Below are positions 1 to 64,000 of a DNA stretch of 64,000 bases, piece after piece. Each line of letters starts with the position of its first letter. Position 1 is the stretch's first letter. The notes beneath the pieces are model-generated. The model searched no databases, was not told where the DNA came from, and was given only the letters and a program-made list of their open reading frames with translations. Source of the DNA: Thermoanaerobaculia bacterium (GTDB lineage: Bacteria > Acidobacteriota > Thermoanaerobaculia > Multivoradales > Multivoraceae); contig OY762911.1 of NCBI GenBank assembly GCA_963666565.1, positions 2,464,001 to 2,528,000 on the forward strand. Reading direction: 5' to 3'. Made by a program: the position numbers and the translations under genes.

Positions 1-86
1 GGTAATGGGATGGTCCGCCCCGCCCTCTACGGCCTCTTGTAGGGCCAGAATGGGTTTTTCCCAACCAACAAGGGAGGAGACGGACC

Positions 87-1145
87 ATGAAGAAGGTTAC
101 TCGAGTCGGTATCGATCTGGGCAAGCGCCTGTTCCAGGTGTGCGCGATGGACTCGTCGGGCGCGGTGGTGTTTCAGCGTCAGGTGAAGGCGTCGGGGCTG
201 ATGGAGTTGATGGTGCAGCTCGAGCCGTGCCTGGTGGGCATGGAGGCGAGCTGCGGCGCGCACTACTGGGTGGAGAAGCTGAGCGCTCTGGGTCACGACG
301 CGCGGATGATGAGTCCTCAGTTCGTGCGGCCTTACGTGAAGTCGAACAAGAGCGACTACCACGACGCGGAGGCGATCTGCGAGGCGGTGTCCCGTCCGAC
401 GATGCGTTTCGTGCCGTACAAGACGAAGGAGCAGCGTGCTCTTCAGCAGGTTCATCGGAGCCGGGAGGCGGCGCTTCGCCGTCGCACGCAGTTGGTGAAC
501 CAGTTGCGGGGATTCCTGGGCGAGTACGGGATCGTGCTGCGTCAGGGCCGGGCGGTGGTCATGCGGGCGGTGCCCGACATCGCGAGCGACGCGGAGCGCG
601 AGCTGCCGGGTCAGTTTCGCGCGCTGCTGTGGATGCAGTACGAGGCTCTGATGCAGGTCCACAAGGAGGTCGAGGACCTGACCGCGATGCTGGTGCGGGA
701 GTCGAAGGAGAACCCTCACTGCCAGCGTCTGATGTCGATTCCGGGCATCGGTCCGATCGTGGCGACGGCGATCGTGGCGGCGGTGGGCAACGGCTGGGCT
801 TTCAGCAGCGGTCGTCAGATGTCGGCCTGGATGGGCTTGGTGCCGCGTCAGGACTCGACCGGGGGTCGCACGGTGCTGCGCGGGATCAGCAAGCGCGGCG
901 ACCGTTACCTGCGCTCGCTCCTGATCCACGGTGCGCGGGCGGTCCTGCGCACGGCGGCGAAGGGCGAGCGAACGCGGCTGAAGGGCTGGGCGCTCGACGT
1001 CAAGCGGCGCCGGGGGCCGAACGTCGCCACGGTGGCACTGGCCAACAAGCTGGGCCGCATCGCCTGGGCGGTGCTTCGCCGCGGCGAGCTGTACCGCGAC
1101 GACCGCCTCGCCGGGTCTCGGCAGAAGGTCTCTCGGGCCGCGTAG
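87..1145 (+). CDS. IS110-family DEDD transposase/recombinase
   Basis: GIDLGK, GMEASC and KSDYHDAEAI (DEDD RuvC-like domain); SIPGIGPI and STGG in the C-terminal domain; GGAGGAG RBS upstream. Confidence 0.96.
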   Translation: MKKVTRVGIDLGKRLFQVCAMDSSGAVVFQRQVKASGLMELMVQLEPCLVGMEASCGAHYWVEKLSALGHDARMMSPQFVRPYVKSNKSDYHDAEAICEAVSRPTMRFVPYKTKEQRALQQVHRSREAALRRRTQLVNQLRGFLGEYGIVLRQGRAVVMRAVPDIASDAERELPGQFRALLWMQYEALMQVHKEVEDLTAMLVRESKENPHCQRLMSIPGIGPIVATAIVAAVGNGWAFSSGRQMSAWMGLVPRQDSTGGRTVLRGISKRGDRYLRSLLIHGARAVLRTAAKGERTRLKGWALDVKRRRGPNVATVALANKLGRIAWAVLRRGELYRDDRLAGSRQKVSRAA

Positions 1146-1425
1146 CAGGCGGCTCGATCCACATCGAATCAACCAAGGAGGATTGCCCCACCAAGTCGTT
1201 GCGAGGACACAACGGAGCGATGGCGAAACAGGTCGGACCGGCGCGTCGAGAGCCTGAACCCGCGCAGGGCCATTCAACAGGCCGTCTGGGTGTACAGAAG
1301 AGACGACGCGCGCGTATTCCATCGGGGCCAGGGAGCTCGAAACCACGAGACGCCCAACAACAGGCCGAATACATGCAAGCAACGACACCTCTCTCGCCGG
1401 AACTCCGGAAAGTGCCCTTGCACAA
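1146..1425 (+). ncRNA. Putative bridge RNA / seekRNA region of the IS1111-type element
   Basis: Non-coding region downstream of the transposase. Stem GCGCGTCG (1241-1248)/CGACGCGC (1304-1311) encloses ACCCGCGCA (1258-1266, reverse complement of the target right flank), a GGCC hairpin, and CTGGGTG (1286-1292, target top strand). Transcript ends are unknown. Confidence 0.75.
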
Positions 1426-1442
1426 GCGGGGCGGACCATACA
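1418..1442 (+). promoter_or_regulatory. -35 half of the IS circle-junction promoter
   Basis: TTGCAC at 1418-1423, a 17-nt spacer, then CA (1441-1442) joined to left-end TAAT (3-6) gives CATAAT only after circularisation. Confidence 0.75.
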
Positions 1443-1579
1443 TGCGCGGGTCTTCTGACCCGCATTCCGCCGAAAGCGGCCGACAGCATCGTCGCCGGCC
1501 TGCGGCCGGCGGCCCTGTTGTCCGGGCTCGCCGCTTCGCGGCGTCGCCCGCGAGCGGGTCGGAAGACCCGCGCACCCAG
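1443..1579. repeat. REPIN-like element: two inverted REP-like palindromes around a hairpin-rich spacer; the left REP is the IS target
   Basis: TGCGCGGGTCTTCTGACCCGC ... GCGGGTCGGAAGACCCGCGCACCCAG; the spacer is homologous, in reverse complement, to 9121-9212. Confidence 0.85.
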
Positions 1580-1591
1580 CGGAGGAGAGGT

Positions 1592-2932
1592 TCAGGGGCC
1601 GGGTTTCGCCGAGCCGCCGAACACGCCGTCGAGAACCGCCCGCACCCGCGGCAGCATCGGATACGTGTCCGGGTCGGACTCCGCCGCCGCGTAGCCGACC
1701 CACACGGCCACCACGTCCCGGACCGGGTTGACCAGCAGCCCCTGGCCGGCCCATCCGCCCTTGTACACGTCGTCGTTCGTGAAGACCAGGTCCCACTGGT
1801 AGACGTTGTGCCGGACGCCGGGCGGCCTGCCGCCGAAGCGGGCGTTCTCCAGCAGTTCCGGCCTGCCGCCGTGGAGGAGCAGGTCCACGTGCTCCTCGGG
1901 CACGATCCGCTCCGCCGACACCTTGCCGTAGCTCGGTGTGAACAGGAGACCGAACCGCGCCATGTCCCGCGGCCGCGCCAGCAGGCCGCCGGAGGTCAGC
2001 GGGATGCCGTAGCGGTTGGCGTAGATCGAGGCGTCCGCCTCGGCGCCGATGCGGGTCCACACATCACGGCTCAGCGCGTCCTGGAACGGCATGCCCGCGA
2101 CCTCCTCGACCAGCCAGCCGATCACGAAGGTGTTCGTGCCCGAGTAGTCGAAGCTCCGGCCCTGTTCGGCCCAGCGGCCGACGTCCAGGTTGGCGAGCAT
2201 CGTGTACGGATCGTCCGGCGTCTTCTCGCTGCGCACGCCGTCGCCGAGCGAGGCCTCGAACTGGTAGTAGCAGGTGCTCCGGTCGCTGTAGTCGCCGTCC
2301 GGGCAGTCGACGCCGGACGCCATGTCGAGCACGTTGCGAACGGTGACGCCCTTGAAGTCGGAGCCGGCGAGCGCGGGAACGTAGCGTTCCACCGGCTGGC
2401 TCGTGTCGACCAGCCCGCGCTGCTCGAGGATCGCCACCAGGGTCGCCGGGAGCACCTTGGTCACCGACCACCAGATCGGCTTCTCGTGCGGCTGCATCCG
2501 CGGATAGCGCTCGAACACGACGTCGCCCCGGTGGAGTACGACGATGCCCATCGTGGTCGAGTGTTCTCCGTGCAGCCAGGCGTCGAAGGTCGTCTCGCCG
2601 GCCGGCGTCTGCACCGGGAAGTCGGCGATGGCGGCCAGCGGGCGCGCCGCCAGCTCGCTGACCGGCCCGTCGCGGTAGACGTTGACGGTCGGCACGATCT
2701 GGTGGAGGTTGCGGTTGCGCCAGGCCATCGCCTCGCCGGTCTCGGTCCACCAGACCTCCTCGGCGGGGTCGGGCAGGGCGCGGTGCTGGCGCAGGTTCTC
2801 CGCGACGGTCGATGCCGGCTCGAAGACGTCCGTCGGCGGGCTGGCCACCTGGCCCTCCGTCGTCGAAGCGGTTTCATGCGTGCAGGCGGCGGCTACGGCG
2901 AGCGCGAGCGGCACGAAGAGCGCAGGCTTCAT
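1592..2932 (-). CDS. Serine hydrolase, beta-lactamase class C / NylB-like; probable lipoprotein
   Basis: SxxK motif WSVTK, LDMASG, FDYSG, GG...RPRDMARFG and GWAGQ motifs; N-terminal LAVAAAC lipobox-like signal. Confidence 0.88.
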   Translation of the reverse strand: MKPALFVPLALAVAAACTHETASTTEGQVASPPTDVFEPASTVAENLRQHRALPDPAEEVWWTETGEAMAWRNRNLHQIVPTVNVYRDGPVSELAARPLAAIADFPVQTPAGETTFDAWLHGEHSTTMGIVVLHRGDVVFERYPRMQPHEKPIWWSVTKVLPATLVAILEQRGLVDTSQPVERYVPALAGSDFKGVTVRNVLDMASGVDCPDGDYSDRSTCYYQFEASLGDGVRSEKTPDDPYTMLANLDVGRWAEQGRSFDYSGTNTFVIGWLVEEVAGMPFQDALSRDVWTRIGAEADASIYANRYGIPLTSGGLLARPRDMARFGLLFTPSYGKVSAERIVPEEHVDLLLHGGRPELLENARFGGRPPGVRHNVYQWDLVFTNDDVYKGGWAGQGLLVNPVRDVVAVWVGYAAAESDPDTYPMLPRVRAVLDGVFGGSAKPGP

Positions 2933-2967
2933 GACGGCAGTCTTGCATGGAACCTGCCGCCAAAGCG

Positions 2968-3039
2968 TTGCCGGCCTGACGGCCGGCGCGTTGCCTGGCC
3001 GCCTTCGGCGGCAGCGGGTCGGAAGACCCGCGCACCCGG
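2968..3039 (-). repeat. REP-like repeat with two trailing hairpins
   Basis: Reverse complement reads GGGTGCGCGGGTCTTCCGACCCGCTGCCGCCGAAGGCGGCC...GCCGGCCGTCAGGCCGGC, close to the copy at 58651. Confidence 0.85.
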
Positions 3040-3056
3040 CTCTTCGTGACGGACCC

Positions 3057-3983
3057 TCAGAAGTCGTAGCGCAGACCGGCGGAGAGCGCCATGAAGCCGG
3101 TGTCGTCGGTGCCGGTTCGGTACTCGACGGGCTCGCTGCCGTCGGCGCGCAGGTTGGAGACGTGGCTGCGCAGGCGAACGTAGCCGTCGCCGTCTTCGAG
3201 CCGGGAGAAACGGACGAAGCGCGCCGAGACGTCGAGGGTCAGGCGGTCGCTCAGCCCGATCCCCACGCCGGCCAGGATCTGGTAGCCGGAGAGCCGGTCG
3301 CGCAGGGTCGCCTGGGCGAGCGTTACCGTGCCGGCCAGGTTGCGGCGGACTTCCTCTTCGTTGGGCAGGCCGGCCGCGGTCGCGATCGTCGCCGGGTCGA
3401 TCGCCCGCGCCCAGTACGAGGTGTAGTCCAGGCGCATCCAAGCGACGCCGGCGCCGGCGCCGACATACGGTGTCGCGCGGCTCTCGTTGGGGAAGTCGAC
3501 CAGGAGGTTGAGGAAGCCGTGGTGGGCTGCGGCGGTCCCGACCCGTTCCTCGGCGCGCGGAATCTCCGGGCCGAAGATGTCGACGTAGGCCGTGCCGTTG
3601 GGCGCGACGATGTTCGATCGCTCGTCGTAGGCCGCCTGCCTGTGGGCGTACTCGAGTTCGAGCCGCAGCCGCGGCGAGAAGCGGTAGCCCACCGCAGCGC
3701 CCGCGAAGAGGCCCGAGGCGCTGCCGAAGTCGCTGGTCCACCGGTCGACCGCGTCGATGCTCCGGTTCGGATCGGTGCAGCCGGGGAGCAGCGCGTACTG
3801 CGGGTTGACGAAGCCGTCGCAGCGGCTGGGGCGGTCGTTGTCGGCGGTCGCGAGTTGCAGGCCCGGCGCCGCGTTCACTCCCAGGTCGGTCCGGACGTAG
3901 AAGCCAGTCTCGGCGACGGCGGGGGCGGCGGCCGGGGCGGCCGCCAGGACGAGAACGACGGTCGCGGTGCGCTGGATGCTCAT
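3057..3983 (-). CDS. Outer-membrane beta-barrel protein (opacity/OmpA-like)
   Basis: Start reassigned to ATG 3983 (MSIQRTATVVLVLAAAPAAA signal). GFYVR, AVGYRF...LRLELEY, PYVGAGAG and a C-terminal GLRYDF beta-signal. Confidence 0.82.
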   Translation of the reverse strand: MSIQRTATVVLVLAAAPAAAPAVAETGFYVRTDLGVNAAPGLQLATADNDRPSRCDGFVNPQYALLPGCTDPNRSIDAVDRWTSDFGSASGLFAGAAVGYRFSPRLRLELEYAHRQAAYDERSNIVAPNGTAYVDIFGPEIPRAEERVGTAAAHHGFLNLLVDFPNESRATPYVGAGAGVAWMRLDYTSYWARAIDPATIATAAGLPNEEEVRRNLAGTVTLAQATLRDRLSGYQILAGVGIGLSDRLTLDVSARFVRFSRLEDGDGYVRLRSHVSNLRADGSEPVEYRTGTDDTGFMALSAGLRYDF

Positions 3984-4084
3984 GGGCCGCATTCTGCCTT
4001 GCCGCGCTCGGATCGGTCCAGCGGGATCCGAGCCTTGCGGCGCCCCGGCTTTCGCGGTCCAGGGCGTTGTCCGCGCGCGCCGCG

Positions 4085-5359
4085 TCAGTCGAGGGTGCCC
4101 AGGTAGTGCCAGATCGCCTCGAACTGGCGGGCGGCCTCGCCGTCGAAGACGTCGTAGAGCGCCGTGTAGCCGTCCTCGTCGACGAACTGGGGCATCTTCG
4201 TTCCCGGCAGGATGCGCTGCGGGTCGAGCAGGAAGCGGTCGAAGAACGGGCGGCGCAGGCGGCGGCGCACGAGCGCGAAGTCGATGGCCTCCTCCGAGCC
4301 TTCGCCGCCCAGTGCCGGCTCGTCGCCGAGGGCGTGGCAGGAGTGGCAGCCCAGGCGGTCGCCGCTCACCAGGTCGCGGCCGATGGCGGCGAGATCCTCG
4401 TCGACCGGCTCGACGGTCGCGGGCGACGCCGGCAGGCCGTGCTGATGGTGCAGGCCCGCGGCGAGCGCGTCGGCGCGGGCAGCGGCGGTCTGCGCGCCGG
4501 CACGGGCGTCGCCGTCGGGCGTCCGCGCGGACAGGTGCGGCCGCGTCCGATCGCCGGCGTGGCCGGCGAGGAAGTCGGCGAGCCAGTCGCTGCGCAGCTT
4601 CTCGCCGGCCCACGTCAGGTCGGGCGCCGGCAGGCCGGGGCCGGCCTCGTCCGCCTGGCCGGCCGCCGCCGGCAGGGACGCGGCCTCGCCGTCGCGGGCA
4701 TGGCAGGCGAGGCAGCCGCCGTCGCGGATCGCGCGCTCCGCGAACTCGGCCGGCACGAGCCGGCCCGGCGAGGCGGCGCCGACGGCGGCATCGCGTGCCT
4801 CGCGGCGGGCCGCGCCGCGGTCGAACCCGGCCGACGCCGCCCGCCGGAGCGACTCGGGCGGCAGCGGTTCCTCCGGCAGGTAGTCGTTGCTCCAGGTCAG
4901 GCGCAGGGAAGCGTCGCCGCTTGCCGGGCTGCGGTAGACGAGTTCGATGGGGTTGAGGCCCTTGTGCAGCCGCACCTCGCCGTCGGTCGACGCGGGAGCG
5001 CCGCCGGGGGGCAAACTCTCCCGGTCGAGGACAACCTCGCCGCCGACGCTCAGCCGGACCGCGCCCGAGCCGCGCACCGTGAAGCGGTACCGGTCGTTCA
5101 GCTCCAGCTCGACGGCGCCGCGGAAGGTCGCCTCGAACGGCCCGGGGTCCAGGAAGAGGCTGGGGGGTTGGCCGTCCGGGACGTACAGCGCGGCCAGCCT
5201 CGCGGCGCGCACGTCCTCTTCGCCGGTCGCGGCCGAACGGAAGACGAGTTCCAGGCCGGGCTGGTCGAAGCGGCCGGCACGATCGTCGGCCACCTGCCGG
5301 TTGGCGGCGCTGGAGGCGGAGGCCGCCAGCAGCAGGAGCGCCGCCACGGATTTGCGCAA
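4085..5359 (-). CDS. Secreted PA14-domain, di-heme c-type cytochrome
   Basis: C-terminal part of ORF 4085..7810; start approximate (TTG 5359). Signal peptide, PA14-like FEATFRG...YRF...LRLTWS, two CxxCH motifs (CLACH, CHSCH), PGTKMPQF axial Met. Confidence 0.75.
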   Translation of the reverse strand: MRKSVAALLLLAASASSAANRQVADDRAGRFDQPGLELVFRSAATGEEDVRAARLAALYVPDGQPPSLFLDPGPFEATFRGAVELELNDRYRFTVRGSGAVRLSVGGEVVLDRESLPPGGAPASTDGEVRLHKGLNPIELVYRSPASGDASLRLTWSNDYLPEEPLPPESLRRAASAGFDRGAARREARDAAVGAASPGRLVPAEFAERAIRDGGCLACHARDGEAASLPAAAGQADEAGPGLPAPDLTWAGEKLRSDWLADFLAGHAGDRTRPHLSARTPDGDARAGAQTAAARADALAAGLHHQHGLPASPATVEPVDEDLAAIGRDLVSGDRLGCHSCHALGDEPALGGEGSEEAIDFALVRRRLRRPFFDRFLLDPQRILPGTKMPQFVDEDGYTALYDVFDGEAARQFEAIWHYLGTLD

Positions 5360-5376
5360 CTGCTTCGCCCGCGGCT

Positions 5377-7758
5377 TCAGCGGACGCCCGCCAGGATCTC
5401 GCCGCCGGCGCGGGCGCCGAGTTCGTGAATCGTGCCGTGGACGAACTCGCGGATCCGGGCGCCGTCCGCGCTCCGCAGGTTCATCTCCAGGTGGTACTGC
5501 TGCACCGGGAGGATTTCCGGGATCTCGACGAACACCGAGCGCCCGTCGGCCGAGAGGGTCGCGGAGGGGATCGCCAGGACGTCCTCGCCAACGCCGTCGC
5601 CGAGCACCCGGTAGTCCTCGGAGCCGTAGCTGGCCTGCCGCAGGTACTGCCAGATCCGCATCGAGTAGTTGCCCGGGTCGGCGGCGGCGTCCGGGTCGAG
5701 CGCGGCGCTGAAGCGCACGACGATGCCGTTCCGCGCGGTCTCGTAGCCGATCGGGATGCGCAGCGGCGCCGCGGTCCGCCGCACGCGGTAGAAGCCGCCG
5801 GCCTGGGTCCGGTCGCCGGCCCAGGCGAACAGGCCGCAGACGTAGAGATGGTCGTCGGCGGGGTTGAACCGGCCCCGGATCAGGCCGGTCGGCGCGGCCG
5901 CGACGGGCAGTTCCGTCACCGCCGCCTGACGGGGCGGGCCGCCGTCGCGGGGGAACGCTTCGTCCAGCAGCACCGAGAACATCTTGCCGTTGCCGTAGGA
6001 CAGGTAGATCAGCGAGCCGTCGACTTCGCCCCAGCGCTCGCTCCGCACCCGTACCGGCGCCGAGGGCGAGCGGTCCACGTCGTGGTGGATCCAGGTCGCG
6101 GGCCGGACGAAGTCGTCGGGATCGCGATCGGGCTCGCGCCAGGCCCGCATGTAGCCGTGGAAGGCGCCGGGCTCGACCCAGTCGATCCGGTTCTCCGGGA
6201 TCCAGTGCCCTTCCTGGTCGGTGACGACGACGCTGCCGTCGGGATTGACCGCCAGCCCGTTCGGGGCCCGGAAGCCCCCCGCGACGATCTCGGTGCTGGC
6301 GCCGTCCGCGGACACCTTGAGGATCGTGCCGTGCTGCGGCACGCGGGCGTCGAAGTCGTGCCCCGCGCCCTTGGCGTAGTAGAAGTTCCCGTCGGCGTCC
6401 GTCTCCAGGCCGACCGCGAACTCGTGGAAGTGGGCCGAAGCCTGGGCGTCGTGGTTGAACGCCTCGTAGCGATCGGCCTCGCCGTCGCCGTTCAGGTCGT
6501 GCAGCCGGGTGATCTGGTCGCGCGACGTGACGAAGATCTCGCCGCCCCGCGTGTTCACGCCGAGCGGTTCGTAGAGCCCGGTGGCGAAGCGCCTCCAGGT
6601 CGCCGCGCCGATCTCCTCGCCGCCCAGTCCGTCGACGATCCAGACGTCGCCCATCCATGTGGCGACCACGGCTCTCCGGCCGCCGTCGAGAAAGTCGAAG
6701 CCGCCGAGGCGCATCCAGGCGCGGTAGGGGTTGTCGAGCGGCGTCGTGATCGCTTCGAGGGCGAACGGACCGCCGCGGCGGCCCAGGACGCGGCTCTCTG
6801 TCGTCAGGGCCTCGGTCCAGCGCGCGGGGCCGCCGCGGGTCAACGGTTCGAGGTCGACCGCCGGCTCGACCCCGGCCGCCCTGGCCAGGAAGCCCGCGTT
6901 CGACCGGCCGCGCCGCCCGATCGCGATCTTGAAGCGGACCGGTTCGTCGCCGGCCGGGACGAGGAGGCGGAGATGGTCGCCGCCGCCGTTGTCGTCGCTG
7001 CCGACCCACCGGACGCCGTCCGGCGCGCCGATCAGCGCCGCGGCGGTGGGACCGCTTCGCTCGCCGCGGTCCCTGGCGGCCGCGCGGGGCGAGCGGAAGC
7101 CGGCGGCCTCGCTGTCCGTCCAGGCGCGGCCTCCCTCCTGGTGGGCCACCTGGATCAGCAGGTCGGCGTCGCGGGGCCCGACGTTCAGCGTGCGGCTGAA
7201 CAGCCCGCCGCCCTCCGAGGCGCCGAGCTCCAGCACCTCCGCGTCGCCGACGCGGTAGTGCAGCACCACCCGGGAACCGTGCAGGTAGTGGCCGAGCCAG
7301 CGGGCGACGGCGCGGTCCTGCGGTCCGAATCGCCGGCCCCCGCGCCCGACGATGCGCGTGTCCCGGAACCCGTCGCCCGCCCGCGACCAGCCCGGCGCGT
7401 CCGGGTTCGTGAACGCGAGATCGCCCACGATCGCCGGCTCCACCTCGTGCCGGCCGTTGTAGTTGATCGAGTTCCAGTCCATGAAGCCGGGTCCGGTCCA
7501 GCCCGCGGCCCAGCGCAGCGTGTCCGTGTCGAAGAGCAGGAACTCGGTCCCCTTCGCGACCCCGCCGGGGCCGTCGTCGACGCGGATGGCGATGCCCTTG
7601 TTCGCGTTGTTGCCCGGCTCGACGATGTACGAGTGGACCTTGAACGGCCCGTAGTCCATGTCGGACCAGCGGTAGCCCGTCAGCTCCTGGCCGGCGGCTG
7701 CGCCGGCGAGCAGGGTAGCGGCTGCGACCGTCAGGCCGGCGGCGGGCGAGTGTCGCAT
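5377..7758 (-). CDS. Secreted DUF6797-like / sorbosone-dehydrogenase-type beta-propeller protein
   Basis: Signal peptide; KGIAIRV...FDTDTLRW; FATGLYEPLG, DLNGDGEAD and GFRAPNG propeller motifs; co-oriented with the cytochrome c gene. Confidence 0.72.
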   Translation of the reverse strand: MRHSPAAGLTVAAATLLAGAAAGQELTGYRWSDMDYGPFKVHSYIVEPGNNANKGIAIRVDDGPGGVAKGTEFLLFDTDTLRWAAGWTGPGFMDWNSINYNGRHEVEPAIVGDLAFTNPDAPGWSRAGDGFRDTRIVGRGGRRFGPQDRAVARWLGHYLHGSRVVLHYRVGDAEVLELGASEGGGLFSRTLNVGPRDADLLIQVAHQEGGRAWTDSEAAGFRSPRAAARDRGERSGPTAAALIGAPDGVRWVGSDDNGGGDHLRLLVPAGDEPVRFKIAIGRRGRSNAGFLARAAGVEPAVDLEPLTRGGPARWTEALTTESRVLGRRGGPFALEAITTPLDNPYRAWMRLGGFDFLDGGRRAVVATWMGDVWIVDGLGGEEIGAATWRRFATGLYEPLGVNTRGGEIFVTSRDQITRLHDLNGDGEADRYEAFNHDAQASAHFHEFAVGLETDADGNFYYAKGAGHDFDARVPQHGTILKVSADGASTEIVAGGFRAPNGLAVNPDGSVVVTDQEGHWIPENRIDWVEPGAFHGYMRAWREPDRDPDDFVRPATWIHHDVDRSPSAPVRVRSERWGEVDGSLIYLSYGNGKMFSVLLDEAFPRDGGPPRQAAVTELPVAAAPTGLIRGRFNPADDHLYVCGLFAWAGDRTQAGGFYRVRRTAAPLRIPIGYETARNGIVVRFSAALDPDAAADPGNYSMRIWQYLRQASYGSEDYRVLGDGVGEDVLAIPSATLSADGRSVFVEIPEILPVQQYHLEMNLRSADGARIREFVHGTIHELGARAGGEILAGVR

Positions 7759-7814
7759 GTGAGCGGAGGATTCTAGCCGTGCGGTTTTTCGTGAAGGGAA
7801 CGTCGGACACGCGC

Positions 7815-8207
7815 TCAGGGTGGAGAACAGGCGGGCAGGAGCGTCAACCCGCCGTGCGTCGCGAAATGACGGAAGTCCCGATCGCGCGTGACGAGGGGCA
7901 GGTCATGGTCCAGGCAGGATTGACAGATCAACGTGTCCGCCAAGTTGGCGCGCAGTCCCTTCGCCAGAATGGCGGCTCGAAGAGTTGCAGCCCGCTCCCA
8001 GTAGCCGGGTGTCACCTGCAGCACGGGAAGCTGACGGATGAGCGCCTTGGTGTCTTCGTCCGCCCTGGGGCTGCTGAGGAGTTCTGTCAGGACCGGCGGA
8101 GGCAGGACTCCGATACAGAGGATCAACGCCTCCTGGACGGCACTGACGTCAGCCCCTTCGCCTCCTTCCAGGTAGGCGATGAGCGAGCTCGTGTCGAGCG
8201 CGATCAA
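7815..8207 (-). CDS. vapC: PIN-domain toxin (VapC family)
   Basis: IALDTS, VLTELL, LADTLI and LVTRDRDF acidic PIN motifs; 130 aa. Confidence 0.9.
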   Translation of the reverse strand: MIALDTSSLIAYLEGGEGADVSAVQEALILCIGVLPPPVLTELLSSPRADEDTKALIRQLPVLQVTPGYWERAATLRAAILAKGLRANLADTLICQSCLDHDLPLVTRDRDFRHFATHGGLTLLPACSPP

Positions 8208-8222
8208 GGCACTGCCGTGGCG

Positions 8223-8444
8223 CTAGTCTTCCCGGAGCCGCTTCAGGTCGAGATCGAACCGGACCTTTCCGCGCAGAGCACGGAGTTTGCCGTAGGCTTC
8301 GCGCGCGGCAACGAGGTGCAAGCCTTGGCGGACCGTCTCCGTGATCCCGGAGCCGCTCGCCCGACGGGCGCGCTGGAGAAGCGCGTTCGGCACGTGAACC
8401 GTGATCTTCTGGAGTGCTTCGCTCCGGTCTGCCGGTCCGTTCAT
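8223..8444 (-). CDS. vapB: Antitoxin (VapB-like, ribbon-helix-helix)
   Basis: 73 aa; KITVHVPNALLQRA...ITETVRQGL; immediately upstream of the PIN gene. Confidence 0.78.
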   Translation of the reverse strand: MNGPADRSEALQKITVHVPNALLQRARRASGSGITETVRQGLHLVAAREAYGKLRALRGKVRFDLDLKRLRED

Positions 8445-8554
8445 GGGTGCACCGTACCATAGTCGATGCCATGTGGCGTTACGGCATGCGACTCGTTGCA
8501 AGAGAGTTCGCGGCGTGTCATAACCTCCGCCCTCGGAGCAACAGGGAGTTCGCG

Positions 8555-9091
8555 ATGAAGAAGACGGTTCTTTGGCTTGCCGGGGCGGTTGCCGTCCTGA
8601 TCCTCTTCAGCCTCGGCTACGGTGTCGGCTGGTTCGTCCACGCCGCCGGCGTCGGCCGCACGGTGCCGGTCGAGGAACTCTCGGAGCGCGAGCGGGCGTT
8701 CGTCGAGCGGATGCGGAACGTCGACCTGGTCGGCCACTTCACGATCGAGGGGATCGAAGGGCTCGAGGACGTCGAAGGCGTGCAGCGCGACCGGAACCCG
8801 GAGCGCTACGAGATCGCCAGCGTCGCGAAGATCGACGGCCCGGGCGACCGCTGGCGGTTCGACGTGCGGGTCGTCTACATGACGGTGGACGTGACCCTGC
8901 CGGTCGTCGTGCCGATCGTCTGGGCGGGCGACACGCCGATGGTCAGCATCACGGACTTCGAGATCCCGGGCCTGGGCGAGCAGTTCGGCGCGCGGGTGCT
9001 GTTCTACGACGAGCGCTACGCCGGGACGTGGGACCACGGGCCGTACGGCGGGATGATGTACGGCACGATCGAGCCGGCCGCGTCCGAGTAG
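8555..9091 (+). CDS. Hypothetical membrane-anchored protein
   Basis: ATG 8555 with GGGAG RBS; N-terminal TM helix; GC3-biased codons. Confidence 0.75.
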   Translation: MKKTVLWLAGAVAVLILFSLGYGVGWFVHAAGVGRTVPVEELSERERAFVERMRNVDLVGHFTIEGIEGLEDVEGVQRDRNPERYEIASVAKIDGPGDRWRFDVRVVYMTVDVTLPVVVPIVWAGDTPMVSITDFEIPGLGEQFGARVLFYDERYAGTWDHGPYGGMMYGTIEPAASE

Positions 9092-9096
9092 AGACC

Positions 9097-9261
9097 GGGT
9101 GCGCGGGTCTTCCGACCCGCTCTCCGGGCGAAGCCGCGAAGCGGCGCAGCCCGGACAACGAGGTCGCCGGCCAAAGGCCGGCGACGATGCTGGCGGCCGC
9201 CTGCGGCGGCAAGCGGGTCGGAAGACCCGCGCACCCAGTGGGTCAGAAGACCCGCGCACCC
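9097..9261. repeat. REPIN-like element with three REP copies between convergent genes
   Basis: Forward REP 9097-9120, reverse REPs 9213-9236 and 9240-9261; spacer homologous to 1464-1553. Confidence 0.87.
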
Positions 9262-9269
9262 GGCGACGC

Positions 9270-12200
9270 CTACCAGGTGTCGATGTTCCTCCGCTTCTTG
9301 CCGTCGCGAACCGGGGGCGGCGGCACGGAGTCGAGGGTGCGGGCGATCCAGCGCCGGGAGTCGGCGGGGTCGATCACGTCGTCGACGGCGAACGACGCTC
9401 CCGCGGTCAGGGCGCTGCCGCGTTCGTAGGCCGCCGCGACGAGTTCCTCGTAGCGGGCGCGGCGTTCCTCGGGGTCGTCGATGGCCGCCAGCTCGTTGCG
9501 GAAGCCGAGCTTGACCTGGCCTTCCAGCCCCATGCCGCCGAACTCCGCCGTCGGCCAGGCGACGGTGAAGAACGGCTCCTTCAGGTCGCCGCCGGCCATG
9601 GCCTGGGCGCCGAGACCGTAGGCCTTGCGCAGCACGATCGTCAGCGACGGCACCGTGATGTTGGCGCCGACGACGAACAGCCGGCAGCAGTGCCGCACCA
9701 GGGCGGTGCGCTCGATCTCGGGGCCGACCATCATGCCCGGCGTGTCGCAGAGCACGAGCACGGGAATGTCGAAGGCGTCGCAGAGCTGGAGGAAGCGGGC
9801 GCCCTTGTCCGAGCCGTCGCTGTCGATGGCGCCGGACAGGAACTCCGGGTTGTTGGCCAGGATCCCCACCGGCCGCCCCTCGATCCGGACCAGGGCGGTC
9901 ACCATGCCGAGGCCGAACGCGGGCCGCAGTTCCAGCACGCTGCCGGTGTCGGCCAGGGTGTGGATCACCTCGCGGATGTCGTACACGCGCAGGCGGTTCT
10001 CGGGAACGACCCGGCGCAGCAGGCGCTGATCGGGCGCTTCCCAGTCCTCGGTCCGTCCCTGGAAGTAGGACAGGTACTGCCTGGCGACGGCCACCGCCTC
10101 CTCTTCGTCCTGGACCGCGACGTCGACGACGCCGTTCGGCACCTGGACGTCCATCGGGCCGACTTCCTCCGGCCGGAACACGCCCAGGCCGCCGCCCTCG
10201 ATCAGCGCCGGGCCGCCCATGCCGATGCTCGAGTCGGCGGTGGCGACGATCACGTCGCAGCAGCCGAGCAGCGCCGCGTTGCCGGCGAAGCAGAAGCGCG
10301 AGATGATGCCGACGATCGGCACCAGGCCGGAGAGCCGCGCGAAGGACGTGAAGGTCGGCGTGTCGAGCGGCCGGTAGGTCTCGTCGCTCCGGCCCTGGCC
10401 GGCCTTCGTCGTCGAGGCGCCGCCCTTGCGCTTGCCGCCGGTGCCGGCGCGGCCGCCGCCGCCCTCGGCGAACAGGACGACGGGCCGCTTCCAGCGATGG
10501 GCCAGCTCGACCATCCGGTCGGTCTTCGGATGGTTGAGAGCGCCCTGGGTGCCGGCGAGGACGGTGTAGTCGTAGGCCATGACGACGCAGCGCGAGCGGT
10601 CGTCGGGGAAGAGGTCGCCGTTGATCGAGCCGACGCCGGTGACCATGCCGTCGGTCGGGAACTTGCGGATGATCTCCTGCTTGGGGAGGCCCGTGCCGGG
10701 CGTGAGCACGAGTTGACCGTGCTCGACGAAGCTGCCCTCGTCGCAGAGGTCGTCGATGTTCTCGCGGGCGGTTCGCTGGTTCGTGGTGCGGCGCTTCCGG
10801 ACCGCGTCGGGCCGGGCGTCGTCCAGGGTCACCGCGTGGCGCTCGAGCACCTCGGCGAGATCGGGCCGGACGGCGTCGAGGTCGATCTCGCCCTCTTCGT
10901 CGCCGGTTGCGGCCGCCACGTCCCCTTCCTCGATCAGGGCCAGGACGTGGCCTTCCCAGACCGCGTCGCCGGCGGCCGCGCGCAGGTCGCGCAGCACGCC
11001 GCCGACTTCGGAGCGGATCTCGTGCTCCATCTTCATCGCTTCCATGATGAAGAGGATCCGGCCGGGAGCGATCTGCTCGCCCGGTTCCCCCTCGACGCTC
11101 AGCACGGTGCCCTGCATGGGCGCGCGCAGCGCGGTGAGCCCCTCGGGAACGGGAGTCGAATCGACGGGCGGCGGCTCGGCGGTGCGCACGCCGGCCGAGG
11201 GCGCGCCGGACTTGCCGTGGTCGAGCACCGCCAACGGGTCGACGGCGTCGACCTTGACGCCGGCGAGTCCGCGGCCCCCGTCCGCGAGGCCAGGGTCCCC
11301 TCCCGCGAGGCCACCGTTCCCGCTCGCGAGTCCGCAGCCCCCGTTTTCGGCGTCCCCGGCGCTCTCGCCGGCCCGGCGGGGACGTTCCTCGAGCGCGGCC
11401 GCGGCTTCGACCAGTTCGGGCAGCCGCTCGTCGACGAAGCGCGTGTGGACGTTCCATGCCCGGACCTCGGCGTGGCCCAGCAGCGCCCGCAGGAAGGAGG
11501 CGTTCGTGTCGATGCCGTCCGTCCGGAAGTCGCCGAGCGCGCGGGAGGTCCGCGCCAGCGCGGCGCCGACGTCGGCCGCCGGCGTGCGCCCCACGACCTT
11601 CGCGAGCAGGGAGTCGAAGCGGGGATTCGTCCGGTAGCCGGCGTAGCCGAACGTGTCCGTCCGCACGCCCGGCCCGGAGGGCGGCTCGAAGGCCGCCAGC
11701 ACGCCGCCGCCCGGCACCACGCGGCCGTCCGCGGCCATCGTTTCCATGTTGACCCGGGCCTGGACCGCGCAGCCGCGAGGCGTTGGCCGCTCGCCCGCCG
11801 ACCGCGCGCCGGGACCGGTTTGCGCGCGCCCGGCGCCGCGGTCCGCGGGATCCGGCGCGTCCTCCCGGCCGAAGCCCAGGTCGGCGAGCAGGCGTCCGCG
11901 GGCGAGTTCGAGCTGGAGGTGGACGAGGTCCACTCCGAAGACCTCCTCCGTCACCGTGTGCTCGACCTGGAGCCGGGCGTTCGCCTCGATGAAGAAGAAC
12001 CGCGGCTCGGCGCCCGCTCCCTCCCCGGTCTCGACCAGGAACTCGACCGTGCCCAGGTTGCGGTAGCCGACCGCCGCCGCGAGGGTGAGCGCCGCCTCCC
12101 GCATCGCCGCGCGCAGGCCGTCCGGCAACGCGGGCGCGGGCGCGATCTCGATCAGCTTCTGGTGGCGGCGCTGCAGGCTGCAGTCGCGGTCGCCGAAGTG

Positions 12201-12860
12201 GGTGACCGCGCCGCTGTCGTCGGCCGCGATCTGGACCTCGACGTGGCGAACGGCCGAGAGGAGTTGCTCGACGAATACGCCGTCGTTGCCGAAGGCCGCG
12301 CCGGCCTCGGACGTGGCGCGCCGGTAGGCGTCCTCGATCTCGTCGGCCGTTCGGACGATCCTCATCCCGCGGCCGCCGCCGCCCCCGACCGCCTTGATCA
12401 GCATCGAGGCGCCGTCCGGCAGTCCGTCGAAGAACGCACGGGCCCGTTCCAGCGACACCGCCCCGGAGATCCCGGGCACGACGGGCACGCCGTGTTCTTC
12501 GGCGAGAGCGCGCGCCCGCGCCTTGTCGCCGAACAGCTCCAGCGCTTCCGGCGGCGGTCCGACGAACGTGAGGCCGGCCTCGACGCAGGAGCGGGCGAAG
12601 CCGGCGTTCTCGCTCAGGAAGCCGTAGCCGGGGTGGACCGCGTCGCACCCGTGTTCCGTGGCGGCGCGGATCGACTGCTCGCCGTCGAGATACGCGGCCG
12701 GGCCGGCGCCGCGAAGCGCCGCCGCCTCGTCCGCCCTCGACGCGTGAAGCGATTCGGCGTCGTCCTCGGAGAACGCGGCGACCGCCGGCACGCCGAGTTC
12801 CGCCGCGGCGCGGGCGATGCGGACCGCGATCTCGCCGCGGTTGGCGATCAGGAGCTTCAT
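9270..12860 (-). CDS. Single-chain biotin-dependent acyl-CoA carboxylase (BC-BCCP-CT fusion)
   Basis: KLLIANRGEIA, HPGYGFLSEN, GGGGRGMR, RLQVEH (BC); EAMKME biotin site (BCCP); YDYTVLAGTQG and DTPGMMVG (CT). Confidence 0.93.
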   Translation of the reverse strand: MKLLIANRGEIAVRIARAAAELGVPAVAAFSEDDAESLHASRADEAAALRGAGPAAYLDGEQSIRAATEHGCDAVHPGYGFLSENAGFARSCVEAGLTFVGPPPEALELFGDKARARALAEEHGVPVVPGISGAVSLERARAFFDGLPDGASMLIKAVGGGGGRGMRIVRTADEIEDAYRRATSEAGAAFGNDGVFVEQLLSAVRHVEVQIAADDSGAVTHFGDRDCSLQRRHQKLIEIAPAPALPDGLRAAMREAALTLAAAVGYRNLGTVEFLVETGEGAGAEPRFFFIEANARLQVEHTVTEEVFGVDLVHLQLELARGRLLADLGFGREDAPDPADRGAGRAQTGPGARSAGERPTPRGCAVQARVNMETMAADGRVVPGGGVLAAFEPPSGPGVRTDTFGYAGYRTNPRFDSLLAKVVGRTPAADVGAALARTSRALGDFRTDGIDTNASFLRALLGHAEVRAWNVHTRFVDERLPELVEAAAALEERPRRAGESAGDAENGGCGLASGNGGLAGGDPGLADGGRGLAGVKVDAVDPLAVLDHGKSGAPSAGVRTAEPPPVDSTPVPEGLTALRAPMQGTVLSVEGEPGEQIAPGRILFIMEAMKMEHEIRSEVGGVLRDLRAAAGDAVWEGHVLALIEEGDVAAATGDEEGEIDLDAVRPDLAEVLERHAVTLDDARPDAVRKRRTTNQRTARENIDDLCDEGSFVEHGQLVLTPGTGLPKQEIIRKFPTDGMVTGVGSINGDLFPDDRSRCVVMAYDYTVLAGTQGALNHPKTDRMVELAHRWKRPVVLFAEGGGGRAGTGGKRKGGASTTKAGQGRSDETYRPLDTPTFTSFARLSGLVPIVGIISRFCFAGNAALLGCCDVIVATADSSIGMGGPALIEGGGLGVFRPEEVGPMDVQVPNGVVDVAVQDEEEAVAVARQYLSYFQGRTEDWEAPDQRLLRRVVPENRLRVYDIREVIHTLADTGSVLELRPAFGLGMVTALVRIEGRPVGILANNPEFLSGAIDSDGSDKGARFLQLCDAFDIPVLVLCDTPGMMVGPEIERTALVRHCCRLFVVGANITVPSLTIVLRKAYGLGAQAMAGGDLKEPFFTVAWPTAEFGGMGLEGQVKLGFRNELAAIDDPEERRARYEELVAAAYERGSALTAGASFAVDDVIDPADSRRWIARTLDSVPPPPVRDGKKRRNIDTW

Positions 12861-12923
12861 CGGAACCACACGAACCTTGCCGATCCGGAAGGGCGGCTCG
12901 GAAGGGCGCTATCCTACGCCCCC

Positions 12924-13949
12924 ATGAGAGTCCTTCGTACCCCCGACGAGCGCTTCGCCAACCTGCCCGACTTCGACTACGAGCCGCGCTACACCCTCGT
13001 CCCCAGGGGCGACGGCGAGGGCGAGGGCCTCCGGATTCACCACGTGGAGGCGGGCCCGGCGGACGGTCCGCCGGTCCTGCTGATGCACGGCCAGCCGACC
13101 TGGAGCTTCCTCTACCGCCGGATGATCCCGGTGCTGGCGGAGCGGGGGATGCGCGTCATGGCGCCCGACCTCGTCGGCTACGGCCGGTCCGACAAGCCGA
13201 CCGAGCGGGACGACTACACCTACCAGCGTCAGGTCGACTGGCTGAGCGCCTGGCTGCGGAGCAACGGCGTGATGCGCGCGACCCTGGTCGGCCAGGACTG
13301 GGGCGGCCTGGTCGGGCTGCGGATGGCGGCCCTCGACCCGGCCCGCTTCGACCGCATCGTCGCCGCGAACACCGCCCTGCCGCTGCCGATGGACGTGCCG
13401 GACGAGACGGTGGAGAAGATCGCGAAGTTCCGGGCCGAGGCGCCGACGCCGACCGTCGTGGAGATGCAGCGGCAGATCTCGCAGATGGGAACCGAGCCGG
13501 CCGAGAAGTTCGCGTACTGGCAGAAATGGACCTGGGAGACCGAGGACATTCCGGTCGGGGCTTTGCTCGGCGGCATGGCCGACGGGGTGACGCTCACGCC
13601 CGAAGAGGTCGCGGCCTACGACGCGCCCTTCCCCGACCCGTCGTACAAGGCGGGGATCCGGGCCATGCCGAGCCGGGTGCCGATGCTGCCGAACGACCCC
13701 TCCGTGCCGGCCCAGATGGAGGCCTGGAAGACGTTCTCGGAGTGGACGAAGCCGTTCCTCTGCGCCTTCTCGGACAACGACCCGGTGACGGCGGCGGCGC
13801 GGCGGCCGTTCGAGGAGCGCATTCCGGGGGCCAAGGGGCAGCCCCACCGGACGATCGAGGGCGGCGGGCACTTCCTCCAGGAGGGCCGGGGCGTGGAACT
13901 GGCCACGATCGTCGCCGACTTCATCGAACGGACGCCGGCGGGCGGGTAG
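12924..13949 (+). CDS. Haloalkane dehalogenase
   Basis: MRVLRTPDERF, HGQPTWSFLYR, nucleophile GQDWGG, AAYDAPFP and GGHFLQE motifs. Confidence 0.9.
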   Translation: MRVLRTPDERFANLPDFDYEPRYTLVPRGDGEGEGLRIHHVEAGPADGPPVLLMHGQPTWSFLYRRMIPVLAERGMRVMAPDLVGYGRSDKPTERDDYTYQRQVDWLSAWLRSNGVMRATLVGQDWGGLVGLRMAALDPARFDRIVAANTALPLPMDVPDETVEKIAKFRAEAPTPTVVEMQRQISQMGTEPAEKFAYWQKWTWETEDIPVGALLGGMADGVTLTPEEVAAYDAPFPDPSYKAGIRAMPSRVPMLPNDPSVPAQMEAWKTFSEWTKPFLCAFSDNDPVTAAARRPFEERIPGAKGQPHRTIEGGGHFLQEGRGVELATIVADFIERTPAGG

Positions 13950-14171
13950 CTCGGTCGTGGCGTCCGGCAGGGAGCGTGCCGCGGCGGCGGACCGTGTCGC
14001 CTCGCGGCCCGGCGCGGGGGACGAGAGGTAACGGCGTTCGGCCGGCAGCCACCGGATGGAACGCATCTGCCGCGTGCCGCCGGACCGCGTGACGCGCGAG
14101 CCGTACTGAACCGGGCGCCGGATCGCGCCAACGCGCTCGGCGGCGAGTTCCCCCGCAAGGCAGCCAGGCGC

Positions 14172-14678
14172 TCAGGCCACGACGACGCGATAGAGCAGAA
14201 AGATCAGGGAGACGGTCGTGCCCGTGTAGACGGTCGCGCCGGTCCCCATGATCCACAGCATGAGCTTCATCCGGCTCTCCATGCCGTCGAATCTGGCCTC
14301 CATGCCTTCGAATCTCGCGTCCATCCGGTCTTCCAGACCCTTGAACCTGGCGTTCATCTCGTCTCTCAGCCCGTCGATCCTGGCGTCCAGCCTTGCGAAC
14401 TCGCCCCGCGTCTCGGTGCGGAAGTTGGCGAAGCCGTGCTTCAGTTCGGTCACGTCGGTCTTGAGTACCGCGACGTCGGTCTTGAGCGTGGTCACGTCGG
14501 CCTTGAGCGTGGTCACGTCGGCCTTGAGCGTGGTCACGTCGGCCTTGAGTTCGCGTCGTTCGGCGGCGGTGCCGCTGAGGTCGACCAGCGCCTGCGCCTG
14601 ATTGTCGTCGAAGCCGACGTTCCTGAGGGCTTTCCTCGTCATCGTCGCGTCCGACTCTACTACTGCCGCTCTTTGCAT
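14172..14678 (-). CDS. DUF1640/CCDC90-like coiled-coil protein with C-terminal TM anchor
   Basis: LRNVGFDDNQAQAL head, heptad repeats LKADVTT, MDARFEG-type repeats, C-terminal hydrophobic helix; GGGAG RBS. Confidence 0.75.
   Translation of the reverse strand: MQRAAVVESDATMTRKALRNVGFDDNQAQALVDLSGTAAERRELKADVTTLKADVTTLKADVTTLKTDVAVLKTDVTELKHGFANFRTETRGEFARLDARIDGLRDEMNARFKGLEDRMDARFEGMEARFDGMESRMKLMLWIMGTGATVYTGTTVSLIFLLYRVVVA
14449..14549. repeat. 21-bp coding tandem repeat (about 5 units)
   Basis: GTCACGTCGGCCTTGAGCGTG units encoding LKADVTT on the minus strand. Confidence 0.85.
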
Positions 14679-14834
14679 GGCTCGTACTCCCGTTGCGTGG
14701 TCCTTCGTCGCCCGGACGGTTTCCGGGGCTCTACAGAACCAGGACGGATTTCGGCCCCGAGAACCCTGTGTCGACGCCGCGAGCGGCCAGGATGCGGGGC
14801 GACGGGGCTTCGTGGGCCGGGGTACGATGCCGCC

Positions 14835-15440
14835 ATGCTCGGCACGACGCTGGACGCCTCGGCGTACCTGGACCGGCTGCGTGCCGAACTCTCGAAGATC
14901 GACACGGCGGCGGTGGAGCGCTGGGCGGATTTCGTCTTCGACGCGTGGACCCGGGGCGGCACGCTCTACCTCGCCGGCAACGGCGGTTCCGCCGCGGCCG
15001 CAAGCCACCTGAGCGTCGACCTGGGCAAGGGCACGGTCGCGGCGGACGCGCTGCGCGACGAGTCGCACCGCCGGCTGCGGGTGGTCAGCCTGACCGACAA
15101 CGTGCCCTGGGTCACGGCGGTCGCGAACGACCTGGACTACGAGCAGGTCTTCGTTCAGCAGTTGATGAGCGCCGCCGTGTCGGGCGACGCGCTGATCGCC
15201 TTCAGCGGTTCGGGCGACAGCCCGAACGTGCTGGCCGCGGTCGACTGGGCGAACCGCCACGGGCTCCGCACCTTCGGCGTGACGGGGTTCGACGGCGGCC
15301 GGCTGAAGGAGATTCAGCAGGACGGCATGCACGTCGACCTGGACGACATGGCGATGGTCGAGAGCCTGCACGTGAGCCTCTTCCACTGGGTCGTGGACGA
15401 CGTCCACGCCCGCACCCAGGGCATCGGGCGCTACGCCTGA
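14835..15440 (+). CDS. SIS-domain protein, phosphoheptose isomerase (GmhA)-like
   Basis: GNGGSAAAASH, TAVAND, FSGSGDSPNV, GFDGG and ESLH motifs. Confidence 0.85.
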   Translation: MLGTTLDASAYLDRLRAELSKIDTAAVERWADFVFDAWTRGGTLYLAGNGGSAAAASHLSVDLGKGTVAADALRDESHRRLRVVSLTDNVPWVTAVANDLDYEQVFVQQLMSAAVSGDALIAFSGSGDSPNVLAAVDWANRHGLRTFGVTGFDGGRLKEIQQDGMHVDLDDMAMVESLHVSLFHWVVDDVHARTQGIGRYA

Positions 15441-15450
15441 GGACGTCGCC

Positions 15451-16302
15451 GTGGACTCCTCGCCGACGGGCCGCCGCGTCGACCTGCTGGGCCGGGGCGC
15501 GACCTGGGCCTACGACATCGCCGGGCCGCCCGGCGCGCCCACGCTGCTGCTCCTGCATGGCCTGGCGGCTACCGCGCTCCTGAACTGGTCGACGAGCTTC
15601 GCGGCGCTGGCGCGCGGCTTCCGGGTCGTCGCGCTCGATCACCGGGGCCACGGCCGGGGGATTCGGCGGATCGGCGCCTTCAAGCTGGAAGACTGCGCCG
15701 ACGACGTGGCGGCGCTCGCCGACCGGCTGGGCGTGGACCGGGTCATCCCGGTCGGCTACTCGATGGGCGGCGCCGTGGCCCAGTCGTTCTGGCGCCGCCA
15801 CCCGGACCGAACCGCCGGCCTCGTCCTCTGCGCGACGGGCTCCCGCTTTGGCGGTCCGCGGGCCAAGCGCGCCGCCTCGACGCTCGGACCGCTGCTGTCG
15901 CTCGCGGCGCGGGCGGCGCCCCGGTCGGTATGGGACAGCATGGGCGAGCGGATGCTCGAGAACGTCCAGGATCCCGGCCGGCGTCAGGCACTGAAGGAGG
16001 AACTCGGACCGACGGAGCCGGCCTCGGTGATCGAGGCGGCCGCCGCGCTGGCGCGTTTCGATTCCGGCCCTTGGCTGGGCGACATCGACGTCCCCGCCGC
16101 GGTCGTGCTCACGCTGCGGGACGAGCACATCCCGGCCCGGTACCAACAGGCGATGGCGGACGCCATCCCGGGCGCGGAGGTCCACCGGGTCGACGCGGAC
16201 CACTACGCCTGCGTCGCCAGGCCGCACCTGTTCGTGCCGGCCCTCTTCAGCGCCTGCCGTTCCGTCGCCTTGCGCGGCGCGTCCGTGCGCGCCGTGTCCT
16301 GA
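15451..16302 (+). CDS. Alpha/beta hydrolase
   Basis: LLLHG, DHRGHG and GYSMGG nucleophile elbow. Confidence 0.85.
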   Translation: MDSSPTGRRVDLLGRGATWAYDIAGPPGAPTLLLLHGLAATALLNWSTSFAALARGFRVVALDHRGHGRGIRRIGAFKLEDCADDVAALADRLGVDRVIPVGYSMGGAVAQSFWRRHPDRTAGLVLCATGSRFGGPRAKRAASTLGPLLSLAARAAPRSVWDSMGERMLENVQDPGRRQALKEELGPTEPASVIEAAAALARFDSGPWLGDIDVPAAVVLTLRDEHIPARYQQAMADAIPGAEVHRVDADHYACVARPHLFVPALFSACRSVALRGASVRAVS

Positions 16303-16319
16303 GTCCGCTCCGGCGCTGT

Positions 16320-19300
16320 TCAGAGGCGCCGCGAACGACGCTTGCGTTTTCGCCGCTGGCGCTGACGCCGCCGTGGCCGGGTGGCGCGGGCCGGCTGCGC
16401 GGCGGGCTGCCGGCTGAGGTTCACCATCCACTCCCACGCGACCCGGCTCCACGCGCTCGCCTTCTCGACGCTACGGTCGACCAGGTCGTAGACGACCGGC
16501 ACGACGAGCAGGGTGAGCAGCGTCGAAGTGGCCATGCCGCCCATCGTCAGCACCGCGATGGCGGCCCGGGCCTCGGAACCCGAAGCGGTCGAGAAGGCGA
16601 CCGGCAGCAGGCCGCAGATCAGCGAGAAGGCCGTCATCAGGACCGGACGCAGGCGCGCCGGCCCGGCTTCGAGAATGGCCTCGCGGCGCGAACGCCCGTC
16701 CTGGCGGAGCCGGTTGATGTAGTCGATCAGCAGGATCCCGTTCTTCATGACCAGCCCCATCAGCACGAGGAGGCCGATGCCAGTCATCATGTCGAGCGGC
16801 TTGCCCGCGAGCTTGAGGGCCAGGAACGCGCCGATGAAGGAGAGCGGCGCCGACATCATGATCGTGATCGGGTGGACCAGGGAGTTGAAGAGCGACGCCA
16901 GGACCATGTAGATCGCCGCGATCGCCAGCACGAAGGCGAAGAGCAGCGAGAGGCCCGTCTCCCGCATGACGACCGTCATGCCGCTGGGGACGAGCTGGTT
17001 CGGGGGCGCGAGGCCGATCCGCCGGCCGTACTCCTCGACCCGGGCGGCCAGTTCGGACTGCGCGACGCCCTCGGCGGCGTTGGCGGCGATCGTGATCTCG
17101 CGGGCGCGGTTCCGGCGGCCGATCTGGACCGCGCCCTCGCCGAGGCGGATGTCGGCGACGTTGGTGATCGGCGTCAGTTGGCCCGAGGCGGCGCGGATCC
17201 GGATCAAGTCCAGCTTGGCCGGCGTGTCGCGGTACTCGGGCAGCACCTGGACGCGGACGTCGTAGCGTTCGCCGCCTTCCTCGAAGGCGCCCAGTTCCTC
17301 CCCGGCGAGCAGGGTGCGGATCGTGCGGCCGATGACCGTGGCCGGCACTCCCAGGTCGGCCGCCCGGTCGCGGTCGACGTCGATCTCGATTTCGGGCTTG
17401 CCGGTCTCCCAGCTCGTGCCGACGTCGACGAACGCCGGGTCGGACCTCATCAGGCCGACCAGCCGCTCCGAATGGAACTCGAGGTCCTCCATCCGCGGCC
17501 CCCGCAGGCTGTAGGTCACGGCCCGCGCTCCCAACTGGTCGTCGCTCCCCGCGATCCAGGCGATCGGCGACACGGCGATCTCCTCGGCTTCCGGGACCCG
17601 CGCCAGCAACCGCTCGCGGACCCGGTCCATGATCGCGAGCTGCCCGAGGTCGCGCTCCCGCTTGTTCGTCAACTGGACGTAGATCGAGGCGCGGTGGGGC
17701 GCCTGCCGGCTGCCGCCGCCGATCGTCGCGAAGCGGTTGCGGACCTCCGGGTCGGCCGCGAGCACCTCTTCGGCGCGCCGCGCCGCCTCCGCGGTGACGG
17801 CGAGCGGCGTGCCGATCGGCATCTTGAGATCCACGTTGAACTCGCTCCGGTCCTCCGTCACGAACAGGTCGAACGGGAGGGTGCGGGCAACCAGGAAGCC
17901 GCCCGCCATGGCCGTCGCGGCGACGGCGAGCGTGACCGCGCGGTGGCCGAGGGCGCGGCGCAGAACCGCCTGGTAGAAGCGGTCCAGGCCGTCGAGGACG
18001 CGGCCCAGGAATCGGCTGACCGGGTCCTTTCCCTGGCGGGCCGTCAGCACGCGGCTGCCGAGCATGGGCGTGAAGGTCAGGGCGAAGACGCTCGAGACGC
18101 AGACGGCGATCGCCATCACCATGCCGAACTCGTAGAACCACTGGCCGACGGTGCCCGTCAGGAACGCGATCGGCACGAAGACGGCGCACAGGGCGAGGGT
18201 GGTGGAGATGACCGCCAGCGTCACCTGGCCGGCGCCTTCCTCCGCCGCTTCTCGGCGCCCCATGCCCTGCTCGATCCGCCGGTAGATCACCTCCAGCACG
18301 ACGATCGCGTCGTCGATGACGACGCCGATCGCCAGCGACAGCGCCATCAGGGTCATCACGTTCAGCGTGAAGCCGGCCAGATAGAAGAACGTGAACGACG
18401 CGATGACGGACGACGGGATCGCGAGCGCCGAGATCAGGGTCGACCTCGGGTTGCGAAGGAACAGGAGGACGACGGCGACCACCAGCAGGCCGCCCCAGAG
18501 CATGTTCGAGAACACGGAGTAGATGGAGTCCTCGATGAACACCGCCATGTCGCGGGTGATCAGGATCTCCATGCCGGGGGGCAGGTTGGGCCGCAGCGCC
18601 TCGACTTCCGTCCGAACGGCTTCGGCGACGGCGACCGTGTTCGTCCCGCTTCGCCGGCGCACTTCCAGCGAGACTCCCCGCTGCCCGTTGAAGCGGGCCA
18701 GCGAGCGCTCCTCGGCCAGGCCGTCCTCGATCTTCGCGACGTCCCGGAGGTAGACCAGGCGGCCGCCGCGCTCGGCGGCGATCAGGGCGCCGAAGTCCTC
18801 GACCCGCTTGACCCGGCCCGAGGTGGTCACGGTCCACTCGCGCTCGCGGCCCTCGACGCGGCCGCCGGCCGTCTCGGCGTTCTCGAGCAGCAGGGTGGAG
18901 CGGACGTCGTCGATCGACAGGCCGTAGCCGGCGAGACGGACGGGATCGAGCCAGATCCGGACCTCGCGCCGGCGCGAACCGATGATCTCGATGCTGCCCA
19001 CGCCGGGCAGGCGCTCGAGCCGGTCCTTGACCATGTTCTCCGCGATCTCCGACAGCTCGCGGACGGAGAGCGGGCCGCCCAGCATGACGGAGAGGATCGG
19101 CGTCGCGTCGGGATCGAGCTGGACGACCACCGGATCCTCGGCGTCGAGCGGCAGCTCGGCCCGCGCGGGAGCGACCTTCTCGCGTACCTGCTGCGCCTTG
19201 ACGTCCACGTCGTAGTTCGTCTCGAACTCGACGAAGACCTGGGAGACCCCTTCCGAGGAAACCGAGCTCAGGTCGCGGATGCCCTCGATCATGTTGATCT

Positions 19301-19511
19301 GCTCCTCGAGGATGTCCGTGACCTCGGTTTCGACCGTCTCCGGCGACGCTCCTTCCAGGACCGTGGTCACCGTGACGAAGGGCACCTCGACGTCCGGGTT
19401 CAGGTCGACGTTGAGCCGGTTCAGCGACACGAGGCCCAGAACGACCAGGGCCACGTTCAGCATGAGGGCGAAGACGGGCCGGCGGATCGAGAGGAGGGGC
19501 AGGTTCAGCAT
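16320..19511 (-). CDS. RND efflux permease (AcrB/HAE1 family)
   Basis: SIRRPV, GASPETVE, GVVIDDAIVVLE, MKNGILLID and RLRPVLMT motifs. Confidence 0.93.
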   Translation of the reverse strand: MLNLPLLSIRRPVFALMLNVALVVLGLVSLNRLNVDLNPDVEVPFVTVTTVLEGASPETVETEVTDILEEQINMIEGIRDLSSVSSEGVSQVFVEFETNYDVDVKAQQVREKVAPARAELPLDAEDPVVVQLDPDATPILSVMLGGPLSVRELSEIAENMVKDRLERLPGVGSIEIIGSRRREVRIWLDPVRLAGYGLSIDDVRSTLLLENAETAGGRVEGREREWTVTTSGRVKRVEDFGALIAAERGGRLVYLRDVAKIEDGLAEERSLARFNGQRGVSLEVRRRSGTNTVAVAEAVRTEVEALRPNLPPGMEILITRDMAVFIEDSIYSVFSNMLWGGLLVVAVVLLFLRNPRSTLISALAIPSSVIASFTFFYLAGFTLNVMTLMALSLAIGVVIDDAIVVLEVIYRRIEQGMGRREAAEEGAGQVTLAVISTTLALCAVFVPIAFLTGTVGQWFYEFGMVMAIAVCVSSVFALTFTPMLGSRVLTARQGKDPVSRFLGRVLDGLDRFYQAVLRRALGHRAVTLAVAATAMAGGFLVARTLPFDLFVTEDRSEFNVDLKMPIGTPLAVTAEAARRAEEVLAADPEVRNRFATIGGGSRQAPHRASIYVQLTNKRERDLGQLAIMDRVRERLLARVPEAEEIAVSPIAWIAGSDDQLGARAVTYSLRGPRMEDLEFHSERLVGLMRSDPAFVDVGTSWETGKPEIEIDVDRDRAADLGVPATVIGRTIRTLLAGEELGAFEEGGERYDVRVQVLPEYRDTPAKLDLIRIRAASGQLTPITNVADIRLGEGAVQIGRRNRAREITIAANAAEGVAQSELAARVEEYGRRIGLAPPNQLVPSGMTVVMRETGLSLLFAFVLAIAAIYMVLASLFNSLVHPITIMMSAPLSFIGAFLALKLAGKPLDMMTGIGLLVLMGLVMKNGILLIDYINRLRQDGRSRREAILEAGPARLRPVLMTAFSLICGLLPVAFSTASGSEARAAIAVLTMGGMATSTLLTLLVVPVVYDLVDRSVEKASAWSRVAWEWMVNLSRQPAAQPARATRPRRRQRQRRKRKRRSRRL

Positions 19512-19527
19512 CGTCGTCGTCCGACCC

Positions 19528-20718
19528 TCAGGGCGCGTTCGGGAGCTGGGCCAGGGGCGAGTTCCCGGCGTCGCCCGCGGGCGGCGATTCGGCGGCGTAG
19601 ATCGGCGCGCCGTCGGCCAGGCGTTCGATCAGGGGCCCGGTGACGACCGCGTCGCCCGGTTCGGCGCCGCTCCGGATCTCGACCCAGCGGGGGCCCGCGG
19701 CGCCGGTCGTCACCTCGATCCGGCGCGCCCGTCCGTCTTCGGCGCCGAACACGTAGGCGCGGCCGTCGCGGTTCAGGACCGCGGCGCGTTCGACGATGAC
19801 GGCGCCGCCGGGGGTCCGCGGCCTGATCTCGGCGCGGACGAAGGCGCCCGCCTTCGCCCCGGGCATGTCGCCGGGAACCGGCGCCCGCACCCGGTAGGTG
19901 CGGCTCTCCGGGTCGATCCTCGCGTTCACCGAGGCGATCCGCGACTCGAAGGGCGCGGCCGCGCCCTCGACGATCAGCAGGGCCGGGTCGCCGACCCGGA
20001 CCGGCGCCGCCGCCGCGGCGGGCACGTCGAGCTCGGCGGCGAAGCCGGTGTGCTCCTGAATCGTGAGGACGACCGAGCCCGGCCCGACGATGGCGCCCTC
20101 GTGAAGCTGCCGTTCGACCACGTGGGCGTCGTACGGACTCGTCACCGCCGTGCGGGTCAGGTCCTGCTCGGCGCTCTCGACCGTCGCGAGTTCCTGCTCG
20201 ACGCGGGCCCTGGCCACCGCGAGGTGGGTCAGTTGCCGGTCGAGGTGCTGGGTCGGGGCGACCTCCTGTTCGGCCAGCCGCCGGACCCGCTCCAGCTCCT
20301 GCCGGGCCTGCGCGGCCTCGGCCTGGGCCAGGGCAAGGCCGGCGCGCGCCCGCTTCAGGTCGGTCTCGAACGGTCCCGGATCGAGCTGGAGCACGACGTC
20401 GCCCGCCGCCACACGGTCGCCGACGTCGAAGTGGACGGCGGCGATGCGCCCGGCGACTTCCGGTCCGAGTTCGGTCAGGCGGGGAGCGACGACGGAGCCG
20501 GAAGCCGTGACGAGGGCGTCGACCTGGCCGCGGCGCACGCGAGTCGTCGGGGCGGATTCGCCGCGAAAACCCGGGGCTGCGCCGGCCGTCTCGGTTCCGC
20601 CGCCGGCGCCGCCGGCGCCGGCGTCCCGGCAGCCGGCGCTCGCGAGGCTCAGAACGAGCATCGCGCAGATCGCGGGCGACGCGCTTCGCGCCTCGTAGTC
20701 CGGCCTGGTGCCTTTCAT
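19528..20718 (-). CDS. RND periplasmic adaptor (membrane fusion protein)
   Basis: Lipobox LASAGC, lipoyl hybrid VGDRVAAGD...SPYDA, coiled coil; directly upstream of the RND gene. Confidence 0.88.
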   Translation of the reverse strand: MKGTRPDYEARSASPAICAMLVLSLASAGCRDAGAGGAGGGTETAGAAPGFRGESAPTTRVRRGQVDALVTASGSVVAPRLTELGPEVAGRIAAVHFDVGDRVAAGDVVLQLDPGPFETDLKRARAGLALAQAEAAQARQELERVRRLAEQEVAPTQHLDRQLTHLAVARARVEQELATVESAEQDLTRTAVTSPYDAHVVERQLHEGAIVGPGSVVLTIQEHTGFAAELDVPAAAAAPVRVGDPALLIVEGAAAPFESRIASVNARIDPESRTYRVRAPVPGDMPGAKAGAFVRAEIRPRTPGGAVIVERAAVLNRDGRAYVFGAEDGRARRIEVTTGAAGPRWVEIRSGAEPGDAVVTGPLIERLADGAPIYAAESPPAGDAGNSPLAQLPNAP

Positions 20719-20936
20719 TGACCGACTCCTGCTGGAAGTCGCGGAGTCGGGCCGGGACGGCCTGCATCGGACGGGTCCGGCGCCCCGGCCCTCCTCGTCG
20801 TCGCGCGGTTCGCGGCCGTGCCCGGTCGGGCTGGTACGCTGCCGCTATCCGCGTCCGAGATCATACAGCCGGCGGCGGATTTCCGCGGAACCGTCGCGCT
20901 CCGGCCTTCCCGCCCTGCCTGGAGGTTCGATCGAAC

Positions 20937-21776
20937 ATGCGTCCCGATTCCCGAAGAGTCTCCGTTCCCGGCGTCGCCGTTTCGCTGGCGGTCCTGGGCC
21001 TCGCCCCCGGCGCCGCGTCGCCGGCGCTCGCCGAGGAGTTCGACCACGTTCACCTGATCGCGCCCGAGACGCTGGCGGCGGCGAAGTGGTACCAGGAGCT
21101 CTTCGGCGGCGAACTCGGCAAGAGCGGTCCCTTCGATGCCGTCTACTACGGCAACGACATCCTGAAGGTCCGGGAAGGCGAACCGACGAGCGGCAGCGGC
21201 GGCACGTCCCTCGACCACATCAGCTTCTCCGTGACGGACGTGGAGGCGAGCCTGGAGGAGTGCGAAGCCGCGGGCGGCAAGGCGGTCGGCGCGGCTCGGC
21301 ACGTGGAGGCGGCCGGATTCACATTCGGTTTCTGCGAAGACCCCTGGGGCACGCGGATCGAGGTGATCGACGACATGGACCACGGCGGCGCGCCGGGACT
21401 GCACCACGTTCACGTGTTCACAAGCGACGCGGCCGCCACGGTGGCCTGGTACGCCGAGCAGTTCGGCGGTGAAGTCGTCGCGTTCAAGGGGCTTGCGCCG
21501 CTGCAGTCGATCCTCTACGACAACGGCGGCGACGAGACATGGCTGATCGTCACCCAGGCGCCGGGCGAACGGACCGGCACCGACGGCACGGCGGTCGATC
21601 ACATCGGTTGGCACACCACGGAGTACGATTCCTGGCTCGAACGGTTGCGCGCCAACGGCGTGAAATTCGTCGAAGAGCCGCGGGTGCTGGACGCCGGACA
21701 CCGGATCGCCTTCGTCGAGGGACCCGAGGGTACGAAGATCGAGCTGGTGGAGCTGCTGGAGGGAGGATCTCCTTGA
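20937..21776 (+). CDS. Secreted VOC/glyoxalase-family protein (tandem domains)
   Basis: GGAGG RBS, signal peptide, DHVHL, DHISF, DPWGTRIEV, HHVH and GPEGTKIELV motifs. Confidence 0.85.
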   Translation: MRPDSRRVSVPGVAVSLAVLGLAPGAASPALAEEFDHVHLIAPETLAAAKWYQELFGGELGKSGPFDAVYYGNDILKVREGEPTSGSGGTSLDHISFSVTDVEASLEECEAAGGKAVGAARHVEAAGFTFGFCEDPWGTRIEVIDDMDHGGAPGLHHVHVFTSDAAATVAWYAEQFGGEVVAFKGLAPLQSILYDNGGDETWLIVTQAPGERTGTDGTAVDHIGWHTTEYDSWLERLRANGVKFVEEPRVLDAGHRIAFVEGPEGTKIELVELLEGGSP

Positions 21777-22843
21777 CGCGCACGGAACTGGTGGCCCACT
21801 GGGTACGCGGGTCTTCTGACCCGCTGCCGCCGCAGGCGGCCAGAAATGCGCGCCGGCCGCGAGGCCGGCTCTGCTTTGGCCGCCGGTTCCGTGCGAGCCG
21901 GCGCCTGAACGCGAGGCGGCGGCTCGTCTGCGCGGCCGCGGCGCTGGCGGCGGCCGGACCGCTCGCGGCGCAGGAGGTGGGCTCGCCCGTCGAACCGGCC
22001 AGGTTCCACCACATCCACCTGAACGTCACCGACGTCGAGCGTTCCATCGACTTCTACCGCGCCACCTTCGGCGCCTTGCCCATCGAGTTCCGGGGCGTCT
22101 CGGACGCCCTGTTCACCGAGCGGTCCTTCATCCTCCTCAACGAGGTGGACGAGCCGCCGGACGGCGGCCAGCGGAGCGGCATCTGGCACTTCGGCTGGGG
22201 CGGCGTCGACCTGCCGAGCCAGTACCGCTGGCTGGTGTCCCGCGGCGTCGACATCCACACGCCGATCTACCGCCTGGGCCGGGGGCACGTGATCTACGTC
22301 AACGGCCCCGACCGCGAGATGATCGAGGTGAACACGATGGGCCACCACCGGTTCGCTCACCTCCATCTGTTCGCGGCCGACGTCAACGAGACGGCGGCCT
22401 GGTACGAACGCCACTTCGGACTGCCCGCGCGGCGCAGCGCCGAGGGCAACCCGCGTCCGGTCGGCGAGGGCGCGAAGTTCGCCACCTGGGAGGAGTTCCA
22501 CCGGGAACACCGGGCCTGGGCCAACTCGTTTCGCGCCGACAACGTGAACTTCATCGTCTACAACCTGCCGGACTACGAGCCGGTGGCGCCGTGGTGGCCC
22601 GAGGACGCGGCGCCGCTGCTGGAGACCCAGCCGCAACGGGGCCGCGCGATCGACCATTTCGCCTTCTCCTACCGCGACATCGAGCCGGTGTTCGAACGGC
22701 TGAAGGCCGCCGGAATCGAGATCGTCGAGCCGATCGCCTACCGGCCGGAGCTCGACATGAGGAGCTTCTTCGTCATGGGCCCGGACAAGGTGGCGGTGGA
22801 GGTCGTCGAGGCGAAACCGATCCCCGAAGGCGTCTGGGACTGA
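21773..22843 (+). CDS. Secreted VOC/glyoxalase-family protein
   Basis: TTG 21773 overlaps the upstream stop and follows GGAGGA; HHIHLNV, WHFGW, GPDREMIEV, DHFAF and GPDKVAVEV motifs. Start uncertain. Confidence 0.8.
   Translation: MTRTELVAHWVRGSSDPLPPQAARNARRPRGRLCFGRRFRASRRLNARRRLVCAAAALAAAGPLAAQEVGSPVEPARFHHIHLNVTDVERSIDFYRATFGALPIEFRGVSDALFTERSFILLNEVDEPPDGGQRSGIWHFGWGGVDLPSQYRWLVSRGVDIHTPIYRLGRGHVIYVNGPDREMIEVNTMGHHRFAHLHLFAADVNETAAWYERHFGLPARRSAEGNPRPVGEGAKFATWEEFHREHRAWANSFRADNVNFIVYNLPDYEPVAPWWPEDAAPLLETQPQRGRAIDHFAFSYRDIEPVFERLKAAGIEIVEPIAYRPELDMRSFFVMGPDKVAVEVVEAKPIPEGVWD
21799..21889 (+). repeat. REP-like repeat with trailing hairpins, lying in frame in the 5' end of the second VOC gene
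   Basis: CTGGGTACGCGGGTCTTCTGACCCGCTGCCGCCGCAGGCGGCC...GCCGGCCGCGAGGCCGGC. Confidence 0.82.
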
Positions 22844-22850
22844 CCGCACC

Positions 22851-22987
22851 GGGTGCGCGGGTCTGACATCCGACCGCCCGCCGACGGGCGCTCGGACTGT
22901 GACGCGGCTGGCGCGGGGACACGCCAGCCGGGTTCCGACCCGCACCGGGTGCGCCGGCGTCCCCGCCGGCATCCGGCGCGAAGCGCC
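22851..22987 (+). repeat. REP-1 with 69-nt insert, followed by a REP-2 copy
   Basis: GGGTGCGCGGGTC + 69 nt (22864-22932) + TTCCGACCCGC, then GGGTGCGCCGGCGTCCCCGCCGGCATCCGGCGCGAAGCGCC. Confidence 0.85.
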
Positions 22988-23066
22988 AGCCTTCGGAAGC
23001 AGGCCGCACCGGCCTGCTAGAGTCCGCCTGCCACTCGGACAAACCGGCTCGAAACTGGAGGCGCGC

Positions 23067-24386
23067 ATGAACCGCTCGATCGCTGCACTTCTCGTCCTCG
23101 GCACGCTCGGACTCGCGTCCGCGGCGGCCGCCGCCGACACCGGCGACGCCGTCACCTTCCACGAGGACGTCCTGGCCATCTTCCAGGAGAACTGCCAGAC
23201 CTGCCACCGCCCGGGCGGCGACAACGTGGCCGGCATGGTGGCGCCGATGTCCCTGATGACCTACGACGAGGTGCGGCCGTGGGCGCGCTCCATTGCCCGC
23301 CTCGTGCAGAGCCGCGAGATGCCCCCCTGGGACGCGACGGACCACACCGCCGGCGTCTTCCTCAACGAGCGGACCCTCACCCGGGAAGAGATCGACACGG
23401 TCGTGGCCTGGGCGAAGCGCGGCGCCCCCAAGGGCGATCCGTCGAAGGGTCCGGCGCCCCGCGAGTGGGAGGACACCGGCGGCTTCCTCATCGGCAAGCC
23501 CGATCTGCTCGTGTACATGGAGGAGCCCTACCACGTGGGCGACGACGTGGAGGACGAACAGCCGAACTTCTTCATCACGCTGACGGAGGAGATGCTCCCC
23601 GAGCCGCGCTGGATCCAGGCGATCGAGTACCAGCCGGACGCCGAGTTCGTCCATCACATCACCGGCCGGGCGTTGATCCCGAACGAGGACGGCGAGGTCG
23701 ACGTGCTGAGCGAGAACACCTTCTCGCTCGGTTCGATCGCGGCCGGCGAGGACCCGACGATCTACCCGCCGGGCTTCGGCAACCTGCTGCGGGCGGGCAT
23801 GGTCGTCCGCCTGAACGTCCACTACCACAAGGAGCCCGGTCCGGGCTCCGGCGGCTACGACCGGTCGGCGGTCGCCTTCCGCTTCCACCCGGTCGGCGCC
23901 GAGGTCAAGCACAAGGTGACCTGGAACACGATCGGCGCCGGCGCCTTCGAGATCCCGCCGGGCCACGGCAACTGGCGCGTCGGCTCGTCCCGGATCTTCG
24001 AGAAGGACACCGTGCTGCTGTCTCTCCATCCGCACATGCACTTCCGCGGCCAGAGCATGAAGTACACGGCCCACTACCCGGACGGCGGCGCCGAGGTGCT
24101 GCTCGACGTGCCCGAGTACGACTACAGTTGGCAGACGAACTACATCTACCGCGAGCCGAAGGTGCTGCCGGCGGGCACCCGCGTCGAGATCGAGGCCGTC
24201 TACGACAACTCGGAGACCAAGCTCGATGAGTACCCCTTCCTGAACATCGGCCGGGCGGTCGACTGGGGCGCCCAGAGCACGGACGAGATGATGGCGCCGT
24301 TCCTGGCCTGGACCTACGTCGAGCCCGAAGACGCGGCGGCCATCCGCGCAACCGGCGCCGCCGGATCCACCGGCGGCGGCGAGTAG
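23067..24386 (+). CDS. Secreted cytochrome c / copper type II (PHM/DBH-like) monooxygenase fusion
   Basis: GGAGG RBS, signal peptide, CQTCH heme motif, MPPW, Cu ligands VHH, HYH, HPHMH and DEMM. Confidence 0.82.
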   Translation: MNRSIAALLVLGTLGLASAAAAADTGDAVTFHEDVLAIFQENCQTCHRPGGDNVAGMVAPMSLMTYDEVRPWARSIARLVQSREMPPWDATDHTAGVFLNERTLTREEIDTVVAWAKRGAPKGDPSKGPAPREWEDTGGFLIGKPDLLVYMEEPYHVGDDVEDEQPNFFITLTEEMLPEPRWIQAIEYQPDAEFVHHITGRALIPNEDGEVDVLSENTFSLGSIAAGEDPTIYPPGFGNLLRAGMVVRLNVHYHKEPGPGSGGYDRSAVAFRFHPVGAEVKHKVTWNTIGAGAFEIPPGHGNWRVGSSRIFEKDTVLLSLHPHMHFRGQSMKYTAHYPDGGAEVLLDVPEYDYSWQTNYIYREPKVLPAGTRVEIEAVYDNSETKLDEYPFLNIGRAVDWGAQSTDEMMAPFLAWTYVEPEDAAAIRATGAAGSTGGGE

Positions 24387-24390
24387 CAGG

Positions 24391-24416
24391 CTGGGTGCGC
24401 GGGTCTTCCGACCCGC
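24391..24416 (+). repeat. REP-like palindrome between convergent genes
   Basis: CTGGGTGCGCGGGTCTTCCGACCCGC. Confidence 0.85.
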
Positions 24417-25792
24417 TACCGCGGAGAGAGCACTCCCAGTGGCGGCGAGCCGTCCAGGCTCTCGAAGTCGACGTCGAGCAGCATCGCGATGAGGTCGGCG
24501 ATGTCCGTCAGGCCCATGCGGTGCACGGTGCGGCCGGCTTCGAAGCCGGCGCCCCAGCCGACGAAGCCGGTGAGGATCTCGGGGAAGTCGGTGGGGAAGT
24601 GGCCGTGGGCGCCGCCGTCGGTGGGCCTGATCGCGTCGCCGGAGGCGTCGGCGCCGAAGCTGACGCCGAGCGCACCGGCGAGGGCGAAGGGGACGCCCGG
24701 GCTGGCGCCGATCTCGTCGAGTTCGTCGCGTTCGACGATCCGGAACAGCCGGCCGATGGGTTGGGGCAGGTCGGCGAGGATGGCGCGGACTGCCTTCAGC
24801 GCCTCTTCGTCGCCCGCGTCCCGCAGGTGAAGGAAGGTGGCGCCGCCGCTGGGGTGGAACGTGGCGCGCCACTCGCCGCGGTCGGGTGCCGTGCCGTGGA
24901 GACCGGCTTCGGCGAGCCAGACGTTGGGCATCACCTGGGTGTGGAGGTCGACGAAGCCGTGGTCGCCGGTGATCACGAAGGCCGTGCGGTCCAGGATGCC
25001 GGCGCGGGCCGCGGCGTCGCGGACCGCGCCGACCGCACGGTCGGCGGCGCCGACGGCGCGCCGGATGCGATCCGATTCCCGGCCGTGCGCGTGCTGGGCG
25101 GAGTCGGTCGTGATCAGGTGCAGCGCCAGCAGGGCCGGCTTGTGGGTCTCCAGGACGTAGGCGGCCATGGCGCCCGTCGTGTCGTCACGGGTGATGTAGG
25201 CGGCGCCGTAGTTGCGCAGGTTGAGCCGGCCGGTGGCCTCGCGCTCGAGTTCCTGCCACAGGCCTGGAGTCGTGCCCTCGCGCATCGGGGCAAGGCGGTC
25301 GCTGTTCGGGTCGAGGGAGTAGGTCTCGGGCACGAAGCGGTCGATCGGAGCACCGACGGTGACCGGCCACGAGATCGCGGCGGTCTGCTTGCCGGCAGCG
25401 CGCACCGCGTCCCAGAGCGTGTCGACCTGAATCGAGGACTCGAACCAGTACCACTCGCCGGTCTGTCCCTCCGGTTCGAAGGGCCGGTTGTAGTAGATCC
25501 CGTGCCGGGCGGGCAACGCGCCGGTGACGATCGTCGTGTGCGACGGGTAGGTGACGGTCGGAAACACCCCGCGCACGCCCTCGGCTTGGGCGCCGTCGCG
25601 TGCCATCTGCTGGATGTTCGGCGCCGGCCAGGAGGAGCCGGGGAGGTAGAAATCCGGCCGGAAGCCGTCCACCGAGACGAGCACGACGTGATCCGCGCGC
25701 TGCTCCGCCTGTGCCGCCAGCGGACCGGTAGCCAGCAGGAGACAACAGATGACAGGCCCGACTCTCCTGGCGATGGACGGTCCGGTTGCCAT
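24416..25792 (-). CDS. Nucleotide pyrophosphatase/phosphodiesterase (alkaline phosphatase superfamily), secreted
   Basis: VSVDGFR, FPTVTYPSHTT (Thr nucleophile), DSAQH, GDHG and GAHG motifs. Confidence 0.9.
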   Translation of the reverse strand: MATGPSIARRVGPVICCLLLATGPLAAQAEQRADHVVLVSVDGFRPDFYLPGSSWPAPNIQQMARDGAQAEGVRGVFPTVTYPSHTTIVTGALPARHGIYYNRPFEPEGQTGEWYWFESSIQVDTLWDAVRAAGKQTAAISWPVTVGAPIDRFVPETYSLDPNSDRLAPMREGTTPGLWQELEREATGRLNLRNYGAAYITRDDTTGAMAAYVLETHKPALLALHLITTDSAQHAHGRESDRIRRAVGAADRAVGAVRDAAARAGILDRTAFVITGDHGFVDLHTQVMPNVWLAEAGLHGTAPDRGEWRATFHPSGGATFLHLRDAGDEEALKAVRAILADLPQPIGRLFRIVERDELDEIGASPGVPFALAGALGVSFGADASGDAIRPTDGGAHGHFPTDFPEILTGFVGWGAGFEAGRTVHRMGLTDIADLIAMLLDVDFESLDGSPPLGVLSPR

Positions 25793-25801
25793 CGTGCTCC
25801 C

Positions 25802-26629
25802 CTACACCGCCGCGGCGAGCCGGCCGGCGTAGATGCTCTGCCGCATCTCTTCCAGCTTGTCGAGGTAGAGCTGCCTGTACTCGTCGTAGTCGAGGTCGAA
25901 CGGCGCCCGGCCGCGCTCGAAGCCGGCGAAGGTCTGGTTCGGGCCGTCTTCCGCGAACGGCCGCATCGCCTCGACCTGCTCCTCGAACAGGTCGACCAGG
26001 TGCGGATGCTCGGCGAGCAGGCGCTGCAGGACGTACACGCCGAAGCCGATGTGGCGGGCCTCGTCGCGCTGGATCAGGCGAATCCCGCGGTTGAGCGCGG
26101 GCAGCTTGCCCGTGCGCTCGAAGATCTTGTAGTAGATCGGGTAGCTGGCTTCCGCGCCCACGCCCTCGACGTAGAAGTGGTACAGCATGATGGCGCGCAG
26201 CAGCGCCTCCGGGCTGTCGTCGTCGAACAGCGCGCGCATCGTCGCGGGCAGCCGCGTCGAGAACATGTCGCCGTGCAGGTTGGGGTAGGGGATGTCGACC
26301 CCGAACCGGCCCGGCAGCGCCTCGATCAGCCAGGTCTCGAAGAACTGGATGTGGCGGGCCTCCTCGTACATCTGCGCGGTGACGTACATCTCGTCTTCCA
26401 GCCGACCGTCCTGGCGGAAGCGGAACTGGAGCGGCGCGAGTTCGTGGGTCACGCCGCGCTCGCCGACCCGGAAACCGGAGACCAGGCGGATCAGCAGGTT
26501 CCGTTCGTCGTCGGTGAACGACAGCCAGTCGGAGCGCTCCCGGGAGAAGTCGATGTCGGCGGGGTTCCACGAACGCTCGTGGGAAGCGGTGAAGAGTCGG
26601 ATCGGGAGCGACGAGTTGTCGAACGGCAT
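25802..26629 (-). CDS. R2-like ligand-binding oxidase (R2lox)
   Basis: AAGGAGG RBS; WNPADIDFS, GERGV, EEARH, VEGVGAEASY and DEARH motifs; no R1 subunit nearby. Confidence 0.85.
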   Translation of the reverse strand: MPFDNSSLPIRLFTASHERSWNPADIDFSRERSDWLSFTDDERNLLIRLVSGFRVGERGVTHELAPLQFRFRQDGRLEDEMYVTAQMYEEARHIQFFETWLIEALPGRFGVDIPYPNLHGDMFSTRLPATMRALFDDDSPEALLRAIMLYHFYVEGVGAEASYPIYYKIFERTGKLPALNRGIRLIQRDEARHIGFGVYVLQRLLAEHPHLVDLFEEQVEAMRPFAEDGPNQTFAGFERGRAPFDLDYDEYRQLYLDKLEEMRQSIYAGRLAAAV

Positions 26630-26674
26630 CGTGGACCTCCTTGAGGGGATTCTAGCGCGGCAGAAGGTCCGGAA

Positions 26675-26700
26675 GCCGGCGCTTGGCGCCGGCGCACCCG
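26675..26700 (-). repeat. REP-2-like palindrome
   Basis: Reverse complement CGGGTGCGCCGGCGCCAAGCGCCGGC resembles the REP-2 at 22947. Confidence 0.55.
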
Positions 26701-26868
26701 GTTTCTGCCGCGAAGGCGCCTGGTGGCGGCGGAAGGCCCGGACCGGCAGCAGCATGGCCACGGCCATGAGCAGGGAACCGGTCAGGAGCGGCGCGCCGGG
26801 CCTGGATGCCGCCGAGGCGGTGAAGCGCCGCGAGAGCAGTAGGGCTGGCAGGCGCTAGAGTTGACGCC

Positions 26869-27387
26869 ATGATCCACTTGGTCGAAGCGTCCCGGTCGAG
26901 TCGGCCCGTGCCGGCTCCTCGCGGCGGCAACTGGCATTGCGGGGGCGCCTTGGTGGCTGTGACTGTAACGCTGGCCGGAACGCTCGCGGCCTGCGGACCG
27001 TCGGAAACCCCGGCGCCCGCGGCGCCAGAGCCGGACGTGGAGACGCTGCGCGCGTCCTTCATCGCGCAGATCGAATCGATCGACCTCGTGGCGAATCTCG
27101 AAGCCGACGGCGACGACATTCGCTTCGTTCGCCCCGACGGCTCGGGCGAGGACGTCCAGTGGCGCGTGCGGATCGACTCGCTCGAAGTCCAGGCCGGGTC
27201 AGGCGAGGGGGCGCAGGCGCTCGGCCACGTACTGTCGGCCTGGAGTGCCGACGGCCGGCCGATCACGGTCTGGGAGGGATCCACCGGACCGCAGACGGAC
27301 ATGCCGCTGTGGGTTCTGGACGCGGGTCTGGCGACCGACTGCTGGGCGCTGTGGGACGACGCAGCGAAGGCGTGGAGCTGGACGTGA
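26869..27387 (+). CDS. Hypothetical lipoprotein
   Basis: Hydrophobic stretch ending LAAC, GC3-biased downstream codons; start uncertain. Confidence 0.65.
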   Translation: MIHLVEASRSSRPVPAPRGGNWHCGGALVAVTVTLAGTLAACGPSETPAPAAPEPDVETLRASFIAQIESIDLVANLEADGDDIRFVRPDGSGEDVQWRVRIDSLEVQAGSGEGAQALGHVLSAWSADGRPITVWEGSTGPQTDMPLWVLDAGLATDCWALWDDAAKAWSWT

Positions 27388-27470
27388 CGCGGACCGTCGC
27401 GCATCGGCGGCTATGATCGAAGGACGCTGGTTGGATTCCTGGTTTCACCCGCTCTTGGGAGGGTAGTCGG

Positions 27471-28547
27471 ATGAGGAAGAACGAACGGTCGAGTGCCGCG
27501 GCGACGACAGGCGCCGTGGTCCTGTTGCTCGGACTCGCCGCCGGCGCGGTTTCGGCGGCCAACAACAACGCCAACGACGCGGACTGGACGATTCCCCGCA
27601 CCGCCTACGGCCATCCCGACCTCCAGGGCGTGTGGGAGAACAACAACGGCACGCCGCTGCAGCGGCCCGCCGCCTGGGCGGGCAAGGAGCGCCTGACGGA
27701 CGAGGAGTTCCAGGAGCTGATGGCCGCGGTCGCCGAGGCGACGGACCCCGGCGCGGACGCCCTGTTCGGCGACCAGCTCGTCCTCGCGGCGATCGAGCGG
27801 ACGAAGGCGACGTCCTACGACCCGACGACCGGCAACTACAACCAGTTCTGGATCGCGGACCGCTACTTCACGAAGCGCACGTCCCTCGTCGTCGATCCCC
27901 CCGACGGCCTCATCCCGCCGTTCACGGAAGACGCCAAGGAACGCCTCTGCAAGCGGGTGAAGCACCTGATGGAGCATCCGGCCGATTCCTGGCTCGACCG
28001 GCCGATCGCCGAGCGCTGCATCAGCTACGGCGCCCCCTTCATCTTCCCGGGCTACAACGGCTATCACCAGTTCTTCCAGAGCCCGGACCACGTCGTCATT
28101 CACCAGGAGATGATCCACGACGCACGGGTCATCCGGTTGGACGACGAGTCCGCGCTCGACGACGACGTCCGGCTGTGGAACGGCGACTCCCGCGGCCACT
28201 GGGACGGCGACACCCTGGTCGTCGAGACGACGAACTACTCGAAGAAGAACGACTTCATGGGCTCCTCGGAGCAGCTTGCGATCACTGAGCGGTTCACCCT
28301 GACGGACCCGGAGACCCTGGAATGGGAGGTCACGGTGCACGACCCGGGGACGTGGACGAAGCCCTGGACGGCCTCGATTCCCCTCAAGCGCACGGAGGAC
28401 GCCATCTACGAGTACGCCTGTCACGAGGGCAACTACGGCATGGAGGGCATGCTCGCCGGCGCCCGCGCCCAGGAAGCGGCGAACAAGCCGAAGCAGATCG
28501 ACCCGGGCGCGGCCTTCCGCTACCCGGGTCTGATCTGCGACTTCTGA
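27471..28547 (+). CDS. Conserved secreted hypothetical protein
   Basis: GGAGGG RBS, signal peptide, PRTAYGHPDLQGVW, GDSRGHWDGDTLVVETTN and YEYACHEGNY motifs. Confidence 0.8.
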   Translation: MRKNERSSAAATTGAVVLLLGLAAGAVSAANNNANDADWTIPRTAYGHPDLQGVWENNNGTPLQRPAAWAGKERLTDEEFQELMAAVAEATDPGADALFGDQLVLAAIERTKATSYDPTTGNYNQFWIADRYFTKRTSLVVDPPDGLIPPFTEDAKERLCKRVKHLMEHPADSWLDRPIAERCISYGAPFIFPGYNGYHQFFQSPDHVVIHQEMIHDARVIRLDDESALDDDVRLWNGDSRGHWDGDTLVVETTNYSKKNDFMGSSEQLAITERFTLTDPETLEWEVTVHDPGTWTKPWTASIPLKRTEDAIYEYACHEGNYGMEGMLAGARAQEAANKPKQIDPGAAFRYPGLICDF

Positions 28548-28588
28548 GCGGAGGGGCGCCGCTCTCTTCGGTCGGGTGATGGACCCGG

Positions 28589-28960
28589 CTACACGCACAT
28601 GATCTGGCTCATGCCGAGGAGTTGGTTGCCGTAGGTCTTGAGCCTCGGCTGCTTTGTGCCTTCGCCCAGGACGATGTAGACGATGCCGCTGAGCAGAAGC
28701 GTGGTGCAGCCCAGCTTCGACCAGCGGCCCCCTTCCGCGCTCTCCAGGTCGATCGTCCGGAGACCGTCGAGCTCGGGGCGAGGCAGGCTCGTTGCCTGCT
28801 TCGCGGGATCCCCGTAGAGCGCCGCATCCGCGTGGGGGGCCGCATCCGCGTACGGGGCCGCATCCGCGCGGAGCGCGGCGCCCGCGTCGGGCGCGGCGGC
28901 CAGGGGAGCGCCGGCGGTCGTGAGGAGGAGGGCCAGTGCGATGGCTGTGAGGTTCTTCAT
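28589..28960 (-). CDS. Small secreted precursor peptide B (signal peptide + double-glycine-type leader + two-Cys core)
   Basis: AAAGGAG RBS; MKNLTAIALALLLTTAGAPLAA signal; LRTIDLESAEGG motif; core RWSKLGC...MCV. Confidence 0.75.
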   Translation of the reverse strand: MKNLTAIALALLLTTAGAPLAAAPDAGAALRADAAPYADAAPHADAALYGDPAKQATSLPRPELDGLRTIDLESAEGGRWSKLGCTTLLLSGIVYIVLGEGTKQPRLKTYGNQLLGMSQIMCV

Positions 28961-29020
28961 GGTCGATGGCTCCTTTGCCTGTGGATGGTTGAGAAGAGGC
29001 TCTTGCCCCTCCTGTAGACA

Positions 29021-29057
29021 AAGACGCGATCCGGCGGCGAAACACGGTTTCGCCGCC
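29021..29057. promoter_or_regulatory. Shared 14-bp motif plus 11-bp hairpin upstream of peptide B
   Basis: AAGACGCGATCCGG (29021-29034) is identical to 30298-30311; stem GGCGGCGAAAC/GTTTCGCCGCC at 29033-29057. Confidence 0.45.
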
Positions 29058-29156
29058 CGGTGTTCGCCGTTCTCGCGGCGCTCGAACAGGAAGGGCCGGC
29101 CGTTCGACCGGGCCGGCGGGTAGACGAACCGCCGTGCGACCGTTCGTCTTCGCGCG

Positions 29157-29849
29157 TCAGCCGCTCAGCATCGTCTCGCGCCGTTCGGCGCGGGCGAAGG
29201 TGAGCGCGACGATGGCGGCGATGGCCAACGCGATGCCGATGCGGTTCTGGAGGCCCATGGCGAGCAGTTGCTCCGCGTCGGCGCCTTCTACCGCCAGAGG
29301 ATTCCAGAGCGGTGAGACCCGTAGCTGTGATGCTCCCGAGGCGGTGATCCAACCGTTCAGAGCCAGGATCCCGCCGGCGGCCAGGGCACCGGTTGCCTGG
29401 CTACGGAACAGAGTGGACATTCCCATTGACGCGGCCAGGTAGAAGATGACGCCTTGAAAGGCGCCGTAGAGAGTCTGGACGACAGGGAACGGCGTGAAGA
29501 AGGCGAAGGTCAGGATCGCCATCAGGCCGAGGGCCAGAAGCAGCATCAAGCAAGCGGCGGCCAGCTTCCCGATCCAGACGCGACGCGTTCCGCCCGGCAC
29601 TGTGTAGGCGACTTCGAGGGTACGTTCATCGAGTTCCCCTGCGACGATGCGGCCGCCCAGAAACACCCCGAGGACCGCGACCGGCAGTCCGATCAGGATG
29701 TTCTGGGCGGCCGCGGGCTCGAAGCTCGGGCGGCCGCCGGCGATCAGGAGGCCGGCCTGCGCCAGGAGCCAAAGTGCCGGCGACAGGGGCAGCAGCCACC
29801 AGCGGCGACCGGCGAGCAGCACGGCGGGTAGGTGGACCGGCGCGATCAA
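29157..29849 (-). CDS. Small ABC-2-type permease, paralog 2
   Basis: 230 aa, about 6 TM; GELDERTLEVAYTVPG; C-terminus nearly identical to paralog 1. Confidence 0.8.
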   Translation of the reverse strand: MIAPVHLPAVLLAGRRWWLLPLSPALWLLAQAGLLIAGGRPSFEPAAAQNILIGLPVAVLGVFLGGRIVAGELDERTLEVAYTVPGGTRRVWIGKLAAACLMLLLALGLMAILTFAFFTPFPVVQTLYGAFQGVIFYLAASMGMSTLFRSQATGALAAGGILALNGWITASGASQLRVSPLWNPLAVEGADAEQLLAMGLQNRIGIALAIAAIVALTFARAERRETMLSG

Positions 29850-29889
29850 CCTACGGGCTCGCCGTGTTTGTCGCGGATCGTCGTCACCA

Positions 29890-30183
29890 CTAGACGCACT
29901 TCAGATGCTGAAGAACACGGCCGCCGACCTGTAGAACCCGGTTTGCGGAAAGCCAGCCGGCTACGAAGAGGATGCCGCCAGCGATCCGAAGGCCGGCGGT
30001 GCAGGCGTCGTGCCGGAACGCGGCGCCGACGACGTCGGCCAGGTCGGCCTCGGCAAGCTGCCGAACTCCCGGGTCGTGAACGACGGGTGCCCCGTCGAGT
30101 GCGGCCGGGTTCGGCGGTTCGGCGACGGCGGCGCCGGCCAGCAGCAGAATGGCGGAAAGTGCGATGGATGCGAACTTCGTCAT
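29890..30183 (-). CDS. Small secreted precursor peptide A (signal peptide + double-glycine-type leader + two-Cys core)
   Basis: Start reassigned to ATG 30183 after AAAGGA; MTKFASIALSAILLLAGAAVA signal; LAEADLADVVGA motif; core AFRHDAC...KCV. Confidence 0.75.
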   Translation of the reverse strand: MTKFASIALSAILLLAGAAVAEPPNPAALDGAPVVHDPGVRQLAEADLADVVGAAFRHDACTAGLRIAGGILFVAGWLSANRVLQVGGRVLQHLKCV

Positions 30184-30297
30184 GATGTTGATTCCTTTCT
30201 TTGGAAACGGGTTGTTCGAATGGCGGAGCGGCGTCTTCCGGCCCGGCGCGAGCACAGGGCCCGGCGCCGGGAACGGCTGCAGCTTCCGCTATGGACT

Positions 30298-30311
30298 AAG
30301 ACGCGATCCGG
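30298..30311. promoter_or_regulatory. Shared 14-bp motif upstream of peptide A
   Basis: AAGACGCGATCCGG, identical to 29021-29034. Confidence 0.45.
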
Positions 30312-30354
30312 ACGAAAAAGTCGGCGAACTCGTTTCCGGGGCGAAGTGACCGGC

Positions 30355-31047
30355 TCAGCCGCTCAGCATCTTCTCGCGCCGTTCGGCGCGGGCGAAAGTG
30401 AGCGCGACGATGGCGGCTATCGCGAGGGCGATGCCGATCCGGTTCTGTACGGCGAGCGCGAGTAGGCGTTCCGGGTCGATGTCCTCGATCGCCAGCGGGT
30501 TCCAGAAGGGCGAGACGCGCACGGGCTGGGTCCCCAGGCCGGTGATCAGGCCGTTGAAGCCGAGGACGGCCACGCTCGCGAGGGCGCCGGCCACTTCGCT
30601 GCGGAACAGCGTGGCGAACCCCATCGCGGCGGCGAGGTAGAAGGCGATGCCCTGAACGGCGCCGTAGAGGCTCTGGAGCACGGGGAAGGGAGTGAAGAAG
30701 GCGTAGGTGACCGCCGCCATGACGGCCACGCTGGCGCCCAGCAGCAGCCCGGCCGCGGCGAGTTTGCCGAGCCAGACGCGGTGGGCGCCGCCCGGCACCG
30801 TGTAGGCGATCTCCAGGCTGCGCTGGTCGAGTTCGCCGACGATCGTCCGGCCGCCGAGGAAGATGGCGAGCACCGCGACCGGCACGCCGATCAGCGTGTC
30901 CTGGGCCGCCGCGGGTTCGGCGGTTTCGCGGGCGCCGATCAGCAGCAGCAGTGCCTGCAGGCCGAGCCAGAGGAGCGGCAGCAGCGGCAGCAGCCAGAAC
31001 CGCCTGCCGGCCAGCAGCACGAGGGAGAGGCGAAGCACGGCCGTCAT
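30355..31047 (-). CDS. Small ABC-2-type permease, paralog 1
   Basis: ATG 31047 overlaps the upstream stop (ATGA); 230 aa; GELDQRSLEIAYTVPG; about 6 TM. Confidence 0.82.
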   Translation of the reverse strand: MTAVLRLSLVLLAGRRFWLLPLLPLLWLGLQALLLLIGARETAEPAAAQDTLIGVPVAVLAIFLGGRTIVGELDQRSLEIAYTVPGGAHRVWLGKLAAAGLLLGASVAVMAAVTYAFFTPFPVLQSLYGAVQGIAFYLAAAMGFATLFRSEVAGALASVAVLGFNGLITGLGTQPVRVSPFWNPLAIEDIDPERLLALAVQNRIGIALAIAAIVALTFARAERREKMLSG

Positions 31048-34000
31048 GCCGGCGCCTCCCCGCGCGCGGCACGGGCGAGCCAGAGATAGCCGTCCTCGAG
31101 CGTCGGTTCGACCGGTTCGGCGGCGTCGTTCGGTGGCCCTGAAGCGAGCACGCGCAAGCGGTTGCCTGCGGCTTCCGGCCGGCTGTCGGCCAGGACGGCG
31201 CCGGGCGGCAGGTCGGGTTGCTCCTCGCCCTCGGTCCGCCACGACCAGACTCGCCCGTCGGCCTCGCGCGACAGGGCGTCGGGCACGCCGTCGAACACCA
31301 GGCGGCCGCTGCTCAGCACGAGGACGCGCTCGCACGCCACCGCCACGTCTTCGACCACGTGGGTCGAGAACAGGACGATCCGGTCCTTGGCGAGCCGCGA
31401 CAGGAGGTTGCGGAAGCGCACCCGTTCGCGCGGGTCGAGGCCGACGGTCGGTTCGTCGACGACGATGATCGGCGGCAACCGGAGCAGCGTCCGCGCCACC
31501 GCGACGCGCTGGCGCATGCCGCCGGAGTAGCCGCCGATCGGTTCGCCGGCCCGCTCGGCGAGGCCGACCTCGGCCAGCAGGGACTCGATCCGCTCTTCCC
31601 GTACCTCCGGCTCTATCTGGTAGAGGGCGGCGTAGTACTCCAGGTACTGGCGGGCGGTCAGGCGGGCCGGCAGGCCGGCGTCCTGGGGCAGGTAGCCGAC
31701 CCAGCGCGCGAGATACTTGCGGATGCCGAGCAGCGGCACCCCTCCGATCGTGATCCGGCCGCGCGTCGAATCGAGGATCCCGGTCAACTGGCGGAGCAGG
31801 GTCGTCTTGCCGGCGCCGTTCGGCCCCAGCACGCCGACCATGCCGCGCTCCACGTCGAAGCTGACCGCCGCCAGCGCCCGCACCGTGTCGATGGGCAGGT
31901 CGAGGCCGAAGATCCGCGTCGCGGCGCCACGCCAGAAGACGAGCAGCGGGTTCCGGGAGCGACGGCGGTCCCGAGACGGGCTCTCCCGCCGCGCCGTCTC
32001 CCGGCGTGCGGTGCGGCGGCCCAACTGGACCACGGCGATGATGCCGCCGAAGATCGACAGGAAGATGGCCTCGGCGATGGCGAACTCGCCCGCGACCATC
32101 CAGGGCACGACGACGGCGGCCAGCGCGCCCCAGGGCATCAGCGCCGCCAGCACGCCCTCGACGCCGCCGGGCGCCACCCGGCCGAGCTCGTCGACGCGCC
32201 CGCGGGCCCGCCGGATCTCGAGCACCAGCCGGGACGCGATCGCGGCCGCCGCCGCGAGCAGGAGGAGCTTCCACAGCCCGTCCGCGATCCGGCTCACGGC
32301 GGCGATCGCGCCCGCAAGCAGCACGAGCAGGGGGAGCAGCCGGTCGCGGGCGTCGGCGGGGTGGAAGGGTTCGCCGTTCCGCGCCAGCACGCGCCGCGCG
32401 AAGTCGATCTTCGCGCGCAGCGCCCGCCGGAGCGGCCCGGGCAGGCCGTAGACCTTGCGCAGGTGCCGCACGACGAGTCGTGGCGGACCGTCCGCGGCCG
32501 CCGGCTCGGGCACGGCCTCCCTGGGCAGTGCCCGGACGGCGATGCCCAGCAGCGCGCCGCCGATCAGGATCGCCGTCGTGACCTGCCAGAACATCGACTC
32601 GACGACGTCGAACGCGAACAGCGGCCCGACGGCCGCGATCGTCGCGCCGAGCCAGACCATGACGACCCAGGGCCCGACCCGGCTGAAGAGTTCGTCGAGC
32701 CGGCGGAGGAACACGTAGCCGACGGGGATGACGAGCAGCGTGAGCACGGTCGCGGTCAGCAGTCCGCCGATGACCAGCACCGCGAAGGGCGGCCAGATCT
32801 CGTTGGCCCGGCCGGTGGGAATGGCGAGCGGGGCGAGCGCGGCGATCGTCGTGGCGCTGGTCATCAACACGGGGCGCGTCCGCTCCCTGACGGCGGCGAG
32901 GGCGGCCGCGCCGGCGCTCCAGCCGGCGCCGAGCGTCCGCTGCTGCATCCGGTCCACGAGCAGGACCGCCGGGTTCACCGCCAGTCCGAGCAGGACGAGA
33001 GCGCCCAGCAGGGCCATGCCGACCAGCCCCATCCCGCTGAAGACCAGCGCCCAGAGGGAACCGAGCAGGGTCAGCGGCAGGGCGAGCAGAACCAGCACGG
33101 GCAGGGTCATCGACTCGAAGGCGATCGCCAGGACGAGGAACAGGAGGGCGACGACCGGGACCAGGATCTTGCGGAACCAGTCCGTGCCCTGCGTGGACCG
33201 GTCGAGTTGCACGGTCGTGCCGGCGGGCCGGTAGACGGCGGCGATCGCGTCCTCGACGGCGCGGTCGAACGTCTGCCGCGCGGGGCCGCTGCCGGGCACG
33301 TCGCCGGACAGCCCGTAGGTCACCACCCGTTCGCGGCGCCCGTTGTGGTGGGTGATCACCGCCGCCGGCGGCGCCTGCCGCACGTCCGCCAGCGCCATGA
33401 CAGGCAGGACGCCCGCCCTGGTCGAGATCTGGAGCCGGGACAGGCCGGCGAGGGACACGTTCCGGTCGATCCCGCCGCCGTCCAGGACCTCCCGGTCGCC
33501 GAGCCCGCCCTCCAGCCGCTGAACCACGATCGGCAGCTCGCGGCCGCTGGGCAGCGGGTAGCCGCTGTTCATCCGGCTCCCCTCCCGGCCGGCGAGGTTC
33601 AGCATCGGCAGGACGTCGTCGAGCAGGACGCCGAAGGCCTCGAACGCGCGGCGATTCGGCCCGACGTGGATCTCCTCGGGGCCCGGCAGCACGGAGGGCG
33701 ACGCGTACGCGACCCCCTCGATGTTCCTGAGCCGGTCGGCGATCTCGTTCGCCAGGTCGGTCAGTTGTTCGTTGTCGTTGCCGGAGACGACGACCCGCTG
33801 GGGACCGCTGCCCAGCAGTTCCTCGGCGCCGCCGGCGCCGCCTCCTCCGCCGCCTCGACCGCCGCCGTCTTCCTCGCCGGGGCGGCTGAGCCTGATCGGC
33901 AACCGCCGCGCCGCGTCGCGGACGAGCCGGCGGACGCGGTTCGCGTTGAGGCCGGGCGGGCGCTCGTCCTCGGGCACGAGGTGTACCGTGAGCGAACCGC

Positions 34001-35846
34001 CCTCCTCGCGCACGAGGCTCTCGACGCGGTCGATCCCGTCGACGTCCCGCACCGACGCCTCGAGCCGCTCGAAGACTTGGACGGCGCCGTCCAGCGAACT
34101 CCGCCCCTGCGTGAGCCGTACCGAGAGCTGCACCTCGTCGGCGATTCGCGCCTGCGGTACGCCGCCCCCGATCACCAACGGCAACGCGATGACCGCCGTC
34201 AGGACGATCCCCAGCGCGACGAGGGTGACCAGGGTCGCCGGCCGCCTCAGGGCGGACGCGAGCCATCCGCTGAAGAGGACCCTGGTGGCTTCGGGCGGAG
34301 GTTCGCCGGCGAAGCGCTCCCGCCGTTCGCGCAGCACGGCGAGTCTCCGCAGGGCGGCCGGGGCCGCCAGCCAGCGCGCCAGCAGCGGCACCAGGCCCAT
34401 CGCGACGAGCAGGGAGCCCAGGAGCGGCAGCAGGATGGCCAGCGCGGCGATGGCGATCAGGTTGCGGATAGCGGGCGACCCGAGGTCGATCAGCATCGGC
34501 GGCAGGAAGACCGCCGCGGTCGTGGCGGACGCGGCGACGATGGCGCGCCCCGTGCGCCGGACGCCGCCGGCGGCGGCGGCGTCCGGGCCGTGGCCCCGCT
34601 CCAGGCGGCGCTGCACGGACTCGTAGACGACGACGCTGTTGTCGACCAGCAGCCCGACGCCGACCGCCAGGCCGAAGAGCGAGATCAGGTTGAGCGATTG
34701 CCCGGCGAGATAGAGGAAGCCGAGCGCCGACGCCAGACTGACCGGCACCGCGATCGCGACCACCGCCACCGCGCGCCACTGGCGAAGGAAGAGGAACAGG
34801 ACGAGCAGGGCGATGACGAAGCCGGAGAGGCCGAGATTGCGGAGCCGCTCCGTCTGTTCCTCGACCAGTTCGGCGGCGTCGAAGCCGATCGCGAGCCGCA
34901 CTCCGATCGGCGCCATCTCCTCGTTGATCTCGTCCACCCGCCTGCGGAGGTCGCGGCCGAGCCGGACCAGGTTCGCGCCCTCCTCCTGGAACGCGACGAG
35001 GCCGACGGCCGGTCGGCCGTCGACCCGGTTGGCCATCTGCCGGCGGCCCGGACCGATCTCGACGTGGGCGACGTGGCGGACGAGCACGGGGCGGTCGGGC
35101 CTCACCCGCACCTCGCCCAGGGACACGGGTCCCGCGGGCCGGCCGTCGAGCATGACCGCGGTCCGTCCGGCCTCGTCCTCCAGGCTGCCGAGGTAGCGGA
35201 GCCGCCCGGACGCTCCGCGGACCGCGTCGACCACCTCCTGCGGCGTCACGTCGAGCGCCGCGCAACGGTTCGGATCGACCCAGACCGTCAACTGCCGCGC
35301 GGCGCCGCCGGCCACCAGGGCCTGACTGACGCCCGGCACCGCCGCCAGCCGCGGCACGACGCGGTCCTCGACCAGTTCGTGGAGGGCGTCGATGTCCGCG
35401 GTCCCCGTCGCCTGGAGCGCCATCGCGAAGCTGGAGAGGATGCTGCTGTCGTTCGCCTGGACGTCGATGAAGGCGTCGCGCGGCTGGGTGCGGGCGATGT
35501 CGGCGGCCATCCGGTTGACGTCCAGTTCCCGCACCTTGAGGTCCGTGCCGCGCTCGAAGCGGATCGTGAAGGTGCCGGCGGAACCGGTCACCTCGCCCCA
35601 GGTCTCGGCGACGCCCGCCAGGGTGCGGACCCGCGCCTCCAGCGGCAGCAGCATCTCCCGCTCGACCGTCTCGGGCTCGCTGCCGGGGCGGATGAAGGAG
35701 ACGAACAGGCGGTCGCCGCTGACGTTCGGGAAGAGCTCGACCGGCAACCGCTGCCAGCCCACCGCGCCGACCAGCACCAGGCCGAGGAAGAACATGGCCA
35801 CCGCCACCGGGCGCCGGATGGCGAGGGTGTCGAGACCGTACTTCAC
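31044..35846 (-). CDS. RND (AcrB-like) permease fused to a C-terminal ABC ATPase domain
   Basis: AIRRPVA, GLLVDNSVVV and ERTRPVLMT (RND); GPNGAGKTT, YLPQD, YSGGMRQR, IIVVDEPT and STH (complete ABC motifs) in one 1600-aa ORF. Confidence 0.88.
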   Translation of the reverse strand: MKYGLDTLAIRRPVAVAMFFLGLVLVGAVGWQRLPVELFPNVSGDRLFVSFIRPGSEPETVEREMLLPLEARVRTLAGVAETWGEVTGSAGTFTIRFERGTDLKVRELDVNRMAADIARTQPRDAFIDVQANDSSILSSFAMALQATGTADIDALHELVEDRVVPRLAAVPGVSQALVAGGAARQLTVWVDPNRCAALDVTPQEVVDAVRGASGRLRYLGSLEDEAGRTAVMLDGRPAGPVSLGEVRVRPDRPVLVRHVAHVEIGPGRRQMANRVDGRPAVGLVAFQEEGANLVRLGRDLRRRVDEINEEMAPIGVRLAIGFDAAELVEEQTERLRNLGLSGFVIALLVLFLFLRQWRAVAVVAIAVPVSLASALGFLYLAGQSLNLISLFGLAVGVGLLVDNSVVVYESVQRRLERGHGPDAAAAGGVRRTGRAIVAASATTAAVFLPPMLIDLGSPAIRNLIAIAALAILLPLLGSLLVAMGLVPLLARWLAAPAALRRLAVLRERRERFAGEPPPEATRVLFSGWLASALRRPATLVTLVALGIVLTAVIALPLVIGGGVPQARIADEVQLSVRLTQGRSSLDGAVQVFERLEASVRDVDGIDRVESLVREEGGSLTVHLVPEDERPPGLNANRVRRLVRDAARRLPIRLSRPGEEDGGGRGGGGGGAGGAEELLGSGPQRVVVSGNDNEQLTDLANEIADRLRNIEGVAYASPSVLPGPEEIHVGPNRRAFEAFGVLLDDVLPMLNLAGREGSRMNSGYPLPSGRELPIVVQRLEGGLGDREVLDGGGIDRNVSLAGLSRLQISTRAGVLPVMALADVRQAPPAAVITHHNGRRERVVTYGLSGDVPGSGPARQTFDRAVEDAIAAVYRPAGTTVQLDRSTQGTDWFRKILVPVVALLFLVLAIAFESMTLPVLVLLALPLTLLGSLWALVFSGMGLVGMALLGALVLLGLAVNPAVLLVDRMQQRTLGAGWSAGAAALAAVRERTRPVLMTSATTIAALAPLAIPTGRANEIWPPFAVLVIGGLLTATVLTLLVIPVGYVFLRRLDELFSRVGPWVVMVWLGATIAAVGPLFAFDVVESMFWQVTTAILIGGALLGIAVRALPREAVPEPAAADGPPRLVVRHLRKVYGLPGPLRRALRAKIDFARRVLARNGEPFHPADARDRLLPLLVLLAGAIAAVSRIADGLWKLLLLAAAAAIASRLVLEIRRARGRVDELGRVAPGGVEGVLAALMPWGALAAVVVPWMVAGEFAIAEAIFLSIFGGIIAVVQLGRRTARRETARRESPSRDRRRSRNPLLVFWRGAATRIFGLDLPIDTVRALAAVSFDVERGMVGVLGPNGAGKTTLLRQLTGILDSTRGRITIGGVPLLGIRKYLARWVGYLPQDAGLPARLTARQYLEYYAALYQIEPEVREERIESLLAEVGLAERAGEPIGGYSGGMRQRVAVARTLLRLPPIIVVDEPTVGLDPRERVRFRNLLSRLAKDRIVLFSTHVVEDVAVACERVLVLSSGRLVFDGVPDALSREADGRVWSWRTEGEEQPDLPPGAVLADSRPEAAGNRLRVLASGPPNDAAEPVEPTLEDGYLWLARAARGEAPA

Positions 35847-35859
35847 GGGCGGTTCCGGA

Positions 35860-38800
35860 TCAGGCGTCCGCCGGCCGGCGCCGCGTCAGGCGGAACGAGT
35901 CGAGGATCAGGTAGACGCAGGGGAGCACGAGGAGCGAGCCGACGGTCGAGGTCAGGATGCCGCCGATGATCGTGTACGCCATCGGCCCGCGGAGTTCGGC
36001 CGCTTCGCCGGCGCCGACCGCCAGCGGCAGGAGCACGAGGACGGTGGTCAGCGTCGTCATCAGGATGGGCCGGAGCCGGATGGCCGCGGCGCGGGCCAGG
36101 GCGGCGCGCCGCTCCATGCCGGCGGCCATCAGCCGGCGGGCGGTCGCGAGCAGCAGCACGGCGTCGTTGACCGCAACCCCGGCCAGCACGATCAGCCCCA
36201 GGAGCGCCATGACGCCGACCGGGTTGCCCATCGGCCCCAGGGTGCAGGCGACGCCGACCAGGGCCAGCGGGATGGAGAACAGCACGGTGAGCGGCTGCAG
36301 CAGCGACTCGAACGTGCCGGCCAGCACCATCAGCACGAGGACGATCGCCAGCAGGCCGGCCCAGCGCAGCTCGCCCACCGCCTGCTCGCGCTCCTCCTCC
36401 TCGCCGGCCAGGCGCACGATCATGCCGGGCGGCAGCGCGGCGGCGCCCAGCACTTCCTCGGCGGCCGCCACCGCGCGCGGATAGTCGCTGCCGGTCGCGA
36501 TGCGGGCCGTGACCTGGGCCACCCGGCGCTGATCCCGGCGGAAGACCTCCCGGGCGCCTTCGGCGGGCTCGAAGCGGGCGACCTGGCCGAGGGCGAGCCG
36601 GGCGCCGCCGTCGTTCGTGAAGCGGAGGTCGGCGAGGTCCTCCGGGCGGGGTTGGGGCAGGGTGAGGACGACGTGGCGTTCCTCGTCGCCGGTCGAGAGC
36701 AGGGTGACGCGCCGCCCGTCGAGCGCCGACTCGAGCACGCGCGCGATCGTCTGGAGATCGACGCCCAGACCGTCCGCCATCGCCCGGTCGAGTTCGATGC
36801 GGAGTTCGGGCGGCCCGCCCTCGAAGGAGGAACGGACGTTCCAGACCTCCGGGCGGGAGGCGAGGGCCTCGCGCAGCTCGGACGCCACGGCGCGCAGGTC
36901 GGGCAGGGACTGGCTCGCGATCTCGAGCGCGATCGGCGGGCCGGTCGATCCGAGCGCCTCGGCCAGGGCGGAGGCGCCGACCTCCCACTCGATCTCGGTA
37001 TCCGGTATGTCGCGGAACCGCGGCGACAGGGCGTCCACGATCTGGTTGCCCGTCGGGCCGTCGGGCGAGAGCCGCACCAGGATCCGGGCGGTGTTCTCCT
37101 CCGTCAGTTCGGTGGTCACCAGCCGGTCGTCCTCGGGCAGGCGGCCGACTTCGGCCTGGATCGCCTCCAGGTGTTCGCCCGCGGCCTCGCGGATCGCGGC
37201 CTCCAGGGTGGCAACCGCGTTGGCCGTGGCCTCGACGCGCTGGCCGGCGGGGCCCACCATGCGAATGGAGAACTGCCGCGGGTCGGAGGGCGGCAGGAGC
37301 TCGCTGCCGAGGCCGAGCAGGACGTGGACCGCGCCGGCCGCGGCCAGGACCGCCGCCGGAACGACCGCCCAGCGTAGCCGCAGCAGGCCCAGGACCAGGC
37401 GTTCCGTCGCCCTGAAGGCGCGGCCGAGGGGGGGCGCCTCTTCCTCTTCCGTGGCCTCTGGCGCGTCCTCTACGGCCGCCGCCGGTTCGCCGCTGTGGCC
37501 GGCGGAGCTGGCGGCCGCGGCCTTCGCCCGCGGCAGCAGCCAGCGCGACAGGGCGGGGATCAGCATCATGGCGACCGCCAGCGAAGCGCCGAGCGAGGCG
37601 ACGACGGTGAACGAGATGCCCTCGATCAGGCGGGCGGCGAGTCCCTGGACGAACAGCACCGGCAGGAACACGACGCAGGTGGTCAGGGTCGAGGCGGCGA
37701 TGGCTCCCGCCACCTCCGAGGCGCCGCGGGCGGCGGTGTCCGCGGCCGACACGCCGGGGCGGTGGCGGCGGTGAATGCTCTCGACGACGACGATCGCGTT
37801 GTCGACCAGCATGCCGGCGCCGAGCGCCAGCCCGGCGAGGGTGATGATGTTGAGCGAGTGGTCCGCCAGGCGCATGGCGAACAGGGCGACGAAGAGGGAC
37901 ACCGGAACCGCCGACGCGACGACCACGGTCGGTCCGAGGGAGCGGAGGAACAGCGCCAGGACGACGATCGCCAAGGCGATGCCGACCAGCGCGGCGTTCA
38001 TCAGGTCGTCCATCGCGTTCTCGACCAGCGCCGCGTCGTCGTTGACCATGGACACGCTCACCCTGGGGAGGTCGCGCTCCAGGTCGTTGAGCGCGTCCCG
38101 CACCGTGCGGGACACCTCGACCGTGTTGGCCCCGGCCTCCTTGAACACCTGGAGCCCCACGCCCTCCACGCCTCCGACCCGGACCAGGTGGTCGATCTCG
38201 GCGTCGGCCAGCGCCACGTCGGCGACGTCCGATACCCGGATCGGCTGGCGGGTCATCTGGCCGGCGGCGCCCTGCTGGGTACGGTAGCGAACCACGACGC
38301 GTTCGACGTCGCGCGCTTCGCGGAAACGGGCGATGCCGCGGACGAGGTAGACGTCGCCTCCGTCCTCCAGGGTGCCGGCGTCGATGTCCAGGTTCTCCGC
38401 CATCAAGCGCTGCTCGAGTTGATTCAGAGTGACGCCGAACGCCTCGAGCCGGTAGCGGTCGACCCGGACCTGCACCTCGAGGTCCCGTCCGCCGAGAACG
38501 CGCACCTCCGCCACGTCGGGAAGCTCTTCCATGGCGGGCGCCAGTTGCCGACGGGCCAGCCGGCGCAGCTCGGCGAGGTCCGGCCCGTCGTCCTCCGCCA
38601 CCAGGCCCAGGGTCATCACCGGCGCTTGGCGGGGGTCGAGATGCCGGACGAGGACCTCGTCGACCTCCGGGTCGGCGGCGACGGGGTTCACGGCCTTCTG
38701 GACCTCGATCAGGGCGAAGTCCATCTCGGCGTCCCAGTCGAACCGGACGGTTGCGATGAGCCGCCCGGAACGGGCCACCTGCTGCACTTCGCGGATGCCG

Positions 38801-39048
38801 CGCACGGTGAACAGCCGCTGCTCGACCTGCTCGCCGTACAGGCGCTCCATCTCGGTCGGCGGCCGGTCGCCGGAGCGGACCGCGACGACGATCGTGGGCG
38901 AGCGCAGGTCGGGCAGCAGGTCGATCGGCAGCTCGCGCCAGGAGATCCAACCGACGAGCGCGAAGGCCAGCGCGGTGACCGTGACCGCGACCGGGCGCCG
39001 CGCGGCGAGACGTGCCGCCGCGGACGTGCTACCGGGCGCCGCGGTCAT
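35860..39048 (-). CDS. RND efflux permease
   Basis: AARRPVA, GMLVDNAIVVVE and RLRPILMTT motifs; 1062 aa. Confidence 0.92.
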   Translation of the reverse strand: MTAAPGSTSAAARLAARRPVAVTVTALAFALVGWISWRELPIDLLPDLRSPTIVVAVRSGDRPPTEMERLYGEQVEQRLFTVRGIREVQQVARSGRLIATVRFDWDAEMDFALIEVQKAVNPVAADPEVDEVLVRHLDPRQAPVMTLGLVAEDDGPDLAELRRLARRQLAPAMEELPDVAEVRVLGGRDLEVQVRVDRYRLEAFGVTLNQLEQRLMAENLDIDAGTLEDGGDVYLVRGIARFREARDVERVVVRYRTQQGAAGQMTRQPIRVSDVADVALADAEIDHLVRVGGVEGVGLQVFKEAGANTVEVSRTVRDALNDLERDLPRVSVSMVNDDAALVENAMDDLMNAALVGIALAIVVLALFLRSLGPTVVVASAVPVSLFVALFAMRLADHSLNIITLAGLALGAGMLVDNAIVVVESIHRRHRPGVSAADTAARGASEVAGAIAASTLTTCVVFLPVLFVQGLAARLIEGISFTVVASLGASLAVAMMLIPALSRWLLPRAKAAAASSAGHSGEPAAAVEDAPEATEEEEAPPLGRAFRATERLVLGLLRLRWAVVPAAVLAAAGAVHVLLGLGSELLPPSDPRQFSIRMVGPAGQRVEATANAVATLEAAIREAAGEHLEAIQAEVGRLPEDDRLVTTELTEENTARILVRLSPDGPTGNQIVDALSPRFRDIPDTEIEWEVGASALAEALGSTGPPIALEIASQSLPDLRAVASELREALASRPEVWNVRSSFEGGPPELRIELDRAMADGLGVDLQTIARVLESALDGRRVTLLSTGDEERHVVLTLPQPRPEDLADLRFTNDGGARLALGQVARFEPAEGAREVFRRDQRRVAQVTARIATGSDYPRAVAAAEEVLGAAALPPGMIVRLAGEEEEREQAVGELRWAGLLAIVLVLMVLAGTFESLLQPLTVLFSIPLALVGVACTLGPMGNPVGVMALLGLIVLAGVAVNDAVLLLATARRLMAAGMERRAALARAAAIRLRPILMTTLTTVLVLLPLAVGAGEAAELRGPMAYTIIGGILTSTVGSLLVLPCVYLILDSFRLTRRRPADA

Positions 39049-39117
39049 GGCGCCGGGCGCGTGGCGTCGCCGCCACCGCGTCGCAGTCGGAGATGGACCG
39101 GCTCTTCATCCGGCCGC

Positions 39118-40218
39118 TCATCCAGAGACGCTGACGCGGGTGCCGTCGGTCAGCGTTTCGAGTCCTCGGACGACGACCCGCTCGCCGACTTCGAGCCCCT
39201 GCCGCACCTCGGCGACCTCGTCGTCGCCGAGCCCGAGGACGACCTCGCGCCGAACGACGCGCTGCCCGTCGAGAACGAAGACGACGCGCCGGCCGCCCCG
39301 CTCGGTGATCGCCTCGCGCGGCACCACCGGGACTTCGTTCCGTTGCTCGACGACCAAGCTGACTTCGACGAACATGCCGGGCCGCAGCAGGCGGCCCGGG
39401 TTGCGCACGGCGACCTCGGCACGGAAGGTGTGGGTCACCGGGTCGACCTCGGGCGAGAGCCGGACGACCCCGCCGCCGAAGCTCTGGCCCGGCCAGGCGA
39501 AGTGCCGCAGCCGGGCTTCCTGGCCGGGGCGGACCCGCGCCAGTTCCGGGCCGACGAGGTCGATGTCGGCGATCAGCGAGTCGACGGGGGAGATGCGGGC
39601 GACCTGGAAGCCCTGGGTCACCAACTGGCCGTCGGCGACCGGCATGCCCTGGGCGTCGCGGGCGACCTCCATCAGCACGCCGCCGATCGGGGTGAGCAGG
39701 CGGGCCCGGTCTTCGGTGAGCAGACTCTGTTCCCAGCCCGCCTTCGCTTCCTCGAGCGACGTCTCCGCGCGGCGGAGCTCTTCGGCGCTGATCAGCTCCT
39801 GCTCGAACAGCCGGACGCGGGCGTCCCGCTCGGCCAGCGCCGAGAGGTAGGCCTTGTGGGTGACCTCGACCCGGGCGGCCAGGCGGGCGTCCTCGCCGGT
39901 GACCTCGGCGATGAGCTGGTCCGGAGTGACGCGGTCGCCCTCGGCGAGCCGGCGGCCGGACGGATGGCGCCCGACCTCCAGGCGGCCCGGGGTCTCGACC
40001 TGGAGCACCACGCTCTCGGCGGCCCGGAGCGTGCCGGTGGCCACGATCAGGTCCTCGACGTCCCCGGTCGTGACCTCGGCGGCGCTGACCGGGACCAGGA
40101 AGTCGATTTCGTTCGGGGCGCTAGCGGCCTGGCAGCCGAGGAGGACGGCGCAGGCGGCCGCCGCGGCAGCGCCGCGGCGGCGGACGGCGGGGGGGAATCT
40201 GCGGGCGGTCTCGTTCAC
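39118..40218 (-). CDS. RND periplasmic adaptor (MFP), lipoprotein
   Basis: GTG 40218 overlaps the upstream stop (GTGA); VLLGC lipobox; TPIGG, SPEVDPVTHTF and LRPGMFV motifs. Confidence 0.88.
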   Translation of the reverse strand: MNETARRFPPAVRRRGAAAAAACAVLLGCQAASAPNEIDFLVPVSAAEVTTGDVEDLIVATGTLRAAESVVLQVETPGRLEVGRHPSGRRLAEGDRVTPDQLIAEVTGEDARLAARVEVTHKAYLSALAERDARVRLFEQELISAEELRRAETSLEEAKAGWEQSLLTEDRARLLTPIGGVLMEVARDAQGMPVADGQLVTQGFQVARISPVDSLIADIDLVGPELARVRPGQEARLRHFAWPGQSFGGGVVRLSPEVDPVTHTFRAEVAVRNPGRLLRPGMFVEVSLVVEQRNEVPVVPREAITERGGRRVVFVLDGQRVVRREVVLGLGDDEVAEVRQGLEVGERVVVRGLETLTDGTRVSVSG

Positions 40219-43200
40219 TGGATCGCTACGCCTCCGCCGGTGGGCGCCGCGTCCGCGGCGCCGCCGGTGTCGAGCCGGACGAAGCGGACGGCGTCGGCCG
40301 CCACCGCGGTGCCCTCGGTCCGGTCGCTGAGCACCAGCGAGACGGGGCCGGACGCGAGGTCGAAATCGCCCAGGACCGCCCAGCCGGGGCCGGCGCTGGC
40401 GGCGTCGAAGTCGATGGATCGCGAACTGCCGCCGTTCTCGAGCTCCAGGTCGTAGTCGCCGAGCCGGAGGCCGAGGTTCACCGAGACCTGGACGCCCTCG
40501 TTTCCGCCCCGGCTGGGGGCGCCGCCGCCATCGTCGCCGATCCGCACCTCCCGCCGGATCTCTCCCGTGCCGGGCGGCAGCGGCGACAGGGACGGCACAT
40601 GGATCTCGACCCGCCAGCGGCCGGCTTGCGGCAGGTGGGCGCTGTAGGTTGCGCGGCGATCTCCCTCGCCGGCCGGGCCGACGACGGCCGTTCGCCGGTA
40701 GCGGCCCCAGCTTCGCGGCTGCCTGTAGCGCGACCACTCCCGGGGGGCGCCGAGGAAGGGCTGGTAGACGGGCAGGCCCCGGTCCAGCTCGATCGAGGGC
40801 GCGAAGTAGCCGGTCAGCCCTCCCTGGAGTCTCACGCCGCCGTCCGAGGCGGCCTTCTCGTCGCTGACCGAGAACCCGGAATCCAGGTCGTCGACGACGA
40901 TCACCTCGGTGTCCGCGTCGAGCCAGTCGGGCAACCAGTCGCTGGGCCGCGCGCCGCGCAGCGGCGCGCGCTCGACGATCCGCTCGCTGTCGACCGCGGG
41001 AAGGTCCACCGGGAACTCGCCCCGGTTGAGGGAGAGGTAGGGCGACGCGAGCATCAGTCCCGGCGGCGTCGACGTGACCAGCCCGAACTCCACCGAGGTC
41101 AGGCCCGGAACGAGGACCGGCTCGCTCGAGTCCCACCGCGGGCCGGCGTCGGACCGGACGGCGTAGCGGAGGCGGAACAGCCCCGGCGTCGGCTCGCCGT
41201 TGTGGACGGAGAGTCGGGTCTCGTACCGCGGGGCGCCCTGGTCGTCGTCGGCGAGGCGGACCAGGTCGGCGGCGGAGACGACGAAGCCGGGCAGGTCCGT
41301 GTCGTGCAGGAAGTCGCCCACCAGGCCGGCGAGGTCGATGCCCGCTTCCCCGGCGGCGCGGTCGAGGTCGGCGGCGTCGAAGGTCGTCCCCGCGTGGTCG
41401 CGCACCAGGTTCGCGACCATGGCCGCGGTCCGTTCGCGCCCGGCGCCGTCCAGGATGGCGGTGGCGAGCGCCGACGTCTTCAGATAGATGGCGTTGACCG
41501 CCCGCCTGGGATCTTCCTCCACCCTCAGGTCGGTCAGGGAGCTGCCGAGCACCGCCTCCCAGACTTCCGGGCGGTCCGTGATCGCGTTGACGATGCCGCT
41601 GGAGACGGAACCGCCGCCGGCCGCGAACTGGCCGCTGAACCCGTCCTGCAACGCGTTGCTGAGGGTCCAGCCCATGTTGCGGTCGAAGAGGTGGACGGAG
41701 AAGTAGGACTCGCCGCCGGTCACCAGCCGGTTGACCAGGTTGTGGCACAGCGCTTCCAGCGCCAGGGATTCGGGGCCGCGAGCGCCGGTGCGGTAGAGGA
41801 ACAGGTTGCGCGCGCCGCCCACCAGAATGTTGCCGCCGGTGTAGTCGTTGGCGAAGTAGTTCTCAAGTCCCAGCGCCTTGGCGCGCGGCAGGCCTCCTTC
41901 CCGGTCCTCGAACCGTTCGGGGTTGCGGAAGGTGAACTCGAAGCGGGAAGTCGGCAGTCCGTTCTCGCCGATCAGCAGCATGCCGGGCGGCGCCCTTGCG
42001 GTGTCCATCCTCCATCCGCCGCCGTAGCCGCGCAGGGTCCACGGCACCTCGACCAGGGAGAGTTGCCGGTAGGGGTAGGGGAGGCCGACTTCCCGGGCCG
42101 TGGCGAAGTGCTCGGCCGCGCGCTCCTCGATCGCCTCGCGGGCGTCGGCGAAGAACTCCAGGTTGCGGAGGTGGCGCCGGTCGAACAGCACTTCGATTTC
42201 GACGCCGTCGACCTCGGTCGTCCGGCGATCGTAGACGCCGGCGATCAGGGCGGCCTCCGGCACGGCCGCCGCCGGCCGGAAGCGTACGCGGTCGCCGTTC
42301 GGCTCGCCCTTGCCGGGGCCGGCGACGGTCCAGCCGGACGGGGCGCCGACGTCGAGGTCGAGCTCGAAGAAGTCCCGCGGCCGCTTCCGCGGGTCGTCGA
42401 CGCCGATCAGGGCGCCCGCGCGGGGCAGCCAGGCGAGGCCCGGGACCAAGGACACGAAGCGGCGCTCCAGTACGCCGTTGAGCGAGCCGAGAAGGACCAC
42501 CTGGGCGTCCTGGTAGCTGAGCCGCTCCAGGTCGATCGTCGAGTCCAGGTAGGCGAAGCGGATGTCGGGCCGGCCGCGGGCGCGCAGCCGCAGGTCGACC
42601 GTCTCGCCGGCCGCTGCTCGGCCGAGGTCGACCTCCAGCAGGCCGTCCCGGTGGGTGAAGGGGAGGGATCCGCCGGATCCGTGCTCGACCGCGTCGACCG
42701 CGATGCCGGGGTTCAGGCTGAACAGTGCCTGGGCGCCGCCGGCCGGGGCGAACCGGACCTCGAGGTCCAGGTCGAGGCGCCCCCCGGGCCCGATGTCGAC
42801 CGTGCCCCGGATGCGCTCGACATCGACCGCCGGCTCCTCCTGCCGGGCACGGTGCGCGTCCCGCCAGCCGTCGACCATGTCGAGTTCTCCCCGGCTTCCG
42901 CCGAACATGGCGACCAGGGTGGCGGCGCCGACGGCGCACAGGCCGCCGCCGCCGAGCCCCCAGGCGCGCCGGCGGGCGTCGTCGAGCCGCGGATGGACCG
43001 CGACGGCGATGCCGAGGAGCCCGGCGGCGAGGACCGTCAGGCTGCCCCGGTTCAGGATGTTCTCGGCGTTCCAGAGCTGCGGCGCCAGTTCCGAGATGTT
43101 GCCGGTGAAGCCGCCGTTGATGCCCAGGACGGGCAGCGCGTAGACCGGCAACCGCACGCTCAGCCAGATGCCGCCGATCGCGAGCCCGACGCCGGCCAGC

Positions 43201-43766
43201 GCCGCGACCAGCCGGTTCCGGCTCACCAGGGCGACGGCCTGGACGAAGGCGACGTAGAGCGCGAGGGCCGGTAGCGCGTCCAGGATCAGGAAGGCCCATA
43301 CGGAACTCCACAACGCGGGCTCGCCGACGTACCAGCCGAGGCCAATGGCGAGGTAACCGAAGCCCTGGATCAGCATCAGCGCCAGGACCGCGACGCTCAT
43401 CGCCATGAGCAGGGCGCCGGCGAACCGCCCCAGCACCAGTTCGGCGTTCGAGTAGGGCCGGCTGTCCAGGACCTCGATCACGCGGTCGCGCCGGTCCCGG
43501 GCGCGCAGGTCGAAGGCGAGGAAGATGACGCCGATGGCGAGGACGACCGTCTGCCACGACCCCATCTGAGCGAGCAGGTACCTGGGACTGAAGATCGAGA
43601 CGCTCCCCGACCAGCCGGACGCCAGGCCGTGGAAGGCCCAGTAGAAGCCGTACGACACCACGCAGTACAAGAGCGCGGCGCCGGAGAAGAACCAGAACCG
43701 GAACAGGCGGCGGATGGTGCGCATCTCGGCCCGGGCCAGGGTCCATGCCGCGGCGAGTGAAATCAC
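40215..43766 (-). CDS. Large ABC-2 permease fused to a degenerate M1-aminopeptidase-like ectodomain and a C-terminal golvesin/CBD-like domain
   Basis: N-terminal TMs with RDRRDRVIEVLDSRPYSN; FSLNPG and PYRQLSLVEVP; no HEXXH seen; C-terminal GWAVLGDFDL...LSD...ADAVRFV. Confidence 0.72.
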   Translation of the reverse strand: MISLAAAWTLARAEMRTIRRLFRFWFFSGAALLYCVVSYGFYWAFHGLASGWSGSVSIFSPRYLLAQMGSWQTVVLAIGVIFLAFDLRARDRRDRVIEVLDSRPYSNAELVLGRFAGALLMAMSVAVLALMLIQGFGYLAIGLGWYVGEPALWSSVWAFLILDALPALALYVAFVQAVALVSRNRLVAALAGVGLAIGGIWLSVRLPVYALPVLGINGGFTGNISELAPQLWNAENILNRGSLTVLAAGLLGIAVAVHPRLDDARRRAWGLGGGGLCAVGAATLVAMFGGSRGELDMVDGWRDAHRARQEEPAVDVERIRGTVDIGPGGRLDLDLEVRFAPAGGAQALFSLNPGIAVDAVEHGSGGSLPFTHRDGLLEVDLGRAAAGETVDLRLRARGRPDIRFAYLDSTIDLERLSYQDAQVVLLGSLNGVLERRFVSLVPGLAWLPRAGALIGVDDPRKRPRDFFELDLDVGAPSGWTVAGPGKGEPNGDRVRFRPAAAVPEAALIAGVYDRRTTEVDGVEIEVLFDRRHLRNLEFFADAREAIEERAAEHFATAREVGLPYPYRQLSLVEVPWTLRGYGGGWRMDTARAPPGMLLIGENGLPTSRFEFTFRNPERFEDREGGLPRAKALGLENYFANDYTGGNILVGGARNLFLYRTGARGPESLALEALCHNLVNRLVTGGESYFSVHLFDRNMGWTLSNALQDGFSGQFAAGGGSVSSGIVNAITDRPEVWEAVLGSSLTDLRVEEDPRRAVNAIYLKTSALATAILDGAGRERTAAMVANLVRDHAGTTFDAADLDRAAGEAGIDLAGLVGDFLHDTDLPGFVVSAADLVRLADDDQGAPRYETRLSVHNGEPTPGLFRLRYAVRSDAGPRWDSSEPVLVPGLTSVEFGLVTSTPPGLMLASPYLSLNRGEFPVDLPAVDSERIVERAPLRGARPSDWLPDWLDADTEVIVVDDLDSGFSVSDEKAASDGGVRLQGGLTGYFAPSIELDRGLPVYQPFLGAPREWSRYRQPRSWGRYRRTAVVGPAGEGDRRATYSAHLPQAGRWRVEIHVPSLSPLPPGTGEIRREVRIGDDGGGAPSRGGNEGVQVSVNLGLRLGDYDLELENGGSSRSIDFDAASAGPGWAVLGDFDLASGPVSLVLSDRTEGTAVAADAVRFVRLDTGGAADAAPTGGGVAIQ

Positions 43767-44761
43767 GATGCGTCCTCCTCTCGGGAACCCTGGCGGGCGA
43801 CCGCCTCGTCGTCGTCCCAGCAGACGTCGGCGTCGCCGTCGCTCTCGCCGAAGTGGCCGTCCCGCAGCAGATCCTCGGCGCGGCCGCGGGCGAGCATGAA
43901 GGCCAGGTACCCCTCCTCGAGCGTCGGGTCGGAGGCGGGCCGGGCGTTCTCGGGCAGGCGCCCCGGCGCCGCGACGCTGCGGTAGGTCGTCTCGGTGGGG
44001 CCGACCGTGCGCGAGACGATCTCGAAGTCGCCCTGCGGCGGCGGCGCGGAGGCGGGCAAGGTGAGCTCGAACACCTGGCCCTGGGCCCGTTCGAGCAACT
44101 CCCCGGGCGAGCCGCGGAAGACGATCGCGCCGCCGTCGAGCAGGGCGAGATCGTTGCAGCCGGCGCCGAGGTCGGCGACGATGTGGGTGGACAGGACGAT
44201 CGTCCGCTCCTTGCCCAGCGCCGTCATCAACTGGCGGAACCGGATCCGTTCCTCGGGGTCGAGCCCGACGGTCGGCTCGTCGACGATCAGCAGTTGCGGC
44301 CGGTGGATCAGGGCCTGCGCGATGCCGAGCCGGCGCGTCATGCCTCCGGAGAGCTTCTTCACCTTGCGGTGGGCGACCTCGCCCAGCCCGACGCTCTCAA
44401 GGACCGAGTCGACCCGGGCGCGCCGTTCGGCCCGGCCCTTCAGGCCCGAGAGATCGGCCAGCGTGTCCAGCGCCTCCTCCACCCGGTGCAGCCGCCAGGC
44501 GCCGAACTCCTGCGGCAGGTAGCCCAGGTGGGAGCGAACGGCACGGCGCTCCTTGAGCGCGTCGTGGCCGAAGACCGTTACGGCGCCGGCGCTCGGCTGT
44601 AGCAGCGTGCAGAGAATGCGCATCAGCGTGCTCTTGCCGGCGCCGTTCGGGCCCAGCAGACCGAACAGTCCGGCGCCGATCGACAGGTCGACCCCGTCGA
44701 GGGCGACCGTGCCTCCCTTGTAGACGTGCCGGAGGCCCTGCACGTCGACGGTCGTGCTCAC
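43763..44761 (-). CDS. ABC transporter ATP-binding protein
   Basis: GPNGAGKST, LSGGM, IVDEPT and STH motifs; GAGGAGGAG RBS. Confidence 0.93.
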   Translation of the reverse strand: MSTTVDVQGLRHVYKGGTVALDGVDLSIGAGLFGLLGPNGAGKSTLMRILCTLLQPSAGAVTVFGHDALKERRAVRSHLGYLPQEFGAWRLHRVEEALDTLADLSGLKGRAERRARVDSVLESVGLGEVAHRKVKKLSGGMTRRLGIAQALIHRPQLLIVDEPTVGLDPEERIRFRQLMTALGKERTIVLSTHIVADLGAGCNDLALLDGGAIVFRGSPGELLERAQGQVFELTLPASAPPPQGDFEIVSRTVGPTETTYRSVAAPGRLPENARPASDPTLEEGYLAFMLARGRAEDLLRDGHFGESDGDADVCWDDDEAVARQGSREEDAS

Positions 44762-44964
44762 GATGCTTCTCCTCCTCGGATGTCTATACGGTTCTGGGCG
44801 GGACTTGGTTTATGGCTTCGTCGCACGTCTTGCCCGCCGTTTGCCGGTCCGGCGAAACCCGCGCCGGTGGACCGGCGTAAACTGAGCAGTCGTATAGTAT
44901 GTCGCGCAACGCGGGAGCGCTGCGCCCGTCAACATCGTTGGACACCACCACCCGGAGATCCCGA

Positions 44965-46463
44965 ATGATCCGTCCCCAGACTTCCTCCGCGACCCGGCTG
45001 CTGGCCCTCGGCGCGCTCGCCTCGCTGGCGCTTGCCGGCGCCGCCTCAGCGGCCGCGGTCGACCCCGAGCCGATCACCTTCCACGCCGACGTAGCGCCCG
45101 TGCTGCAGCAGGAATGCCAGGTCTGCCACCGCCCGAACGGCGCCAACCTCGGCGGCATGGTCGCGCCGATGGCGTTCACGACCTACGAGGAGACGCGACC
45201 CTGGGCGCGCTCCATCGCCCGTCAGGTCGCCACGCGCGCGATGCCGCCCTGGGACGCCTCGCCGGCCCACAACGGCCAGTTCGCCAACGAGCGCACGCTG
45301 ACTCAGGAGCAGATCGACCTGCTCGTAGCCTGGGCCGAGTCCGGCGCGCCGGCCGGCGATCCGGCGGATGCTCCCGAGCCGGTCGAGTGGCCGAGCAGCG
45401 AAGGCTGGCTGATCGGCGAGCCGGACGTCGTCTTCACGTTCGACGAGCCCTACTTCGTCGAGGACAACGTGGACGACCTCTACATCTACTTCAAGACGAC
45501 GGTCACCGAAGAGATGCTCCCCGAGGACCGCTACGTCAAGGCGATCGAGTACCGGCCCGGCAGCGCCGCAGTGCATCACATCATCATCCCCGGCCTGGGC
45601 GGCATCGCTCCGGGCAACGATCCCGTCATCCATGCGGACGGCCTGGCCGACGTGATCCGCGCCGGCCAGGATCTGACCTGGCAGATGCACTACCACAAGG
45701 AGCCGGGCGCCGGCACTGGCGTCTGGGATCAATCCCAGGTCGCGCTCAGTTCTACGACAGCGAGGACGAGGTCACTCACAAGGTCTTCAACGCAGACCTC
45801 GGCAAGTACGACTTCGCCGTGCCGCCGGGCGCGACGGACTACACGATCCGGACCGACTGGACCTTCCCGGTCGACTCCGAGATCGTCAGCTACCTGCCGC
45901 ACATGCACCTGCGCGGCAAGGCGGCGAAGTACGAGGCCTTCTACCCGGACGGCACCAGCGAGGTTCTGCTGGACGTTCCGAACTACGACTTCAACTGGCA
46001 GACGACCTACCTCTACGAGGAGCGCAAGAAGGTCCCGGCAGGGACGAAGGTCGTGCTGACGACCGTGTTCGACAACTCGGAAGGCAACCCGGCGAATCCG
46101 GATCCGACGGCGACGGTGCGCTGGGGCGAGCCGACGACCGACGAGATGAGCTTCGGCTTCATGGCCTACATCAACGACGCGAACGAGGGCGAGGTCATCT
46201 TCTCGGATGTCGACGACGACGACGGCTTCCAGATCGACCTGACGGCGGTCGTCGCCATGGTCGACTCGAACCGCGATGGCAAGATGCAGCTCGACGAGGC
46301 CCCCGGCATGGTCAAGCAGTACTTCCAGATGATGGACCAGAACCAGGACGGCGCGGTCGACATGGAAGAGGCGCAGGCCGCCAATGCCTACCTCGAGCAG
46401 ATGACCGAGCAGCGCGAGAAGGCCGAGGCCACCGCTGTCGGCGCCGTTGGCGGCGGCGAGTAA
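44965..46463 (+). pseudogene. Frameshifted cytochrome c / Cu-monooxygenase paralog with C-terminal EF-hands
   Basis: N-half in ORF 44899..46059 (CQVCH, VHH, HYH); C-half in ORF 45114..46463 (HMH, DEM, DSNRDG/DQNQDG EF-hands). One base is missing at ~45748 (CTC AG TTC TAC); could be a sequencing error. Confidence 0.75.
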
Positions 46464-46486
46464 CCCCAGGTCCAGTCCGTTCAAGC

Positions 46487-46521
46487 GAACCGCCGGCGCG
46501 CCGCAAGGCCGCCGGCGGTTC
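46487..46521. terminator. Hairpin downstream of the gene (possible terminator)
   Basis: GAACCGCCGGCG / CGCCGGCGGTTC 12-bp stem; no clear U-tract. Confidence 0.45.
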
Positions 46522-46534
46522 CGCGTTGGAAACG

Positions 46535-46734
46535 CTGGGTGCGCGGGTCTGACATCCGACCGCCCGAGGACGGGCGCTCGGACTGTGACCCGGCTGGCGC
46601 GGGCACGCGCCAGCCGGGTTCCGACCCGCTGCCGCCGAGGGCGGCCAGAAGAACGGGCCGGCTGGGTGCGCGGGTCTTCTGACCCGCTGCCGCCGCAGGC
46701 GGCCAGAGAAACGGGCCGGCCGAAGGCCGGCGCC
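46535..46734 (+). repeat. Tandem REP-1 cluster; the first copy carries the 69-nt insert
   Basis: REP at 46535 with insert 46550-46618; plain REP at 46662-46687 plus trailing hairpins. Confidence 0.87.
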
Positions 46735-46757
46735 TCGCTGCCGGCGGAACGCCCGGC

Positions 46758-48272
46758 TCAGCGCTGTTCCGCCGCCGCCGGCCGAAGCGCGCCCGGCCGC
46801 AACCGCGGCAGGCTCGGGTGGCGCGGCGCGCCGCCCAGGTACGGGTACTCGTCGAAGGCGTCGCCGCCGCCGGTCGCGCGCGGGTCGCCGGTGGCCCGCA
46901 GACGCTCCATCAGCCGCTCGCCCAGTTCGTCCCGGACGGCCTCGTAGTCCGGCTCGCCGACGACGTTCACCTGCTGGTCAGGGTCGCTCCGCAGGTCGTA
47001 GAGCTCGACCGCGGGCCGCTTGCCGAACGCCAGTTCGTAGAGCCGCCGGTGCTCGGCGTCGCGGTCCCGCTGCTCGATCATCCAGGTCTTCGTCGGCCCG
47101 TTGTCCGCGTCGGCGTACCAGGCGCCCGGGTAGGCGGCCCGCTCGTGGTTCGGCGTGCCGTTGGGCCAGCGATCGGGCCGGAAGTTGCGGATGTAGAGGA
47201 AGTCGTGCGTGCGGATCGCCCGGCCGGGATAGCCGCCCACCTCCGGCGCCTCCTGCGCCGGCACGTGCCGTTCCTTGCCGGTCAGCACGAAGTCGCGTCC
47301 GTCGGCCTCGACTGCCGCCTCGACCGCGGTCTCGTCGGCGCCCGCTTCGAGCAGCGCGATCAGGCTGCGCCCGGTCATGGCCGCCGGCCGCGGAAGACCC
47401 GCGGCTTCCAGGAACGTCGGCGCCAGGTCGGTCAGGCTGACGAAGGCGTCGATCTCGACTCCGGCCGCGAGCCGTTCGGGCCAGCGGATCGCCAGCGGCA
47501 CCCGCGACCCGCAGTCGTAGAGGTTGCTTTTGCAGCGCGGGAAGGGCATGCCGTGGTCGCTCGTCATGACGACGATCGTGGTCTCCGCGAGACCCTGTTC
47601 GTCGAGCAGTCGCAACGCGTCGCCGACCAGGGCATCGAACCGCTGCACTTCCCAGAGGTAGTCCGCCACGTCGCCGCGGATGTCCGGGTGATCGGGAAAG
47701 GCGGCGGGAAGCTGGATCGCGTCCAGGTCCATGCCGCTCTCCTCGCCCGACCCGGGCCGGAAAGGCCGGTGCGGGTCGGAGGTACCCAGCCAGAACGCGA
47801 ACGGCTGAGCCTCCCCGAGCCCGGCCAGGAAGGCATCGAAGCTCTCGAACCGCCTCCCGGCGAGTTCCCGGCCCTCCGTTTCGGTGCGGCCCGGTCCCCA
47901 GCCCTTGCCTGTCATGCCCGTCCGGTAGCCGGCCGCCCTGAGCAACTCCTGGTACGTCTCGAATCGGTCGGGGAAGACGCTCCAGAGGTTCGCTGCGCCT
48001 TCGAGCCGCCAGTGCCACTGCCCGGTGAGGATCGCCCCGCGCGACGGCGTGCAGGATGGCGAGGAGACGTAGGCGTGGTGGGCCAGGGCGCCCTCGCGCG
48101 CGATGCGATCGAATGACGGCGTCTTGACGACGGGGTCGCCGTAGGCGGAAGCGTGCGGCCAGCCCCAGTCGTCCGCGATCGCGAACAGGACGTTCGGAGC
48201 GTCGTGCTGGGCCGTTGCCGCGGTGCCGGTGGCGAGCAGAAGAACGGCGAGCAGGCTGAACGGTCGAATCAC
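46758..48272 (-). CDS. Sulfatase (formylglycine-dependent, sulfamidase-like), secreted
   Basis: IADD, CTPSRGAILTG, TGKGW, DPHRP, SDHG and ELYDLRSDP motifs. Confidence 0.92.
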   Translation of the reverse strand: MIRPFSLLAVLLLATGTAATAQHDAPNVLFAIADDWGWPHASAYGDPVVKTPSFDRIAREGALAHHAYVSSPSCTPSRGAILTGQWHWRLEGAANLWSVFPDRFETYQELLRAAGYRTGMTGKGWGPGRTETEGRELAGRRFESFDAFLAGLGEAQPFAFWLGTSDPHRPFRPGSGEESGMDLDAIQLPAAFPDHPDIRGDVADYLWEVQRFDALVGDALRLLDEQGLAETTIVVMTSDHGMPFPRCKSNLYDCGSRVPLAIRWPERLAAGVEIDAFVSLTDLAPTFLEAAGLPRPAAMTGRSLIALLEAGADETAVEAAVEADGRDFVLTGKERHVPAQEAPEVGGYPGRAIRTHDFLYIRNFRPDRWPNGTPNHERAAYPGAWYADADNGPTKTWMIEQRDRDAEHRRLYELAFGKRPAVELYDLRSDPDQQVNVVGEPDYEAVRDELGERLMERLRATGDPRATGGGDAFDEYPYLGGAPRHPSLPRLRPGALRPAAAEQR

Positions 48273-48327
48273 CGCGATCGATCCTAGCGGGCGCTACGGC
48301 GGGCCAGGAGCATGCGCGGCAGAGACT

Positions 48328-48442
48328 GCGTGCGCCGGGGTGCCATCCGTGCGCCCGATGACGGACGCACGGACTGGTTCGCGGGTGGCGCGGTACCGCG
48401 CCACCCGGGTTCCCGCCGGCATCCGGCGCGAAAGCGCCGGCC
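48328..48442 (+). repeat. REP-2 copy carrying a diverged 69-nt insert
   Basis: GCGTGCGCCGGGG + 69 nt (48341-48409) + TTCCCGCCGGCATCCGGCGCGAAAGCGCCGG. Confidence 0.8.
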
Positions 48443-48475
48443 TCTGGACCTCTGCCGAGCTAGAGTCACCTGACG

Positions 48476-49333
48476 ATGCGGCTGGCTGTTCGCAATCTGC
48501 TCGGGCTGTTCGTGCTTTCCGTTCTCTGGCCGGTTCAGGCACTCGCCTTGACCGGCGAGGAGGCCAGGGAGGCCGTCCGCCGTTTCATCGAAGCCTGGAA
48601 CACCCGCGAGCCAGCCGCCTTCGCCGCGACACTCCAGTACCCGCACGTGCGGCCGACCGCGGACTTCGACGGCCGCGTCTTTGCCGACGCCGCGACGTAC
48701 GCTGCGGCCATCGACTTCGACCAGGTGCTGGCGACGGGCTGGGATCGGACCCGTCTCGACTCGGCTGAGGTCGTTCAGGCCGGAGAGGGTCAGGCCCACG
48801 TCGCCGGGCGGTACACGCGGCTGCGCGCCGACGGCTCCGTTATCTGGAGCAACCAGATCACGTACGTTGTGACGGAGATGAACGGCTCGACCGGGATCCA
48901 GGCCCGGCTCGCGGCGGGCCTGGACGACCTGTCGGAGTCGGATCGCGAGGCGAATGCGACGGCCGCCGTTGCCGCGGTCGAGAGCTATCTCGCGGCCTTC
49001 AACGCCCGTGACGAAGCGGCGATGACGGACGCCATGCAGTTTCCCCACGTCCGGGTCGGAGTCGGAAGGGCCCGAGTCTGGGAGTCCGCCGCCGAGTACA
49101 TGGAAGGGTTCGACTTCGACTCGTTCGCCGAGCGGCTCGGCTGGGAGCGCTCCGAAGCGGACTCCATGGAGGCGATCCAGGTCGGCGCCAGGGGCGTGAA
49201 CGTGGCGGTCAGAATCACGCGGTACGGCGCCGGCGGCGCCCCGATCCACAGCTTCGACACGATCTACCTGGTCACGGAACTGGACGGCCAGTGGCGGATC
49301 CGGGCGGGCGCCGGCATCGCGCCTTCGCCCTGA
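48476..49333 (+). CDS. Secreted protein with two NTF2/SnoaL-like domains
   Basis: Signal peptide; internal duplication (AWNTRE..QYPHVR..GW / AFNARD..QFPHVR..GW; YVVTE / YLVTE). Confidence 0.75.
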   Translation: MRLAVRNLLGLFVLSVLWPVQALALTGEEAREAVRRFIEAWNTREPAAFAATLQYPHVRPTADFDGRVFADAATYAAAIDFDQVLATGWDRTRLDSAEVVQAGEGQAHVAGRYTRLRADGSVIWSNQITYVVTEMNGSTGIQARLAAGLDDLSESDREANATAAVAAVESYLAAFNARDEAAMTDAMQFPHVRVGVGRARVWESAAEYMEGFDFDSFAERLGWERSEADSMEAIQVGARGVNVAVRITRYGAGGAPIHSFDTIYLVTELDGQWRIRAGAGIAPSP

Positions 49334-49362
49334 CGTCGGCACGCGGCGGTAGAGTCGGGTCG

Positions 49363-49746
49363 ATGAACCCGACGCCTTCTTCGTCCCGACGTGCCGCGGT
49401 CGTCCGGAGTGCCGACGACCCGCCGGCAAACAGGGTCGAACTCGGCACGGGGACGACGACTCAAGTGCTGCTCGGCGCCGCCGACGACGCGCCGCACTTT
49501 GCGATGCGGCGGTTCCGCATGGACGACGGCGGCGGGATGCCGCTGCACACGAACCAGGTCGAGCACGAACAGTACGTGCTGCGCGGGCGGGCGCGCATCG
49601 TGCTGGGCGACGAGACGGTCGAGGTCGGCGCGGACGACGTGCTGCTCATCCCGGCGGGCCTGCCGCACTCCTACGAGGTGATCGAGGCGCCGTTCGAGTT
49701 TCTCTGCCTGGTGCCGAACCGGCCGGACCGGATCGATCTGGTCTGA
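49363..49746 (+). CDS. Cupin-domain protein
   Basis: PLHTNQVEHEQYVLRG and IPAGLPHSY cupin motifs. Confidence 0.85.
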   Translation: MNPTPSSSRRAAVVRSADDPPANRVELGTGTTTQVLLGAADDAPHFAMRRFRMDDGGGMPLHTNQVEHEQYVLRGRARIVLGDETVEVGADDVLLIPAGLPHSYEVIEAPFEFLCLVPNRPDRIDLV

Positions 49747-49750
49747 ACCC

Positions 49751-51223
49751 GTGGCGCTTCGCGCTTGCTTCGCCGCTCTGGCGGTGCTTGCGGTCACCGG
49801 CGTCGCGGCCGCCGGCGACGACGCGCTGCCGCCGGACCTCCGCACGCGTGCGGACGGCATCGACTGGCCGGGCTTTCTCGGACCGAACCGCGACTCGAAG
49901 TCGCCCGAAACCGGCATCCGTACCGACTGGACGAGCGATCCGCCGCCGTTGCTCTGGCACCAGGAGCTCGGCGAGGGGTACGCCGCACCGTCGGTTGCCC
50001 GCGGGCGGCTCTTCTACTTCACGCGCGTCCGCGATCGGGCGCGACTTGTGGCGGTCCGTTCCGATACCGGCGAGGAACTCTGGCGATCAGAGTACTCGAC
50101 AGACTACGAGGACTACTACGGCTACGACGGCGGCCCGCGAACGGCGCCGCTGGTCGATGGGGCGCGCGTCTACTCGGTCGGAGCGGCCGGGGTTCTGCGT
50201 TGCCACCGCGTCCTCGACGGCGCCGTGCTGTGGGAACTGGACACCCACGCGAAGTACGGCGTCCGGCAGAACTTCTTCGGCGTCGCCAGTTCGCCGTGGA
50301 TCGAGGACGACCTGCTGATCGTCGCGGTCGGGGGCAGCCCGGCCGGCGCGCCGAACATCCACAGCGGCCGGGTCGAGCCGAACGGCACGGCGCTCGTGGC
50401 GTTCGACAAGCGGACTGGCGAGGAGCGCTACCGCCTCGGTGACGACCTGGCGAGCTACGCGAGCCCGGTGGTCGTCGACTTCGGCCGCAAGCGCCGGGGT
50501 TTCCATTTCGCCCGTTTCGGCCTCATCCTCTTCGACCCGAAGGACGGCCGGACGATCGACGGCTTCGCTTGGCGCGCGCGCCGGCTGACCAGCGTCAACG
50601 CGGCGAACCCGGTCGTCGTCGGCAACCAGGTGCTGCTGACCGAGTCCTACGAGAAGGGCGCGGTGCTGCTCGAGTACGGCGGCGGTGCAGAGAGCGGCCG
50701 CGGCGGCGCGGATAGCGGTGGCGGCGGCGCGGATAAACGCGACAGCGGCGCGGATAAGGGCGGCGGCGGCCCGGAGAGCGGCGAGAGCGGCTTCCGGCCG
50801 GTCTGGCAGGACGGCCCGCGCAACCAGGCGATCGCCGCGCACTGGAACACGCCCGTTCACCACGAAGGCGTGGTCTACGTTTCGAGCGGCGAGAAGTCGC
50901 CGAACGCGGAGCTGCGGGCCGTCGACTGGGCGACCGGCGAAGTCCGCTGGAGTCAGCCGCGCCTCGCCCGCACTCAGTTGCTCCACGTGGACGGCCACCT
51001 CGTGGTCCACAGCGAGGTAGGCGACCTGCTGCTCGTCCGCGCGAGGCCGGAGAGCTACCAGCAGGTGGGCCACCTCCGCCTGCGCGGCGACGTGGACGGC
51101 CGCACCGTCGACCTCCTGCGCTATCCGGCCTGGGCGGCCCCGGTGCTCGCCCACGGCGTGCTCTACCTGCGCGGGCGCGGCAGGCTGGCCGCGCTGGAAC
51201 TCATCCCGCCGCCGGTGCCGTGA
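49751..51223 (+). CDS. PQQ-binding-like beta-propeller protein, secreted
   Basis: DWPGFLGPNRD, GEGYAAP, TGEELW, SSPW and WAAPV motifs. Confidence 0.85.
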   Translation: MALRACFAALAVLAVTGVAAAGDDALPPDLRTRADGIDWPGFLGPNRDSKSPETGIRTDWTSDPPPLLWHQELGEGYAAPSVARGRLFYFTRVRDRARLVAVRSDTGEELWRSEYSTDYEDYYGYDGGPRTAPLVDGARVYSVGAAGVLRCHRVLDGAVLWELDTHAKYGVRQNFFGVASSPWIEDDLLIVAVGGSPAGAPNIHSGRVEPNGTALVAFDKRTGEERYRLGDDLASYASPVVVDFGRKRRGFHFARFGLILFDPKDGRTIDGFAWRARRLTSVNAANPVVVGNQVLLTESYEKGAVLLEYGGGAESGRGGADSGGGGADKRDSGADKGGGGPESGESGFRPVWQDGPRNQAIAAHWNTPVHHEGVVYVSSGEKSPNAELRAVDWATGEVRWSQPRLARTQLLHVDGHLVVHSEVGDLLLVRARPESYQQVGHLRLRGDVDGRTVDLLRYPAWAAPVLAHGVLYLRGRGRLAALELIPPPVP

Positions 51224-54200
51224 CGGATCCGGCGTCGTCGTCGATCCTGGTTTCGGCTTCGGCCGGCGCGCGCCTGGCCGCGGCCGGCGAGAGGCTGCGG
51301 GCGTGCCTCGAGACCGGCGACGAGGCGCTGCTGCTCGCTCCGTCCCGCGGCGCCGCCGACGACCTGCTGCGGCGCCTGTCGGCGGCCGGCGGCGGCCTGC
51401 TGGGCGTTCACGCCATGTCCTTCGCGCAGTGGGCGCTCCAGGCCGCCGCGCTCGACCTGGCCGCTCGCGATCTGCGCCCGATCACGCCGCTCGGAACCGA
51501 GGCGATCGCCGCCCGCGCCGCCCGGCTGGCGGAGGCGGACGGCGAACTGGAGCGCCTGTCCCCGGTCGCCGGCATGCCGGGGTTCGCTCGTTCCCTGGCC
51601 GCGACGATCCGGGAACTGCGGTCGGCCGGGGTGCCCGCCGCGGCGCTCATGGAAGACGAGTCCACGCGCGACCTGGGCCGGTTGCTCGCCCGCTTCGCTG
51701 ACGAAATGGACCGGTTCGGACTTGCCGACCGGCCGGCCGTCCTGCGGCTCGCCGCGGCGGCCCTGGCCGAGGGGAGGGCGGCCGCGCCGCCGCGCTCGAT
51801 CTGGCTCGACCTGCCGTTGCGCAACCGGGCCCAGGCCGAGGCGTTACGGGCTCTTTCCGCGCGCAGCCGCGAGGTCGCGGCGACCGTCGCCGCGGGCGAC
51901 GGCGAGTCGATGGAGTGGCTGACCGCGGTGCTCGGCGACCGGGCCGCTACCGACCTCGACCGGGATGCGGACGGCGGCGAGGGGACTGCGCTCGGCCGGA
52001 GTGCGGACGGCGGCGAGGGGGCCGGTCTCGACCGGGACGTGGACGGCGCCGAGGGGACCGATCCCGACCGGGATGCGGCCACAGGCGAGGGGACCGCGCT
52101 CGGCCGGGTGCAGCGTTTCGTCTTCGAGACCGGCGCCGAGGTTGCCGGCGCCGAGCGCCCGGTCGAGGAAGCGCCGGCGTCCGTCGATCTCTTCTCGGCC
52201 GCGGGCGAGGGCCAGGAGTGCGTCGAGATCGCCCGCCGCATCCGCCGGGCCGCGGCCGGCGGGCTCGCCTTCGACCGCGTCGCGATCCTGGTGCGCCAGC
52301 CCGCGGCCTACCTGCCCCTGGTGGAGGACGCGCTGGCCCGGGCCGGAGTTCCCGCCTGGGTCACGCGGGGTTCGCTTCGTCCGAACCCGGCCGGCCGAGC
52401 CTTCCTGGCCCTGCTCGCGTGCGCCGGGGAGCGGCTCTCGGCGAGCCGGTTCGCCGAGTACCTGTCCCTCGGCCAGACGCCGAAACCGGCGGCGGATGGC
52501 GCTCCGCCGAAGACGGAGAGGGTCCTCTGGGTGGAGCCGGCCGGCGAACAGCTCGTGCTCAAGTCGCCGGAATCGCCGGAACCCGGTTCGGGCATCGGCG
52601 CACCGACCGCGCACCGGTCGCCGCGTCCATCGCCCGGTGCGGAGATGGCGCCGGAAGGGTCGAATCCGCGGAGCGAATCGGCCGGCAGAGACGCGGGACG
52701 CCAGGATGCCGCCGATTCCGCGGAAGACGCCGCCCCGGCCGGTGCGCTCCGCGTTCCCGCGCAATGGGAGCGCCTGCTGGTGGACGCGGCCGTGGTCGGC
52801 GGCGCCGGCCGCTGGCGGAAGCGCCTCGAGGGGCTGGACGAGGAGTTTCGGCTGCAACTGCGCGAGGCCGCAGACGAGAACGAGGGCCGCCGGGGCTACC
52901 TCGAGCGCCAGATCGCGCGGCTCGGCACGCTCCGCGACTTCGCACTGCCCCTGGTCGAGTTCCTGGACGGTCTGCCGGAGAGCGCTGACTGGGGCCTCTG
53001 GCTCGACCGCCTCGGCGAACTGGCGACGATGGCGCTGCGGCGCCCGGAGTCGGTGCTTGAACTGCTGGCGGAGCTGCGGCCGCTCTCGGAGGTCGACGAG
53101 GTGGGCCTGGCCGAGGTCGAGCGGGTGCTCGCCGAGCGCCTCCGGTTCAGCCGGCGCGAACCGCCGAAGCGCCGCTACGGCCGCGTCTTCGTGGGCGCGG
53201 TGGAGGAGGCGGCCGGGCGGTCCTTCGACCTCGTCTTCGTGCCGGGCCTCGCCGAGGGGGTCTTCCCGCGGCGCTCCGGCGAGGACGCCCTGCTGCTGGA
53301 CGACCGGCGCCGCGCACTGGGGGCTGCGGGCTACCGCCTCCCGATCGACGTCGACCGCACGCGCCGGGAGCAACTCCTGCTGCGGCTCGCCGCCGGCGCG
53401 GCGGGCCGGCGGCTCGTCGCCTCCTGGCCGCGGGTCGATCTGGTGCAGGGGCGGGCCCGGGTGCCGTCGCTCTACGCTCTCGACCTGCTACGGGCCGCCG
53501 AGGGCCGGCTGCCCGACCTGGACGCCCTCGGCCGGCGAGCCGCGGCCGCCGGCGCCGCCGTCGTCGGCTGGCCCGCGCCGGAAGACCCGGACGAGGCGAT
53601 CGACGAGGCGGAGTTCGACCTCGCCATGCTCCAGCCGCTGCTCGCCGGCGGGCTGGAGGCGGAGGAGCGCCGGGGCCGGGCGCGCTTCCTGCTGTCGTCG
53701 AACGAGCACCTGGCGCGGGCGCTGCGGGCCCGGGCCAGGCGCTGGCGGAAGGGGTGGTTCCCGGTCGACGGCCTGGTCGACGCCGGCGACGAGGCCCGGG
53801 AGTACCTGTCCCGGCACCGCGTCGGCGCCCGCTCCTACTCGCCGACCGCGCTCCAGAACTTCGCCGCCTGCCCCTACCGGTTCTTCCTCCAGGCCGTGCT
53901 CTACCTGCGGCCGCGCGACGAACTCGTGCAGATCGAGCAGTTGGACCCGATGACCCGGGGCGGCATCTTCCACGAGATCCAGTTCCGGCTGTTCGGCGCG
54001 CTCGAGGAGAAGGAGCTTCACCCGGTGACGGCCGCCCGGCTCGACGACGCGTTCGCGGCGCTCGACGACGTGATCGAGGAAGCCGAGCGCGAGTACCGCG
54101 ACCGCCTGGCGCCGCCGATCGAGCGTGTTTGGACGGCCGAGTTCGAGGGCCTGCGCGGCGATCTCCGGGGCTGGCTCCGGCAGGTCGCGGACGAGGGCGG

Positions 54201-54750
54201 CGGCTGGACGCCGGTCCACGCCGAACTCGGCTTCGGCCTCGCGCGGTCGCGCGAGCGGGATCCCCGGAGCGTCCGGCAGCCGGCGGAGGTGCAGGACGGC
54301 GCGCAACTGCGCGGTTCGATCGACCTGGTCGAGGCGGACGCCGCCGGCCGCCTGCGGGTGACCGACCACAAGACCGGCGGCGCCCGCCACGCCGGCAGGG
54401 GACTCGTGATCGGCGGCGGCAAGGTCCTGCAGCCGGCGCTCTACAGCCTGGCGGCCGAGGCCGTCCTCGGCCGGGACGTGGCCTCGGGCCGGCTGTTCTA
54501 CTGCACCCAGCGCGGCGGCTACCGCGTCGCCTCCGTCCCGCTCGACGAGCGCAGCCGCGGCGCCGTCCGCAGGATGCTCGCCACCGTCGACAGCGCGCTG
54601 GAGGAGGGCTTCCTGCCCGCCGCGCCGGACAAGGACGAGTGCCGCTACTGCGACTACCGCGCGGTCTGCGGCCCGTACGAGGAACTCCGGGTGGCGGCCA
54701 AGCAGCGGCGCCGTCTCGAGCCGCTCCATGCCCTGAGGCTCGAACCGTGA
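51220..54750 (+). CDS. addB: AddB-like subunit of the ATP-dependent helicase/nuclease
   Basis: Inactive helicase-like N-terminus; SPTALQNFAACPYRFF, LRGSIDLVE, VTDHKTG, LQPALY; CRYCDYRAVC Fe-S staple; coupled to addA. Confidence 0.85.
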   Translation: MTDPASSSILVSASAGARLAAAGERLRACLETGDEALLLAPSRGAADDLLRRLSAAGGGLLGVHAMSFAQWALQAAALDLAARDLRPITPLGTEAIAARAARLAEADGELERLSPVAGMPGFARSLAATIRELRSAGVPAAALMEDESTRDLGRLLARFADEMDRFGLADRPAVLRLAAAALAEGRAAAPPRSIWLDLPLRNRAQAEALRALSARSREVAATVAAGDGESMEWLTAVLGDRAATDLDRDADGGEGTALGRSADGGEGAGLDRDVDGAEGTDPDRDAATGEGTALGRVQRFVFETGAEVAGAERPVEEAPASVDLFSAAGEGQECVEIARRIRRAAAGGLAFDRVAILVRQPAAYLPLVEDALARAGVPAWVTRGSLRPNPAGRAFLALLACAGERLSASRFAEYLSLGQTPKPAADGAPPKTERVLWVEPAGEQLVLKSPESPEPGSGIGAPTAHRSPRPSPGAEMAPEGSNPRSESAGRDAGRQDAADSAEDAAPAGALRVPAQWERLLVDAAVVGGAGRWRKRLEGLDEEFRLQLREAADENEGRRGYLERQIARLGTLRDFALPLVEFLDGLPESADWGLWLDRLGELATMALRRPESVLELLAELRPLSEVDEVGLAEVERVLAERLRFSRREPPKRRYGRVFVGAVEEAAGRSFDLVFVPGLAEGVFPRRSGEDALLLDDRRRALGAAGYRLPIDVDRTRREQLLLRLAAGAAGRRLVASWPRVDLVQGRARVPSLYALDLLRAAEGRLPDLDALGRRAAAAGAAVVGWPAPEDPDEAIDEAEFDLAMLQPLLAGGLEAEERRGRARFLLSSNEHLARALRARARRWRKGWFPVDGLVDAGDEAREYLSRHRVGARSYSPTALQNFAACPYRFFLQAVLYLRPRDELVQIEQLDPMTRGGIFHEIQFRLFGALEEKELHPVTAARLDDAFAALDDVIEEAEREYRDRLAPPIERVWTAEFEGLRGDLRGWLRQVADEGGGWTPVHAELGFGLARSRERDPRSVRQPAEVQDGAQLRGSIDLVEADAAGRLRVTDHKTGGARHAGRGLVIGGGKVLQPALYSLAAEAVLGRDVASGRLFYCTQRGGYRVASVPLDERSRGAVRRMLATVDSALEEGFLPAAPDKDECRYCDYRAVCGPYEELRVAAKQRRRLEPLHALRLEP
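51958..52101 (+). repeat. 36-bp coding tandem repeat (4 units) in addB
   Basis: DRDADGGEGTAL-type units. Confidence 0.8.
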
Positions 54751-57700
54751 CCGCCGGGACCGAGCGGCCGCTCGCCGACGAGACCGCCCGCCGGCGGATC
54801 CGGGAGGCGCTGCGCGAGAGTCAGCTCGTCGAGGCGGCGGCCGGCACCGGCAAGACGACGGTGCTGGTCGAACGGCTGGTGGCGATCCTGGAGCGGGGCC
54901 TCGGCACGGTCGACGGACTGGCCGCCGTCACCTTCACGCGCAAGGCCGCCGGCGAGCTGAAGCTCCGCCTGCGGGAGGAACTCGACCGGCGGCTGGTCGA
55001 GTTGCGGGCCGCGGGCGCGGCCGACGAGCGCAGCCGGAACCTGGAGGCCGCCATCTCGCGCCTGGAGGAAGCGTCCATCGGGACGATCCACTCGCTTTGC
55101 GCCGAGATCCTCCGCGAGCGGCCGGTCGAGGCCGGCGTCGATCCGGGCTTCGGCGAACTGGCCGAGGACGAGGCGCCGCGCCTGTTCGACCGGACCTTCC
55201 GGGGCTGGATCGAGGAGCAGCTCGAATCGATGCGGCCCGGACTGCGGCGGGCGCTGGCGCGGCTGACGGCCGGACCGTGGTCGCCCCAACGGCCGCCGCT
55301 GGACCGGCTGCGGGAAACGGCGTGGCGGCTGGTCGACTGGCGGGACTTCCCGGCGCGCTGGCGGCGGCCGGAGCTCGACCGCGAAACGCAACTCGCCGAT
55401 CTTGCGGAGCGCGTGGAGAGGCTGGCCGATCTCGTGCGCCATGGCCGGCGCGGCGACATCCTGAGGCGGGACCTCGACCGGGTCGTGGAACTTGCGGCCT
55501 GGATGGCCCGCGCGCGGGAGCTGGGCGTTCCGGGACCGAACGGCGGTGGCCGGGAAGCGAGCGGCGGCGGCCGGGAAGTGGACGGCGGCGGCCGGGAAGT
55601 GGCCGGCGGCGGCGACGAAGCGGAGGGCGGCGAGGCGTTTCGGGATCAGTTGGAAGCGCGGCTCGTCGAACTGCGGCGCCGCCTGAGCGGCTGGGGCAAG
55701 CCCCGCAAGGGCCGGGGCGGCTTCGCCGAAGGCGTCGCCCGCGACCACGTCTGGCGCCTCTGGCTGGGGCTGTCGGAGCGCCTGGAGGACTTCGTGGAGT
55801 CGGCCGACGCGGACCTCGCGGCGCTGCTCCGGGACGAACTCGGCGGCGCGGTCGAGCGGTACGAGGAGGCGAAGGCCGCCCTCGGCAAGCTCGACTTCCA
55901 CGACCTCCTGATCAAGGCCAGGGACCTGTTGCGTTCGGACGGCGCGGTGCGCGCCCACCTGCAGCGGCGCTACGGCCACCTGTTCATCGACGAGTTCCAG
56001 GACACGGATCCGCTCCAGGCCGAGATCCTGCTGCTGCTCGCGGCGGACGATCCGGACCAGGACGACTGGAGAGAGGTTCGGCCGGCGGCGGGCAAGCTGT
56101 TCGTCGTCGGCGACCCGAAGCAGTCGATCTACCGCTTCCGCCGGGCGGACGTCGTGCTGTACCACGACGTCAAGGAGATGCTCGCCGGGCGCGGCGTTGA
56201 GGTCCTCCACCTGACGACGAGCTTCCGCTCGGTCGCGCCGATCCAGCGGCTGGTGAACGCGGCCTTCGCGCCGCTGATGACCGGCGACCGCGAGGCCGGC
56301 AGCGCGGACTACATCGCCCTCGGCGAGCACCGCGAACCGATCGCCGGCCAGCCCGCGGTCGTCGCCCTGCCGCCGCCCAGGCCGTACGGCGTCCGCAACC
56401 TGAGCAACCGGGAGATCGAGGCGTGCCAGCCTTACGCCACGGTGGAGTTCGTCCGCTGGCTGATCCAGGACAGCGGCTTCGAGGTCGAGACGCCGGATCC
56501 CGACCGGTCCGGACATCGCAAGCGGTCGCGGGTGCGGCCGCGCGACGTCTGCCTGCTCTTCCGCCGCTTCATGAGCTGGAACCGGGACACGTCCCGCGAG
56601 TACGTCCGGGGACTGGAGGCCGTGGGCATTCCCCATCTCCTGCTCGGCGCGCGTTCGTTCCACGAGCGGGAGGAAGTCGAGGCGCTGCGGTCGGCGCTCA
56701 AGGCGGTCGAGTGGCCGGACGACGACCTCTCGGTCTACGCGACGCTGCGCGGCGGCCTGTTCGCGTTCGACGACGACCTGCTGCTTCGTTTCCGGGCGCG
56801 CTACGGCGGCTGGCATCCGTTCCGGGCGCCGCGGCGGGCGCAGGAGAATGGCGAGCCGCTTGAGGAGTTCCGCTCCCTGGTCGAGGTGCTCGACTTCCTC
56901 GCCGAACTCCACCGCCGCCGGAACTACCGCCCGATCGTCGGTACCGTGCAGGAGGTGCTGGCGAGGCCGCGGGCCCAGGCGTCGATGGCGCTCCGGCCCG
57001 CCGGCAACCAGGTGCTGGGCAACGCGCAGCGGGTGTGCGATCTCGCCCGCCGCTACGAGCTGGGCGGCGGCCGCTCGTTCCGCGGCTTCGTCGAGCAGTT
57101 GGACGAGGAGGCCGAGCGCCCGGCCAGCACCCAGGCGCCGGTGGTGGAGGAGGACGCGGAAGGCGTGCGGATCATGACCGTCCACACCGCGAAGGGGCTG
57201 GAGTTCCCGGTCGTCATCCTCGCCGACATGACCGCGGGCCTGTCCCGCGGCGCCGAACGGACCATGAGCCCCGACGACGGCCTGTGCGCGATGAAGCTCC
57301 TCGGCCTGTCGCCGCGGGAACTGCTGGAATCGAGGGAGATCGAGGACCGCCGCGAGGAGGCGGAGGGCGTGCGGGTCGCCTACGTGGCGGCGACGCGGGC
57401 CCGCGACCTGCTCGTCGTCCCGGCGGTCGGCGACGCGAAGCGGAACGGATGGGTCCAGTGCCTGAACGACGCGGTGTATCCGCCGCCGGAGCGCCGGCGG
57501 CAGTCCGAGCCGGCGGAGGGCTGCCCGGCGTTCGGCGAGCGATCGGTGGCAAGGCGGCCGGACGACCGGGATCGGTTGCCGCAGCCCGAGACGTCCGTCC
57601 GGCCGGGCAGGCACCGGTTCCCGGGCATGGCCGGCGAAGATGGCGGGACCGGCAAAGGGGGCGAAGCCGGCGAAGGGGGCGAAGCCGGCGAAGGGGGCGA

Positions 57701-58637
57701 AGCCGGCGAAGGGGGTGAGGCCGGTAAAGCGGGCGAGGCCGCCAATTGGAATGATGCCGGCAAGACCGGCGATGCCGGCTACGACGTCGTCTGGTGGGAC
57801 GCGAACCTGGTGGATGTGAAGCCGCCGGCGAGCTACGGCCTGCTGGGCGAGGATCTGCTGGTCGAGGCCGGCGACAACGCCAACCGCGAACGGTTCGAAC
57901 GCTGGCGGCGCCACGGCGAGGACCTGGTCGCCCGCGGTTCGGTGCCGAGCGCCCGCCCGGTCGCGGTCACCGAACTCGAGGTCGACCCGCCGGGCGAGCC
58001 AGCGGAGGTCTCGGTGGAGGAACTGGAGCGGTCTCGCGACCGGCCCGGCGGCGTCCGTTTCGGCAGCCTGGTCCACACCTTGCTGCGCGGCGCGCCGCTG
58101 TCGGGCGAAGCGGAACGGATCAGCGAGCTGGCACGCCTGCACGGCGCCCTCTTGGCCGCGACCGGCGCCGAGATCGAAGCGGCCCAAGCCGTCGTGACCG
58201 CGGCGCTCGCGAGCCCGGCCGCCGAGGCGGCTCGGGCTTCGCGGAGGCTTCTGCGCGAGACGCCGTTCCTCCTGCCCCTGGCGATCAAGAGTCTGCCCCC
58301 GGCCGGCGAGGGTCTGCCCCCTGCTGGCCAGGGTCTGCCGCAGGCGAGCGGCGCTCTGCCTCTGGCCGGCGACGCTCCGCCCTTGGCCGGCGACGCGACT
58401 AACCGGATCGTCGAGGGAGCGATCGATCTCGCCTACCTCGACGACGACGGCCGCTGGATCGTCGTCGACTGGAAGACCGACCTCGGCGATCTGGACGCGC
58501 CGGCAGGCGGTAGCGGCGATTCCGGCGCCGACGCCACCGCCCGCGGGGAACGCTACCGCCGGCAAGTCCGCTGGTACTGCTACGCGTTGGAGCAACTGAC
58601 CGGCGCGCCAGCCTCCGGCCGCCTCGTACTGCTTTAG
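54747..58637 (+). CDS. addA: AddA-like UvrD helicase/nuclease
   Basis: GTG overlaps the addB stop; AAAGTGKT, TFTRKAA, IDEFQDTD, VGDPKQSIYRFR, TVHTAKGLEF, YVAATRARD, GAIDL..VDWKTD. Confidence 0.9.
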   Translation: MTAGTERPLADETARRRIREALRESQLVEAAAGTGKTTVLVERLVAILERGLGTVDGLAAVTFTRKAAGELKLRLREELDRRLVELRAAGAADERSRNLEAAISRLEEASIGTIHSLCAEILRERPVEAGVDPGFGELAEDEAPRLFDRTFRGWIEEQLESMRPGLRRALARLTAGPWSPQRPPLDRLRETAWRLVDWRDFPARWRRPELDRETQLADLAERVERLADLVRHGRRGDILRRDLDRVVELAAWMARARELGVPGPNGGGREASGGGREVDGGGREVAGGGDEAEGGEAFRDQLEARLVELRRRLSGWGKPRKGRGGFAEGVARDHVWRLWLGLSERLEDFVESADADLAALLRDELGGAVERYEEAKAALGKLDFHDLLIKARDLLRSDGAVRAHLQRRYGHLFIDEFQDTDPLQAEILLLLAADDPDQDDWREVRPAAGKLFVVGDPKQSIYRFRRADVVLYHDVKEMLAGRGVEVLHLTTSFRSVAPIQRLVNAAFAPLMTGDREAGSADYIALGEHREPIAGQPAVVALPPPRPYGVRNLSNREIEACQPYATVEFVRWLIQDSGFEVETPDPDRSGHRKRSRVRPRDVCLLFRRFMSWNRDTSREYVRGLEAVGIPHLLLGARSFHEREEVEALRSALKAVEWPDDDLSVYATLRGGLFAFDDDLLLRFRARYGGWHPFRAPRRAQENGEPLEEFRSLVEVLDFLAELHRRRNYRPIVGTVQEVLARPRAQASMALRPAGNQVLGNAQRVCDLARRYELGGGRSFRGFVEQLDEEAERPASTQAPVVEEDAEGVRIMTVHTAKGLEFPVVILADMTAGLSRGAERTMSPDDGLCAMKLLGLSPRELLESREIEDRREEAEGVRVAYVAATRARDLLVVPAVGDAKRNGWVQCLNDAVYPPPERRRQSEPAEGCPAFGERSVARRPDDRDRLPQPETSVRPGRHRFPGMAGEDGGTGKGGEAGEGGEAGEGGEAGEGGEAGKAGEAANWNDAGKTGDAGYDVVWWDANLVDVKPPASYGLLGEDLLVEAGDNANRERFERWRRHGEDLVARGSVPSARPVAVTELEVDPPGEPAEVSVEELERSRDRPGGVRFGSLVHTLLRGAPLSGEAERISELARLHGALLAATGAEIEAAQAVVTAALASPAAEAARASRRLLRETPFLLPLAIKSLPPAGEGLPPAGQGLPQASGALPLAGDAPPLAGDATNRIVEGAIDLAYLDDDGRWIVVDWKTDLGDLDAPAGGSGDSGADATARGERYRRQVRWYCYALEQLTGAPASGRLVLL
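57633..57740 (+). repeat. 18-bp coding tandem repeat (6 units) in addA
   Basis: GGCGAAGGGGGCGAAGCC units (GEGGEA). Confidence 0.85.
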
Positions 58638-58650
58638 CTTTAGCCGTCCG

Positions 58651-58724
58651 CTGGGTGCGCGAGTCCTCTGACCCGCTGCCGCCGAAGGCGGCCAACAGAA
58701 CGCGCCGGCCGTCAGGCCGGCGCC
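58651..58724 (+). repeat. REP-like repeat with trailing hairpins after addA
   Basis: CTGGGTGCGCGAGTCCTCTGACCCGCTGCCGCCGAAGGCGGCC...GCCGGCCGTCAGGCCGGC. Confidence 0.8.
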
Positions 58725-59520
58725 GCTGTGGCGCCACCGGTTCCTTGCTCGCTACAGCCAGCCCGTCGGTACCGGTTGCGGCAGAGGGGGCGATCGCCCA
58801 GGAACCACTCGTACGCGGGCCGAGCCTCGATCCCGCTTACGGTCTCGGAGGGAAGGCCCGACATCGTGAGGGTCAACAGCATCTTGCGGGCGTTCGGAAA
58901 GGGGATTATACGCTTGGGTTGACGGCCGTCAGGTAGCGCGGAACTGATCCCGTCCGCACGCCTGGGCGGGGATGAGCGAGGACACCCTGGCCGACCGCCG
59001 CTGGGCGGGGAGGAGGCGGGGACGTCGTGACCCGACCGGACTCCCGCAGCCGAATTCTGTCAGGTCCTGCCTGCACTTTCCGGCTTCGTGTACCCCGAGA
59101 ATTGGCCAAGGCCTGACGCCGGGTGCGAGGATCCGGGCCGGGGGTTGAAGAGCCCCCCGGCCCGGACGCCGCCGTGTGGGCGGCAATGGGCACAACGATC
59201 TTCTGCGCCTGGAGTCCAGCAGGCGCCGCAGGAGACGCTCCCAGCCCTGTACGACCTGGATCTCGTCGAGCAGCCAGGCTTCGGGCGCGGCGTCCGCACT
59301 CTCCAGATAGCGGCTTGGGTACTCGTCGATCAGTGCGCCCAGGGAGAGGGCGTCCAGTCCGGCGAACCGTTCGTCCTCGAGCCTCAGGAACGGTAGCCGC
59401 CATGGTGCGGCGCCTCCGGCCATCTTCTCGGCTCTCAACTGATGCAGGAACGTCGTCTTTCCCGCGCGGCGCATTCCGATGACGGACGTGACCTTGCCCG
59501 GCAACCGGACTTGGCTGAAA

Positions 59521-60822
59521 GGCTCTTCCGGGTTGATGGTGGAAATCGCGTAGTGTGGCGCGATGCGCGACACAGACTTGTACGGTCGGATTCTCGGCAT
59601 CGAGAGTCCCTGGAAGGTGACGGACGTCGAGCTGCGGCTTGACGCCGGCGAGGTGGAGGTGTTGGTGGCTCGCAGGCAGGGCGAGTCGTTCCGTTGTCCG
59701 AAGTGCGGCGGCGCTGCGAGTCGGCACGATTCGCGTCGTCGGCGCTGGCGGCATCTGCCGACGTGCCAGTACCGGACGATCCTGACCGCGGACGTGCCTC
59801 GGGTGCGGTGCGCGGAGCACGGGGTGCTGACGATCGGCGTGCCCTGGTCGGACCCGGGTTCGCGGTTCACGGCGTTGTTCGAGGCGCTGGTGATCGACTG
59901 GCTGGGTGCGGCGAGCGTCTCGGCGGTGGCTCGGCTTCTGGACCTGAGTTGGGACCAGGTATCCGGCGTGATGGAGCGTGCGGTGAAGCGCGGGCTCGAG
60001 CGGCGCGGGCCGGCGTCGGCGTCGAGGGTTCTGGGCGTGGACGAGACGTCGTTTCAGAAGCGCCACGAGTACGTGACGGTGGTGGCTGACATCGAGGGCG
60101 AGCCGCGGATGCACCACGTGGCGGACGGTCGGGGCAAGGACGCTCTGTCCTCGTACTACGAGTCGCTGTCGGAGGCGGCGCGCTCGCGGATCGAGACGGT
60201 GGCGATGGACATGTGGCCGGCGTACATCTCGGCGACGGTGTCCTGCCTGCCGGACGGCGGCGCCAAGCTCGCGTACGACAAGTTCCACGTCGCGGCCCAT
60301 CTGGGCGACGCCGTGAACCGGGTGCGGGTAGCGGAGCACCGAGAGCTGCAGAACCGGGGGGACGACCGGCTGGCCGGTACCCGGTACATGTGGCTGTACC
60401 ACCCCGACCGGTTGCCGGAGAGGCATGCGGCCTCCTTCAAGACCTTGGTGAACGCGACCTTGAAGACGGCGCGTTGCTGGCACCTGAAGGAGGTGGCGAT
60501 GATGATGTGGGAGACGCGGGACCGCGTCGAGGCGCGAGAGATCTTCGACGGCTGGTACTCGTGGGCGATCCGCAGTCGTCTCGAGCCCATGAAGGAAGTC
60601 GCCCGCATGATCAAGGCTCATCTCGACGGCGTGCTGAACGCGATCGAGCGGGGCGTCACCAACGCCCGCCTCGAAGGCATCAACTCGGTCATCCAGTCGC
60701 TCAAGAAGTCCGCCCGCGGCTACCGGAATCGGGACCGGTTCCGCGACGCCATCTACTTCCATCTCGGCGGCCTGAACCTCTACCCCGATTCGCTCACGTT
60801 CCACACGAAACCCTGAAGAGCC
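59521..60822 (+). mobile_element. ISL3-family insertion sequence
   Basis: 24-bp terminal IRs GGCTCTTC... (59521-59544 / 60799-60822, 19/24 match); 8-bp TSD GGCTGAAA at 59513-59520 and 60823-60830. Confidence 0.95.
59563..60816 (+). CDS. ISL3 transposase
   Basis: CPKC...RVRC..HG zinc finger, GVDETS, AMDMW, DKFHV, TNARLEGINS and ARGYRN motifs. Confidence 0.95.
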   Translation: MRDTDLYGRILGIESPWKVTDVELRLDAGEVEVLVARRQGESFRCPKCGGAASRHDSRRRRWRHLPTCQYRTILTADVPRVRCAEHGVLTIGVPWSDPGSRFTALFEALVIDWLGAASVSAVARLLDLSWDQVSGVMERAVKRGLERRGPASASRVLGVDETSFQKRHEYVTVVADIEGEPRMHHVADGRGKDALSSYYESLSEAARSRIETVAMDMWPAYISATVSCLPDGGAKLAYDKFHVAAHLGDAVNRVRVAEHRELQNRGDDRLAGTRYMWLYHPDRLPERHAASFKTLVNATLKTARCWHLKEVAMMMWETRDRVEAREIFDGWYSWAIRSRLEPMKEVARMIKAHLDGVLNAIERGVTNARLEGINSVIQSLKKSARGYRNRDRFRDAIYFHLGGLNLYPDSLTFHTKP

Positions 60823-60963
60823 GGCTGAAAACGCGGCGTCTCGTGAAAGACGGCCCCGCGTCGTCCAGTCCGTCGGCGAGCTGGGCGTCGAAAGCGAGTC
60901 GGAGCCGGTCCAGATCCGGTGACATGGGCCTACGGTTTCTCCTTCCCGGAAGGAGAATCGCAC

Positions 60964-61695
60964 TCAGCATCGGTTTGCCGCGAGCGGAACGCGCGGTCGC
61001 CACTTGACTGCTCCTCTGCCGTCGACGAAGACCTCGCCTCGGAAGCACTTCTCCCTGACGTAGGTCGCGAATCCTCCGTCCGCGATCGTACCGACGACCT
61101 CACCGTCCACGACGAGTTCGTGCACCTCCCGCCGCTGGAGCGCGGCGGTTTTCCGGGGAAGGAGGAGCCGGAACCCCGGGGGAGGTTCGGCCGGCATCTG
61201 TCCGACCTTGGCCAGTTCCGTCGTCGCGCGCCGCCAAGCGTCGCGGGCCGAGCTCGGATCGGTCGTCAGGTCCGCGGCCCTGGGAGCTTGGGATGGGGAG
61301 CCGGCGGGCCCGGCCTGCGTGTGCGGTTCCGCTGCCACGCTGTTTTCGGCACCGGGGCCTGACGGGTCAGCGACAGCAGAGTGAGCGGCTTCCGGGTCAG
61401 AGGTGTTTTGGACTTCGCCTGAGAGCCTGTCCGGTCCTTCGGCCATCTTGTAGACGGTCTGGCCCTCGGGAACCCCGACTCTCATTTCGTCCTCCAGGCG
61501 GTTCACAAGCGCCGGAGGCCATCCGTAGTAGCGCGCGGCTTCCCGCAGATCGACGAAACGGACCGCCGTGCGCTCGGCCTGCGCGAGCGTTACTGCCTTC
61601 AGGCGGCCTCGGCGAATCGCTGCTCTGACAGCGGCGACCGTTACTCCGGCCAGACGCGCCGTGAGCTTGATCGATAGAAGAACTTCGCCGGCCAT
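60964..61695 (-). CDS. Hypothetical protein with N-terminal excisionase/MerR-like HTH
   Basis: LSIKLTARLAGVTVAAVRAAIRRGRLKA resembles HTH_17; the rest is unassigned. Confidence 0.55.
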   Translation of the reverse strand: MAGEVLLSIKLTARLAGVTVAAVRAAIRRGRLKAVTLAQAERTAVRFVDLREAARYYGWPPALVNRLEDEMRVGVPEGQTVYKMAEGPDRLSGEVQNTSDPEAAHSAVADPSGPGAENSVAAEPHTQAGPAGSPSQAPRAADLTTDPSSARDAWRRATTELAKVGQMPAEPPPGFRLLLPRKTAALQRREVHELVVDGEVVGTIADGGFATYVREKCFRGEVFVDGRGAVKWRPRVPLAANRC

Positions 61696-61878
61696 CGTCA
61701 GTGTCGCTCTTCGTCAGTGTGTGACGGAACGTAACGGTGTAGCGTAGCGTAACACGATCTGCTGCCGTGGGCTCCACCGGGACTGGTTGCCGGACGGCCG
61801 TGTCGCTACACTCCGCGCTGGCGAACTAGGCAACGGGCCTACGGCGTCCCACTTTGGAGAGACTGGCAGGGAGTTCAC

Positions 61879-62949
61879 ATGGAGGACATCAAGCTCTGGC
61901 AACTCGAAGGTTCTCGGGCCACTCCGCTCGCGTCGAACAACCGGCTGGAGTCCGAGCACCTCCTCGAGGAGACGCTGGTGGAGAACCCGGACCTTTTGAT
62001 CGACGGTCTGACTCTGGTGGGCAGGCAGACGCCAACCGAAGGCGGGCCGCTCGATCTGCTGGGCGTGGATCCGAACGGCAGGTTGGTCGTGTTCGAGCTG
62101 AAGCGCGGCACCCTCTCTCGGGACGCCGTCGCACAGGTGATCGACTACGCCTCACATCTCGACGACATGGACCTGGGAGATCTCGCGGCTCACATCGCGT
62201 CGGCGTCGGGCGCCCACGGTATCGACCGGATCGATGACTTCGAGGAATGGTACGGCCGGAAGTACCGCGAGGATTTGGAGTTGCTGAAGCCGCTGCGCCT
62301 CTTTCTCGTCGGGCTTGGCGTCGATGAGCGGACCGAACGTATGGTGAGGTTCCTCGCCGTCAACAGCGAGATGGAGATCTCCCTGTTGACATTTCACGGC
62401 TTCGACCAGGGCGGAAAGACGCTTCTGGCAAAGCAGGTCGAGGTGAGCGCAACGGAGGAAGCGCGCCCGACCAGACGACGAAGACACAGAACCAAGGCGG
62501 AGTACCAAGCGATACTTGACAGGAAGCTACGGGAATCGGAAGTCGCCGACTTGTTCGCCGAAGTTCTGACCGCGTGGGATGCTGTTTGGAGTTCCCCCGG
62601 AAAGGCGCCCGGGGTCTTCGGGCTCCGTCTCAGGCTGGGAAACCCGCGCACCGGGGGGTATGCCACTCTGGCCCGACTTGAGCCCTGGTCTCGGGAAGTC
62701 GCAATGGTCTTCTACTCCGAGGCGATCCGACTGTGTCGAGAGGAGTTCCGCCCGTTCGTGGAAGGCGACGACGCGATCCCCCACGAGACGTCGCCGATGA
62801 ACCAGGCGCCGGTGTCGGACCCGCAGCCGGAAATCAAGCTGAAGGTGTCTCGGGATGTTTGGAGCGCGCACCAGACGCGCCTGACCGCACTCCTGCAATC
62901 CGTCTACGAGGCCTGGCACGACCTTGAGGAAGACGACGATTCACCGTAG
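61879..62949 (+). CDS. NucS/DUF91-like PD-(D/E)XK endonuclease-domain protein
   Basis: GGGAG RBS; EHLLEE, LDLLGVD...VFELKR...AQVIDY (D-ExK-QxxxY). Confidence 0.8.
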   Translation: MEDIKLWQLEGSRATPLASNNRLESEHLLEETLVENPDLLIDGLTLVGRQTPTEGGPLDLLGVDPNGRLVVFELKRGTLSRDAVAQVIDYASHLDDMDLGDLAAHIASASGAHGIDRIDDFEEWYGRKYREDLELLKPLRLFLVGLGVDERTERMVRFLAVNSEMEISLLTFHGFDQGGKTLLAKQVEVSATEEARPTRRRRHRTKAEYQAILDRKLRESEVADLFAEVLTAWDAVWSSPGKAPGVFGLRLRLGNPRTGGYATLARLEPWSREVAMVFYSEAIRLCREEFRPFVEGDDAIPHETSPMNQAPVSDPQPEIKLKVSRDVWSAHQTRLTALLQSVYEAWHDLEEDDDSP

Positions 62950-62966
62950 GTGTTGGTGCCGACGCA

Positions 62967-63965
62967 TCAGCCGGGCAGCTTCATGCCGCCTCCTCGCAAC
63001 ACCTCGATGATCCCCTCTTTCTTCAGCAGCTCGCGAATCCTCTCGACATCGTGCTTTTCGATCCACCCCTGGAAGTGCTTCCAGCCTCGACTCCCCTCGA
63101 TGGGAATCTCGAGGTAGATATCCTTCGCGAGGCGTTGGTCCTTCTTGCTCAGGCCCAGTTCGGAGAAGTTGACGGATGGACGGCGACCCAGGAACGGATC
63201 CGACCTTAGCCAGGTCCTAAGTTCCCCGAGCATTCGCCGGTCCAGACGACCGAGATCAGCGATGAAGTCGTGGAGCATCTCCGGTTCCGGGCTCCAGCGA
63301 CTGGCGGGCGCGATCTCCTCCCAGGTCGCGTAGTCGTCCGGCTGCCTGGCCAGAATGAAGCCGACACCGGTACGTTGGGCTTCTCGTGCGATTCTCCCGA
63401 CGGTCGCGGCATCCGGGTCACCTCCTGACGCGGGGGGATGGCAGATCAGATAGGCGTGCGTGGCGTGCGTCCGGTGCGACAGGGCTTCGTAGAGCCCGGT
63501 GATGTCCAGAGACGGCTTGACTTCGAAGGTCACGACGTCCAGGAACTTCCCCGGCAGAAAGGGCAGAGTCCTTCCTCCGACAAGCGTGATGTCGGGTGCG
63601 TTCCAGCGACCTCTCTTCATGCCATGAGTGCCCAGAACTTCGCAGAAACGACTGGGCTCGATGAAGTCGTGAGGCCACTCGTCCGCCCATCGCGTCGCGA
63701 TCTCGGCTCTCATGTCGGGATAGAGACTGTGCTCGTTCGGGTAGTGGCGGAGGTTCCTCGACACCGAGCGGGATCCGCCTCGACCAGTGGAAACGAGCCC
63801 GCCGTCCCTGAGAAAGTCGATCCAGCGGGTAACACTGCTCTTGGCCACGTCTTCCAGTGCGGCCGAGATGCGAAGTTCGCTCGTGGCCCCGCCGTTCGGA
63901 GGAACGAGGCCGTAGACCTTGCGGAGAACCTGCTCGTCTTCAGATGAGAGCGTCTCGTGCTTCAC
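62967..63965 (-). CDS. Putative winged-helix + PD-(D/E)XK restriction-endonuclease-like protein
   Basis: EHSLYP, PDITLVG...VTFEVK and EALSH motifs; N- and C-terminal GRGG/RGGG wing-like motifs. Confidence 0.65.
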   Translation of the reverse strand: MKHETLSSEDEQVLRKVYGLVPPNGGATSELRISAALEDVAKSSVTRWIDFLRDGGLVSTGRGGSRSVSRNLRHYPNEHSLYPDMRAEIATRWADEWPHDFIEPSRFCEVLGTHGMKRGRWNAPDITLVGGRTLPFLPGKFLDVVTFEVKPSLDITGLYEALSHRTHATHAYLICHPPASGGDPDAATVGRIAREAQRTGVGFILARQPDDYATWEEIAPASRWSPEPEMLHDFIADLGRLDRRMLGELRTWLRSDPFLGRRPSVNFSELGLSKKDQRLAKDIYLEIPIEGSRGWKHFQGWIEKHDVERIRELLKKEGIIEVLRGGGMKLPG

Positions 63966-64000
63966 GAGTTCGCCGTACGTCTTGTTCGCCTTGTCGGTGC

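Follow-up and report, generated by a model that had tools for sequence, protein, structure and literature searches.

RND pumps, which work as trimers, are regarded as driven strictly by protons, and ABC pumps, whose motors are dimers, as driven by ATP. Two-step efflux by separate ABC and RND pumps has been proposed, and the cooperation of inner-membrane exporters with RND pumps has been inferred genetically; to our knowledge, a covalent link between the two has not been reported. In ABC ATPases, an N-terminal strand carrying the A-loop aromatic residue normally lies about 20-25 residues ahead of Walker A. The known members of the DrrA/GldA/NodI type are soluble proteins of about 230-330 aa in which strands 1 and 2 are a few residues apart, and we know of none with a membrane insert or an RND fusion. 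In the ABC-2 (type V) ATPases of the Wzt/TarH/KpsT type, a beta1-beta2 extension, the 'gate helix', lies by the A-loop Tyr on the cytosolic face of the membrane and flanks the ABC-2 membrane domain (PMC6379404).

In the window, that is the whole stretch of 64,000 nucleotides of DNA that was analysed, an RND permease and an ABC ATPase were found in a single polypeptide, as the first-pass annotation had proposed. The ORF at 31044..35846(-) runs from a GTG start through 1600 codons to a TGA stop, and its coding frame was backed by sequence character and by Pfam matches. The AcrB-type RND permease domain comprises residues 8-1047 (32706..35825(-)) according to Pfam ACR_tran (PF00873, 3e-139, profile positions 4-1020 of 1021) and alignments to solved RND chains; with this near-full coverage, the fusion has the twelve-TM RND architecture with two large periplasmic loops. 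NCBIfam RND_permease_2 covered 3-1008 of 1009, with a score (356) far below its cutoff of 1250. The domain is followed by two further helices, TM13 and TM14 (residues 1051-1106, 32529..32696(-)), by the first beta-strand of the NBD, RLVVRHLRKVYG (residues 1123-1134, 32445..32480(-)), by a beta1-beta2 insert of 187 residues (1135-1321, 31884..32444(-)) and by the NBD core (1322-1600, 31047..31883(-)), which starts at beta2, contains Walker A, Q-loop, signature, Walker B, D-loop and H-switch, ends in a C-terminal tail and was matched by ABC_tran (PF00005, residues 1327-1467, 3e-26). The periplasmic part of the RND domain also contains a Gly-rich insert (residues 657-676, 33819..33878(-)); a poly-G run likewise occurs in the fusion family consensus.

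The probability that assembly, frameshift or gene calling merged two or three separate genes into this ORF is practically negligible. Long shadow ORFs are common at 73% GC, two more of about 1600 codons overlap the fusion ORF, and no single Logan contig spans 31800-31822. However, the frame bears real RND and ABC domains from end to end, the contig break falls in Walker A words common to many ABC genes (a depth spike), the contigs flanking it overlap by 18 bases with no difference, and the genome is one 4.79-Mb contig. Logan contigs from four public runs cover 30900-33000 with zero differing letters and zero indels, and single contigs read across the strand and the insert into the beginning of the NBD (31802-33000). 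Since the assembly may itself have been built from these runs, the stronger evidence is provided by 108 independent full-length homologues. Among the matches listed, 108/119 homologues were single ORFs of more than 1500 aa, so homologues are not always two genes; they came from many independent assemblies, with records labelled Acidobacteriota, Gammaproteobacteria and Planctomycetota. A search for shorter proteins returned only 21 matches, mostly fragments still bearing the RND domain. The fusion family is widespread in uncultured Acidobacteriota and also present in records under the other two labels, and the window offers a complete-genome example of it.

The NBD of the fusion is split. Tyr1133 of RLVVRHLRKVYG occupies the A-loop aromatic position of ABC ATPases, and its distance to Walker A is 207 residues, versus 22 in the free-standing ATPase at 43763..44761(-), which begins ...VDVQGLRHVYKGGTVALDGVDL... 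and whose Tyr is residue 14, with Walker A at 37. The earlier statement that ordinary NBDs, including this one, keep the two strands close together was thus correct, and the motif positions agreed as well (RLVVRHLRKVYG at 32480..32445; ALAAVSF as residues 1324-1330 at 31877..31857). Walker A (GPNGAGKT) lies at residues 1341-1348, or 31826..31803, followed by the Q-loop (LPQD, 1386-1389), signature (YSGGMRQR, 1440-1447), Walker B (IIVVDEP, 1460-1466) and H-switch (STHV, 1494-1497). All these motifs, which had been described as intact, were present, and their residues were invariant in the 37 sequences of the family alignment; judging from them, the fusion NBD probably hydrolyses ATP. Profiles of stand-alone ATPases (DrrA, GldA, LptB, corrinoid ATPase) began matching at residue 1313-1327 with profile position 3-16, indicating that the contiguous NBD match lacks the first strand. 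In an alignment of 46 sequences, the only invariant columns of the 270-residue linker/insert region were L80, K82 and Y84 (C-terminal model numbering), all of which belong to RLVVRHLRKVYG. Among the matches listed, the strand motif stood 150-260 residues ahead of Walker A in 105/108 homologues longer than 1500 aa, a recurrence which argues that motif and spacing are not due to chance, and a looser form of it was found in 25/32 distant representatives of 1500-1700 aa.

An AlphaFold2 model of the C-terminal part, built from 37 sequences (pLDDT 86.3, pTM 0.73), contained the strand at 75-84. When the model was superposed with VIA-align on E. coli LptB (6b89_B), 221/226 residues were aligned (Z 27.1, rmsd 1.7 Å; model 73..479 vs chain 2..227). 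Because this superposition starts at LptB residue 2, the strand takes the first-strand place in the NBD sheet, and the expectation that it would rejoin the beta-sheet was confirmed in the model; the A-loop Tyr is thus in the usual place in space (in the AlphaFold2 model), not in sequence spacing. The best structural match was TM_1403 (4yer_B), with 264 residues aligned over model 71..544, C-terminal extension included (Z 29.3, 31% identity). In the model, the two halves of the NBD come together as an ordinary ABC fold in which no catalytic motif is disrupted. The reading that the upstream strand lies outside the NBD, with the six helices as the TMD of a half-transporter (TMD-NBD) joined to the RND permease and no first strand in the NBD, is highly improbable. 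Six is the TM count of ABC-2 membrane domains, and an alignment to ABCA4 (7lkz_A) covered model 1..545 with 343 residues aligned, but at an rmsd of 9.2. This reading is opposed by the canonical position of the strand in the model, by the restriction of invariant residues to its L, K and Y, with Y at the A-loop site, and by the membrane module, which alone matched no ABC membrane-domain fold (best Z 7.9 against solved folds, hairpins only; Foldseek returned nothing at E <= 0.001). Furthermore, in a sister subfamily of RND::NBD fusions that has no extra TM helices, the same strand is found with a soluble beta1-beta2 insert, and the Tyr lies 46-71 residues from Walker A.

The insertion of about 190 aa with roughly four hydrophobic segments, which the first-pass annotation had placed within the NBD, was recovered as 187 residues with four TM helices. 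Kyte-Doolittle analysis gave two segments between RND TM12 and the strand (1057-1082 and 1084-1108) and four between the strand and the NBD core (1169-1192, 1190-1212, 1228-1253 and 1249-1278). AlphaFold2 built the same six helices, TM13 and TM14 being helices 2-29 and 36-57 of the C-terminal model. In the insert, a basic amphipathic helix (model helix 89-106) is followed by the four TM helices, which enclose a conserved cytoplasmic loop, RRARG...PGG.EG, and by a second short helix. The three periplasmic loops (14 residues) have no K or R at all, and the cytoplasmic loops have 12, 3 and 7. Loop charges and the model agree that TM13 and TM14 return the chain to the cytoplasm, and both NBD halves are cytoplasmic. 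The notion of an ATPase anchored twice in the membrane and tethered to an RND protomer is borne out by this topology.

The insert sits in the beta1-beta2 connection, that is at the site of the Wzt 'gate helix', an element which may here have grown into the bilayer. It shares its site with the extension of Wzt, TarH and KpsT, its first element is the basic amphipathic helix, and the soluble insert of the sister subfamily lies at the same site. However, the extension in the fusion is 187 residues long with four membrane-spanning helices instead of one surface helix, and its NBD is part of the same chain as an RND permease. The fusion also finds its best sequence families outside Wzt, namely in DrrA/GldA/NodI, with the best profile matches to GldA (3e-48) and DrrA (4e-48), both below curated cutoffs. 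No Wzt-specific family or structure stood out for the NBD in profile and structure searches, and a carbohydrate-binding C-terminal domain was not detected in the fusion. An ABC nucleotide-binding fold can thus tolerate a four-helix membrane domain between its first two strands, which bears on the evolution of Wzt-type gate helices and on how NBD motion might reach membrane helices by routes besides the coupling helix.

The fusion gene belongs to a six-gene cassette on the same strand, which recurred in 14/14 related loci examined. The cassette includes a free-standing DrrA/GldA-type ABC ATPase with an unsplit first strand (43763..44761(-)), which overlaps the next gene by 4 nt; ABC2big (40215..43766(-)), a protein of 1183 aa in which an ABC-2 membrane domain at the N-terminus is followed by a large domain without assignment and a Golvesin_C-like tail; a periplasmic adaptor (membrane fusion protein) whose N-terminus resembles that of a lipoprotein (39118..40218(-); TIGR01730 RND_mfp, 165.5 bits vs a cutoff of 94.9), with its start presumed to be a GTG overlapping the upstream stop; and RND1, a plain RND permease paralogue of 1062 aa (35860..39048(-); Pfam ACR_tran 3.4e-199). 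Downstream of the fusion lies permA, a 230-aa six-TM ABC-2-type permease (30355..31047(-)) assigned by GC3 frame analysis, its start and synteny, whose ATG overlaps the TGA of the fusion (ATGA, 31044-31047), and then permB (29157..29849(-)), a tandem paralogue 67% identical to permA. The ORF at 30296..31072(-) (258 aa), which the ORF finder had listed, proved to be a wrong-frame shadow; permA and permB are the actual downstream genes. permA had no match in the Pfam search, and the ABC2_membrane_2 match of permB (PF12679, 5.7e-6) falls below the gathering score. Both have the six TMs and the conserved acidic coupling motif after TM2 of ABC-2 permeases; in an alignment of 15 sequences, E72 and E79 of E-x-D-x-x-x-L-E were invariant. 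The adaptor, RND1, fusion and permease were present in all 14 loci, with the permease homologue directly downstream of the fusion in each. An ABC2big homologue adjoined the cassette in all of them as well, although in one locus (L001) a contig end leaves its C-terminal part only (query 810-1172). Among the ORFs scanned beside the cassette, no outer-membrane factor gene was found.

The complex model of the fused NBD with permA gave an ipSAE of 0.63 (runs 0.61, 0.64 and 0.63), while the best of 3 controls gave 0.00. The calibration mark of the tool is reached by 58/80 solved complexes and 2/110 mismatched pairs, counts which are approximate for the alignments of our own supplied here. The runs shared at least 78% of contacts, with a partner pLDDT of at least 76. 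Predicted contacts joined NBD residues 303-361, 403 and 84-85 (model numbering) to permease residues 1-15, 75-91 and 224-229, and the motif with the invariant E72 and E79 is the predicted contact with the NBD groove; the four inserted helices made no confident contact in this model. As this is the textbook contact of NBD groove and coupling helix, the complex may have passed through its similarity to solved ABC transporters, and by the tool's calibration the test would also be passed by a close relative of the NBD's true partner. The suggestion that the ATPase energises the adjacent ABC-2 permease gained some support, from the ATGA overlap, the synteny in 14/14 loci and the scores of 0.63 vs 0.00; its other half, the energising of the RND itself, is taken up with the relay residues.

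The whole is best explained as an ABC-2 exporter hard-wired to an RND/adaptor pump, a functional reading that we give a probability of roughly 55%. The NBD would drive the small six-TM permease from the translationally coupled downstream gene by docking on its conserved E-x-D-x-x-x-L-E coupling helix, and may cooperate with the free ATPase and the large ABC-2 protein of the cassette. The ABC part would move a substrate from the cytoplasm or the inner leaflet to the periplasmic side, and the tethered RND1/RND2-adaptor pump would then carry it onward, which would make the arrangement a hard-wired version of two-step efflux. The mismatch between RND trimer and ABC dimer counts against this. It would be eased in a variant with different partners, in which the fused NBD pairs with the free ATPase (43763..44761), and the small permease with the membrane domain of ABC2big, in one heteromeric ABC-2 transporter, so that a single ABC heterodimer sits on an RND1/RND2 heterotrimer. 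We consider this variant rather unlikely. The two ATPases are 37% identical and both of DrrA/GldA type, and the split and the unsplit subfamilies share one set of six parts (free ATPase, fused NBD, small permease, large ABC-2-type membrane protein, RND1 and adaptor), arranged in differing gene order. However, each ATPase gene overlaps its own downstream permease gene (4 nt at 43763-43766; ATGA at 31044-31047), which fits two separate pairs. The order in the sister subfamily is MFP - ATPase - small permease - RND1 - large membrane protein - RND::NBD; because the free ATPase adjoins the small permease there, gene adjacency is no safe guide to pairing.

The fused RND domain differs from solved HAE-1 pumps in its proton-relay residues, which in such pumps are an Asp-Asp pair in TM4, a Lys in TM10 and an Arg in TM11. 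In alignments to the solved chains 7cz9, 8zxs and 7wlv, it has VDN in TM4 and VNP in TM10 vs VDD and CKN, while the TM11 R-P is retained. The pattern is family-wide: among the stored full-length homologues, TM4 was DN in 133/137, and TM10 was NP in 114, NN in 15, NS in 2 and NG in 1 of the 137, with 5 giving no regex match. It is tempting to regard this as a dual-energy efflux machine, in which the NBD powers or gates its own RND protomer, ATP hydrolysis acting through the two linker helices and the membrane-embedded beta1-beta2 insert on the RND TM domain to replace or supplement a proton relay that the fused protomer has partly lost. Fusion protomers assembled with RND1 would then supply the two NBDs that an ABC dimer needs. 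If real, the machine would be without precedent both as an RND transporter coupled to ATP and in having an ABC domain with a membrane-threaded fold. Besides the two missing relay residues, the covalent link passes through TM helices able to pack on the RND membrane domain, and the TM10 Asp of RND1, kept in the window and in 12/14 loci, is found in the fused paralogue in none of the 14 loci examined. Even so, ATP-driven cycling or gating of the RND protomer appears doubtful. RND1 itself has VDN in TM4 and VND in TM10, without the Lys, so a different relay is used throughout the clade, and loss of proton coupling need not follow from the differences. The NBD groove is also predicted to be occupied by the coupling helix of the permease, and a conserved, translationally coupled ABC-2 permease would be superfluous to such a machine.

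We found no published description of an RND-ABC fusion with a membrane-split NBD in the literature, and RND-to-ABC wiring of this type is apparently undescribed. As a conserved fusion, it may serve as a natural 'Rosetta stone' for the coupling of exporters to RND pumps. The nearest RND arrangement is that of the heteromeric pumps MdtABC and MuxABC, which combine two RND paralogues with one adaptor; here too, two adjacent RND paralogues come after an adaptor gene. RND1 and the fusion RND are about 31% identical, RND1 ends 13 nt upstream of the fusion, and the MdtB and MdtC profiles were among the matches of both. The stoichiometry of MdtBC is B2C. Here, the second paralogue differs by 550 extra residues with an ABC motor, and both paralogues have D-N in TM4 without the TM10 Lys of HAE-1 pumps. 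MacAB-TolC likewise unites an ABC motor and a periplasmic adaptor in one envelope-spanning system, and the MacB NBD (5lj6) matched the model over 217 residues (Z 26.5, rmsd 1.8). However, MacB, which lacks an RND domain, is the inner-membrane transporter in its own right, whereas in this locus an RND permease carries the ABC motor, and a separate ABC-2 permease is present.

The window has a G+C content of ~73% and long shadow ORFs are therefore plentiful. Three overlapping ORFs, each of ~1600 codons, lie at 30355-35969, and among them only the frame 31044..35846(-) reads like a protein from end to end; 30355-35265(-) and 31218-35969(+) were set aside as long shadow ORFs arising from the base composition. 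In the product of this frame (the fusion), Pfam detected ACR_tran at residues 8-1047 (3e-139, profile positions 4-1020 of 1021) and ABC_tran at residues 1327-1467 (3e-26). The strand motif of the nucleotide-binding domain (NBD), RLVVRHLRKVYG, occupies residues 1123-1134 (32480..32445(-)), and is followed by ALAAVSF (starting at residue 1324), Walker A (1341), the Q-loop (1386), the signature (1440), Walker B (1460) and the H-switch (1494). Hydropathy analysis gave two hydrophobic segments from RND TM12 to the strand and four from the strand to the NBD core. The first-pass annotation had described an RND permease joined to an NBD that is split by a membrane insert; the Pfam domains, motif map and hydropathy confirmed this observation, and every motif was located exactly where it had been placed. 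Stand-alone ABC ATPase profiles of NCBIfam (such as DrrA, GldA, LptB and corrinoid ATPase) first matched at residue 1313-1327, at profile position 3-16, and strand 1 is therefore absent from the contiguous match.

The upstream strand lies 207 residues before Walker A in the fusion, versus 22 in the free ATPase of the same window. Across 46 aligned sequences, which diverge to about 20-35% identity in the 270-aa linker/insert region, only L80, K82 and Y84 (residues 1129, 1131 and 1133) were invariant within that region. All three fall within the strand, and Y84 sits at the A-loop position. Residues 1050-1600 were modelled with AlphaFold2 from 37 sequences and without templates (pLDDT 86.3, pTM 0.73). 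The model has a strand at its residues 75-84, whose numbering begins at fusion residue 1050; when the NBD was left out of the fold, this stretch became coil, at lower confidence. The best structural match was TM_1403 (4yer_B; Z 29.3, model residues 71..544). E. coli LptB was superposed through residues 2..227 on model residues 73..479 (221 of 226 residues, rmsd 1.7 Å, Z 27.1). Because LptB is aligned almost fully from residue 2, with ~186 model residues skipped, the strand holds the first-strand place in the sheet; it rejoins the NBD in the model, the point on which the first-pass annotation had proposed an AlphaFold check. A sister subfamily of RND::NBD fusions (~1390-1460 aa) is without the extra TM helices and has the strand 46-71 residues before Walker A, with a short soluble β1-β2 insert. 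Conservation, model and sister subfamily agree that the strand would be part of the NBD. Taken together, sequence, conservation and modelling firmly establish the architecture, the strand placement being a predicted one rather than one read from an experimental structure.

The same annotation had also proposed looking for the fusion and insertion in homologues and for read support across the join, and both bore it out. Searching 5.8 billion proteins with fusion residues 1050-1600 listed 120 proteins, the window's own included. Among the other 119, 108 were longer than 1500 aa (the remaining 11 had 913-1339 aa), and 105 of these 108 carried [LIVM]x[LIVM][KR]xLxKxY at 150-260 residues before Walker A; this count uses the stricter motif, since spurious intermediate distances arose when the last strand-like match ahead of Walker A was taken with a loose regex. 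More proteins of ~1560-1600 aa (35-60% identity), aligning across the full C-terminal 551 residues, came from a profile-free search of 1.84 billion cluster representatives, and a looser strand motif occurred at equal spacing in 25 of 32 representatives of 1500-1700 aa. Record names were generic ('ATP-binding cassette domain-containing protein', 'efflux RND transporter permease subunit', 'hypothetical protein'), and the source labels were Holophagales, Thermoanaerobaculia, Acidobacteriota, Gammaproteobacteria (including a Pseudomonadales MAG, L001) and Planctomycetota. A search of genome contigs with generic Walker A/signature patterns returned one true fusion homologue, L001, among the 80 loci listed. 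Within the window's phylum, 20 of 151 sampled genomes had a match at E <= 1e-60 (the window's genome counted), but none of 3 same-order and none of 8 same-class genomes sampled did, so the distribution is patchy. The fusion is single-copy in the window's genome (one 4.79-Mb contig). In a search for shorter proteins, 6 of 21 matches had no RND domain; since four of the six are on 2-3 kb contigs and may be cut, a free-standing split NBD is unsupported.

Contigs from four public runs (a single study with no more than three samples, which may be the source of the assembly itself) covered 30900-33000 with zero letter differences and zero indels, and 31802-33000, which includes the strand, the insert and the NBD start, was crossed by single contigs. 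The sole break was at 31800-31822 in all four runs, where the two flanking contigs share 18 bases. Summed depth there rises up to about 50-fold, in words coding for Walker A, which is consistent with 31-mers common to many ABC genes rather than a mis-join.

At its start the insert forms a basic amphipathic helix (model helix 89-106); four membrane crossings follow, and the insert includes a conserved RRARG...PGG.EG loop. With boundaries taken from the model helices, neither K nor R occurs in the three periplasmic loops (6, 4 and 4 residues), and the cytoplasmic segments contain 12, 3 and 7 K+R. This distribution places the RND C-terminus, the strand, the RRARG...PGG.EG loop and the NBD core all in the cytoplasm. 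The loop charges thus put both NBD halves on the same side, supporting the earlier reading of an ATPase that is doubly anchored in the membrane and tethered to an RND protomer. According to passages of PMC6379404, Wzt-type ABC-2 ATPases have a gate helix in the β1-β2 connection, and the insert of the fusion occupies the equal site. This site, together with the soluble inserts of the sister subfamily, suggests a gate-helix-like element enlarged into the bilayer. The membrane module modelled alone (residues 1050-1319, model m75d7eb71fde1, pLDDT 88.8) matched no solved fold among 48,161 chains by VIA-align (best Z 7.9, helical hairpins only) and had no Foldseek match in the PDB at E <= 0.001, a result that assigns no known fold and is no proof of a new one. 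Our literature search, which covered the texts of openly accessible articles, found no description of an RND-ABC fusion or a membrane-split NBD.

The fusion belongs to a tightly packed cassette, all on the minus strand. A free DrrA/GldA-type ATPase (43763..44761(-)) overlaps by 4 nt with ABC2big (40215..43766(-), 1183 aa), which comprises an N-terminal ABC-2 membrane domain, ~900 residues without a family match and a Golvesin_C-like C-terminal domain. The adaptor (39118..40218(-); TIGR01730, above cutoff) and RND1 (35860..39048(-)) come next, RND1 ending 13 nt before the fusion start, and the ATG of permA (30355..31047(-)) lies within the TGA of the fusion, an overlap that would couple their translation. 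An ORF of 258 aa at 30296-31072(-), resembling the downstream gene, was rejected as a wrong-frame shadow, GC3 favouring the permA frame. When the cassette proteins were compared by tblastn with 14 loci (the Pseudomonadales MAG plus 13 from genomes of the phylum), all 14 had the adaptor, RND1, the fusion and, immediately 3' of the fusion, a permease of 230-270 aa. An ABC2big homologue adjoins the cassette in all 14 as well (in L001 the C-terminal part only, where the contig end cuts the rest), and the free ATPase in 12, with no separate tblastn match in L001, whose contig ends there, or in L117. Gene content past the permease differs between loci. The other 14 loci have a single permease after the fusion, versus permA and permB in the window. 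Here a tandem duplication (28589-31047(-)) comprises permA, a signal-peptide ORF of 97 aa (29890-30183(-)), permB (29157-29849(-), 67% identical to permA) and a signal-peptide ORF of 123 aa (28589-28960(-)), both small ORFs ending in ...CV. No NCBIfam family matched ABC2big, permA, the 544-aa ORF or either of the small secreted ORFs; Pfam gave no match for the 544-aa ORF (27411..29045), 45046..45732 or 45729..46484; and none of the neighbouring ORFs scanned was recognisable as an outer-membrane factor gene. On the 5' side of the cassette are 45114-46463(+), which matches Cu2_monoox_C and EF-hand, and 46758-48272(-), an ORF of the sulfatase family, neither with an evident link to it.

The alignment of 15 permeases has an invariant E-x-D-x-x-x-L-E motif following TM2. 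Modelled as a complex with permA, the C-terminal 551 residues scored an ipSAE of 0.63 (runs 0.61, 0.64 and 0.63), and the best of the three controls scored 0.00. In calibration, 58 of 80 solved complexes and 2 of 110 mismatched pairs attained the mark, counts that hold only roughly here because we supplied our own alignments. At least 78% of contacts were common to the runs, and partner pLDDT was at least 76. Confident contacts joined NBD residues 303-361, 403 and 84-85 to permease residues 1-15, 75-91 and 224-229, the predicted interface, in which the Q-loop groove sits over the conserved coupling motif, being a textbook ABC contact; the four inserted helices made no confident contact with permA. 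Resemblance to solved transporters may account for this pass, and a cousin NBD would probably succeed too. The unsplit loci L124 (2248-11232) and L120 (5956-10278), both metagenomic and with 33% G+C, contain the same six kinds of parts reordered: adaptor, free ATPase, small permease homologous to permA (hhalign probability 95.7%), RND1, an 872-aa membrane protein with a Peptidase_M1-like tail, and RND::NBD. Adjacency therefore does not decide which NBD serves which membrane protein, and it is possible that the cassette forms a single heteromeric ABC unit in which NBDs and membrane proteins are paired differently. In the reading we prefer, the fusion would be an active, doubly anchored ABC-2 motor serving the small ABC-2 permease, and its tether to the RND/adaptor pump could couple the two in a two-stage export.

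The relay residues of the fused RND domain (32697-33209 and 34347-34859, both (-)) are D-N in TM4 and N-P in TM10, versus D-D and K-N in solved HAE-1 pumps, with the TM11 Arg-Pro retained. Among 137 stored full-length homologues, TM4 is DN in 133, and TM10 is NP in 114, NN in 15, NS in 2 and NG in 1 (regex unmatched in 5). RND1 has D-N in TM4 and N-D in TM10, without the TM10 Lys, a pattern that holds for the window's copy and for 12 of 14 loci. The relay of this clade is thus unlike that of AcrB, and the fused paralogue lacks one membrane carboxylate that RND1 has. It is speculation that the fused protomer does not translocate protons; such a loss would keep alive the bolder reading that the ABC motor drives or gates the RND protomer itself. 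Within its periplasmic portion, the fused RND domain also contains a Gly-rich insert (33819-33878(-), residues 657-676), where the family consensus likewise shows a poly-G run.
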